Positions 1 through 42,224 of a stretch of 42,224 nt of DNA are shown here, in pieces. A program made the position numbers and the translations under genes. The DNA is from a virus. Taxonomy: Duplodnaviria; Caudoviricetes. The notes below the pieces were generated by a model. That model was not told the DNA's origin. It searched no databases and saw nothing but the letters and a program-made list of their open reading frames with translations. The DNA lies in the IMG/VR virus record IMGVR_UViG_3300037424_002673, positions 1 through 42,224 of that record; one strand, written 5' to 3'. Position 1 is the stretch's first letter; the number at the start of each line of letters is the position of its first letter.

Positions 1-91
1 AAGAGGCGCTCGCGGAGAGGTACGGACTCTGACGTGGCGACCCGTGGTCAGTCAGGACGTGATCTTTGGACTGAATCGGCTTTGGAATCAT
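1..91 (-). CDS. 5' part of the next gene in the replication operon (runs off the window), product unknown
   Basis: ATG at 91 overlaps the helicase stop codon (ATGA). The frame MIPKPIQSKDHVLTDHGSPRQSPYLSASAS stays open to base 1. Confidence 0.4.
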   Translation of the reverse strand, partial: MIPKPIQSKDHVLTDHGSPRQSPYLSASAS

Positions 92-2235
92 GCCGCAGCC
101 TCCTGCAACTGCTGCGACCGCGACGCCCAGAGACTCAACCAGGTCCGTCGCTTAATGTTCCGCACCTGACCCGCCGCCCGACGTAACCCGTAGTCATCGC
201 CGACCAGCACGCAGGTGTGGGCGGCGCGGGTCACTGCGGTGTAGAGCCAGTTGCGGTCCGCAAAAAAATGCGACTTGTGGCACAGCACCACGGCGCAAGG
301 GAACTCGCTACCCTGGGCCTTGTGCGCCGTCAGGGCGTACGCCAGTTCCACCGACTTGGCCTTGTTCCAGTCGACCTCGACGTCGTCCTTGCCTTCGAAG
401 TCGATCACCAATCCGCTCTTGCCCACCTCCCGCACGAAGCCGATCGTGCCGTTCATCACGCCCAGCTCGTAGTCGTTGCGCGTCTGAATGACCTTATCCC
501 CCGCCCCCGGAAGTGATCGCCCGGGCTTGCTTTCCTCCAACGTCCCATTCCGGGGGCGGAGCAGATACTGCATCATCTGATTGAGCGACCGTGTGCCCAA
601 CGGGCCACGGTGCTCCGGTGTGATGATCTGTACGTCATGAACGGGATCGAATCCGAACTGCTTCGGGATGTCCGTCAGGACCAGGTCACGCAGCCAATGC
701 TTGATGGCCTGGGCATCGCGGAAGCGATTGGCGACCACCCACCGCGACTGGTCGTCGGTGGCAGTCGGTGCCAATTGACCCTTCAAGACGCCGACACTGT
801 TGGTCTTCAATACGCCGGCCTGGCGATGGACCTTCGTCATGACTGTCGCCGGCACCAGGTTGTGCTGGATCAAGTCGCGCAGCACGTTGCCGGGGCCGAC
901 TGGCGGCAACTGGTTGTGATCGCCGACGAGGATCAGGCGGGTTTTCCGGGGGTCGATGTGGCGCAGCAATTCGGCCATGAGGGGCACGTCGACCATCGAC
1001 ACCTCGTCGATGATGACCACGTCCGCCGGCAGAATGTCTTCGCGGTACTCGATGCCGTTGTAGCCCAACAGGCGGTGGATCGTGGACGCGGACAGATCGA
1101 CGCCGTGGGCGCGCAGCAACTGCTCGATGCGTTTGGCGGCCTTGCCTGTCGGGGCGGCGAGACTGACGACCAGCCCCGCCTCCTGGAATCGGCGGGCCAG
1201 TCGGGCCACCACGTAGGTCTTGCCGGTGCCCGCGCCGCCGGAAATCACGGCGATGCGATTGGTGACCGCCGTCTCGAACGCCTCGCGTTGATCATCGCTG
1301 AGATCGTCCTCGGGACGACAGGTCAAAACGTCGGGCATCTCGTCGTCTGCTCGTTGATCGTGTCGGAGCGCCGCTTCGATCAACTGCTCAGCGCGATAAA
1401 GCCAGGGCAACGTCACGGCGCAGCCGTCGGCGATCAGGTCGCCGCTGGCGATCAGCCGATTGCCCGCCGCCTGGATCAGATCGCGGCTGTCAAGCGTGTC
1501 GATCACCAACGCCTCGTTCGCCTGCGTCACCAGCTCACTGCCGAGGGTCCATGTGTGGCCATTATCGATCTGCTGCGCGACACAGTACGACAGCGCCGCT
1601 TCGATCCGGCCCGGATGCGTCTTGGCGATCCCGAGCTTCAGGGCGATCTGGTCGACCTTCTTGAAGCCGTAGCCGGCCAGGTGCTTGATGAGCAGGTAAG
1701 GATCGTGTTTGAGCATCGAGACGATGCTGGTGCCGAATTTCTCCAGCAGCGTCTGCATCTGGTGCGGGGTGAGGCCGAAGCCCGCGAGGTAAGAGCGGAC
1801 GGCATTCTCCCCGGCGTGCTGGTTCCACGATTCAGCCAAGGCCTCGAGCGTCTTGCGCGGTACACCCGCAGCGACGAAATCATCCAACCGACTGCGCAGG
1901 GCTTCGCTGAGGTCTTCACCATCCGCAAGTACGTCCACAATCCGCTCGGCGCTCTTCAAACCCACGCCGACGAAAGCCGGGTGCTTTGACAGGTAGTTGA
2001 TCAACCCCTCGCGGGTCTGCGGCAGTTCATAGTCGAGCTGCTTGATCTCGAACTGATGGCCGTACTTGGGGTCCACCGTCCACTGCCCGATCGCCGACAG
2101 CCGGTCGCCTTCGGCCGCATACATCCGCCCGCGGAACCGCACCTGTGTTCCGTCGTCGGTGGCGATCACGCCCGCCGAGAACTGCGCGTCGCTGTAGTAG
2201 GTCTTTACGACCGTGCCGTGGATCGTCTGACTCAC
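88..2235 (-). CDS. recD2: RecD2/TraA-like SF1B ATP-dependent DNA helicase
   Basis: 715 aa. N-terminal OB and HhH region (GVGLKSAERI, GYGFKKVD), Walker A GGAGTGKT, IIDEVSMVD, LVGDHNQLPPVGPG, AYALTAHKAQGSEF, LYTAVTRA. Confidence 0.92.
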   Translation of the reverse strand: MSQTIHGTVVKTYYSDAQFSAGVIATDDGTQVRFRGRMYAAEGDRLSAIGQWTVDPKYGHQFEIKQLDYELPQTREGLINYLSKHPAFVGVGLKSAERIVDVLADGEDLSEALRSRLDDFVAAGVPRKTLEALAESWNQHAGENAVRSYLAGFGLTPHQMQTLLEKFGTSIVSMLKHDPYLLIKHLAGYGFKKVDQIALKLGIAKTHPGRIEAALSYCVAQQIDNGHTWTLGSELVTQANEALVIDTLDSRDLIQAAGNRLIASGDLIADGCAVTLPWLYRAEQLIEAALRHDQRADDEMPDVLTCRPEDDLSDDQREAFETAVTNRIAVISGGAGTGKTYVVARLARRFQEAGLVVSLAAPTGKAAKRIEQLLRAHGVDLSASTIHRLLGYNGIEYREDILPADVVIIDEVSMVDVPLMAELLRHIDPRKTRLILVGDHNQLPPVGPGNVLRDLIQHNLVPATVMTKVHRQAGVLKTNSVGVLKGQLAPTATDDQSRWVVANRFRDAQAIKHWLRDLVLTDIPKQFGFDPVHDVQIITPEHRGPLGTRSLNQMMQYLLRPRNGTLEESKPGRSLPGAGDKVIQTRNDYELGVMNGTIGFVREVGKSGLVIDFEGKDDVEVDWNKAKSVELAYALTAHKAQGSEFPCAVVLCHKSHFFADRNWLYTAVTRAAHTCVLVGDDYGLRRAAGQVRNIKRRTWLSLWASRSQQLQEAAA

Positions 2236-2666
2236 GCCGCCACCCCCTCACGCACAGCCATCCGCAGAAACGCCTCGGTGAACGCGCAGGCGGCCTGGCG
2301 ACTGCCGCACCAGTAGACGGGGATGCGGTGGTGCACGGCGACGTGTAAGGCCGCACCCAGCACGGCCGTCGGCGTCACCAGTCGCAGGTCCGACTGGCGC
2401 AAGCCACGCAGCACCTGGTCCAGGTCAGCCTCAACGACGACGCAGGCGAACGGGCAGGCCGACAGCTTGGCCAGCTCGTTGCGAAAACGAGGTGCGTCGT
2501 GGATGACAGTGTGGACGAAGTCCGGCAGGCTCTTGCGCTCCACCGCGATGCGATGCTCATGCCCGGCAACCGAGTAGTCGCCGGCTTCGAGTTTGCGGAC
2601 CGAGGTGGAGCAGTCGAACGAGTACGGTTGCTGCTCGCGCGAATCGATGATGATCGTAAAGTCCAT
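2232..2666 (-). CDS. ERCC4/XPF-domain nuclease (stand-alone)
   Basis: IIIDSREQ, GDYS and VERKS..DF motifs. Start set to MDFTIII (2666) instead of the 2828 ORF start. Stop overlaps the helicase start. Confidence 0.88.
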   Translation of the reverse strand: MDFTIIIDSREQQPYSFDCSTSVRKLEAGDYSVAGHEHRIAVERKSLPDFVHTVIHDAPRFRNELAKLSACPFACVVVEADLDQVLRGLRQSDLRLVTPTAVLGAALHVAVHHRIPVYWCGSRQAACAFTEAFLRMAVREGVAA

Positions 2667-2828
2667 GGGCGCGTCCGCTTTGCAGGCTGTCTGCGTTCCG
2701 TGTGAAAAGCCGACCCCTGACCCCGAGACCTCCGGGACCCCGGAAGGGAGACGAGGCCAGGGGCGGCCCCACGACTGACGCTGGCTTGAACGGGAGCCGA
2801 TCAACCAAACGTCGCTGAAATGCATCAC

Positions 2829-3431
2829 TCAAAACGGCGTCGGCTCATCGCTGGCCAGACCCAAGCCTTCGCTGGAGAGGCCTTCGAGCCGCCGGTTGAA
2901 GTAGACGTTGGTGTACTCGCCGCGCGTGCGCTTGGTGATCTCCAGCGTCTGGTCGAGTAGCGCCTCCAGGTGATTGGGCAGGTCGCTGAACTTGCCCAAC
3001 TGCACGCCAAGCGTGTGCAGATCGCCCTTGACGAACGGCAGCGACTTGTGCGTGATTACCGCGTTCTTGAACACGTGGCGGCCTGCGTGTTGACCGGACA
3101 ACACCACCAGGTCCCATTTGAGCATCGCGTCGCCTGCCTGGCTGGTGCCCAGCGCCGCGCGCTGCACGCGAACCTGGTATTTGCCGTCGGGCACCTCCTC
3201 GTAAGTCGGCACCTCGGCCTCGTCGTACTCGTCATCGAAGACGCTCAGATCGCTGACCCCCGGAAGTTCCCCCGCCCCCGGCCCCGGAGTCGGGTCATTG
3301 AACGCTTCGTGCTCGGCGGGGCTGGCGTCGAAGCCGGCACCGTCCGCCACAGGCGGCGTCGCGCCAGCGGGGTTGGCCGGATCGAAGGCGGGTTCGTTGG
3401 TCGTCGTGACGGTCATTGAAGGATCAGTCAT
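2829..3431 (-). CDS. DUF669-family protein (putative phage single-strand DNA-binding protein)
   Basis: VPDGKYQVRV...SQAGDAMLKWDLVVLSGQHAGRHVF, acidic tail ending EPTPF as in SSB tails, located next to an AAA_24 ATPase. Confidence 0.75.
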   Translation of the reverse strand: MTDPSMTVTTTNEPAFDPANPAGATPPVADGAGFDASPAEHEAFNDPTPGPGAGELPGVSDLSVFDDEYDEAEVPTYEEVPDGKYQVRVQRAALGTSQAGDAMLKWDLVVLSGQHAGRHVFKNAVITHKSLPFVKGDLHTLGVQLGKFSDLPNHLEALLDQTLEITKRTRGEYTNVYFNRRLEGLSSEGLGLASDEPTPF

Positions 3432-3436
3432 GGCAG

Positions 3437-4240
3437 TTACTCCTTGCTGGAAGGTTGCGGTTGTGCGGTGGGCGCAGCGCCGTCGGACTTGCCCGGCGTG
3501 GCGAAGTGGCTGGCGAACGCGGCGAAATCCAGCGGCATCACCTCGGGTAGACGGCCCGTGCGATCACCGGCCTCGTAGGTCGGGTGAGGCTTGGTGCGGA
3601 TGATGCGAACGATCTCACTACCCTTGCCGCCCCCGGAAGTGCCGCCCCCGGAAGTACCGCCCCCCGAACTGTTGGCTCGCGGGCGTGACACGGTGTCGCA
3701 GTACAGGATCATGTCCACCAGGCCCAACACGACATGACGGGCGCGGTCGGGCAGGGATGGCTGGGTCTTGCTGTATTTGCCGGTGCGGGTTTCGATCTGC
3801 TTGTCCGTCGCGTGGCTGATCAGCACCAGGCCCACCGGCAGATTGGCCAGGCGCGTCAGCACCCGGTGCCATTCATTCTTGACGAACGCCCACCCCTTGC
3901 CGTGATCGAGATCACCCTCGTACTCGACGTTGTGCTTGGCGTTGACGTGGTCGGTACAGTACTTGAAGGCGTTATCGATCGTGTCGATGACCACGGTCTT
4001 GAAGGGGTGGTTGCCGGTGGCGACCAGCTTGCACGCATCGAGCAGGTCGGACCAGTTGTAGGTGGGCACCTTGTAGACCGACAACTCGCCCAGGCCCGGC
4101 TCGCATTCGAAAAACAATGCGTCGGGAAACTGCGCGGCGAAGCTCGACTTGCCAATCTTCGGCGGCCCGTAGATCAGGGTGGTCTTCGTCGACAGGTCGC
4201 CCGAGGGGGTCGTCTTGTTCGAGGGCAATGCAACAGTCAT
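3437..4240 (-). CDS. AAA_24 / Sak4-like phage NTP-binding recombination ATPase
   Basis: LIYGPPKIGKS Walker A, VVIDTID Walker B, LVLISH, YEAGDR. Confidence 0.85.
   Translation of the reverse strand: MTVALPSNKTTPSGDLSTKTTLIYGPPKIGKSSFAAQFPDALFFECEPGLGELSVYKVPTYNWSDLLDACKLVATGNHPFKTVVIDTIDNAFKYCTDHVNAKHNVEYEGDLDHGKGWAFVKNEWHRVLTRLANLPVGLVLISHATDKQIETRTGKYSKTQPSLPDRARHVVLGLVDMILYCDTVSRPRANSSGGGTSGGGTSGGGKGSEIVRIIRTKPHPTYEAGDRTGRLPEVMPLDFAAFASHFATPGKSDGAAPTAQPQPSSKE
3626..3670. repeat. About 3 copies of a 15-bp tandem repeat inside the ATPase gene, encoding SSGGG-TSGGG-TSGGG
   Basis: gccgcccccggaagt twice, then the degenerate accgccccccgaact. Confidence 0.8.
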
Positions 4241-4307
4241 GTCGTGGTCTCCCTCCGGAAGTTGGCTACGAAAGTCGCCAGAGTTCCGGGCATACGGGGT
4301 AGTAGAT

Positions 4308-5489
4308 TCACCAGTCGCCGTCGGTCGCGCCGACGGTCAGTTCCGCCAGTTCCTCGTGGGGCGGGGCGACCTCGTAGAGGTTGTCGCGCACGTTGGGGCT
4401 GAAACCCGACTGGCACAGCGGCAGGTAGTCGCACGCCCGCTGGTAGCTGAAGCAATTCGAGGTGTTGAGCAGCCACTTACCCCGGCGGCGGGCGTCGAGA
4501 TACTGCTGCGTGATCTCCCAGACCTCTTCCTGCAGCATCGCCATGCGATCGGCTGACAGATAGATGCGCTCGCGATGGAACGCCTCAGGCCGCGCATACC
4601 AATCCGCCAGGCGTCCCCGAAACTCTGTGTCTGATTCCGGGGGCTGGCGTTTGGCAGTCGAGCGGCCGGACTTGTTCTTCGCGGCCAGCGCCGCACGCCG
4701 GGCTTCGTACTCTTCCAGCGTCTCGCCTTCGCGCTGCTTGAGGCGCGTCTTAAGCAGCACGTTGTAGATCACGCCGACGATCGGATAGCCGATCTCGCGC
4801 AGGTAGTGGCAGTACAACGCGATCTGCGTGTCGGTCCACAGGCGGTCGAGGTAATCGGAGGTGATGGCCGATGCGGTTTTGTGTTCCAAGAGGTAGAGTT
4901 CGCCACCGAGGCGCACGATGCCGTCGGCCTTGCCGGCCATGATGAACGTCTGGCTGGGCCGGCCGGTGTCCGGATTGCGAATCTCTGCGGTAAATTCCTT
5001 CTCGATTTCGACGATCTGGAAGTCTTCGGTCGGATAGCGCTGGGCGTATCCCTCGAACATCGCCCGCGCCAGATGCCAGCGGTACTTCTGTTCGGGATCG
5101 TTGGCCCGGCCAGGGAACTGGTCATCGATCAGGTCGAGGACCTTCAAGAGTCGGTGCGCGTCGTCGACGGTGCGATACCATTGCTCGAGTGCGGCGTGAA
5201 TCACGCTGCCGAAGGCGAGGGCATCGGGCCGTTCGGGACGCCGCAGTTGATCGATGTACCGCAGCTTGTACTTCCGCGGGCAGTTGCGGAAGCAATTCAG
5301 CGCCGAGTAGGTCAGGACGTCGCGGTTGTTTCCGGGGGTTGTGGAAGTCGTGGTGTTCATGGGCGTCGTGGTGTGGTTGGTGTTCCGCGGGCCAATTCCG
5401 GGGGCGGGGGCGGGGGCGGGGTAGATGTCGCGGGCATAGTCCCCCTGGCCGAGTCGCACGAGCGGGATGTCATCGGGCGACCCGTTCAT
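4308..5489 (-). CDS. PD-(D/E)XK exonuclease, Cas4/AddB/RecB-like with four-Cys cluster
   Basis: TYSALNCFRNCPRKY, GSVIH, GKADG, EHKT, QIALY, C-terminal CFSYQRACDYLPLC. Alternative start at 5360. Confidence 0.85.
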   Translation of the reverse strand: MNGSPDDIPLVRLGQGDYARDIYPAPAPAPGIGPRNTNHTTTPMNTTTSTTPGNNRDVLTYSALNCFRNCPRKYKLRYIDQLRRPERPDALAFGSVIHAALEQWYRTVDDAHRLLKVLDLIDDQFPGRANDPEQKYRWHLARAMFEGYAQRYPTEDFQIVEIEKEFTAEIRNPDTGRPSQTFIMAGKADGIVRLGGELYLLEHKTASAITSDYLDRLWTDTQIALYCHYLREIGYPIVGVIYNVLLKTRLKQREGETLEEYEARRAALAAKNKSGRSTAKRQPPESDTEFRGRLADWYARPEAFHRERIYLSADRMAMLQEEVWEITQQYLDARRRGKWLLNTSNCFSYQRACDYLPLCQSGFSPNVRDNLYEVAPPHEELAELTVGATDGDW

Positions 5490-5788
5490 GCGGCTTTCCC
5501 CAGGGGTGAGCGGTGAATCTGTGGAACGCGCCGGATGGCGAAGGCCTCGCGGCCGATTTCATGGAGCAGCAGCGCGATGAAGATGCGGAGCACGGCGCGA
5601 CCCACGGCGGTCGAGCCGTCGATATTCAGCGTCTGGCGCGGCTCATCGACGTGGTAGGCCATGTCCATCCGCACCTGGGCTTCGCCGAACAGACCCTCCG
5701 CGGCGAGGATCGCCAGGTGCAGCGTCTGCTCTGCGTCACTGACTTTTGCGGCACAGTTGATCGTGATGCGGTACACGTCGATGGTCAT
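5486..5788 (-). CDS. Hypothetical protein (100 aa)
   Basis: MTIDVYRITIN...LHLAILAAEGLFGEAQVRMD. GGAG upstream. Stop overlaps the nuclease start. Confidence 0.65.
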   Translation of the reverse strand: MTIDVYRITINCAAKVSDAEQTLHLAILAAEGLFGEAQVRMDMAYHVDEPRQTLNIDGSTAVGRAVLRIFIALLLHEIGREAFAIRRVPQIHRSPLGKAA

Positions 5789-5836
5789 CGCAGGTCTCCA
5801 AGTGATCGGGCACAAGTTGTCGGCCGACATCCCACA

Positions 5837-5962
5837 CTTCCGGGGGCCGGGGGCCCGGGGTGACCCGCCAAAGGAACTCCATCTCCACTGGCGGGCCACC
5901 CGATGGCGTCCTTGCCGTCGTGTTCCGGGTTTGCTTCCGGTGTTTGCTTCCGGGGGCCGGGG
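5837..5962. repeat. 16-bp exact direct repeat cttccgggggccgggg (5837-5852, 5947-5962) plus near-tandem gtttgcttccgg x2
   Basis: Read directly from the intergenic sequence. Confidence 0.75.
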
Positions 5963-6011
5963 CACTGGGTATGTATGCCGCCGTCCCTGTCGGCGTCCGA
6001 CGGTCACAACG

Positions 6012-6593
6012 TCACGCGGCACCCAAGCCGGCGTCTTCGAAGTGCTCCCGCATGCGTTTCAGCGCGTTGTCGATCTGCCGACGCGACACGCCACGCTGGC
6101 GGGCAGCGCCCGCCTTGCCGTGTTCCATCACCAGCGCGGCGATCTCGCGATCGTCAGCAGAGAGCCGGTCCATGGCCCACGCGAAGGCGTCTTGGGAATC
6201 GATGGCGTCGATGGGATCGGCGGGCAACTTGCCGGTCCGGCGGAACAGATCGTCGGTACTGATCTCGCTCCAGAGACTGAAGGTCTCGTTGTCGCCGGGC
6301 AGTTCGGTGCTCTCCAACGAGACGCGCTCCACATCGATCCGGCGTTTGTCGCGCCGGCGGTCCCGCAGGATCATCGCGATGCACGAGTTGATCGCGCGTG
6401 CGATGAACGTTTCCACGCGGGCTCGACTCGGATCGAAGAGGTGCCCGACCTTCAGGAGATACATCTTCATCTCCTGATGCAGGTCCTCCAGATCCGATCG
6501 GCTGAAGTCGGCACGCCGGCAAAGCTGACGGGCCTTAATGCGGATGAGAGACTGTGCGTACGGGTTCGAAACGACGTCGTGGCTCGAGGCCAT
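6012..6593 (-). CDS. Sigma-70 family (ECF-like) RNA polymerase sigma factor
   Basis: Region 2 DLEDLHQE...FDPSRARVETFIAR. Region 4 LSADDREIA...AARQRGVSRRQIDNALKRMR. Confidence 0.8.
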   Translation of the reverse strand: MASSHDVVSNPYAQSLIRIKARQLCRRADFSRSDLEDLHQEMKMYLLKVGHLFDPSRARVETFIARAINSCIAMILRDRRRDKRRIDVERVSLESTELPGDNETFSLWSEISTDDLFRRTGKLPADPIDAIDSQDAFAWAMDRLSADDREIAALVMEHGKAGAARQRGVSRRQIDNALKRMREHFEDAGLGAA

Positions 6594-6759
6594 GGTTACC
6601 TCGAGGCCGGTCGATTTGCTCCCGGACCAGCCGCCGAACGCACAATCATCGGTCTGTGCCGCGACACCTTGCCGCGAGAATCACAGGTGCGGTAGGGGCT
6701 GACCGGTTTTGAGCCGATCCGGCCTCGACCGTCGCCCCGGGTGTCGCGGTTGGCGCATA

Positions 6760-6784
6760 GAAAAGGCGGACGCGAGGCCCGCCT
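6760..6784 (-). terminator. Intrinsic terminator-like hairpin in the leader of the sigma gene
   Basis: Minus strand reads AGGCGG-gcctcgcgt-CCGCCT followed by TTTC. Confidence 0.5.
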
Positions 6785-6814
6785 GAAGCGTGGTAAGTGA
6801 CTGGAATGCCTTGA

Positions 6815-7786
6815 CTAACGGTAAGTGAGAACTTTTTTCTGCCTGTCGCGGCGTTGCGACGCGACAGTCCTGGCGACCGAGGATGAGTCTGAATCCTCCA
6901 TGACTTCGGCAATGCCCCCGCGTCGTTCAACCGCGCGTCGTACTTTGTCCTTGGTGATCGGTTCGCCGGTCTGATCCGTCAACGCGTCTGCCGCTTTGCG
7001 GTACGAACCGTGCTGCTTGTATGCCGCGGCCAGGACGTCGTCCCAATCCTTCGACTTGAGTTGCGCCGTCACCTGCCGGCGAACGGTTTGCTTCTTCACC
7101 TCAGGATCAACGGGCAGCGACGAGCGTGCCTCGGCTCGGGCGTCGGCGTCCCTGACGGTCTCGCTGATCACCGTCACATCCAGTTCGATGCCCTGCGTCG
7201 TGAATGTCGTGACCCGCGACAGTGCGACGACCGCCGGCACATGGCCGGGCCAGATTCGTTCGTCCGGCGCTTCACCAGGTACGAACACAATGGCCCGTCC
7301 GCCTGAACCTAGATGAGCCGTGACCGATGCCGCATCGGCGTCGCCTAGTCGAGTCGCCAACACCACCTCGCGCGTTGTCTTCTTCCAAGGCGTGCGCCCC
7401 AGTCGCCAGAGCCGACCGGGGACCATCGCCTTCGGCACGGACTTCAGGTCCATGGCGGCGGATACGGCCTTGGCCAGACCGTCGCCGTCGACCTGCCACC
7501 CGATGCACATCTCAGCGGTCACTTCGACGCGCATCGACTCCGGGCATCGGATGAAATACCGCGCCGTTCCATCGGAGGACTGTCGAATCGTGACCGGCTC
7601 GATGTGCGCTTCGTGGCAGTTCGGGCATGGCGCGTGGAGGCCGCTGGGGGCCTGACGCACCAGCCCGAGGTGTTTCAAAGCCTCCAACTTGCCCGGCGGC
7701 CAGCGGGAGGTGTCATCGTGATCGAACACGCGCCCGACATCATCGAGCGCGTTCAGCAGTACCGCGAACACATCACTGCGCGTCAT
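6815..7786 (-). CDS. Hypothetical protein with Cys/His Zn-ribbon-like motif and C-terminal HTH-like segment
   Basis: CPNCHEAH...CPE. C-terminal GSYRKAADALTDQTGEPITKDKVRRAV. Overlaps the upstream gene. Confidence 0.7.
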   Translation of the reverse strand: MTRSDVFAVLLNALDDVGRVFDHDDTSRWPPGKLEALKHLGLVRQAPSGLHAPCPNCHEAHIEPVTIRQSSDGTARYFIRCPESMRVEVTAEMCIGWQVDGDGLAKAVSAAMDLKSVPKAMVPGRLWRLGRTPWKKTTREVVLATRLGDADAASVTAHLGSGGRAIVFVPGEAPDERIWPGHVPAVVALSRVTTFTTQGIELDVTVISETVRDADARAEARSSLPVDPEVKKQTVRRQVTAQLKSKDWDDVLAAAYKQHGSYRKAADALTDQTGEPITKDKVRRAVERRGGIAEVMEDSDSSSVARTVASQRRDRQKKVLTYR

Positions 7787-8957
7787 CTTGCGTTACCTCC
7801 CACAGCTTCAGGCAGCGATCGGCAACTTCACGCTGCTCATCGGGCTTGCTCTTGAGGTTGCTGGAGTTGGGCGTCACATCGAAAGGCATCGTCGGTTGGC
7901 GGCCGTGCCCGTTGCCCTGGAACTTCAGGAGGAAGGACGCCTTGACGACACGCGCCCCTTCGACCGCGACGCCGGCCTTGAGCCATCGCTCGATCTTGCG
8001 GTAGATGTCGTTGCGATTTCCCTTGAGATCGGCCTTGATCTCGATGTACCCGCCGCAACCGGGCGGAGCGATGCGGAGCAGCGTGATCCGCGCTTCCTCC
8101 ACACCGTCCGCCGGATCGATGGGCAGCGGAAAGTCGGGCGTGAGCAGATGGTCGAGCTGGTATGCCGGCCGCATGGGATCAGCCGGATCGATCTGTTCAT
8201 CCAGCACCGCCTCGCAGAACGCAGTCTGCAGCGGCTCCCACAGTTTCTTGCCGCCTTCGGCGTACAGCTCCATCGAACCGTCGCCTTCGTTGTAGACGAA
8301 CACGTTCTCGAACGCGTAGCGATCGGCACGCACGATGGGCTGATCACTGTTGCCATCGAAAACCAGATGCTTGTCCGGGTAGTCGTCGAGGTAGGCGAAG
8401 AAGTAGTCGCCACCCCCAGACCGGCGGTAGTGCGCGATGTGGCAATGACGCCCACGCATCTGCGTCGGCCCGTAGTACGAGGTCAGCGCCTCCGCCAGAC
8501 GGTCGCACATCTGCTGGTCGACGACAATTGTCTTCTTCGGCAGGCTGTTGCGGCGGTTCCAGTACCGGCCGGCTGCCAGTGCATCAGCGCGGGCGAACAT
8601 CGCCGCCTCATCGAAGGCCTCATGGACATTCAGGTAGACCCACATCGCGTTGTCCGCCTTGCTCATCTGCGCTTCGAACTCGGCGGCGCGTTCCGGGCAA
8701 CGCCAGAGGATTTCCTCGGCGAGCACGGCGCGGCCACGATGGTCGGCCAATTCATAGACATCGCGGAGGATGACCTGGACCTCGAGCTTCTTCGGCTCGT
8801 CCAACGCCTGCCAGGCCTCGAAGATCGCATCGATCTTGTGCTCGCTCAGGTCGTCCCAAGGCACATCATCCAGTTCGCCGCGCCGGCGGAAGAACTCGCG
8901 GAGCAGCGGGTTGGAGATTTGCTTGAGGACTTTTCGGGGTTCGAACGGCTTGGCCAT
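7773..8957 (-). CDS. Hypothetical protein (394 aa)
   Basis: Long ORF with natural composition and GGAG RBS. First gene of the leftward operon. Confidence 0.75.
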   Translation of the reverse strand: MAKPFEPRKVLKQISNPLLREFFRRRGELDDVPWDDLSEHKIDAIFEAWQALDEPKKLEVQVILRDVYELADHRGRAVLAEEILWRCPERAAEFEAQMSKADNAMWVYLNVHEAFDEAAMFARADALAAGRYWNRRNSLPKKTIVVDQQMCDRLAEALTSYYGPTQMRGRHCHIAHYRRSGGGDYFFAYLDDYPDKHLVFDGNSDQPIVRADRYAFENVFVYNEGDGSMELYAEGGKKLWEPLQTAFCEAVLDEQIDPADPMRPAYQLDHLLTPDFPLPIDPADGVEEARITLLRIAPPGCGGYIEIKADLKGNRNDIYRKIERWLKAGVAVEGARVVKASFLLKFQGNGHGRQPTMPFDVTPNSSNLKSKPDEQREVADRCLKLWEVTQDDAQ

Positions 8958-9205
8958 CGGTGTGGCTCCTTGCCCCGCGTGTTGGGCGTGGCACGGCGCG
9001 GGGCGGCCGCGTCACGCTATCCCGCTAGCCAGCCGTCACTTGTGCGGCTATTTTGGTAGCGGCGATCCTCTATTGAGACCGGAACGTCCGGTTCTCGGAA
9101 GGATTACGCCAGGCGACTCCCTTCGCCTTAACCGGGGCCGCCAGAAAAATTCATGGGTCCGCCAGTTAAGGGGGCCGCGTAGTCAGTACGACAGCGGAAG
9201 GTGAC

Positions 9206-9826
9206 GTGATGCCAGACGGTGAAGTCACTGTGAGCGATTCAGACATCGCCCTCATGATGGCCATGAAGGATCAGGAAGGGCTGCGCCTGTTCCTGCAACG
9301 GTACGGTGGTCGGATGAAGGCATACCTGACGAAGTATTACGCCCACGTGCTTCAAGAACAGGAACGCGACGAGGCGTTCAACTGGGCGATACACAATATC
9401 TGGAACTGCGCCGATCGCTACGACGAGGGTAAAGGCCAGCTTTCATCCTGGTGCATCCGTATCGTCCAGAATGCGGCGAAAAGCGTGTTGCGTCGAGAAA
9501 TGAGCTTCTGCTCGAAGAACCGAGAATACGACGACGGCTTCGATCCGGCTGACCCGAGCAGCGAGAACGATAAGACAGCCCAGTTCTTCGGCCCGGACGA
9601 TCCGCGCTGGGAGCATGTCCTCAAAGCCATCGACACACTGCCCGCACTCCAAAAGACCATCGTTCAGGCCGACTTGGCCGCGGACGGAACGGCGGACGCG
9701 CAGCGGTTGGCGGAAATCCGCGGCAATTCGATCGGCAGCATCTACGTGTCGCGGAACAAGGCGCACGAAAACCTCAAGAAGCGGGTGGTCGAGCTGATGC
9801 GTCAATCCGCTGGAAAGAGGGGATGA
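9206..9826 (+). CDS. ECF-type sigma-70 family sigma factor
   Basis: SDSDIALMMAMKDQEGLRLFLQRY, IWNCADRYDEGKGQLSSWCIRIVQN (region 2), AIDTLPALQKTI...LAEIRGNSIGSIYVSRNKA (region 4). Confidence 0.85.
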   Translation: MMPDGEVTVSDSDIALMMAMKDQEGLRLFLQRYGGRMKAYLTKYYAHVLQEQERDEAFNWAIHNIWNCADRYDEGKGQLSSWCIRIVQNAAKSVLRREMSFCSKNREYDDGFDPADPSSENDKTAQFFGPDDPRWEHVLKAIDTLPALQKTIVQADLAADGTADAQRLAEIRGNSIGSIYVSRNKAHENLKKRVVELMRQSAGKRG

Positions 9827-10233
9827 ATATGAAGCCCGAATCCGAGAAATTCTGGCAGGAGATCGCGAAGGGACTGGCCCGACGCACGGGTCACGCTCCT
9901 ATGACACCGGAGGAGGCGCAGAAGGAGTTCGAGTCGCTCACCGATGAGAAGCTCCCCGACGAACAGATCGAGGAGATCATCGACCGCGTGACCTCGGGCG
10001 AGTTCACCGATTGGACCCCGGCCACGCCGGAGTTCGATCTCCCAGAGTTCGACAGTGAATCCATCGCAGAGGATGTGCTGCAACTCAACCGGAACGAAGG
10101 CGACGCAGACTCGGAGACCGACGAGCTACTCGATCAACTGCGCCGCGAGGCGCTTGAGGATGGGCACGACAATGGGCAAGAAGACGCGACTGGAATGGGC
10201 GGAGATCAGGAACCGCCAAGACAAGGCGATTGA
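9823..10233 (+). CDS. Small acidic protein, candidate anti-sigma factor or peptidase substrate
   Basis: 136 aa, very D/E-rich. ATGA overlap with the sigma gene and overlap with the peptidase gene. Function is inferred from position only. Confidence 0.65.
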   Translation: MNMKPESEKFWQEIAKGLARRTGHAPMTPEEAQKEFESLTDEKLPDEQIEEIIDRVTSGEFTDWTPATPEFDLPEFDSESIAEDVLQLNRNEGDADSETDELLDQLRREALEDGHDNGQEDATGMGGDQEPPRQGD

Positions 10234-11068
10234 GCAGGCGGCCGATGTGTTAGCCGCACTGCACATCGACTCCGCGCCCATCGACCCGTTGGCGATTGCG
10301 GTCAGCGAGAAGCCGCTGCTCACTGCCAAGGGGGCAGACTTCCGGGATCGCTTCGACGGCCAGTTGGAATACCACCGATCCAAGAACCGCTTCCTGCTGT
10401 TCTTCAACACCAAGTACGACCGCCAGCCAAATGGCGAGCACCATCCGCGCACGCGTTTCTCGATTGCGCATGAGTTGGGGCACTACTTCATCGATCGGCA
10501 CCGGGCGTACCTGCTGCGGACGGGTAAGTCGCACCCCTCCAAGGGCGAGTTCCTGAGCGACCGCACCATCGAGACGGAGGCCGATGCGTTTGCCGCCGGA
10601 CTGCTGATGCCGTCGAAGTTGCTGCGCCCGTTGGTGAATGACGGCGAGATGTCGTTCGCGGATATTGAACGCTGGGCCAGCGAGTTCAAGACATCGATCA
10701 CGAGCACCGCCCGGCGCGGCGTCGAGCTGTCGGATTTCCCGTGTGCTCTGATTGGCGTGCGAGATGGTCGCGTCGCGTTCAGTTTTCACTCCCAGGCGAT
10801 GATCGAGGGCGGCTGCTACCCACGGTCACGCGGCAGCGCGTTGCCCCCTGCGGCCCGAGTGAAGTGGGATGCATTTGCCGGTGGGTGCCTGCTGGACAAC
10901 GAGGGGCAGGCGCTCACCCGCGACTGGTGTCAGACCTACGACAATGACAGAGCGGCGCGTGCGCCCATCTACGAGCATTTCTTCGGCGTCCCGCCGACGC
11001 AGACGCTGCTTGTGCTGCTCACTATTCCGGAGGATGAACTGTTCCCCGACGACGAGAACGATGACTGA
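10160..11068 (+). CDS. ImmA/IrrE-family Zn metallo-endopeptidase
   Basis: RFSIAHELGHY (HExxH), ETEADAFAAGLLMP, HTH-like FKTSITS, GAF-like C-terminus. Start at 10160 or 10172. Confidence 0.9.
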   Translation: MGTTMGKKTRLEWAEIRNRQDKAIEQAADVLAALHIDSAPIDPLAIAVSEKPLLTAKGADFRDRFDGQLEYHRSKNRFLLFFNTKYDRQPNGEHHPRTRFSIAHELGHYFIDRHRAYLLRTGKSHPSKGEFLSDRTIETEADAFAAGLLMPSKLLRPLVNDGEMSFADIERWASEFKTSITSTARRGVELSDFPCALIGVRDGRVAFSFHSQAMIEGGCYPRSRGSALPPAARVKWDAFAGGCLLDNEGQALTRDWCQTYDNDRAARAPIYEHFFGVPPTQTLLVLLTIPEDELFPDDENDD

Positions 11069-11121
11069 AAACATGTTGTTCGCTCGACTCGACCGGGGCC
11101 ACGCCTCAATTAGCCACGCAC

Positions 11122-11847
11122 TTACTGCAAGACCACGGAGTCCAACCGCGCTTTCCTTTGCCTCCAGTCCGGCATGCAGCGCCCGAGCATCCGAAAAAAG
11201 GCCGGGCTGTGGTCGTGAATGCGCAGGTGGCACAGCTCGTGCATGATCACGTAGTCGACACAGTGCAACGGAGTCTTCACCAAGTCCAGGTTCAAGGTGA
11301 TCATGCCCCCTTTCGAGCAACTGCCCCATCGGTTCTTCATCGGTCTAATCCTGAGTTGGACGTCCGCCAGTCGTAGCGAGGCGGCAGATGCAAGGCACCA
11401 TTTCATGCGTTCGTGGAAGATCGGTTCGGCGTGTGATCGATACCACGCATCCAAGGCAGCAGCGATCACTTGTGGTCTCGCGGGCGTTGGCACCTGTACG
11501 TTAAAAAACCTGCCCACGAGCTTCACAGCGGTGTCATCAGATCGACACACGCGCAGCCGGTATTGCCGACCGAGGTAATGGTGGGTTTCGCCGGACACAT
11601 ACCGCTTCTCAACCGGCAGCGGCTGATATCTCGCAAAATGGCGGCGCTGTCTGGTGATCCAGGATCGGCGGCGATTCAGATGCGTCAGCACATCGACCAG
11701 GGATCGGCCTGTCGGAGCCAATGCGGTTACCGAGCCATCGGGATGGACCGAGATCGACAGGCGATCCCGATCCCTGAACTCAACCGATACGGAGATTTGC
11801 TCCCCCGCGTGTTCCAGAAGCACGATCTGGGGGGATGACTCAGGCAT
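11122..11847 (-). CDS. M48/YgjP(DUF45)-family metal-dependent hydrolase downstream of hsdR
   Basis: YVSGETHHYLGRQY, MKNRWGSCS, DYVIMHELCHL...HSPAF. Start MPESS overlaps the hsdR stop. Confidence 0.88.
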   Translation of the reverse strand: MPESSPQIVLLEHAGEQISVSVEFRDRDRLSISVHPDGSVTALAPTGRSLVDVLTHLNRRRSWITRQRRHFARYQPLPVEKRYVSGETHHYLGRQYRLRVCRSDDTAVKLVGRFFNVQVPTPARPQVIAAALDAWYRSHAEPIFHERMKWCLASAASLRLADVQLRIRPMKNRWGSCSKGGMITLNLDLVKTPLHCVDYVIMHELCHLRIHDHSPAFFRMLGRCMPDWRQRKARLDSVVLQ

Positions 11848-14800
11848 ATCGTGTCCTGGCAATATCCAGCACCATCTCAAGAATCCGGTCGATGTCCTCA
11901 AACGTCAGGTCGATCCCGTGTTGATCCTTCAGGTCGAACAGGTAATCCTCGATCGCACCCATCATGCGGTTCTGCACGTCGGTGTTGTTCGTCCAGTTGA
12001 CGATTCGGTTCTGCTGGATGATCTCGTCAATGGCCAAGCTCGCCGTGGTACTGGCCGATCGCGGCTCAAACCCCTCGGCGGCGTACCCTGCAAATGCATC
12101 TTGAAGCACCCCGAAGAACGCCTTGGCTACATCCCGGTGGGTCAACTCGCCGGGAATATCGTCTCCGGTGCGGTTCTTGATCTTCTCGGCGATCTCCGTG
12201 ACCTTGCGCAGATACTCGGCATCTGAAAGCCGCTGCTCGCGAAACGCGCGGATGGCATCCTCCAGCATCTCCGAGAACCGCCGGTAGAACGCCGGGTCTT
12301 CCTGCATCCGGTCATGGATCGTTCGCCTGGTGCGGTACGCGATGGTGTCGGCTTTCGATGCCGCGCTGCCCAGCTTCTCGACCTCCTTGGCGAACGCGTC
12401 GGCATCGAAGATATTCACCAGGTCAGTGATCGTCTCCACCTCCCCGGTGCCCACGTGCTGATCCACCAGCTTCTGGATGCGCGCCTCATACTCCTTGAAG
12501 TCCACTACCTCTGCATACCGTTTCCGCACCGAGGTGCGCAGCTTCATGAAGAATCGCAGGTCAGTCTTGTACTTGTTCAGGCGGTCCTCGGGTGTGGCTT
12601 CAAGGAACTCGGCCGATGACAACGCGATCGCCAGTGTGCGCGAGAACGCGCTCAGCCGTTCGTAGAACTTCTCGCGTAATACTTCGTCGGCCAGAAGAAG
12701 CTCGTATGCTTCCTCATCACGCCGGTTGCGGACCTCCTTGAACAACTCCCAAAGGTCCGAATGCCGCTGCGGCAGTTTCTGCGCCTCAACATTCACGTCC
12801 GTCAGTGCCGTGCACAGATCATCCAGCCCCTCCTTGTCGAACTCGGACAGTTGCCCGTAAATGTCCAGCGCTTCGTCGAGATTCTGAAGGACGCCGCGGT
12901 AGTCGATGATGTAGCCAAAGTCTTTCCCGTCGTAGAGCCGGTTCACCCGCGCGATGGCCTGGAGCAGCGTGTGGCCCTTCAGCTTCCGCGTCAGGTACAG
13001 CACCGTGTTGCGCGGGGCATCGAAACCGGTCAGCAGCTTATCGACGACGATGATGATCTCCGGTTGCTCGGCGTGCTTGAACGCGCTGATGACCTGGCGA
13101 TTGTATTCCTTGTCGCTGCCGTACTTGGCCATCATCTTCTTCCAGAACGCCTTCACGTCGTCCTGGGATTCCTCGTGAACGTCGTCTTCACCTTCGCGTT
13201 CATCCGGGCCGGAGATGAGCACCTCGCTGCTGACCATCCCGAAATCATCGAGGAACCGCTTGTAGAGCAGCGCCGTCGCCTTGTCCTGCGCCACGAGCTG
13301 CGCCTTGTACGGGGTGCCCTGCCAGTTGTCGCGGTAGTGCTCGCTCACATCCCAGGCAATGCGCATGACCTTCTGCTGCGCCTTGTTCAACTGATCCGTG
13401 GTCGTGAACTTCTTCTTCAGATCGGCCTTCTGTTCCTTGGTCAGGTCTTCGGTGATCCGGTCGAACCAACCGTCGATCGACTCGGTATCTACACGCTGGT
13501 CGACATGCCGGCCCTCGTACAGCAACGGCACGACCGCCTTATCCTTCACTGCCTGCTCGATCGTGTAGGTGTCGATCAGGCCGCCGAACCGCTCGATGGT
13601 GTTGCGGTCCTTCTTCATCACCGGCGTCCCGGTGAACCCGATGAAGCAGGCGTTGGGCAACGCCTTCTTCATCTTCGCGTGCAGCTCGCCGTACTGGCCG
13701 CGATGGCTCTCATCGACCAGCACGAAGATGTCCGGGTTATCGTCCCGCACACCGGCCTTGCCGACCGCCAGCTCGAACTTGTCGATCACCGATGTGATGA
13801 TTCGCGCCTTGTTGTCCCGCAGCAGTTCCGCCAGGTGCTTGCCCGTCTTCGCCTGCACCGGCAGCGTGCCACAGTGGTGAAACGTCTTGTAGATCTGGTC
13901 ATCCAGGTCTACGCGGTCGGTCACCAGCACGATCTTGAAATTGTCGATGCCACCCTCCAAGGCGATCGCCTCGGCCAGCATCACCATGGTTAGGCTCTTG
14001 CCGCTGCCTTGCGTGTGCCACACCACGCCGCCACGCCGCGTGCCATCGCGCCCCGTGCGGCGAATGCGGTCCATGATCTTGTTCACGCAGAAATATTGCT
14101 GATACCGGGCGACCTTCTTCTCCCCGGCGTCATACAGCATGAACCGATACATCAGTTCGAGCAGCCGCTCGGGCCGGCACAGCGCATACAACGCCCGATC
14201 CTGTTCGGTCACCTCCCGCCCATCGCGCCGGATCGCATCGAAATACTCCCGCACATAACGGAACCGTTCGCCGAACAGCCGCGTCTTCTCCTCATCGTTG
14301 AGCGGCCGGGCGATCACGTCCGCGATGGCCCCGTCCACATCCTCGCGCTCTTTCCACACCGCCCACAACTTGGCCGGCGTGCCCACCGTGGCATACTTCG
14401 CCTCATTCTTCGACAGCGCCAGCAGAAGCTGGGCATGGTGAAACAGGCGTGGAATCTGATCGCGCTGCTGGTTGCGGATGTGCTGGCTGACCGCCTGGCC
14501 GATCGGGTCTTTCAGGTCCGGGCGCTTGCACTCGATCACCACCAGCGGGATGCCGTTGACGAACAGCACCACGTCCGGCCGGCGCGTCTCGTGGCTGCCG
14601 CTGCGCTCGACAGCGAACTCCTCGGTTACGTGATAAACATTGTTCTCCGGCCGCTGCCAGTCGACGTAGTCAAGCTGAAAGCTCTTGGTGTCCCCATCGA
14701 TGGACTGCTGCATCGCCCGCCCCAGCGTCAACAGGTCGTAAATCTTCTCGTTGGTCTGAATCAGTCCCTCGTCGGCCACATCCTTGATCGCCTGCACCGC

Positions 14801-15034
14801 CGCGAGGATGTTGCCCTCGCTGAATGGGTACTCTCGCCCCTTGAATCGGATCGTGTTGATCTTCCGCAACTGTTCGGCCAACACGCTATCGAGGATCACA
14901 CCGCCGAGCCGCCCGTCGCGTAGCTCAACCGCCTCGGCCGGGTCGAGGTACTCGTACCCCAGCTTCTGGAGCAGCTCCAACGCCGGCACCTGCGAGATGT
15001 GGTCCTCTTTGAAGGAGGGAATGTCCAAGCTCAT
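11840..15034 (-). CDS. hsdR: Type I restriction enzyme R subunit
   Basis: RPDVVLFVNGIPLVVIECK nuclease motif, WHTQGSGKS, DESHR, GFTGTP, LLTGFD, QAIARVNR. Confidence 0.96.
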   Translation of the reverse strand: MSLDIPSFKEDHISQVPALELLQKLGYEYLDPAEAVELRDGRLGGVILDSVLAEQLRKINTIRFKGREYPFSEGNILAAVQAIKDVADEGLIQTNEKIYDLLTLGRAMQQSIDGDTKSFQLDYVDWQRPENNVYHVTEEFAVERSGSHETRRPDVVLFVNGIPLVVIECKRPDLKDPIGQAVSQHIRNQQRDQIPRLFHHAQLLLALSKNEAKYATVGTPAKLWAVWKEREDVDGAIADVIARPLNDEEKTRLFGERFRYVREYFDAIRRDGREVTEQDRALYALCRPERLLELMYRFMLYDAGEKKVARYQQYFCVNKIMDRIRRTGRDGTRRGGVVWHTQGSGKSLTMVMLAEAIALEGGIDNFKIVLVTDRVDLDDQIYKTFHHCGTLPVQAKTGKHLAELLRDNKARIITSVIDKFELAVGKAGVRDDNPDIFVLVDESHRGQYGELHAKMKKALPNACFIGFTGTPVMKKDRNTIERFGGLIDTYTIEQAVKDKAVVPLLYEGRHVDQRVDTESIDGWFDRITEDLTKEQKADLKKKFTTTDQLNKAQQKVMRIAWDVSEHYRDNWQGTPYKAQLVAQDKATALLYKRFLDDFGMVSSEVLISGPDEREGEDDVHEESQDDVKAFWKKMMAKYGSDKEYNRQVISAFKHAEQPEIIIVVDKLLTGFDAPRNTVLYLTRKLKGHTLLQAIARVNRLYDGKDFGYIIDYRGVLQNLDEALDIYGQLSEFDKEGLDDLCTALTDVNVEAQKLPQRHSDLWELFKEVRNRRDEEAYELLLADEVLREKFYERLSAFSRTLAIALSSAEFLEATPEDRLNKYKTDLRFFMKLRTSVRKRYAEVVDFKEYEARIQKLVDQHVGTGEVETITDLVNIFDADAFAKEVEKLGSAASKADTIAYRTRRTIHDRMQEDPAFYRRFSEMLEDAIRAFREQRLSDAEYLRKVTEIAEKIKNRTGDDIPGELTHRDVAKAFFGVLQDAFAGYAAEGFEPRSASTTASLAIDEIIQQNRIVNWTNNTDVQNRMMGAIEDYLFDLKDQHGIDLTFEDIDRILEMVLDIARTRYA

Positions 15035-16311
15035 GGCGACCTCCATCCACCGCCGTGAACGGCGATCCGCTGTGCTTGGGTGCATAACAAGACGTGGCGT
15101 TCGGCGTTCGAGATTGCATCAACAACAGTCGTATTCGGGTGGTGGTATGAATTTCCAAGGCCAAACGACACAGCCCACAAGATGCAGTTCGGCATCATTG
15201 TGGGAAACTCGGGAAGCCAGTTGTCGTCCGCCCCGTGATGGGGAATTAGCGCAAGGCCGATTGCCTGCACTTCATTCATGAAGTGGGTCTGAACCTGATC
15301 GGCTTGGAGTTCGGCGTCACCGGTGAGTAACTGCAGCGGAGGAAACAGGAACCGACGATGACGAGGAGGAAGCGGAGCCCAGTGGCAATCGAAGAAGCAA
15401 TGACCAATGTAGTCATCAAGGTCATGCCAGTGATGACTAGCAGTAGGCGATGATGCTGGTTGAAGGCAAATGTTTGCGTAGCCATGCAGCAGATGGCCGC
15501 CGCCACGTTTGGGGACCGCAGGGCCATGACAACACACGACTGATGCCGCATTCTGCCGTCGAGAGCTCTTAAACAGTCGCGTATAGACCTTCTTGATGTC
15601 GTCCAGCCGATCGCGCAGGACTTTAGGGATATCTGCCACAGCAATCGGCACGTTGAGTTTCGCCAACTCATCTTTAATCTGTTCTTGTGTGACCTGCCCC
15701 GGCTGACAGTAGAACTTGAAGCCCCACAAGGGTGCGGGTGTGCGGTAGATGCTTCGATGCAGTCGTAGATTTACGTTATTCGATGTGCCCGCCAAATCGG
15801 GGTAATCTTCTTTGTGCAAGGGGTCATTTGGATACCAGTCATACTCGCCGGCCGCCTGTTCGCCGGCATCGGGCCAGTCCGTCACGACTTCACCGGGCTG
15901 CAGAAACGAAATTGTCACGTCATCACCACCGAGCGCCGTCAGGTAACCAACCGGATCTGCCAGGAACGAAATGTAATCATCATCGAGACCATCCAGATCG
16001 TTGGCGATCGCGTAGCCCGCCCCCGCAAGAAGACGCTCCGCGGGAAACAGGTACGGCAAAACGACCTCTCTGACGCCTTGGGTCTTCCCCAGCAGGTTTT
16101 TGACGCCGTTCATGTGATCCGCGTGAAAGTGTGAGATGACCAGCAGATCTAGCGGGCTTTCGACATCGTAGCCGTCTAATGCATCTGTGATGTATCGTTT
16201 AGCGTTGGTCGTACCGCAGTCGTAGACGAAGCGAAAGTCGTTGACTTGGCCGCTGTAGAACAGCCCTTGGCCGACGGGATGGAAGTCGAAGCGACAGGTG
16301 ATCTGCGTCAT
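15031..16311 (-). CDS. MBL-fold metallo-hydrolase (ComEC/Rec2-like)
   Basis: VGQGLF, YDCG, SHFHADHMNG (HxHxDH), TGDA, PHHGA, NSYHHP. Confidence 0.85.
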   Translation of the reverse strand: MTQITCRFDFHPVGQGLFYSGQVNDFRFVYDCGTTNAKRYITDALDGYDVESPLDLLVISHFHADHMNGVKNLLGKTQGVREVVLPYLFPAERLLAGAGYAIANDLDGLDDDYISFLADPVGYLTALGGDDVTISFLQPGEVVTDWPDAGEQAAGEYDWYPNDPLHKEDYPDLAGTSNNVNLRLHRSIYRTPAPLWGFKFYCQPGQVTQEQIKDELAKLNVPIAVADIPKVLRDRLDDIKKVYTRLFKSSRRQNAASVVCCHGPAVPKRGGGHLLHGYANICLQPASSPTASHHWHDLDDYIGHCFFDCHWAPLPPRHRRFLFPPLQLLTGDAELQADQVQTHFMNEVQAIGLALIPHHGADDNWLPEFPTMMPNCILWAVSFGLGNSYHHPNTTVVDAISNAERHVLLCTQAQRIAVHGGGWRSP

Positions 16312-17498
16312 GATTGACCCCCAGTAGTGCGGCCATCATCGCCCAGCAGTTTCTGCATCAAGCCGCGTTTGAGTTCGGACAGGGCGGCGAGTTTCTTCTC
16401 CAGCAGGGCAATCTCCCGGTCCGCCGCGCCCAGTACCTCGGCTATGCGCTTCTGTTCGTCTTCACCGGGAATCGTCAGCTCGAGCTGGCGCAACGTGGAT
16501 TGGGTGAGCCCGAAACGCGTGACGCCGTTGGCAACGCGGTAGAACTCGTGCCGGGTTCGTGGCAAGCGCAGCAATTGGGCAAGGAACGGGCCGTCGATAT
16601 GCTTTGGCCGCAGGATGGCCAGGTGGTAGCCACACACGACGCCGGACATATCCTGCATGACGACCGCTGGCTTGGCGATGTCATCAGGTGTCTCGGAGTC
16701 CTTCGTGATGATCACGTCCCACTGCTTTAGTGAGAAGTTCTCAATCTCCGTTTTGCTCGCGGTCGCCTGCATGAAGTCGATGTCGGGCGTAATGCGATCG
16801 TTGTAGTACACGTCCGTGTAGTTGCAGAGCCGAACAGGCTGTTCGTCCGCGTGCGACTTCTTGTCGATCCCACTGAAATGCAGCGTGACTAGCTTGCCCA
16901 ACCGTCGAGTCTGCCACGATTCACTGAACCCCGGCAGGCGTCGTTGGCCGGTGAGCAGTTGCTGGGCAAGGCCTTTCTTGAGTTTCCGCTTGGCCTCGAT
17001 GAGCTGGCCCGTCCGCTCCATCGCCCGATCCACCGTGGACAGGATGTGCCCGATGCGCTCCTGCTCGAGCTTGGGCGGGACCGTGACGGGAATCTTGGCG
17101 AAGTCTTTGTAGTACAGCCGCAGGCGGTCGCCGGTGATGCCGTAGGAGTACGCCCAGAACAGGTAGATCATCCGATCGGACTTGAACCAGTACGATGCGA
17201 ACAGCGGGTCGATGTTGTCTTTGGGCGCGACGACGACATAGGCGGGGCTGACGATGCCGTCTTTCTCGGCCAGGCCGGATGCGCCCTGCCACATGCGCAT
17301 CATGTTGTAGGCGATGTCGCCTTGGCGGATCAGCAGGTGTTTTTCGGGCGCGAGCGTGCCGTTGGTCTTCCGCTCCAGCGTGTCACGGTGGACCAGCCCG
17401 TCGTTCATTGTCACCGATACCACCGGCAAACCCGCGCGGCCTTTCTGCCGACGGGAGCGAAACAAGTCACCGAGATGGAGTTGTTGAATCCGGATCAT
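16308..17498 (-). CDS. hsdS: Type I restriction enzyme specificity subunit (two TRDs)
   Basis: PPKLEQERIGHILSTVD...KKGLAQQLLTG central and EQKRIAEVL...KRGLMQKLL terminal conserved helices. Start at 17498 (ATGA overlap). Confidence 0.92.
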   Translation of the reverse strand: MIRIQQLHLGDLFRSRRQKGRAGLPVVSVTMNDGLVHRDTLERKTNGTLAPEKHLLIRQGDIAYNMMRMWQGASGLAEKDGIVSPAYVVVAPKDNIDPLFASYWFKSDRMIYLFWAYSYGITGDRLRLYYKDFAKIPVTVPPKLEQERIGHILSTVDRAMERTGQLIEAKRKLKKGLAQQLLTGQRRLPGFSESWQTRRLGKLVTLHFSGIDKKSHADEQPVRLCNYTDVYYNDRITPDIDFMQATASKTEIENFSLKQWDVIITKDSETPDDIAKPAVVMQDMSGVVCGYHLAILRPKHIDGPFLAQLLRLPRTRHEFYRVANGVTRFGLTQSTLRQLELTIPGEDEQKRIAEVLGAADREIALLEKKLAALSELKRGLMQKLLGDDGRTTGGQS

Positions 17499-18274
17499 CG
17501 GCGTCCGTTCTTTCCCTTCCGCTTCCTGGCTTTTGCCTCTTTGCGGAGGCGGCGTTGCGTCTGTTTCCACATGCGATTGGGCATCACGTCACGGTCGGGC
17601 AGGTCACGCCCCAACTGCTTCGCTTCATTGATCATGTGCCGAAGCTCGCGCGCGAACAGTTCAGACGGCAGATATGGGCGTAGTTCATCGAGCTTGGGGC
17701 CGTGGCAATCCGTGAGCTTGCGGCCACTGCCACATGGGCAAGGTCCGAGTGGCGGTGCAAACCCGTCAGCCAAGCATTTAAGCAGCTTAAGCGAAGCCAC
17801 CTCACTCGCGCCGAAGTGCTCCATGTAGAAGTCAAGCAGACCAAGGAAGTATCCGTGATAGCGTTCGTCGAAAGGAAGCTCTCCGTATTCCCGCTTGTAG
17901 CTGCATGCAAACAGATATGGGATGACCTGATCGTCGATGAAGGTGAGCAGGTGGCGGTGGGCGGCAAACCGGCGGCGTACCTCAACCGGCGCTCCCAGAC
18001 AGAAGTTGCCTGCCTCCATGAAGTGCTCGAAGTCTTTGGGCACCTTACCTTCGATTTCGTAGACACTTGGCGGTGAATCGGGGTAATCGTCGGGGAGGTG
18101 TAGCTCGATCTTGTAGGTGTCGGTGATGGTATGACCGTCGTGCTCGATGGTGAAGCCGACGGGGCCCTGCACGCGCAACTGACCGCCCGGCTCTTGAACG
18201 AGTTCAAGGGCGTCGTGCTTGGCCTGGACTTCTTCCATCTGGGCGATCACGAGTTGGAGGGCTCCTTCATCCAT
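17495..18274 (-). CDS. CBASS-associated prokaryotic E2 (UBC-fold) protein with C-terminal SEC-C Zn motif
   Basis: YKIELHLPDDYPDSPPSVYE...HFMEAGNFCLG (E2 flap His and catalytic Cys). CPCGSGRKLTDCHG SEC-C motif. Basic tail. Lies directly downstream of the CD-NTase. Confidence 0.8.
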   Translation of the reverse strand: MDEGALQLVIAQMEEVQAKHDALELVQEPGGQLRVQGPVGFTIEHDGHTITDTYKIELHLPDDYPDSPPSVYEIEGKVPKDFEHFMEAGNFCLGAPVEVRRRFAAHRHLLTFIDDQVIPYLFACSYKREYGELPFDERYHGYFLGLLDFYMEHFGASEVASLKLLKCLADGFAPPLGPCPCGSGRKLTDCHGPKLDELRPYLPSELFARELRHMINEAKQLGRDLPDRDVMPNRMWKQTQRRLRKEAKARKRKGKNGRR

Positions 18275-18280
18275 GCTGTG

Positions 18281-19516
18281 TTACGGCTGCCAAGGCTTGC
18301 TCGGAGACTTGGGCAAGGCAATGCTGGGGGTAGGGGCATCCACCGCTTTGCGCGGCACGATGACGATCGGAGCAGCGGTGGCCGCGCCGCGACTGGCATA
18401 CTTGGTCATGGCTTCGCGTCCCGTTTGCTTGCCGTAGGATTCGGCGAGGTAGGTGCCGACCTTTTCGAAGCCCTCGTCGGTGATAAGGTGTTCGTACTCG
18501 GCCTCTACCACGTCGAGCCACTTGAAGAAGATGTCGGCCTTGCGGGGCGATTCTTCCCATTTGTCTGCGAAGTTCTCCAGTGGGTTGACGGGGTTCGGCA
18601 CCCACCACACGCCGTCACGGTTTTCGATGTGCTGGCGCATGCCGGGCACGATCTTGAGGATGGCGTCGTACAGGTTGGCCTCATTGTCGTAGGCCTTGGC
18701 GGCCAGCGTGGTGATGATGATCGAGATGGGCCGATCTTCGTCGCCGTTGTATCGCACATCGCGGTGGCGCTTGAGAATCTGGATTACGCGTTGCAACGGT
18801 GTGCGCACCTCGTAGTCCTCGATGTCTTCGACCGAGGCGACGACGTTTCCCGAGGCTCGTTTCTCCATGAGCAATACAGATTTTGCCTCGTCGAGTCGAA
18901 CACGCATGCGGTCCTTGAACCAGGCCGCATATCCCTTGGGATTGCTGCGGGTAGGGTCATGCGAGCCGTTGCCCTCGGCAGGCCAGCCGGTGAGGTAGTC
19001 AGGGGTTTTCTTGTCGGTGATGCGAATCGCGTGGGCGGCAATGTCGTCATCGACGCCGACGGCCTGGAGCCACTCGGGCCGATCGGGTAAAGCGGGAAGA
19101 ACATCGAGGTGGAACTGGGAATCGTCGGCGTACTGGATCGTCCAGCAGCGGCGACCGCCGTCACTGGGATCAATCTTGTCCTTGTAGCGGCTGCTCGGGT
19201 GCTTCAGCCGACGGCCGACCATTTCCTTCAATTCGCACTGGGTCACCTGGCTATCGGTTAGATCGAGCAGGCAAACAGCGTCAACGTCATACTCGTCGTC
19301 GCCAAGTGGGCGGACGGCGGTCCCGAGCGCGAACGAGCCCTGTGCATAGATTTCGGGCGAGAACGCGGCGAGCTCAGACTCGTCATCGTTGAGCCAATCG
19401 CCCACCGCCTTGTAATGGTCTTTCGCCTCAGCGTATTTGGACGGCGGCACGTCGAGCGTGTCGGCCAGATCACGGAGAAGATGGTTCAGTTGCTTACGGT
19501 TTTCGATTTCGCTCAC
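18281..19516 (-). CDS. cGAS/DncV-like nucleotidyltransferase (CD-NTase)
   Basis: QGSFALGT, EYDVD, FHLDVLPA, SNPKGYAAWF, PLQRVIQILKRHRD, PISIIITTL, NPVNPLENFADKW. GTG start at 19516 with AAGGAG RBS. Confidence 0.93.
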   Translation of the reverse strand: MSEIENRKQLNHLLRDLADTLDVPPSKYAEAKDHYKAVGDWLNDDESELAAFSPEIYAQGSFALGTAVRPLGDDEYDVDAVCLLDLTDSQVTQCELKEMVGRRLKHPSSRYKDKIDPSDGGRRCWTIQYADDSQFHLDVLPALPDRPEWLQAVGVDDDIAAHAIRITDKKTPDYLTGWPAEGNGSHDPTRSNPKGYAAWFKDRMRVRLDEAKSVLLMEKRASGNVVASVEDIEDYEVRTPLQRVIQILKRHRDVRYNGDEDRPISIIITTLAAKAYDNEANLYDAILKIVPGMRQHIENRDGVWWVPNPVNPLENFADKWEESPRKADIFFKWLDVVEAEYEHLITDEGFEKVGTYLAESYGKQTGREAMTKYASRGAATAAPIVIVPRKAVDAPTPSIALPKSPSKPWQP

Positions 19517-19605
19517 GGCTGGTCTCCTTGAGGCAGGTTGATGTCGAGGGCGTGAACGAAGCCCCCCGAAGGTGGAACGGCGATGGTCATGGGATGTCGC
19601 ATCAT
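19513..19605 (-). CDS. 30-aa mini-ORF MMRHPMTIAVPPSGGFVHALDINLPQGDQP
   Basis: Fills the patatin/CD-NTase gap exactly, with an ATGA overlap at its start and a GTGA overlap at its end. Confidence 0.4.
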   Translation of the reverse strand: MMRHPMTIAVPPSGGFVHALDINLPQGDQP

Positions 19606-20579
19606 GCGGCCCCCCCGTCGATATTGAGGAATTGCTTGAGTTTCGGCGAATGATGGGTGAAGCAATGGTCGGCTTTGGCGATCCAGTCATCGCCGTGCCG
19701 CACGGAGTCCATGGGCAGGTGAGAATCGGATTCGAACGTCAGGCGAAACACCCGTTCGGGATTGATCGGGCTTTCGCCCAGCAGCAGGCAAAGCATGTTG
19801 TGGGCGTTATCTGCCTGCAGGTTCAGAATCAGGTCCAGCAGTTTACTGCGCTGCCAGCGCGTGGCGAAGCCCCATCCCTGCCAACTGCGGATCAGCCAAT
19901 CCTTCCATCGACCCTCGGTCTTGGGATAGAAGACCTTGCTCTTGCCGGTGCCGATGGAAAGCACGCGGACGTCGGCCAGCGGCACTTTGAGTCGATATTG
20001 AGCATCGATGACGGCGACGAGCGACGGGTTGTTGGCCCAGAGACCACCATCGACCAGCTGATACTTGCCATCGACGAAATGCGGGTCGAAGTACGTCGGG
20101 GCCGAGCAAGAGGCCAAGACTGCATCGGACAGCTTGACGCCGGGGTCGCGGACGAAGCCATCGGCGTACTTCGACTTGAAGACGTGGACGCAGCCGTTGC
20201 CGATGTCGACAGCGGGCAGGATGAGCGGAACCGGAACGTCACCGAGGGTGGTGGAGCCGAGCGTATCCTCCAGCAAGCCACGCAATGTTTTGTTCGAGTA
20301 CCGGCTGGTGAAAATCTTCAGCAGGTCCAGGCGCGATCGAAGTCGCATCGTGAAAATGCTTCGGCCGTGTTGCACATAAAAGTCGGCCAGTTGCCCCGCG
20401 CTCATCCCATTAGCCAGGCCGCCCGCGATGATCGAACCGGTGCTGGTGCCGGCGAACATGCCGAAGCGATCGTGCCAGTTGGTACCCCAAGCGTCCTCCA
20501 TGCGCCGGAGCACGTGGGCCGAGAACAACCCACGGTATCCGCCGCCATCAATGCTCAGGATGTAGAACGGATCGCTCAC
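19602..20579 (-). CDS. capV: CBASS patatin-like phospholipase effector (CapV-like)
   Basis: LSIDGGGYRG, GTSTG nucleophile elbow, SAPTYF, DGGLWANNP. Adjacent to the CD-NTase. Confidence 0.9.
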   Translation of the reverse strand: MSDPFYILSIDGGGYRGLFSAHVLRRMEDAWGTNWHDRFGMFAGTSTGSIIAGGLANGMSAGQLADFYVQHGRSIFTMRLRSRLDLLKIFTSRYSNKTLRGLLEDTLGSTTLGDVPVPLILPAVDIGNGCVHVFKSKYADGFVRDPGVKLSDAVLASCSAPTYFDPHFVDGKYQLVDGGLWANNPSLVAVIDAQYRLKVPLADVRVLSIGTGKSKVFYPKTEGRWKDWLIRSWQGWGFATRWQRSKLLDLILNLQADNAHNMLCLLLGESPINPERVFRLTFESDSHLPMDSVRHGDDWIAKADHCFTHHSPKLKQFLNIDGGAA

Positions 20580-22138
20580 AGGCCCAACTCCTTGAGGTAT
20601 CCGTTCAGTTCCTTGTCCACGGCGGCGAGTTCGCTTTCCAGCGTGGCGATTTCCTTCTGCACGGCGGGGATATCAACCTCTGGCTCCGGCTCGAAGGTGT
20701 CCACGTAGCGCGGGATGTTCAGGTTGAAATCGTTCTCCTTGATTTCATCCAGCGTGGCGGTATAGGCGTACTTGTCCACGTGCTTGAAGGTCTCGTAGGT
20801 GGTGACGATCTTGGCGATATCCTGCGGGCGGAGGCGGTTCTGGTTCTTGCCGTCCTCGTACTCCCGGCTGGCGTCGATGAAGAGGATGTGCTTGTCGCGG
20901 TGCGAGCGGGCCTTGTCCCACGGCTTGCGGCCCTTGTTGAAGACGACGATGGCGGCTGGGATGCCGGTGCCGAAGAAGAGGTTGGCGGGCAGGCCGATGA
21001 CGGCTTCCAGAATGTTGTCCTCGATGAGCTTCTGGCGAATCTTGCCCTCGGCTCCGCCCCGGAACAGGACGCCGTGGGGCACGATGACGCCGACGCGTCC
21101 CTCGTCCTCGAGCGCCGTTTCGATCATGTGGCTAATGAAGGCGTAGTCGCCCTTGCTTTTGGGCGGGATGCCGCGCCAGAAGCGGTTGTACGGGTCGTTC
21201 TCAGCGTAGTCGTGGCCCCACTTGTCGAGGCTGAAGGGCGGATTGGCGACGACGACGTTGAACCTGAGCAGGCGGTCGCCCTCGACCAGGTGCGGGCTGG
21301 TGATGGTGTTGCACCACTCGACGCGGGCGTTGTCCATCTCGTGGAGGAACATGTTCATGCGGCACAGCGCCCAAGTGGAGCCGTTGGATTCCTGGCCGAA
21401 GAGGGCGAAGTTGGCTGAGCCGATTTCCTTGGCGACGCGGATGAGCAGTGAACCGGAGCCGCAGGTGGGGTCGCAGATGGTGTTGCCGGGCTTGGCGTTG
21501 AGCAGCTTGGCCAGGAGCGTGGCGACCTCGCCGGGCGTGTAGAACTCGCCGCCTTTCTTGCCGGCGTCGGCGGCGAAACGGCTGATGAGGTATTCGTAAG
21601 CGTTGCCGATGACGTCCTGCTTGCCGATGCGGCTGGGACGCAGGTTGAGCTGCGGCTTGGCGAAGTCTTCCAGCAGATGATTCAGGCGGCGGTTGCGATC
21701 CTTGGCCTGGCCGAGGTTCGGCTCGGAGTTGAAGTCGATGTTGCGGAAGACGTTCTCGAGTTTGGCTTTGTTGGCGTCCTCGATGGCCTCGAGGGCGATG
21801 TTGATCAACTCACCAATGTTGGAGCGGGTACGGCGTTCGTAGAGGCTGTCAAAGCTGGCGAGGAAGGCTTCTTCAACCTTGCCGTTCTTGTCACGCAGCT
21901 CGACGGTGGGCATGACGAAGCGCTCGCGATCAAGGGCACGCTTGACCCGCTGCTCATCGCCCTTGTACTGCTTGAGGTATTGGTCGCACTTGTCGTTCCA
22001 GAGGTCCGACATGTACTTGATGAACAACATCACGAGGATGTAATCCTTGTACTGCGTCGGATCGAGCGTGCCGCGGAACGTATCGCAGGCCTGCCACAAG
22101 ATGTCGTTGATTTCTTTCTGGGTGACGGTCTGGTTCAT
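20576..22138 (-). CDS. hsdM: Type I R-M N6-adenine methyltransferase M subunit
   Basis: LWQACDTFRG, GEFYTP, DPTCGSG, NPPF, PHGVLFRG, FNLNIPRYV. Confidence 0.97.
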   Translation of the reverse strand: MNQTVTQKEINDILWQACDTFRGTLDPTQYKDYILVMLFIKYMSDLWNDKCDQYLKQYKGDEQRVKRALDRERFVMPTVELRDKNGKVEEAFLASFDSLYERRTRSNIGELINIALEAIEDANKAKLENVFRNIDFNSEPNLGQAKDRNRRLNHLLEDFAKPQLNLRPSRIGKQDVIGNAYEYLISRFAADAGKKGGEFYTPGEVATLLAKLLNAKPGNTICDPTCGSGSLLIRVAKEIGSANFALFGQESNGSTWALCRMNMFLHEMDNARVEWCNTITSPHLVEGDRLLRFNVVVANPPFSLDKWGHDYAENDPYNRFWRGIPPKSKGDYAFISHMIETALEDEGRVGVIVPHGVLFRGGAEGKIRQKLIEDNILEAVIGLPANLFFGTGIPAAIVVFNKGRKPWDKARSHRDKHILFIDASREYEDGKNQNRLRPQDIAKIVTTYETFKHVDKYAYTATLDEIKENDFNLNIPRYVDTFEPEPEVDIPAVQKEIATLESELAAVDKELNGYLKELGL

Positions 22139-22743
22139 GGGATCATTCCTTCCTGCCGAACGGCCTGTCGGCAGACAGCATGAATTAGCTGTTCGCGCTT
22201 CTGATCAAGACGAACTTGAAGTGAGCGATGTCGTCGCAAGAGGTTCATGGCTTCGGCGATTCGACGCTGCACATCTAGCGGCGGCACCACGACAGGGAGG
22301 TGCTCCATCAATGGGCGGGCGATGTAGCCGATTCCAGTGCCGCTTGAGGCGGATTCAAGGGCGGCCTGCGTATCCGGCTGATTCAGCCACCACGCAAGAT
22401 AGCCTGGCACCATGCCTTCACGCGGCCTGATGATGTAGAACACGCTGGACGCGAGTACGCCTTCAAGTTCCGCATCAACTAGGTGTGCGTGGTGGTCTTG
22501 GCCCCGCGCGGTCAGAAGGATGTCGCCGCGTGACACCCGGTAGAGGTCGGCGTTACGCTCAGGTATGAACCGAACAGCGGCATCGAGCCGCAGGCCGCTC
22601 TTGGGCGAGATGTCCCTTGCCTGCAGAAGCAAGTGAGTGCCTGCTGGCAAGGACCGCACCCGCGCGCGGTTAAGATAGCCTGGCTGCACGCGAGCCACGC
22701 GTTGAAGCTCAACAAACTGATGTGGTATATCAGTAGCCAACAT
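22135..22743 (-). CDS. Half-size HsdS-like protein (single TRD)
   Basis: GDILLTARG, PGYLAWWLN, LPVVVPPLDVQRRIAE. ATGA overlap with hsdM. Confidence 0.75.
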   Translation of the reverse strand: MLATDIPHQFVELQRVARVQPGYLNRARVRSLPAGTHLLLQARDISPKSGLRLDAAVRFIPERNADLYRVSRGDILLTARGQDHHAHLVDAELEGVLASSVFYIIRPREGMVPGYLAWWLNQPDTQAALESASSGTGIGYIARPLMEHLPVVVPPLDVQRRIAEAMNLLRRHRSLQVRLDQKREQLIHAVCRQAVRQEGMIP

Positions 22744-22801
22744 ACTGATAGGATATCAGATCGGCACGGCGGTGTCAATCGGTCAGTAGCGAATTTACTG
22801 A
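22728..22801. promoter_or_regulatory. Two palindromic operator-like sites TCAGTA-N7-TACTGA
   Basis: TATCAGTA-gccaaca-TACTGATA (22728-22750) and TCAGTA-gcgaatt-TACTGA (22783-22801), one on each side of the promoter. Confidence 0.65.
22744..22778 (-). promoter_or_regulatory. Sigma70-type promoter of the R-M/CBASS operon
   Basis: TTGACA (22778-22773), N17, TATCCT (22755-22750) with a TGn extension. The ATG lies 6 nt downstream of the -10 box. Confidence 0.7.
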
Positions 22802-22842
22802 TTGTCTATTTTCGGTGTGGCGAAGAGGCGGGATAAATGCCG

Positions 22843-23265
22843 TCAAGTAGTTTCAATAAAACGATTTGCATCTGCTACGGTCCGGATTGCCAACCAAGTA
22901 CGTCTCTGCCTCCGCCAGTCCCGCATCCGCGCGACTGGCCGTAGATCGCGCTCAGTGATCGGATCGTTTCCGGCCTCGACCGGCGGCAGGTGCAGAAGTT
23001 CCTCCTGGATGTCCGGGGCGAGATGGTTGAGGTTCATGATCTGCGTGATACGCGGCTGGGTCACGTGCGCCAGTTGCGCCAGCGCCGTCTGGTCGCCCAC
23101 ACGACCCTCGCGCACGAGCTTGTCGAATCGGATCGCCAAGGCCATGAGCTTAGACACGCGCGGGATGCGACCCGCTGGAGCTGGTGACTCGGGCGGCGGG
23201 CCGGGCCTGATTACCTTGCGGTGTGTTTTGCGAGCGAAGTGAATTTGCCGCGTTACGGTTGTCAT
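22843..23265 (-). CDS. Recombinase-associated small HTH-like protein
   Basis: RIPRVSKLMALAIRF...LAQLAHVTQPRITQIMNLNHLAPDIQE. ATGA overlap with the recombinase. Confidence 0.75.
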   Translation of the reverse strand: MTTVTRQIHFARKTHRKVIRPGPPPESPAPAGRIPRVSKLMALAIRFDKLVREGRVGDQTALAQLAHVTQPRITQIMNLNHLAPDIQEELLHLPPVEAGNDPITERDLRPVARMRDWRRQRRTWLAIRTVADANRFIETT

Positions 23266-24833
23266 GCCGCTTCCTCCAGTCTCCGGTCGATCAGCGACCG
23301 GATGCTTGTCGAGCGGAAGGTGACCGAGACGGTGCCGGCATCGCCGTCGTAATCGACCGAGGCGATCAGGAGCTTCAGCAGCCGTGCCTGCTCGCGGGGG
23401 ATCAGGCCCTTCCACAACGTATCGAAGTCGGCGAAGGCCGCCCGAGCGCCCGCCTGCGTTACGGTCTGGCCTTCTAGCTCCGCAACGCGAGCTACGAGTT
23501 GGGGTAGGTGTCGGTCCGCCTCGGCCAGGCGGGCGTGCAGGTCGGCGATCCGTGTGGTCACCTCCGCGTTCGTTTGCCCGCTCGTCGCGAGTTGGCGTAG
23601 CTCGCGGCTGTTGCGATCCCGTTCGCGCCTGAGGTCGTCGAGGTTGCGCTGTGCGGCCCCCAGTTCGCCCTGGATCGCCGCGTGGGCGTCCGTGAGCACC
23701 TGGGCGAGCAACGCCTCGTCGTGGGCCAGTCGGCGAACCTCGTCGACGATAAGGGCCTCAATCTCCTGGGCGGGCAGTGAATCGGCCGAGCACGCGCCCC
23801 GGCCGTTCTTGATCTCGTGCGTGCAGCGATAATACCGGTAGACGTGTCGGCCCTTGCCACGATGGAAGGTGTGCGTCATAGCCGTGTCGCAGCCCTTGCA
23901 TCGCAGCAGACCGCGCAGCAGTGCGCCGTACTTGTTGCGGACCTCAACGCCGCCGGTTCGTCCGTTCTCCTTGAGCTGGTGCTGAACCTTGTCAAACAGC
24001 TCCTGGTCGATGATCGGCTCGTGCTCGCCGGGGTAAAGCTCGCCCTTATAGGGCATCTGCCCGGTGTAGATCGGATTGGTCAGCAGGACGTAGAGCGTCG
24101 CCTTATCGAACGGACGCCCGCCGAGTTGCTTTCCCTTCTTTGTGGTGCGCCGCTTGTTCGCCCAGTTGCGGCGGGCCAGTTCCTTGACCACCGGCAGCAG
24201 CGCCGCCTCGTGCAGATACATGCCGAAGATTTCGCGGACCTGTGCCGCTTCCTTGGCGTTGATGACCAGGTGTGGACTCGGCCCCGACCGATCCACGTCG
24301 TAACCCAGCACGGGAGCGCCGCCGGTCCACTTGCCCCTGCGGGCCTGGGCAGCCAGCTTGTCGCGGATGCGTTCGCCGATGATCTCGCGCTCGAACTGGG
24401 CAAAACTGAGCAGGATGTTGAGCGTCAACCTGCCCATCGAATGGGTGGTGTTGAACTGCTGCGTGACCGAGACGAACGAGACGCCTTGGCGTTCGAACGT
24501 CTCCATGATGCGCGCGAAGTCCATCAGCGATCGGCTCAAGCGGTCGACCTTGTAAACGACCACGCAGTCAACCTTGCCGGCGTTGATGTCGTGGAGCAAT
24601 CGCTCGAGCGCCGGCCGCTCTATGCTGCCGCCCGAGTAGCCGCCGTCGTCGTAGCGATCTAGGAGTGCCGTCCAACCCTCGGCCTTCTGGCTGGCGATGA
24701 ATGCTTCGGCCGCCTCGCGCTGGGCATCGAGCGAGTTGAACTCCTGGTCGAGGCCTTCCTCGCTCGATTTGCGGGTGTAGATGGCGCAGCGCACCGTTGA
24801 CTTGGCGGGCGTCTTCTTCTTGGCTCGACTCAT
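23262..24833 (-). CDS. Large serine recombinase (resolvase + recombinase + Zn ribbon + coiled coil)
   Basis: CAIYTRKSS (catalytic Ser), YKVDRLSRS, LTNPIYTG, HEPIID, CKGC...YRC...C. Confidence 0.93.
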   Translation of the reverse strand: MSRAKKKTPAKSTVRCAIYTRKSSEEGLDQEFNSLDAQREAAEAFIASQKAEGWTALLDRYDDGGYSGGSIERPALERLLHDINAGKVDCVVVYKVDRLSRSLMDFARIMETFERQGVSFVSVTQQFNTTHSMGRLTLNILLSFAQFEREIIGERIRDKLAAQARRGKWTGGAPVLGYDVDRSGPSPHLVINAKEAAQVREIFGMYLHEAALLPVVKELARRNWANKRRTTKKGKQLGGRPFDKATLYVLLTNPIYTGQMPYKGELYPGEHEPIIDQELFDKVQHQLKENGRTGGVEVRNKYGALLRGLLRCKGCDTAMTHTFHRGKGRHVYRYYRCTHEIKNGRGACSADSLPAQEIEALIVDEVRRLAHDEALLAQVLTDAHAAIQGELGAAQRNLDDLRRERDRNSRELRQLATSGQTNAEVTTRIADLHARLAEADRHLPQLVARVAELEGQTVTQAGARAAFADFDTLWKGLIPREQARLLKLLIASVDYDGDAGTVSVTFRSTSIRSLIDRRLEEAA

Positions 24834-25339
24834 CGCTGCGCTCCCAATCGGAAGAACCGGAACCCGTTCATGTGGCTACCGGTGACCTTCTTCGCCAGCG
24901 CCGTCAGCGTCCGGAAGCGTTCGCCGTCGCACTCAAAACCGTGGCCGTCTTTGAGGACGACCGCCCGGATGGTCCGGCCCTTGTACTCGCGAACCAGCGC
25001 CGTGCCCGGTGGCGGGATACGCGGGTCGGTCGGTTTGGCGGGGCCGCGTGAGGTGGCTCTCGTCACCGTCGCCGTCTCACCGGTCTGCGGCGGGCAGATC
25101 ATGGCCCTCGGTGCCATCACCCGCACATCCGCATCATCGGCCAGTTCGGCCGCACGCGTGCGTGCGCGTTCGGACAGGTCGCCCTCGGCGTTGGCCTGGA
25201 TACGCCAGGCGTTCTTGCGGATCAGATACGCCCGATGGCGGGTGCGGCAGGGCTGGCCGTGCAGTTCCCGGTAGAGGTCGGCCAGTTCGCCAGTGGTCAT
25301 TTCGTCCAGGGCGGCAAGTTGCGTTGCGATGTCCTGCAT
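24830..25339 (-). CDS. DUF2924-domain protein
   Basis: AWRIQANAEGDLS, PGTALVREYKG, LTALAKKVTGSHMNGFRFF. Typical position upstream of this recombinase class. Confidence 0.85.
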   Translation of the reverse strand: MQDIATQLAALDEMTTGELADLYRELHGQPCRTRHRAYLIRKNAWRIQANAEGDLSERARTRAAELADDADVRVMAPRAMICPPQTGETATVTRATSRGPAKPTDPRIPPPGTALVREYKGRTIRAVVLKDGHGFECDGERFRTLTALAKKVTGSHMNGFRFFRLGAQR

Positions 25340-25381
25340 GAATGTGGCTCCTTTGTCATGCGTTGTGCGAGACTCGACCCG

Positions 25382-25591
25382 TTAACCCGTGGGTCGTTGA
25401 GCCACACTGAGCCTCGTTTTCGAAGGAAGATCAAGGCCGTATTGCGGCTCCGACGAAGATGTTTCGTCGGCGTCATCATGGGACGACTTGGTCGCCCGGA
25501 CGCAGCGCAGCAGACCAGCCGCCAGGATGTTGGCGACCTCGTCGCGGCGCTCGCGTTCGGTCATGGTTTGCGGATCGCGGGTCGAGATCAT
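25382..25591 (-). CDS. Small hypothetical protein upstream of DUF2924
   Basis: MTERERRDEVANILAAGLLR with GGAG RBS. Confidence 0.55.
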   Translation of the reverse strand: MISTRDPQTMTERERRDEVANILAAGLLRCVRATKSSHDDADETSSSEPQYGLDLPSKTRLSVAQRPTG

Positions 25592-25677
25592 GTGGTCTCC
25601 AATGCTGGGTACCCCCGGAAAACAAGCAGGCCCCTCATTAGTTACCTATGCGATCTGGCGCGGCCGGTCCCGATTTT

Positions 25678-25719
25678 CCATAACCGCAAGGGCATGATTT
25701 TGAGGTGTACGCCTTCCAC
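25678..25719 (+). repeat. 42-bp imperfect direct repeat, copy 1
   Basis: ccataaccgcaagggcatgattttgaggtgtacgccttccac, 36/42 identical to 29276-29317. Confidence 0.85.
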
Positions 25720-25877
25720 CATTCCTAGACGAGAGGTCTGCAACCCCAGCTTTCAGCTCTGGCAACAAGAGACTCCGGCCAGACCTGCCGCAGCCCGGGA
25801 TGGCGTAGACCAATGCGTGTCACCAGCACGCAACTCCGAACGGGACATTTTTCCGATGTTGCATTAAGCTGATCGAT

Positions 25878-28800
25878 ATGGTGAACGTCATGGACAGTTA
25901 CACTCTGCCTGTTGATGCATTTGTGCGATCGTTCGCTGTGGATCGAGGTTCGCCGTACGCGGTATTCCTCGGGGCAGGGGCATCGATTTCGTCCGGTGTG
26001 CCATCAGCCGAGAAATGCATCTGGGAGTGGAAGCGGTCCATCTTTCTTTCACACCATCCGGGGCTAGAGAAACAGTTCGGTGAGCTATCGCTCGCAGGTG
26101 TGAAGGATCGCATCCAGGTGTGGTTGGACGGTACAGGAGCCCACCCGCCGCGTGACGATCCGGCGGAGTACGGGCACTACATCGAGACGTGCTATCCAAT
26201 CGAAGAACACCGGCGACAGTACTTCCGCAAGAAGCTCCAGAATGTGCAACCGTACGTGGGCTACCGCCTATTGTGCTTCTTGGCGCAACTGGGAACCGTT
26301 CGGTCGATCTGGACCACGAACTTTGATGGCTTGACGGCTAAGGCCGGTGTGAATGCGACTGTTGAGCCGATTGAAGTGGGGATTGATTCGGCAGACGCGA
26401 GGTTACCTCGGCAACGACGTGATGGTGAACTGCTTTGCGTCTCATTGCACGGGGACTACCGCTACGATCCGCTGAAGAATACGGAAGAGGAATTGCAGGA
26501 TCAGGATCGCGCATTGCGGGTGGCAATGATCGAGGAGATGAAGGACACCTCCTGCATCTGCATTGGTTATAGCGGGCGTGATGGGTCTGTGATGAAAGCA
26601 TTAAGCGATGCTTTCACGCAGACGGGAACCGGTGCTCTGTACTGGTGCATCTACGGTGACGCGGAACCGCCGGGAGTCGTGGTTGATTTGATACGTCGTG
26701 CGAGGCGCGCAGGCCGCGAGGCACATATTGTTCCGACGGCAGGATTCGATGACGTAATGGACCGGTTGGCGCGCCACGCGGCCACTGATACGGAACGAGG
26801 CGCTGTCGAGAGCATTTTGTCGGAGTACGCTGACGAGCAGCGACTACAGCGTGGCGTGTTCAGCTTACCGCAACATGCAAGCAGCTCGGTGATCAAGAGC
26901 AATGCGTTCATCATTCAGTGTCCTGGAGAGGTGTTTGCATTCAATCTGACTGAGTGGCCATCGGAGCGTGTCTGGCAGTGGCTGCGGACACGGGCCGGAG
27001 AGTACATGCTAGCGGCCGTTCCTCTCAGCGGGCAGGTCCTCGCGCTTGGCACGATTGATGACATACGGGCCGCGTTTGGGGACGCCGTCGATGGACAAAT
27101 TCAGAGGACCCCGGTGCAGGATCAGGACTACCGCTACGAAGATGGAGCGATTGTGTCGCTGATGGTGAGCGCGCTTGCAAAGGCGTTAGCGAAGGAAGTG
27201 GGCGTGCGGACCGATGGGAGGCGGATGCTGTGGGACACGCGGCCGAGCGACAAGGCGGGGGGCAGTGATCCGGACGTACAGGTGTTCGATGCGGTCGAAC
27301 TATCGTTGCGGCGGATAGGAGGCAGGACATGTCTGGTATTGACGCCCACCCTCTATCTGGAGAATGCGGATGGCAGCACTCCTGAACGAGAGGTGGTTCA
27401 GCGCATACGTTTCCACCGGCTGAGCGGACAGTACAACAGCCAATTCAACGATGCTGTAAACCGATGGCGTGAGAGACTACTGGGAAAGGGCGACTCATAC
27501 AGGGAACTGGAGTTTCCACCGGGCACAGGGGCAGGTTTCCGGTACCGCATCAGACGCGCGCCGATTTTTGCGGAAATTGGTGAACCAGGGCGCAGGACAA
27601 GCATCAAGTTCAAGAACGTACAGCCAAGTCTGCTGCAACAATACGGCGTACGTATCGAGGAGCCACCCTTGTTATTCGCTAGCAAGGATGGCAACAGGAT
27701 CTGTTCCGATTCGCATCCGATTCGCGGCATCACAAAAAATCGACCGTATGACTATTCGCTAACACTGCGGGGGCTGGATGAAGCCGTTCGGCTTGGTGTG
27801 ATCTGCCCGGCGCAAGAAGAGAAGGGTCTTCACGAGTACCTGCACCAGGCGCTTCGCAGTCACCGGACAGCACCACGGCCGGTCTATCTGCAGGATTATC
27901 CTGGGTTTCATCAAGCCTACGGTCTGCCGTTGGAGGTCCCTGAACCAGGATCGTCAGGGTGGTATTGTTGCCCTGAGCCAGACGAAAGCAGTCCGGAAGA
28001 AGGCGCTGTGAGTCTGGGGCGTGCCATCACAACGGCTGCTAAACAGCTACAGGCAGCGGCAGCACCTGATGCGGTCATCATCTACATTCCGGACCGTTGG
28101 AGTTGGTATCGCGGATACCGAACGAACGATGAGCGATTCGATTTACACGATTACGTAAAGGCGTTCTGCGTGCAACGCGGGCTTGCGAGCCAGTTTTTGA
28201 ACGAAGATACGCTGCGGGATGGTGATCAGTGTCGTGTGTGGTGGTGGCTTTCACTTGCTCTCTACGTGAAGAGCATGAGGACGCCATGGGTGCTTGGGGG
28301 GATGGACGATGACACGGCCTTTGTGGGGATCGGGTACAGCGTTGATCTGTCGAGGGATCGCGGGCGGCATGTCGTCCTTGGATGCAGTCACATTTACAGC
28401 GCCAGCGGTGAGGGCCTGCAATACCGCCTAAGCAAGATTGAGCAGCCGACGATCGTCAGGGGCAATCCATTCATGTCCCAGGAAGACGCCCGGCGTGTCG
28501 GCGAAACCATCCGGCACCTGTTTTACGAGTCGCGAACTGCATTGCCGCGTCGTGTAGTGCTGCACAAGCGAACCCCATTCCGGCGCGAAGAACGGGAGGG
28601 CTTGGGGCAGGGGCTGGCTGGTGTGAAAGATATCGACATGGTGGAAGTGAGTATCGACGGGGCCATGCGTTATGTGGCATCGCACGTGAACGATGGGGTG
28701 GTCCAGGTCGATCGGTATCCGGTTCGCAGAGGAACAACCGTGAAGCTGGATGACTATGCGGCTTTGAGCTGGGTGCATGGGGTCACGGAATCGGTCACAC

Positions 28801-29048
28801 CGGGGCGACAGCACTATCAAGGCGGGCGGCGCATTCCTACGCCGCTCGTGTTGCGACGGTATGCAGGTCACACGCCGCTTGAACAGCTCGCCCGCGAGGT
28901 TATGGGTTTGTCGAAGATGGATTGGAACACGTTCGATATGTACACGAAGCTCCCAGCAACGCTCCAGTCTTCGGGGGAGATAGCAAAGATTGGATCACTG
29001 TTGGAGCGGTTTGGCTCGGGTTCATACGACTACCGGCTGTTCATGTAA
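25878..29048 (+). CDS. Fused SIR2-APAZ-short prokaryotic Argonaute (SPARSA-type)
   Basis: SIR2 motifs FLGAGASISSG, WTTNFD, LHGDY, IGYSGRD. MID/PIWI motifs DLHDYVKA..SQFL, LALYVKS..PW, FVGIGY (no catalytic Asp), VVLHK, RGT, LSKMDWN. Confidence 0.92.
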   Translation: MVNVMDSYTLPVDAFVRSFAVDRGSPYAVFLGAGASISSGVPSAEKCIWEWKRSIFLSHHPGLEKQFGELSLAGVKDRIQVWLDGTGAHPPRDDPAEYGHYIETCYPIEEHRRQYFRKKLQNVQPYVGYRLLCFLAQLGTVRSIWTTNFDGLTAKAGVNATVEPIEVGIDSADARLPRQRRDGELLCVSLHGDYRYDPLKNTEEELQDQDRALRVAMIEEMKDTSCICIGYSGRDGSVMKALSDAFTQTGTGALYWCIYGDAEPPGVVVDLIRRARRAGREAHIVPTAGFDDVMDRLARHAATDTERGAVESILSEYADEQRLQRGVFSLPQHASSSVIKSNAFIIQCPGEVFAFNLTEWPSERVWQWLRTRAGEYMLAAVPLSGQVLALGTIDDIRAAFGDAVDGQIQRTPVQDQDYRYEDGAIVSLMVSALAKALAKEVGVRTDGRRMLWDTRPSDKAGGSDPDVQVFDAVELSLRRIGGRTCLVLTPTLYLENADGSTPEREVVQRIRFHRLSGQYNSQFNDAVNRWRERLLGKGDSYRELEFPPGTGAGFRYRIRRAPIFAEIGEPGRRTSIKFKNVQPSLLQQYGVRIEEPPLLFASKDGNRICSDSHPIRGITKNRPYDYSLTLRGLDEAVRLGVICPAQEEKGLHEYLHQALRSHRTAPRPVYLQDYPGFHQAYGLPLEVPEPGSSGWYCCPEPDESSPEEGAVSLGRAITTAAKQLQAAAAPDAVIIYIPDRWSWYRGYRTNDERFDLHDYVKAFCVQRGLASQFLNEDTLRDGDQCRVWWWLSLALYVKSMRTPWVLGGMDDDTAFVGIGYSVDLSRDRGRHVVLGCSHIYSASGEGLQYRLSKIEQPTIVRGNPFMSQEDARRVGETIRHLFYESRTALPRRVVLHKRTPFRREEREGLGQGLAGVKDIDMVEVSIDGAMRYVASHVNDGVVQVDRYPVRRGTTVKLDDYAALSWVHGVTESVTPGRQHYQGGRRIPTPLVLRRYAGHTPLEQLAREVMGLSKMDWNTFDMYTKLPATLQSSGEIAKIGSLLERFGSGSYDYRLFM

Positions 29049-29275
29049 GTATCGCAATATTCTCGGGCCGGCACTACGCCCCGGTTCGGGCAGGTAGTGA
29101 CGTGCGACGGTGCTGCTCGCCGCAGGGCCGCTTCCTCAACGTCATTCAAGCGCATCATGAGCATGATGCCCCGCCCATACCGCCGCAGATGCAGCCACCT
29201 GCGGGCCTTACGCGGCGGATGGCGATTTTGTAGCGACGGCACATGTGCTGCCTACCCATCGCGCCATCCTGCTTG

Positions 29276-29317
29276 CCATAACCGTAAGGTCGTGATTTTG
29301 ACCTGGACGCCTTCCAC
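29276..29317 (+). repeat. 42-bp imperfect direct repeat, copy 2
   Basis: ccataaccgtaaggtcgtgattttgacctggacgccttccac. Confidence 0.85.
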
Positions 29318-29350
29318 TTCGAGCGCAACCTCCCCATAACCCGAGCCTCT

Positions 29351-29768
29351 GTCTCTGCCGGGTGAAGAGAGACTTCGGGCCGAGACGGGTGAATCGGGCG
29401 TCGTGGACCGCTGATCCGGTTATGGCGTGCGGCGAACCAGAGACACGGCCCGGAAAGGCTGCCGGTCGTAACCCGTTGCGGGAACTGGCGTAGAAAGCGA
29501 AAACGCCGGCACGTCTCTGCGCCGGCGTTTGCCGTTAACTGGAGGGCCGGTGAGTTTTGCAACCGGCCTGGTAATAGTGTGTGCGCAACCGCCTTAGAGA
29601 CAATCACTTATATGCCGTTATCTTGACCCATGCACGGTCAATCTCCAGCGACTTTGGGGCTTGCGAACGACGGGGAAACGGTCTCGCGCGATTGCCGACC
29701 TGAGACTGATGATGATGCCATAAACATTGATCACGTCGTGGCCTTGGGCTGGCCAGTCTCAAAGTCTC
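29351..29768. repeat. Cluster of 10 GAGAC/GTCTC pentamers
   Basis: Copies start at 29351, 29369, 29382, 29440, 29513, 29597, 29681, 29702, 29756 and 29764. Confidence 0.7.
29501..29530. terminator. Perfect 10-bp hairpin, terminator-like
   Basis: aaacgccggc-N10-gccggcgttt. Confidence 0.55.
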
Positions 29769-29991
29769 ATAGCGTTGGACGTTCCGTCCGCTTCTCCTCG
29801 ACCTTCGACAGAATCGTAGATGCCTTGACGCCAAGAATGTCGCAGAGTCGGAAAAGCGTATCGACGGTTGGGGATTGCTGGCCGCGCTCCAGCTTGCTGA
29901 CATATTCGCGGGAAAGCTTGGCTCGTGCCGCGAGTTCCTCTTGTGTCAGTCCTGCTTGATGTCTCGCAGCCTTGAGCGTTTCGCCCAGCAT
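29767..29991 (-). CDS. XRE-family HTH transcriptional regulator
   Basis: LKAARHQAGLTQEELAARAKLSREYVSKLERGQQSPTVDTL. Confidence 0.9.
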   Translation of the reverse strand: MLGETLKAARHQAGLTQEELAARAKLSREYVSKLERGQQSPTVDTLFRLCDILGVKASTILSKVEEKRTERPTL

Positions 29992-30191
29992 GTCGCGACG
30001 GTAAGTATCGACCGCCGCCTTGTCTGTGAACTATAGTACGCGCTATACATTTCCTGACATTGTCCCAAGCAGTGTTCCGGCCCGAGTTCGCGGCCACGGT
30101 CAGACTCGCCCACCGCACCCGTTGATGCACCGGGCTATCCGGGCCGGCCCAGGCTCTGTGGTCGCGTCGCCAGCGGCCTTGGGAGTCTGCA

Positions 30192-30662
30192 ATGTCACCT
30201 GCGACTGCACGCCGAATCGCGCTGTTGACGAACCAACTTGCTGAAACCCTCATGACTGCGGCGTTGTGCGCCGAGGAAATTAGGGCCGCTACGCTTGCCG
30301 AGCTTGATGGCGATGGCCTCGGCCTGGCCGACCGTCCCGGCCTCGGGCTGGTCCCGCTCGGATGGAATGGCCGGCATCGACCCCTTCTCGACGAGTCGAC
30401 GATGTGCGTCGTGTGGGAGGGCAAGACAGTTCATCTGGGCCACACGGTTGCATTCCGCCTGCTCGCCCGCCTGGCACGCCACCCCAACCAGTACGTCACG
30501 CATCTTGATCTTCTCGAGGACGTCTGGGACGGCGAGGACCGTGAGATCACGACCATTCGGAGCACGGTGCGCCATCTCCAGCGGAAGCTTCGCGCGGGCG
30601 GTATGCCGGAACTCGCGGCGGCGATCCGCGGGCACAACGGGCGCTACATGCTCGAACTCTAG
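30192..30662 (+). CDS. Winged-helix (OmpR/PhoB-type C-terminal domain) protein
   Basis: FRLLARLARHPNQYVTHLDLLEDVW...TIRSTVRHLQRKLR...GRYML. Confidence 0.8.
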   Translation: MSPATARRIALLTNQLAETLMTAALCAEEIRAATLAELDGDGLGLADRPGLGLVPLGWNGRHRPLLDESTMCVVWEGKTVHLGHTVAFRLLARLARHPNQYVTHLDLLEDVWDGEDREITTIRSTVRHLQRKLRAGGMPELAAAIRGHNGRYMLEL

Positions 30663-30794
30663 CGATTGTCGGTTGCACAGAGACTGCACGCGAATGCCTC
30701 GCTGGATTGCACAGATGTGACGCATACTGGTCATGCCATGAGCGAATGATCGTGGTACGGCCGTAGACGCATCGGTCTGGTCAAAGAGGCTTCG

Positions 30795-32336
30795 ATGAAC
30801 TTGACAGCGCGGCACAATCAGCGCCCTTGGTGGGAGACGCAACAAAAGGACGCAACTCCGCCTACTCCACGCTACCGGGCCGTGGCGTACTACCGGCACT
30901 CCGCTCGGGATCGCCAGGAGAATTCCGTCGCCATCCAGCAGGAGCTGGTGCGAAAGTGGGCGCAGGAAAACGGCGTCGACATCATCCACGAGTTTGCCGA
31001 TCGCGGGAAGTCCGGACTTACGGCTGAGGGACGAGATGACTTCAACGACATGATGAACAACTGGGTCAAGCAGAAGGACGACTTCAACTTCGTCCTCTGC
31101 CTGGACGTCAGCCGATGGGGCCGGTTCCAGGACATTGATCTTTCGGCCACGTACAGCGCCGAGTGCAAGAAGCATGGCAAAGACGTCATTTACACGACAC
31201 TGGGCATGCCGCGACCTGACGATCCTCTTTACCCCGTCTACTTGCAATTCGAACGATTTCGCGCCGCCCAGTACAGCAAGGAACTGAGCGTCAAGGTATT
31301 CCACGGCTGTATCACCATCGCCAAGCAGGGATACTGGGCCGGAGGTAAGCCGCCGTACGGGTATGATCGTCTTCTGTTGGATGAGGCGCGAAAGCCGCTC
31401 CACGTCCTCGAACCACATCAGAAGAAAGGGATTCAGAACCAGCGGGTCACGCTCACGCCTGGTGACGCGGAGCACGTTGCAGCGGTGCGTCGGATCTTTG
31501 AGGAGTTCGTCCAGGCCGGACCGACCAATCACCTGGTGGCCCTACAGGAAGCCATCGCCGACGGGCTGAACCGTGACCGCATCCGATCGCCAGGGGGGTC
31601 GGCGTGGGACGCTTCAAAGGTACGGCGGATACTGACCAACCCGATGTACGCCGGCACCTTGGTCTACAACAAAACCACCCAGAAGCTGAAGACGCCTTCC
31701 CGGCGCAATCCTGAAGAGCAGTGGATTAAGACAAGCGGTGCGTTCGACCCGGTGGTTGATCCCGAGTTGTTCCAGCAGGCGCAGTTCATCTTCGCACAGG
31801 CGGCACTGCAGTATACCCCTGAGGTGATGATCACCCACTTGGAGCGCATCCATCGTAAGTTTGGCTTCGTCCGAGCCTCGTTTTTGCGGGCCGATGAGGC
31901 GAGCCCCAGCGCGTCAACCTATACGAAACATTTCAAGTCCTTGGATACGGCATACCAGCGGGTCTTCAGCAGCACGCTGATCGAAATCGCCCAGGAGGTT
32001 GAGGCAACGCTCCGCGATCAAGTCGACCAGATCGAACGTTACGACGACTTTCTGGTCATCAACCGCAGCTTCACAGTTTTGGTCCAGCCATCGGTGCCGG
32101 TCCCCTACGGCTATCAGCAGTACTGGTATTTCCGCCCCGATCTTCGCAGCATGATCGACATCACACTTGGGGTACCGGTGTCGGGGGCCGATGGACCGCG
32201 CATCCTGGGCTATCTAGCGCTTCCCCGTCTGCTCGTCCAAAATCGAGGCATCCGGCTATTTGGCTCCTCCGAAACACGTCTCAGCATGTACGGGCACGCG
32301 GGACTCGAAATCATCACCCAACTGGCGAGGGCATAA
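30795..32336 (+). CDS. Serine recombinase family protein
   Basis: AVAYYRHS (catalytic Ser), DRGKSG, DVSRWGR, YSKELS, GGKPPYGY, ILTNPMYAG. Confidence 0.9.
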   Translation: MNLTARHNQRPWWETQQKDATPPTPRYRAVAYYRHSARDRQENSVAIQQELVRKWAQENGVDIIHEFADRGKSGLTAEGRDDFNDMMNNWVKQKDDFNFVLCLDVSRWGRFQDIDLSATYSAECKKHGKDVIYTTLGMPRPDDPLYPVYLQFERFRAAQYSKELSVKVFHGCITIAKQGYWAGGKPPYGYDRLLLDEARKPLHVLEPHQKKGIQNQRVTLTPGDAEHVAAVRRIFEEFVQAGPTNHLVALQEAIADGLNRDRIRSPGGSAWDASKVRRILTNPMYAGTLVYNKTTQKLKTPSRRNPEEQWIKTSGAFDPVVDPELFQQAQFIFAQAALQYTPEVMITHLERIHRKFGFVRASFLRADEASPSASTYTKHFKSLDTAYQRVFSSTLIEIAQEVEATLRDQVDQIERYDDFLVINRSFTVLVQPSVPVPYGYQQYWYFRPDLRSMIDITLGVPVSGADGPRILGYLALPRLLVQNRGIRLFGSSETRLSMYGHAGLEIITQLARA

Positions 32337-33223
32337 TGAACCAACCACTGATCGTCCTGATGAAGGACCGACGCCGCGAGATGATCCCAATCGACATGAT
32401 CAAGGTCCCCAATCACCGTGACCGTGACGAGGAGCAGTTCTCCCTCAACGTCCAGAGCATTGAGTCCATCGGGCAGGTCAAGGACATCCGCGTCAACGAC
32501 AAGTACCTAGATTCAAGCGGCTTCTATGAGTTGATCTTCGGCGAAGGCCGGTTGATTGCTCAGCAGCGGTTGGGCCAGACGCACGTGCGGGCGGAGGTCG
32601 TCACCTACCCACGGAAGCAAGCGCTGCTCGAATCGTTGGTCGAGAATATCGCTCGCAGCCGGCCGGCGACAATGGAGTATGCGCGTGAGCTGCGGGCCCT
32701 GCACGACGAAGGCTGGTCTTACGCGAAGATCGCCAATATCGCCTGCCGAAGTGAGGAGTACATCCGAGGCATCATCGGCCTGGTCGAGAACGGTGAGGAG
32801 CGTCTGATCAATGGTGTCGAGAGCGGGTTGTTCCCGATCTCATTCGCGATCCTGGTCGCCCAAACCAATCATGCCAACATCCAGAACGTGCTGATGGACG
32901 CCTTCGACCAGGGAATCGTCGGCTGTCAGAACTTCGCCAAGATCAGAGCAATCATCAACGCTCGGTTGAACGGCAAATCTCGCGGCAAGGGAAGTGGCCC
33001 CAGCGCCAAGTACTCGCTGAAGACGCTGACCAGTGATATCACCGCTACCACGCAAGCCAAGGACTCTTACGTCCGCGAAGCCCAGGGCAAGGAGAGCCGG
33101 CTGTTCACGATCCTCGATGGCCTGGAGCAATTGGCCAAAGACGAGCAATGGCGTGGACTGCTGGAAGCGGAAGGCCTGGCCAAACGGCCTGCGCTGTCTG
33201 GCAACTACGCCGTCGGTCCATAG
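32336..33223 (+). CDS. ParB/RepB-like protein
   Basis: IPIDMIKVPN, SIESIGQVKDI, YELIFGEGRLIA, SLVENIAR, followed by an HTH. Confidence 0.8.
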   Translation: MNQPLIVLMKDRRREMIPIDMIKVPNHRDRDEEQFSLNVQSIESIGQVKDIRVNDKYLDSSGFYELIFGEGRLIAQQRLGQTHVRAEVVTYPRKQALLESLVENIARSRPATMEYARELRALHDEGWSYAKIANIACRSEEYIRGIIGLVENGEERLINGVESGLFPISFAILVAQTNHANIQNVLMDAFDQGIVGCQNFAKIRAIINARLNGKSRGKGSGPSAKYSLKTLTSDITATTQAKDSYVREAQGKESRLFTILDGLEQLAKDEQWRGLLEAEGLAKRPALSGNYAVGP

Positions 33224-33247
33224 CCCCTGAGCGGAAAGGCCGCCGTC

Positions 33248-34087
33248 ATGATCGATTCAGAAGCCATGGACATCCCGATCATTCGTTTGCGTCCGCTGCG
33301 GGAACGAAGCATCAGTAAGCGCGACTACGACCGAATCGCAGCCTCGGTCAAAGCCCTTGGGCTACTGGAGCCCTTGGTCGTGTACCCAGAGGGCGAAGAC
33401 TACATCATCCTTGATGGCGTGCAGCGGTACCGCATTCTTTTGGAGATGGGGGTAGAGCTGGTTCCCTGCGTCCTGGGCAAACAGCGGGAGGCGTTCACCT
33501 GCAACCGCATGGTGAACCGCCTATCGCCTCTCCAGGAACACCGGATGATTAAGACGTCGCTGGAGAAGAACCTCGATGAGAAGACGATCGCCAACGCGCT
33601 GGGCACCGCGGGCATCGGGCACCGCCTCAAGAAGTCGCTGATCAGCCAATTGCATCCAGACGTCGCAGCGGCATTCGACGAGGGGAAGGTGAGTCGCGGC
33701 TGCGCGCGAGAGATGACCTTCATTAAACCGGCGCGTCAGCGTGAAATCCTCACGGCAATGGAGGGGTACAAGGATTTCAGCACCGCATTTGCCAGGGCCC
33801 TGGTGCTTAAGACGCCGCCAGCGCAGCGAGAGACGCGCCGCCGAAAAAGCAATCCCTGGGATCAGAAAGCCCAGCGAAAGAACGATCTGATCAAGAAGCT
33901 CGCCGAGGCCGAGGAGAAGCACGATTTCTACTCGCGCCTCTACAAGCAATACACCGTGGACCTCCTACGAATTGCGATCTATGCCCGATCGGTGGTCACC
34001 AATGTTCGCCTTCGGGCCTATCTGGAAGAGCACTATCCGGACATCGTCGTGCGTTTTGAGACGATCATCGCCGATGCAAAAGGATAG
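33248..34087 (+). CDS. ParB N-terminal domain / RepB-like protein
   Basis: SVKALGLLEPLVV, ILDGVQR, NRMVNRLSPLQEH, HTH IANALG. Confidence 0.8.
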   Translation: MIDSEAMDIPIIRLRPLRERSISKRDYDRIAASVKALGLLEPLVVYPEGEDYIILDGVQRYRILLEMGVELVPCVLGKQREAFTCNRMVNRLSPLQEHRMIKTSLEKNLDEKTIANALGTAGIGHRLKKSLISQLHPDVAAAFDEGKVSRGCAREMTFIKPARQREILTAMEGYKDFSTAFARALVLKTPPAQRETRRRKSNPWDQKAQRKNDLIKKLAEAEEKHDFYSRLYKQYTVDLLRIAIYARSVVTNVRLRAYLEEHYPDIVVRFETIIADAKG

Positions 34088-34091
34088 ACAC

Positions 34092-35051
34092 ATGCACCGA
34101 CGATGGACCCGCAAGACCATCATTCAGGAGATCATCCAGCGGGAAGCTACGGGCCTCTCGCTGTCAGCGAGTCCCCGAGCCGGCGTCGACGCCTCCCTGT
34201 ACCAAGCCGCCAAGCGTGTTTACGGATCGTGGCAGGAGGCGTTGCTCGCTGCAGGGATCGCTCCGGAACGGGCGATGCCCAGTGAGAGATGGCCGCCACA
34301 GAAGATACTGAACACCATTCGCCAACTCGCCAAGCGCAAGCGGCCCGTGAATATCGCCAAGATCAGCAAGCGGTACGTCGGCCTAGTGCCAGCGGCCCGA
34401 CGCGCATTTGGCTCATGGCCCAAAGCTCTGGTCGCCGCCAGCGTCGACCCCGCGAAGTTCTGTTGCCCTGCCCCTTGGTCGCGTGAGAGGGTCATTGAAG
34501 GCATCTTGACCTGTGCGCTCCGAAACGAGCTCCTGGGATCGCGTACCACCGAACCACGCGCACTGGTCGACGCCGCACAGAAGATCTTCGGAACGTGGGC
34601 GGCGGCGAAGAAGGCAGCCGGAGTTGGCTCTTGTGTAGCGGCAGCGTGCCCGGCATCTGAGTTGTCTGGGGAGCGCAGAGTTCGGAAAAGTGCCCTGCCG
34701 AATGGCGATTACCGGCCGGGTCTCGCTCGGTACTCCGCCCCCCTGCATCCTCGGGGCGAACGATGGACCAATGAACTGGTAGGCGCGTCCATTCGTGCGA
34801 GGCTCGATCGCGGGCTACGGATCAATGCCACAGCAGTGAACGACGAAGACAAGGCGCTTTATCGAGCAGCAACGCGCCGCTTCGGTAACTGGACCAACGC
34901 ATTGCTCGCCGCGGGACTGAACCCAAAGGATTTCTGGCGTCATGGCAAGCCGCCATCCGCGAGAGCACGGGAGACCAAGGCGTTGGGTATCGCTGACACC
35001 GACGATGAGACGCACCGGGCGAACGTAATCCCCGGCGAGGAAACAACATGA
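34092..35051 (+). CDS. Protein with four ~55-aa helical repeats (W..E.I...L..AA.R.FGSW..AL.AAG), putative DNA-binding
   Basis: Four clear internal repeats ending YGSWQEALLAAG, FGSWPKALVAAS, FGTWAAAKKAAG and FGNWTNALLAAG. Confidence 0.75.
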   Translation: MHRRWTRKTIIQEIIQREATGLSLSASPRAGVDASLYQAAKRVYGSWQEALLAAGIAPERAMPSERWPPQKILNTIRQLAKRKRPVNIAKISKRYVGLVPAARRAFGSWPKALVAASVDPAKFCCPAPWSRERVIEGILTCALRNELLGSRTTEPRALVDAAQKIFGTWAAAKKAAGVGSCVAAACPASELSGERRVRKSALPNGDYRPGLARYSAPLHPRGERWTNELVGASIRARLDRGLRINATAVNDEDKALYRAATRRFGNWTNALLAAGLNPKDFWRHGKPPSARARETKALGIADTDDETHRANVIPGEETT

Positions 35052-35102
35052 CGCGGCGAGTCGCAAAGTCTCACGTATTTCCATCCGCCGCACGGGCCGA
35101 GC

Positions 35103-35966
35103 ATGAATGCCAGTCGCAGAAACGCACAGAGACCACGCGAGGTCATCTCTCTAACCAACTACAGTCAGTTGGAGCTGTACCTCGCCAAATTCGCCGCAGG
35201 CAGTCTGGGTCTGGTTTTGCTCATCGGCCGTCATGGGACCGGCAAGAGTGAAAGCGTTCGCAGGAGTCTTGCGGGTGCCACTGGTTCGCCGCATTGCCCT
35301 GAAGACGGTTCCGCATCGGCGCTCTTCATTGAAGGCCATATGCAACCGTTCGGCTTGTACCGACACTTGTGGGAGTACCGCGATCATCCCGTCGTCCTCG
35401 ACGATCTGGATCGCCTCTACGCCGATCCCGACTGCGTGCGCCTGCTGAAGCCGCTATGCAACACCGTCCCCCAAAAGCGTCTGTACTGGCTGACCAACGC
35501 CACGATGAATGACGGCGGCGTGCCGGCCTCTTTCGCGACGAGCAGCCGCGTTATTTTGATCGCGAACGAGTGGAAGAGCCTCAACCCGAACGTGCGTGCA
35601 CTGGAAGATCGGGCCATCATCCTGCATTTCGACCCGCCCAATCACGAGGTGCATCGACGAGTCGGTGAATGGTTCGACGATGATGAGGTCTACGAATTCA
35701 TCGCCAGCATTCTGAACGCAATTCCAGCGGTTTCCATGCGGCACTACTGCAAAGGTTCGCAACTGCGGCACGCCGGGCTTCAGGATTGGCGCACCAGCCT
35801 TCTCCAGATGGTGATCTCTGACCCGCGTGCGGGATGTCTGCTCGCATTACAGCAGGACCAGTCCCTCACTGCCGAGAAGGAGCGTGTGGATCGGTTTGTT
35901 GCGGCGACAGGTTGTTCACGTGCCACGTACTTCAGGATGAAGGCGAAGCTAACCGATCCTAAGTAG
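35103..35966 (+). CDS. P-loop (AAA-like) ATPase with C-terminal HTH
   Basis: GRHGTGKS Walker A, VVLDDLD Walker B, ILIAN, ALEDR arginine finger, TGCSRATYFR. Confidence 0.8.
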   Translation: MNASRRNAQRPREVISLTNYSQLELYLAKFAAGSLGLVLLIGRHGTGKSESVRRSLAGATGSPHCPEDGSASALFIEGHMQPFGLYRHLWEYRDHPVVLDDLDRLYADPDCVRLLKPLCNTVPQKRLYWLTNATMNDGGVPASFATSSRVILIANEWKSLNPNVRALEDRAIILHFDPPNHEVHRRVGEWFDDDEVYEFIASILNAIPAVSMRHYCKGSQLRHAGLQDWRTSLLQMVISDPRAGCLLALQQDQSLTAEKERVDRFVAATGCSRATYFRMKAKLTDPK

Positions 35967-36013
35967 GCGAGACACGTCTCACCCGACGCTGATGTAGTAA
36001 CGCAGCAGCCACT

Positions 36014-37795
36014 TCATAGCATTGAGCCGTAGACACATTTGCATCTAGGGTCATACGATGGTCGGCCACACAACTTGCACGGCTCGTAATAAAGGCGTTC
36101 CTCTACCTGAATCCGAGGCGGGTTTAGCCGGACGTCGAAGTCTTGCGGTTGATGCTCATACCGCAATTCTCCGGGTACGAGCATGGGATCAGCACTGCTT
36201 GCCACATTCGGCCGAAGCGTGACCGCACCTTTCGGCGCGGGCTCGTCGTCTTCCTGCGGCTCATCCTCCGACTTGTCCTCGTTCGCCGGCTCATGCCCAT
36301 CCATGCCAACTGAAACACAGAATTCGAGGTCATGAATCTCACCGTGATCACGATGGCCGTTCATGAGCGAAACGGCCGTGGTGTGCAGGATCAGGTTCTC
36401 ATCGACCTCGACTCTCATCTGGAGCCGCTCGCGGAAAGGCTTCGCCGAAGAATCGATCTTGACGGTCATTGTCGCGAGCACCTTACGGATATCGTTGGGG
36501 CGCACCAGTCGTCCCGGCCGCTTTGGTGATACGATCTCGAACTTCGCGAAACCGTCTCGCGGGTCGACGCAATACAGGTCAAAATCATCGCCGCAGACAT
36601 CTCCCTGCATTGGCATCTTGGTATCCGCTTTCAACAGCGGCAAATAGGATTGTCGCGCAAGGGCGAGCTCAACAGTCTTCGCAAGCCGCAGCCCCGCCTT
36701 ATCGTGAGCGATCCAAGCAGCTCCAACAGAAATAGCCCCAGCGCCAGATTCAGGTAGGCGTACTCGCTGGGGGCCAAACCGCTCATGCAAACGTGACTGA
36801 ATGGCCGGCATATTCACCATCCCGCCCGTTGCAAGGCACAGTCCAATTTGAGGATGAGACAGCCGCGCGGCCTCCAGGAGGCGGTCAACACGATCGGTAC
36901 CGGCGTCAACGATGGGCTTTGTGGCTTCCTCGAGGAAGTGACGAGTTGCTCTGAAGTCTAGCGCGTCGTTCTCAACATCACGGAAGAAGTGGTCCACATA
37001 CACTTGGACGCTGTCCCGCTCAGACAGGTCGATCTTTGCACGTTCGCATTTTTGCAGCAGCCGTGCATTTGCGTCCGGATGGATCGATGCGCTGTCTGAA
37101 ACGGATTGTGCGTCGCGGCCAAGCCGAATCACCTCGTTCCTCAACGCATCGTCGAACCGGTCCCCACCCACCTCGTCGCTTCCATCATTCGCGATCTGGA
37201 GGATCATGCCGTTTTCGATGCGGCAAAGCGTTAGGTCGAGAGTGCCGCCCCCCCAGTCGAATACGAGGACGTGCCGGCGATCGTATCGGCGAAGGTTCTC
37301 CTTGACCCCGCCAGCTGAGCGGAAGTAGCCGTAGAGGGCGGCAAGTGGTTCGTGCACGTATTGGACGATGCGGATACCCGCCCGACTAAAGGCCTCGCGA
37401 AGCTTGGCTCGTCGTTGACCTTCGAAGGTGACGGGAATGGTTACTACAGCTGAATCGAGCGAGTCCAACCGACCTGATCGTCGTCCGAGCGTCTGGCGCT
37501 TGACTCCCTTGATTACATCCGCCACTACGTCAATCGTGCTGCGTTCGACTCCATCGACGTAGACCGAGTCATCCTGCAAGAGAATCTTGGGCGACCGTAC
37601 GATGTTTCCGTACACTCCAAGACCAGCGTCTTCGAGTCGGTCTTTTGCCTCTTTGCCAACAATGATGTCGCCACCCTCGTAGCAGACGACGGAGGGGATC
37701 GGCAGCCCCCCGTCGAAATGACTGATCGGACGATTACCGTCGATGTGCGAAACCAGACTGTTCGTGGTCCCGAAATCAAATCCTACCGTCGTCAT
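36014..37795 (-). CDS. Divergent Hsp70-family protein with C-terminal Cys cluster
   Basis: GFDFGTTNS, HEPLAA, FDWGGGTLD, GGDRFD, ERAKIDLS, TGG, GAA. Ends CKLC...CKC. Confidence 0.9.
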   Translation of the reverse strand: MTTVGFDFGTTNSLVSHIDGNRPISHFDGGLPIPSVVCYEGGDIIVGKEAKDRLEDAGLGVYGNIVRSPKILLQDDSVYVDGVERSTIDVVADVIKGVKRQTLGRRSGRLDSLDSAVVTIPVTFEGQRRAKLREAFSRAGIRIVQYVHEPLAALYGYFRSAGGVKENLRRYDRRHVLVFDWGGGTLDLTLCRIENGMILQIANDGSDEVGGDRFDDALRNEVIRLGRDAQSVSDSASIHPDANARLLQKCERAKIDLSERDSVQVYVDHFFRDVENDALDFRATRHFLEEATKPIVDAGTDRVDRLLEAARLSHPQIGLCLATGGMVNMPAIQSRLHERFGPQRVRLPESGAGAISVGAAWIAHDKAGLRLAKTVELALARQSYLPLLKADTKMPMQGDVCGDDFDLYCVDPRDGFAKFEIVSPKRPGRLVRPNDIRKVLATMTVKIDSSAKPFRERLQMRVEVDENLILHTTAVSLMNGHRDHGEIHDLEFCVSVGMDGHEPANEDKSEDEPQEDDEPAPKGAVTLRPNVASSADPMLVPGELRYEHQPQDFDVRLNPPRIQVEERLYYEPCKLCGRPSYDPRCKCVYGSML

Positions 37796-38961
37796 GCATT
37801 CTTCCCCTCAGACAGTGATCTCATTTCAGCCTTAAGTCCGCTTATAGCTCGCTCCGCATGGTCGTCCATGACGTGCGTTTTGGGTGGGTCGCGCCTGAGT
37901 GCTAAAAGGCCTTCTTGCAGTAAGTCAACCTCAGCTTCCATCCGACGCGTGACTCGGGACCGCAACTGATCCATATCGTTCTCCGCATGCGTCATCGCGG
38001 ATTTGTGTTCCTGTTCGGCCTGCGTGAACTCCGCTTTGAGCCCCTCTATTGCCGACGAGAGGTGCTTGACTTGCTGCTCCAGTGCCTGCACCCTCACCTC
38101 CGAACTGGCAAGGGCGGATGCGGCCTGCCCTTCTCGTCGGGCTGCATCCTCAGCAAGTCTTGCTTGCTCGTCTGCCTCTACTGCGAATGCTGAGGCCGTC
38201 AAGCCGGCCGCAGCATGATCAGTCAGCTTGAGCAGTAGCTTCAACCTATCCACGGGCTTTCGTACCGAGCCAATCGCGCTCGACCATCGTCGCTTGTGGA
38301 GTTCGCGCACAATCGCCGGGAGGTCGGCTGAACCTAACTGGTTAAGCCACAGGACGACATTGAACAACAAGTTGTGCTGCAACTTGCCCTGCTCAGCCTT
38401 CTTCAAAGGCTTCTCGGATTCCACGGGCGGGAGAGATGCGATGTATCTGGTCTCGGCGGCGACCTCGAGGGCTTGCCAAGGAGATGTCCGTAAGTCCCGC
38501 GCCTTATGCAACAGGTCAAGTATCCTCGCTGACGCGGGATAGTGGTGGAGAATCGCGAGATACGTACGCTCGATCTGTCGCCACAAGGGAAGCACTTGGC
38601 GATGTGGAAGACCAGTTAGGAATAACTGTGCGGGTACGGCCATCACGCGATCTGACTTCGCCAAAGCCGGCACGACAGCGTCGAAGAACGCCGTCTCTGG
38701 CATCTCCTGCTCTGCCAGATGCAGAGCGTCCTTCTTGGTCAGCTTTACCACTTGTCCCTTGCGTGAATAAAGATGCCTTATGAGGTCTTCGAAGGTGTTG
38801 TACCTCGGGCTCTTGGCCTTGGAACCCGTTCGCGAAGGCGACGATGTGTGGCCGTCGGAGCTTTGCTTCTGCGAATTGGCACCTGAAGGTGTCGCTCGGT
38901 CACTACCGTCCTTTTGAGCCGGATGGCTGGCCAGTTCTGAACTATCCCATTGGTCTGTCAT
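37792..38961 (-). CDS. Hypothetical helical protein with C-terminal coiled coil
   Basis: Heptad-rich segment VQALEQQVKHLSSAIEGLKAEFTQAEQEH. ATGA overlap with the Hsp70 gene. Confidence 0.75.
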   Translation of the reverse strand: MTDQWDSSELASHPAQKDGSDRATPSGANSQKQSSDGHTSSPSRTGSKAKSPRYNTFEDLIRHLYSRKGQVVKLTKKDALHLAEQEMPETAFFDAVVPALAKSDRVMAVPAQLFLTGLPHRQVLPLWRQIERTYLAILHHYPASARILDLLHKARDLRTSPWQALEVAAETRYIASLPPVESEKPLKKAEQGKLQHNLLFNVVLWLNQLGSADLPAIVRELHKRRWSSAIGSVRKPVDRLKLLLKLTDHAAAGLTASAFAVEADEQARLAEDAARREGQAASALASSEVRVQALEQQVKHLSSAIEGLKAEFTQAEQEHKSAMTHAENDMDQLRSRVTRRMEAEVDLLQEGLLALRRDPPKTHVMDDHAERAISGLKAEMRSLSEGKNA

Positions 38962-38985
38962 ATCGCCTGCGGTACCTCTCTACAA

Positions 38986-40089
38986 CTACCCGCGTTCAAT
39001 CACCTCGAGTAATCCGCGCGCCGAGAGTTGCGGACTGTCCAAGTGATAGAGCTCGCGGGCGTGATTCCTAGCGTAGCCAACGTTGCCGCATTGGTAATGT
39101 ATTGCGCCAAGAATGATATGGCACTTTGTCTTGTCGAACTCAGCAAGCGGCTTGTGCGAAAATTCTTCAATCTCATCGACGTGTTGAGTAAGAGCCTCCA
39201 TATCCTGGCACATCCACGCAATAATGGACTCTGTGTCGGCATCCGTCAGTGCGCGATCGACGGCTGTTCTTTGCGCTGTAGGCCGAACCACAGGTGCAAT
39301 CCGTCCATCTCCCCAAGCCCGCAACCGCGCACTAGCAGCCGCTACGCGACTCGAGGAAGCGCGACACTCATCGCTCTGCAGAAGATTGAAGTTGAAATCA
39401 ACAAGACCAGATATATGGCGTGCTAGCGGGCGTTGGATGCCGTTGAGCGCGTCCACGGCGCGGTTCAGTTTGTCTCGGTACTGGTCGTAAGGTACATCAA
39501 TCGCACGGGATCGTTCCTTGGCAAGCACGCCGTAGAGGTACTCGCAGATGCCCCCACAGTAAGCCTCGGCGGTCCGAAACCGTTTGCTTGAGGTGATGAA
39601 ATGCTCAATGGCACGGCGATCGAGACGACCCTCCGACGCCGTGACGAGGAAGCAACGCTCCACACCTTCGAGGTCATCGGGTGTGGCGACCATGAAATGA
39701 ATGGTCTTCGGTGTTTTTGCTATATCACCCAACAGCACGATGCGAGCCGTGCCTTCACGATAACGCGATAGTGCCTCGCCCAGCGAACTCGCGGAAATTG
39801 CTCGGTCGTTGAGGATGGCGTTTTGTGTCGAGAGCACAGTGATGTCGGAGGGCGAGAGCGGGGTCTTGATCACCAGGGGCTGGGTGTTCACTTCAACACC
39901 ACGAATCAGGAGGCAGGGACGTTCAATGGGATGCGCTTCGAATCGGTGTGTTCGAAGCTTCTCCAATGAATCAAAGACGGCGTCACACTGGTCACAGCAG
40001 TAGCGAGGTGCTGGGGTATCGGTGACTTGGATGTCGCCCAAGCCGACTTCCTCGTGGAATTCAGCATAGCCCGTGTGCCAAAAACCCAT
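38986..40089 (-). CDS. Hypothetical protein with an N-terminal classical C2H2 zinc finger and a helical/TPR-like C-terminus
   Basis: YCCDQCDAVFDSLEKLRTHRFEAH. Start MGFWHTGY at 40089. Confidence 0.78.
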   Translation of the reverse strand: MGFWHTGYAEFHEEVGLGDIQVTDTPAPRYCCDQCDAVFDSLEKLRTHRFEAHPIERPCLLIRGVEVNTQPLVIKTPLSPSDITVLSTQNAILNDRAISASSLGEALSRYREGTARIVLLGDIAKTPKTIHFMVATPDDLEGVERCFLVTASEGRLDRRAIEHFITSSKRFRTAEAYCGGICEYLYGVLAKERSRAIDVPYDQYRDKLNRAVDALNGIQRPLARHISGLVDFNFNLLQSDECRASSSRVAAASARLRAWGDGRIAPVVRPTAQRTAVDRALTDADTESIIAWMCQDMEALTQHVDEIEEFSHKPLAEFDKTKCHIILGAIHYQCGNVGYARNHARELYHLDSPQLSARGLLEVIERG

Positions 40090-40126
40090 GTGCAAATCCC
40101 CGAACTAGCGCCCGTCTGAGCAATAA

Positions 40127-40156
40127 AGGATAACCGAATATCCTACCACGAGGCAA
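40127..40156 (-). promoter_or_regulatory. Possible promoter of the Hsp70 operon with overlapping palindrome
   Basis: TTGCCT-N18-TATCCT on the minus strand. AGGATA-N6-TATCCT inverted repeat at 40127-40144. Confidence 0.35.
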
Positions 40157-40187
40157 AATGCCCGGCCGACGTGAAGTCGGCACGGGC
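40155..40187 (-). terminator. Intrinsic terminator after the beta-propeller gene
   Basis: gcccggccgac-gtgaa-gtcggcacgggc hairpin followed by ATTTT on the minus strand. Confidence 0.55.
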
Positions 40188-40285
40188 GATTTCAGGGGCC
40201 GAGTTGGTGTGGTGACGATTACGTGCTGATCCAAGCCGAATGCAACCGTCAGCGGCCACAGCCGTCGCCACGACCCGGCAATCCA

Positions 40286-41461
40286 TCAGGGTACGGGGCG
40301 CATCGCCATCGCGTTGACGTACCCCGCCGTGCGCCACTCGCTGTACTCTTGGCCGTCAGGGCGAATGGCGATGACGTTGCGGTCGTGGCCGCCTGTTCCA
40401 AGCCCCTGCCCGCCGAGCACCAGGCCGCCATCCCCATCGCCGCAGAAGACGGTCGGATAGTTGTTCATGACGGTCACCGTGTCCAGAAGCGAGCCCGAAC
40501 CGAGGTTGAGTTTCTCGACGAGGACCGTGCCTGTCGCACTGTCATAACCGCCGATCCAGAACAAGTCGCCGGAGGCGGCCTGGCGGACGGGGAGGCTCGC
40601 CATTCGTCCCCAGAGAATGGAACCCCCCGAGCCGCTGAGCCGCCAGAGGTTGGCATTGGGGCCGCCCCACTCGCTGTTGGCATCACCATAGACGACAAAG
40701 TTGTCATCGCCATCGGCGCTGATGCGGATTCCATCGTAGGACATGAAGTTGCCTGCGCCGTTCTCCACGGGATTGCCATCGTCATCCACCACGACGCCTA
40801 GCTGTGTTTGCCAACTGACGGAGCCGCCGGTCGAAAGCTTGATGACGCCATATTCGGGATAGGGGTAACCGTAAGAGGTCGAGGAACCCAGGGCCAGGCC
40901 GACGCCGGTGCCGCTCACCGCGACGCCCTGAATCAAGGTGGGATAAACGACTTCGTGCATCCAATATTCGCTGCCGCTGGCCCCATCGACCTTGTAAATC
41001 CGATTGTTGGATTGAAGGTACAGGTCATCGTTGCCGTCCACCCCGCGCAGATGGATCGGATAATTGACAGCGAGTGAAGCGACGTTTTTTGCCCACTGCA
41101 GCACCCCCGAGGCATTGAACTTCCAGAGATTCGCCACGGTCGAGCCGTTGCCGCCGACCCAGCTGGTGGTGCCATATCCGCTGAAATAGACATTGCCCTG
41201 CGAGTCGACCGCCGCACCCAACAGGGCCTGGCCCGAGTCGAAATGCCAGTCGTGACCATACGGATCGCGCAGGGCCATGCCGCTGGCGTAGCCGGTTTCG
41301 CCGACGTTGGGATCGCCCCACCAGGCATTACTGCGGTTGAAGGCGACGGCGAGATTCAAGGGGTAGCGCCTTCGACTGTAGAACTTGTACGACGAAGCAC
41401 TGGAACGGGTCACCAGTGCGTTACCCGCGCGCGATCGACAAACGCTATTGAAGTAGGTCAT
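40286..41461 (-). CDS. Beta-propeller repeat protein (PQQ/SBBP-like), possible virion or receptor-binding protein
   Basis: Repeated blades AVDSQGNVYFSG, KFNASGVLQW, KVDGASGSEYW, KLSTGGSVSW, RLSGSGGSILW. Start at 41461 (ATGA overlap). Confidence 0.7.
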   Translation of the reverse strand: MTYFNSVCRSRAGNALVTRSSASSYKFYSRRRYPLNLAVAFNRSNAWWGDPNVGETGYASGMALRDPYGHDWHFDSGQALLGAAVDSQGNVYFSGYGTTSWVGGNGSTVANLWKFNASGVLQWAKNVASLAVNYPIHLRGVDGNDDLYLQSNNRIYKVDGASGSEYWMHEVVYPTLIQGVAVSGTGVGLALGSSTSYGYPYPEYGVIKLSTGGSVSWQTQLGVVVDDDGNPVENGAGNFMSYDGIRISADGDDNFVVYGDANSEWGGPNANLWRLSGSGGSILWGRMASLPVRQAASGDLFWIGGYDSATGTVLVEKLNLGSGSLLDTVTVMNNYPTVFCGDGDGGLVLGGQGLGTGGHDRNVIAIRPDGQEYSEWRTAGYVNAMAMRPVP

Positions 41462-42224
41462 TGCGGCACCATCGCCCAGGCCCGGCCATCCATATTGGGG
41501 TCGATCAACGTCAGCTCCCGCTCCGGGCTGCCCCCAGGCAATCCTTCGCTGGTGAATACGCCCGTGCCCGACACCTCCCACGCGTAAAACTCGGTCCGCC
41601 CCACGCCGCCCGCCGAGATGGTGGTGCGGTATGGCGGGACGATCTCCTGGTGCTCGACCAGGCCGGCGCTGTTGGTCACGGTGCGGGCGCTGACGCCGGA
41701 CGCGGTGACCGTCAGTCCAAGCTGATCCACCAGACCGTTGAACGGCGTCTGCCGCAGTTCGAAGGGCTTGGCGACGTAGTACGTGCTGCCCAGACTTGTG
41801 CCATCCCACGCCCGGCAGACGAGGTAATCGTTGCGCACCGTCGTCACCACCAGGCGCAGCAGCGCGCTGCCGCTGCCGAAACGCACGATCGCATCGACGG
41901 TGCCGGTGCCACCGGCCGTCCAAAGGATCTGGGCCTGCCCGCTGCCGGATCGCAACTGGCCGGTCTGGCCATTGTCGACGTCGGCGCGCGTCTCGGTGCC
42001 GCTGGTCATGATGACGCGGGCGATGGTGACGCCGCTGATGGCCGCGCGGCCGATGGCCCCGGCGGCAATGGGAGCCTGAGCGATGACGAAGCGGCCGGCG
42101 TGGGCCACGATGGTGGGCGTCACACCCTTCAGCGCCACCTGCTGCGCGAAGGCATCGGCGTGATCGTCCGGCGACACGATCGGACCATCGATGCCCAGCA
42201 CGCCAAAGCGCGGTACAGGGACGC
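41458..42224 (-). CDS. Hypothetical protein (5' end outside the window), probable phage structural/tail-region protein
   Basis: Open to the window edge, G/A/T/V-rich beta composition, coupled to the propeller gene. The structural role is an inference. Confidence 0.55.
   Translation of the reverse strand, partial: VPVPRFGVLGIDGPIVSPDDHADAFAQQVALKGVTPTIVAHAGRFVIAQAPIAAGAIGRAAISGVTIARVIMTSGTETRADVDNGQTGQLRSGSGQAQILWTAGGTGTVDAIVRFGSGSALLRLVVTTVRNDYLVCRAWDGTSLGSTYYVAKPFELRQTPFNGLVDQLGLTVTASGVSARTVTNSAGLVEHQEIVPPYRTTISAGGVGRTEFYAWEVSGTGVFTSEGLPGGSPERELTLIDPNMDGRAWAMVPQ

Follow-up and report, generated by a model that had tools for sequence, protein, structure and literature searches.

Do the three adjoining genes A, B, and C, which together occupy 4.1 kb of the window (the whole 42,224-nucleotide stretch of viral DNA analysed here), encode an immune system that has not been described before? 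We consider the trio to be a strong candidate new defence system with a mechanism that we infer, and it is likely to be an undescribed immune system in which a specialised Hsp70, the product of gene C, acts as the infection-sensing switch. The case is built on the architecture of the three proteins, on a predicted complex between two of them, and on the genes that accompany the trio in other genomes.

The three genes and their surroundings in the viral record

All three genes are on the minus strand and were assigned by ORF calls: gene A (38986-40089, 367 aa from ATG), gene B (37792-38961, 389 aa), and gene C (36014-37795, 593 aa), the last being recognised as a specialised Hsp70 by profile and model. 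A previous sequence-only reading had described a compact operon with its own putative promoter. The operon stands, with a gap of 24 bp between A and B and an ATGA overlap between B and C, while the promoter was not recovered, as a sigma-70 scan of 35800-40500 returned no minus-strand promoter and one plus-strand site vs 1.8 expected by chance. A terminator-like hairpin (40160-40187, minus strand) followed by AUUUUG separates gene A from the upstream genes. This hairpin is stable (z -3.3, with 0 of 200 shuffles folding as well) and is absent from the output of the terminator scan. The genes further upstream (40286-42222) had been taken for structural genes, a label that is not confirmed since they have no Pfam or PHROG match.

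The same reading had placed the trio in a region with restriction-modification (R-M), CBASS, and pAgo genes. These are all on the record (an IMG/VR virus record estimated to be 72% complete), in the form of a type I R-M system with an embedded CBASS (patatin, cyclase, and E2) and a SIR2-pAgo, but they are not adjacent to the trio and lie at a distance of 7-24 kb, on the far side of a recombinase/ParB module. As had been claimed, there is no dnaJ or grpE, neither family being matched among the 40 window proteins scanned. No meaningful repeats were found flanking the trio, and an empty-site test in which the flanking genes were sought in viral contigs found no relatives of them.

Architecture of the three proteins and a predicted complex

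The product of gene C belongs to the Hsp70 superfamily (PF00012, E 1.8e-38) and is not a canonical DnaK, scoring 125.9 bits against TIGR02350, for which the cut-off is 822.55 bits, and it is also far under the cut-offs of HscA and other NCBIfam models. What it shares with the DnaK-DnaJ-GrpE system are the catalytic ATPase motifs, a hydrophobic inter-domain linker, and the beta-sandwich domain that this linker precedes. The ATPase domain (residues 1-365; 36701-37795, minus strand), delimited by motifs and model, has intact D7, T10-T11, K70, E149, D180, T185, and D187 residues, and the phosphate-1, K70, E149, and phosphate-2 motifs noted earlier in the window protein are invariant in 74 of 74 relatives. 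The structure model places the beta-sandwich substrate-binding domain at residues 369-495 (36311-36691, minus strand), and by Foldseek the protein resembles DnaK structures that are truncated, 7kru among them, with a TM of about 0.66 across about 530 columns. It differs from DnaK in that the helical lid is missing and is replaced by a disordered linker and a short Cys4 tail, in a family-specific inserted helix (164-171) that DnaK does not have, and at the position of DnaK R167, the arginine that contacts DnaJ. This position is Q145 in the window protein and Q, H, T, A, or S in all 74 relatives, never R. Moreover, neither dnaJ nor grpE adjoins the trio, and a separate canonical dnaK is present in 21 of 22 carrier genomes. 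The median identity of C among its relatives is 47%, a high conservation that would be equally expected of a chaperone or of an immune switch.

Gene A encodes a conserved N-terminal peptide, modelled with low confidence, which is followed by a C2H2 zinc finger, a beta domain (59-133), and a helical TPR-like region (137-367). The finger (C32, C35, H48, and H53; 39931-39996, minus strand) was located by Pfam and by homologue conservation. Its match to zf-C2H2_6 (E 4.6e-5) is just under the family cut-off, and the ligands C32, C35, and H48 are kept in 120 of 120 homologues and H53 in 99%, which together with the TPR-like C-terminal half agrees with the zinc-finger/TPR-like protein that had been proposed. 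Homologues of A form 386 clusters (50% identity, E<=1e-30). Foldseek gave no match for the fold of A at E<=0.001, and the best VIA structural match, to Fis1 (Z 8.6, rmsd 4.0, 113 aligned), is no closer than generic helical repeats can be, in a comparison that hardly probed the beta domain. Neither A nor B has a DnaJ match in Pfam, and the HPD motif of J-domains occurs in 1 of 74 A proteins and 1 of 75 B proteins. The N-terminal peptide of A is found as three lineage types (50, 12, and 11 of 74, plus 1 other) and was considered as a substrate of the Hsp70; residues 1-30 are outside the confident A-C interface, which neither supports nor excludes that role.

The prediction of a complex between A and C reached a score of 0.74, compared with 0.00 for the best of three controls, and this mark is attained by 116 of 157 solved complexes vs 2 of 215 mismatched pairs. 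At least 85% of the contacts recur between the runs, the partner pLDDT is at least 78, and the predicted interface on C consists of residues 165-172, in the insertion that DnaK is without, and 330-343. Multimer prediction had been suggested as a check, and it yields a predicted docking of A onto the Hsp70 ATPase domain. The residues of the predicted interface are no more conserved than average (0.41 vs 0.42 in A and 0.57 vs 0.59 in C).

Gene B is the fastest-evolving of the trio, with a median of 20% identity to its relatives, and its product has a variable low-complexity N-terminus, a middle domain that is probably helical, a long coiled coil (about 260-345), and a conserved C-terminal motif; the coiled coil that had been read from the sequence is thus present, in the C-terminal part. 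The protein has no GrpE match in Pfam, and the Atlas yielded no usable match for it. We did not adopt B as a GrpE homologue, as the hhalign probability of 11.8%, obtained with a GrpE profile built from 10 control-locus sequences of which two are fragments, is the same as that of the reversed-sequence control (11.6%). Long variants of A and B were also examined as possible effector fusions, and their extensions are of low complexity and without a Pfam domain.

We propose, and give it about an even chance, that the accessory A-B-C unit is a stand-alone or back-up anti-phage system in which A regulates the Hsp70 switch and B, or an add-on, provides the output. Specifically, A is predicted to dock on the lidless Hsp70, at its ATPase domain, and would replace DnaJ as its regulator, the Hsp70 would change its nucleotide state on capturing a phage-derived protein in its substrate domain, and the switch would likely release B, or a lineage-specific add-on effector, such that the infected cell is arrested. 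The choice of B for the output step is a guess, because no enzymatic effector domain (nuclease, NADase, pore, or other) is recognisable in A or B. The same proteins might instead carry out direct antiviral remodelling, with A directing the Hsp70 to capsid or replication assemblies of the phage, which would then be dismantled without killing the cell, much as Hsc70 and auxilin uncoat clathrin. The intact ATPase, the retained beta-sandwich substrate domain, the predicted dedicated co-factor, and the lack of a toxic domain would be in keeping with such an activity, which we nevertheless judge to be rather improbable, since an Hsp70 with no lid and with its DnaJ-contact arginine replaced would seem better suited to switching than to processive unfolding, and since B would be left without a role.

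Spread of the trio and the genes that accompany it

Conservation of the unit and enrichment near defence genes had been named as checks on the proposal, and neither these nor the comparison with catalogued systems spoke against it. The order A-B-C, with A lying upstream of C at a distance of 2.2 kb at most, is strictly kept in 77 of 80 genome loci (two of the other three end at contig edges and one is interrupted), and of the 48 metagenome loci that extend far enough, 47 have B and C after A. Two loci depart from the unit, L089 having A but neither B nor C and L069 being the interrupted one. The spread is patchy over at least ten bacterial phyla, the trio being rare in two sampled groups (2 of 401 and 1 of 401 genomes), and the hosts include culturable Pseudomonas, Halomonas, Shewanella, and Streptomyces. 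No blastn match to a gammaproteobacterial trio was obtained in E. coli, and GenBank phages gave DnaK-level matches only.

The trio is carried on two conjugative plasmids, on this virus record, and on four other viral contigs with strong matches. These locations would suit an addiction or anti-plasmid module, keeping its own element stable or shutting out incoming DNA, as would a fourth gene, RelE-like by eye, that follows the trio in 15 of 21 actinobacterial genome loci. We regard such a module as quite improbable, given that the fourth gene is missing from most lineages and that no small antitoxin-like gene recurs beside the trio. The fourth gene itself has no Pfam or PDB sequence match, and its comparison with RelE, using a set of 11 sequences that may hold at least one wrong-frame row, gave an hhalign probability of 2.3% and a score of 16.6 vs a shuffle maximum of 15.2.

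Defence genes are present within about 6 kb of at least 39 of the 57 trio loci with full flanks vs 1 of 20 dnaK control loci, a comparison in which the trio loci are not independent (7 are from Streptomyces and 6 from Halomonadaceae) and the control is a housekeeping locus rather than a mobile accessory gene, in genomes picked after the neighbourhood labels were known. Dynamin-family GTPase genes are neighbours in 21 of 162 loci. Up to 18 of the 57 loci are without a defence neighbour, and this third or so of the loci, together with the Hsp70 fold and the use of a control locus that was not another island gene, would be compatible with a mobile stress or proteostasis cassette on genomic islands, which would owe its link to defence to the defence-rich nature of these islands. 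What makes this improbable is that the trio repeatedly lies within BREX and R-M operons, co-oriented with their genes and with gaps of a few bases, and the fact that no heat-shock or other chaperone neighbours recur among the annotated multi-locus clusters.

In 19 loci (10 from genomes, 8 from metagenomes, and 1 viral) the trio is enclosed by brxC/pglX on one side and pglZ/brxL on the other, and in two it is enclosed by hsdM/hsdS and hsdR of type I R-M operons. These positions, the type I R-M system on the window record, and the lack of an effector domain in the trio could all be accounted for by a BREX/R-M helper, whose Hsp70 would assemble the complexes or strip off them phage inhibitors such as the DNA mimic Ocr. 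We think this unlikely because the trio is also found beside Wadjet, DISARM, Eleos, Azaca, Lamassu, and Septu genes, or beside none. In addition, a census of BREX loci makes no mention of HSP, DnaK, C2H2, or chaperone in the accessible main text (PMC12839542). The accessible part of that census describes back-up effectors that are embedded within core BREX loci, and the trio, which we favour as an anti-phage system in its own right, occupies the same kind of position, although those described are nucleases and the trio has no recognisable nuclease.

The sequence-only reading was unable to match the trio to a named system, and A, B, and C indeed match 0 families of PADLOC-DB 2.0 (E<=0.01). Neither a description of the trio nor a tested defence system with a stand-alone Hsp70 core was found in the openly accessible literature searched, in which Hsp70-like domains figure solely as proposed components of larger predicted systems. 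The accessible text on CoCoNuT systems (PMC11090510) describes type III-A and NxD McrB forms that have Hsp70-like NBD/SBD regions with coiled-coil and helical-repeat partners and that form superoperons with BREX and type I R-M. The trio likewise pairs an Hsp70 with such partners near BREX and type I R-M. However, the CoCoNuT Hsp70 is fused to McrB/McrC-derived proteins, reportedly has degenerate Walker A-like motifs, and is accompanied by GTPase, helicase, and HEPN genes (PMC11090510), whereas, as far as that text allows the comparison, the Hsp70 of the trio stands alone with invariant catalytic motifs in a unit without McrB, McrC, or HEPN. No McrB or McrC families are found among the trio genes or the annotated recurrent neighbour clusters. 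In the DO-GTPase/GAP1-N2 conflict systems, a dedicated HSP70 was proposed as an NTP-dependent component alongside TRAFAC GTPases and tubulin, or GrpE and DnaJ fusions, and C2H2 has 0 matches in the accessible text (PMC7159879). To the extent that this text covers them, the likeness is that dynamin-family GTPase genes recur near the trio too, and the difference is that the window trio has no TRAFAC GTPase, tubulin, or GAP1-N2 gene and no GrpE or DnaJ fusion. Should the trio protect against phage, the main cellular chaperone fold would have been recruited for switching in immunity, and Hsp70 regulators would gain a new type in the form of a C2H2/TPR protein predicted to sit on a surface that DnaK lacks, and, because there is no known effector domain, it would probably represent a new way of stopping infection. 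The small size of the trio, its culturable hosts, and the clear point mutants make it readily testable.

The C-terminal tail and recoding signals in relatives

An acidic linker (residues 499-516; 36248-36301, minus strand), disordered according to model and sequence, connects the beta-sandwich domain of C to the C-terminal tail (about 520-593; 36017-36238, minus strand), which is defined by conservation and model and in which the CxxC..CxC motif reported earlier (C573-C576..C585-C587) is present and conserved. We infer that this Cys4 tail binds zinc, and it would serve as a regulatory module on only part of the Hsp70 molecules. From their nucleotide sequences, relatives of C probably make both tailed and tail-less Hsp70, as their linkers contain dnaX-like slippery sites or a split of the gene. 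A tentative extension of our proposal, which we see as possible rather than probable, is an Hsp70-switch immunity that has a dedicated zinc-finger/TPR co-factor other than DnaJ and lacks a classical effector domain, in which the ratio of tailed to tail-less Hsp70 sets the activity and is itself set by ribosomal frameshifting, polymerase slippage, or gene splitting depending on the lineage.

The accessible text of PMC5009743 describes how dnaX of E. coli gives long and short products by a -1 shift at A_AAA_AAG, one codon ahead of a stop, and how dnaX of T. thermophilus gives two products by slippage on a run of 9. Both signatures also occur in the linkers of C relatives, although dnaX tau/gamma is a protein unrelated to C and recoding in these relatives is deduced from sequence only; such signals would add dnaX-like dual products in an Hsp70. 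The linker of the window C gene itself has no slippery site. Eight actinomycete linkers have C_CCA_AAA, seven of them with rare codons and a near -1 stop, and this was not counted as a recoding site because there is no significant stem in the four linkers that were folded (z 0.8 to -1.8). Six Halomonadaceae loci combine A_AAA_AAG with a -1 stop at a distance of one codon and a stem of 11-12 bp, and these six close sequences have no two-sided compensatory change in the stem. Runs of A9-A11 occur in 11 of 114 linkers of C relatives vs 0.01 expected, and in two loci, L066 and L070, an in-frame stop in the C linker is followed by a separate tail ORF with its own ATG.

Conservation and spread of the three-gene unit

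The operon that the sequence-only reading had put forward as a candidate anti-phage system is a real, widespread three-gene module with good contextual support for a putative defence role. Genes A (C2H2/TPR-like protein, 38986-40089), B (coiled coil, 37792-38961) and C (Hsp70, 36014-37795) lie on the minus strand of the window with the claimed spacing, a 24-bp gap followed by an ATGA overlap, and converge on the recombinase/ParB/AAA module that they were said to border. The claim of a promoter of its own was not confirmed, as a sigma-70 scan of 35800-40500 returned no minus-strand promoter; a hairpin (40160-40187) separates the trio from upstream genes that match neither Pfam nor PHROG. Scanning an alignment of C over 185,579 genomes gave at least 608 matching stretches out of an estimated total near 1000; 531 were confirmed, and the best 80 of these matches were analysed as genome loci. 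The conservation that had been proposed as a check was found from both ends of the unit. In 77 of the best 80 genome loci, gene A is found upstream of C at a distance of no more than 2.2 kb, the exceptions being two contigs that end too early and one interrupted locus (L069), and B and C come next after A in 47 of the 48 metagenome loci that extend 1.8 kb or more downstream. In the sole metagenome exception (L089:10001-11065), an A homologue lacks B and C, and the next gene is an unrelated one of 290 aa. The genes of the trio usually overlap or are spaced by a few bases.

The tree holds 63 genome loci from ten phyla; the 11 others of the 74 aligned, near-duplicates for the most part, were omitted. 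The closest kin of the window C form a four-row group that includes two Planctomycetota and one MAG labelled Cyanobacteria (quick tree, support 99). The trio is rare within sampled groups (2/401 and 1/401 genomes, each count including the centre genome), has strong matches on four viral contigs besides the window, and is present on two conjugative plasmids; a separate canonical dnaK is found in 21 of 22 trio-carrying genomes. It has no PADLOC 2.0 model and matches no named system described in the literature searched, which was mainly freely readable main texts. None of the three proteins exceeds an NCBIfam cut-off, and A and B match no PHROG. In the portions of the sources available, CoCoNuT (PMC11090510) and GTPase-centred conflict systems (PMC7159879) share an Hsp70 with the trio but are built on other cores. 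We regard the trio as undescribed as a module, with a small chance that it has been listed somewhere before.

Defence-gene surroundings

Enrichment near defence genes, also proposed as a check, was seen in at least 39 of the 57 genome loci (out of the best 80) that have 5 kb or more of flank on either side. A core BREX, R-M, GmrSD or C5-methylase gene lies within 6 kb in 25 of these (recurrent clusters), two of them counted on the methylase alone, and a PADLOC scan of 156 proteins, comprising larger ORFs from the 32 remaining loci together with seven cluster representatives, adds 14 loci whose neighbours include Wadjet, DISARM, Eleos, Azaca, Lamassu, Septu, SoFic, type II/III R-M or PADLOC candidate genes. 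In a control of 16 kb around canonical dnaK, a non-island gene, in 20 of the same genomes, picked after the trio neighbourhoods were known and with 17 of their 20 trio loci defence-linked, the defence clusters had 0 matches; several trio loci are close kin. PADLOC gave one convincing control match (PDC-S01, at locus L171) among 115 of 122 representatives, the seven dropped being dnaK, dnaJ and frames taken to overlap them, and five partial matches (mad3, DolB, PDC-M37B) were interpreted as cross-matches to RecN, Fur-like and ClpB proteins and left uncounted. Operon position is more telling than these neighbour counts: brxC/pglX lie on one side of the trio and pglZ/brxL on the other in 10 genome, 8 metagenome and 1 viral loci, and 2 loci have it between hsdM/hsdS and hsdR. 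We consider it quite probable that the trio acts against phage in some form.

Several neighbours are of note in themselves. A dynamin GTPase of 970 aa with a PLD-like domain fused at its C-terminus (L107:7054-9978 and 15 further loci) lies immediately upstream of A or within the BREX operon; no PADLOC model matches its full length, and it is possibly another undescribed defence gene. An Eleos-like dynamin pair (LeoBC, LeoA) lies closely upstream of A in five actinomycete loci (L033, L035, L038, L049, L079), and a two-gene pair, the first gene a weak PDC-M72B match, recurs between the trio and pglZ in four loci (L123:12535-13587 and L133:15480-16412, for example).

The placement of R-M, CBASS and pAgo in the region of the trio stood only in part, in that all three are on the record but lie 7-24 kb away. 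The window takes in the entire IMG/VR virus record of 42,224 bases, which is about 72% complete. Besides genes for recombination and replication, it encodes a type I R-M operon, CBASS, SIR2-pAgo and two serine recombinases. CBASS (15031-20579; patatin, cyclase, and E2 with a SEC-C motif) is located inside the R-M operon between hsdM and hsdS, a metallo-beta-lactamase gene separates hsdS from hsdR, and hsdM is preceded by a further, short hsdS-like gene (22135-22743). The SIR2-pAgo (25878-29048) is a 1056-aa single-chain fusion that the PADLOC pAgo model matches at E 0, and a protein encoded between the ParB/RepB genes and the AAA ATPase (33972-35051) contains several homing-endonuclease-associated repeats (PF18780).

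The predicted A-Hsp70 complex and a possible NTPase switch

The ATPase motifs said to be kept in C are indeed conserved (phosphate-1, K70, E149 and phosphate-2 in 74/74 loci), and its model (pLDDT 84.8) agrees with DnaK as far as the end of the beta-sandwich. The CxxC..CxC tail was also confirmed, as a short tail that follows a disordered acidic linker and replaces the helical lid; the strict pattern is present in 59 of 74 tails, the remainder being variant, split or truncated. The residue at the position of DnaK R167, a DnaJ/allostery contact, is never arginine in the 74 loci, and HPD is not conserved in either A or B. Protein A (pLDDT 88.4) has a C2H2 finger, a beta domain and TPR-like helices behind an N-terminal peptide whose type depends on lineage, and B combines a long coiled coil with a conserved motif at its C-terminus. 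Relative to the window proteins, median identity is 29% for A, 47% for C and lowest, 20%, for B. The likeness of B to GrpE equalled that of a reversed-sequence control, and this assignment was not adopted.

Complex prediction supports binding of A to the ATPase domain of C. The pair scored 0.74 against 0.00 for the best of three controls; 116 of 157 solved complexes attain the mark of the pair, as do 2 of 215 mismatched pairs, counts that apply only roughly to the alignments made for this analysis. Runs share at least 85% of contacts, with partner pLDDT at least 78, and place A residues 94-95, 113-116, 158-186 and 197-210 against C residues 165-172 and 330-343. Since DnaK lacks the insertion that forms the first C patch, a remembered DnaK complex is an unlikely source of the prediction. 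A few contacts stand out as well conserved, namely C P330 (75/75), G341 (73/75), E338 (70/75) and R169 (61/75) and A Y186 (61/75); the predicted interface is on average no more conserved than the rest of A and C.

The most economical reading of the trio is an NTPase switch, in which the dedicated Hsp70 would be held by its own co-factor A, a phage protein caught in the lidless substrate domain would trip the switch, and the output would pass via B or an add-on gene, this effector step being the weakest part of the proposal. HSP70-like NTPases have been proposed as such switches, in general terms in the part of the source available (10.64898/2026.10.19.760177), and for the trio we rate the mechanism as evenly poised between right and wrong. 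In actinobacteria, a fourth gene of about 450 aa lies 3' of C in 14 of 21 genome loci and upstream and divergent in one more. The gene, which accompanies the trio at L029:11760-13103, L001:16766-18106, L022:5899-7401 and 14 other places, one of them an unassigned metagenome locus, has no Pfam, PADLOC or PHROG match, and its product comprises a conserved N-terminal domain, a coiled coil and a small C-terminal domain that by eye looks RelE-like.

A separable Hsp70 tail and putative recoding signals in relatives

The window C gene contains no slippery site of the kinds described here (longest A run 5). An unexpected recoding signal is found in its relatives, where the linker before the tail is, judged by its sequence, a putative recoding hot spot. 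Runs of 9-11 A occur in 11 of 114 distinct linkers versus 0.01 expected, the rest of these loci having 3 such runs in 3.8 million strand-bases; the linker runs fall at about residue 500-510 (loci L018, L043, L065, L067, L068, L071, L074, L077, L080, L081 and L206), and each is usually the sole such run in its entire locus. In-frame A_AAA_AAN is present in 18 of 115 linkers versus 1.3 expected when the gene body serves as control, a less than ideal comparison given that the linkers are lysine-rich. Six Halomonadaceae loci carry a -1 frameshift-type cassette (L045:4338-4406; L048/L050/L063:11569-11637; L056:5494-5562; L057:10698-10766), comprising A_AAA_AAG, a -1 frame stop one codon on (TGA in five, TAA in one) and, 5-6 bases downstream, a stem of 11-12 bp (z -2.0 to -4.3), for which two-sided covariation was not found among the six. 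In the accessible part of the source, the A_AAA_AAG -1 shift is the signature of E. coli dnaX and A-run slippage that of T. thermophilus dnaX (PMC5009743), and the linkers of the C relatives display both types.

In some relatives a stop lies in the linker itself. In L066 and L070, C stops within the linker and the tail is a separate ORF with its own ATG; in L067 A9 comes with a zero-frame stop, in its relative L071 A10 with read-through, and L081 carries TAA where L206 carries TCA. These cases fall on about five separate branches of the tree. Phase variation and repeated tail loss are alternative readings of this linker variation. Our reading is that long and short Hsp70 forms would both be produced in relatives.
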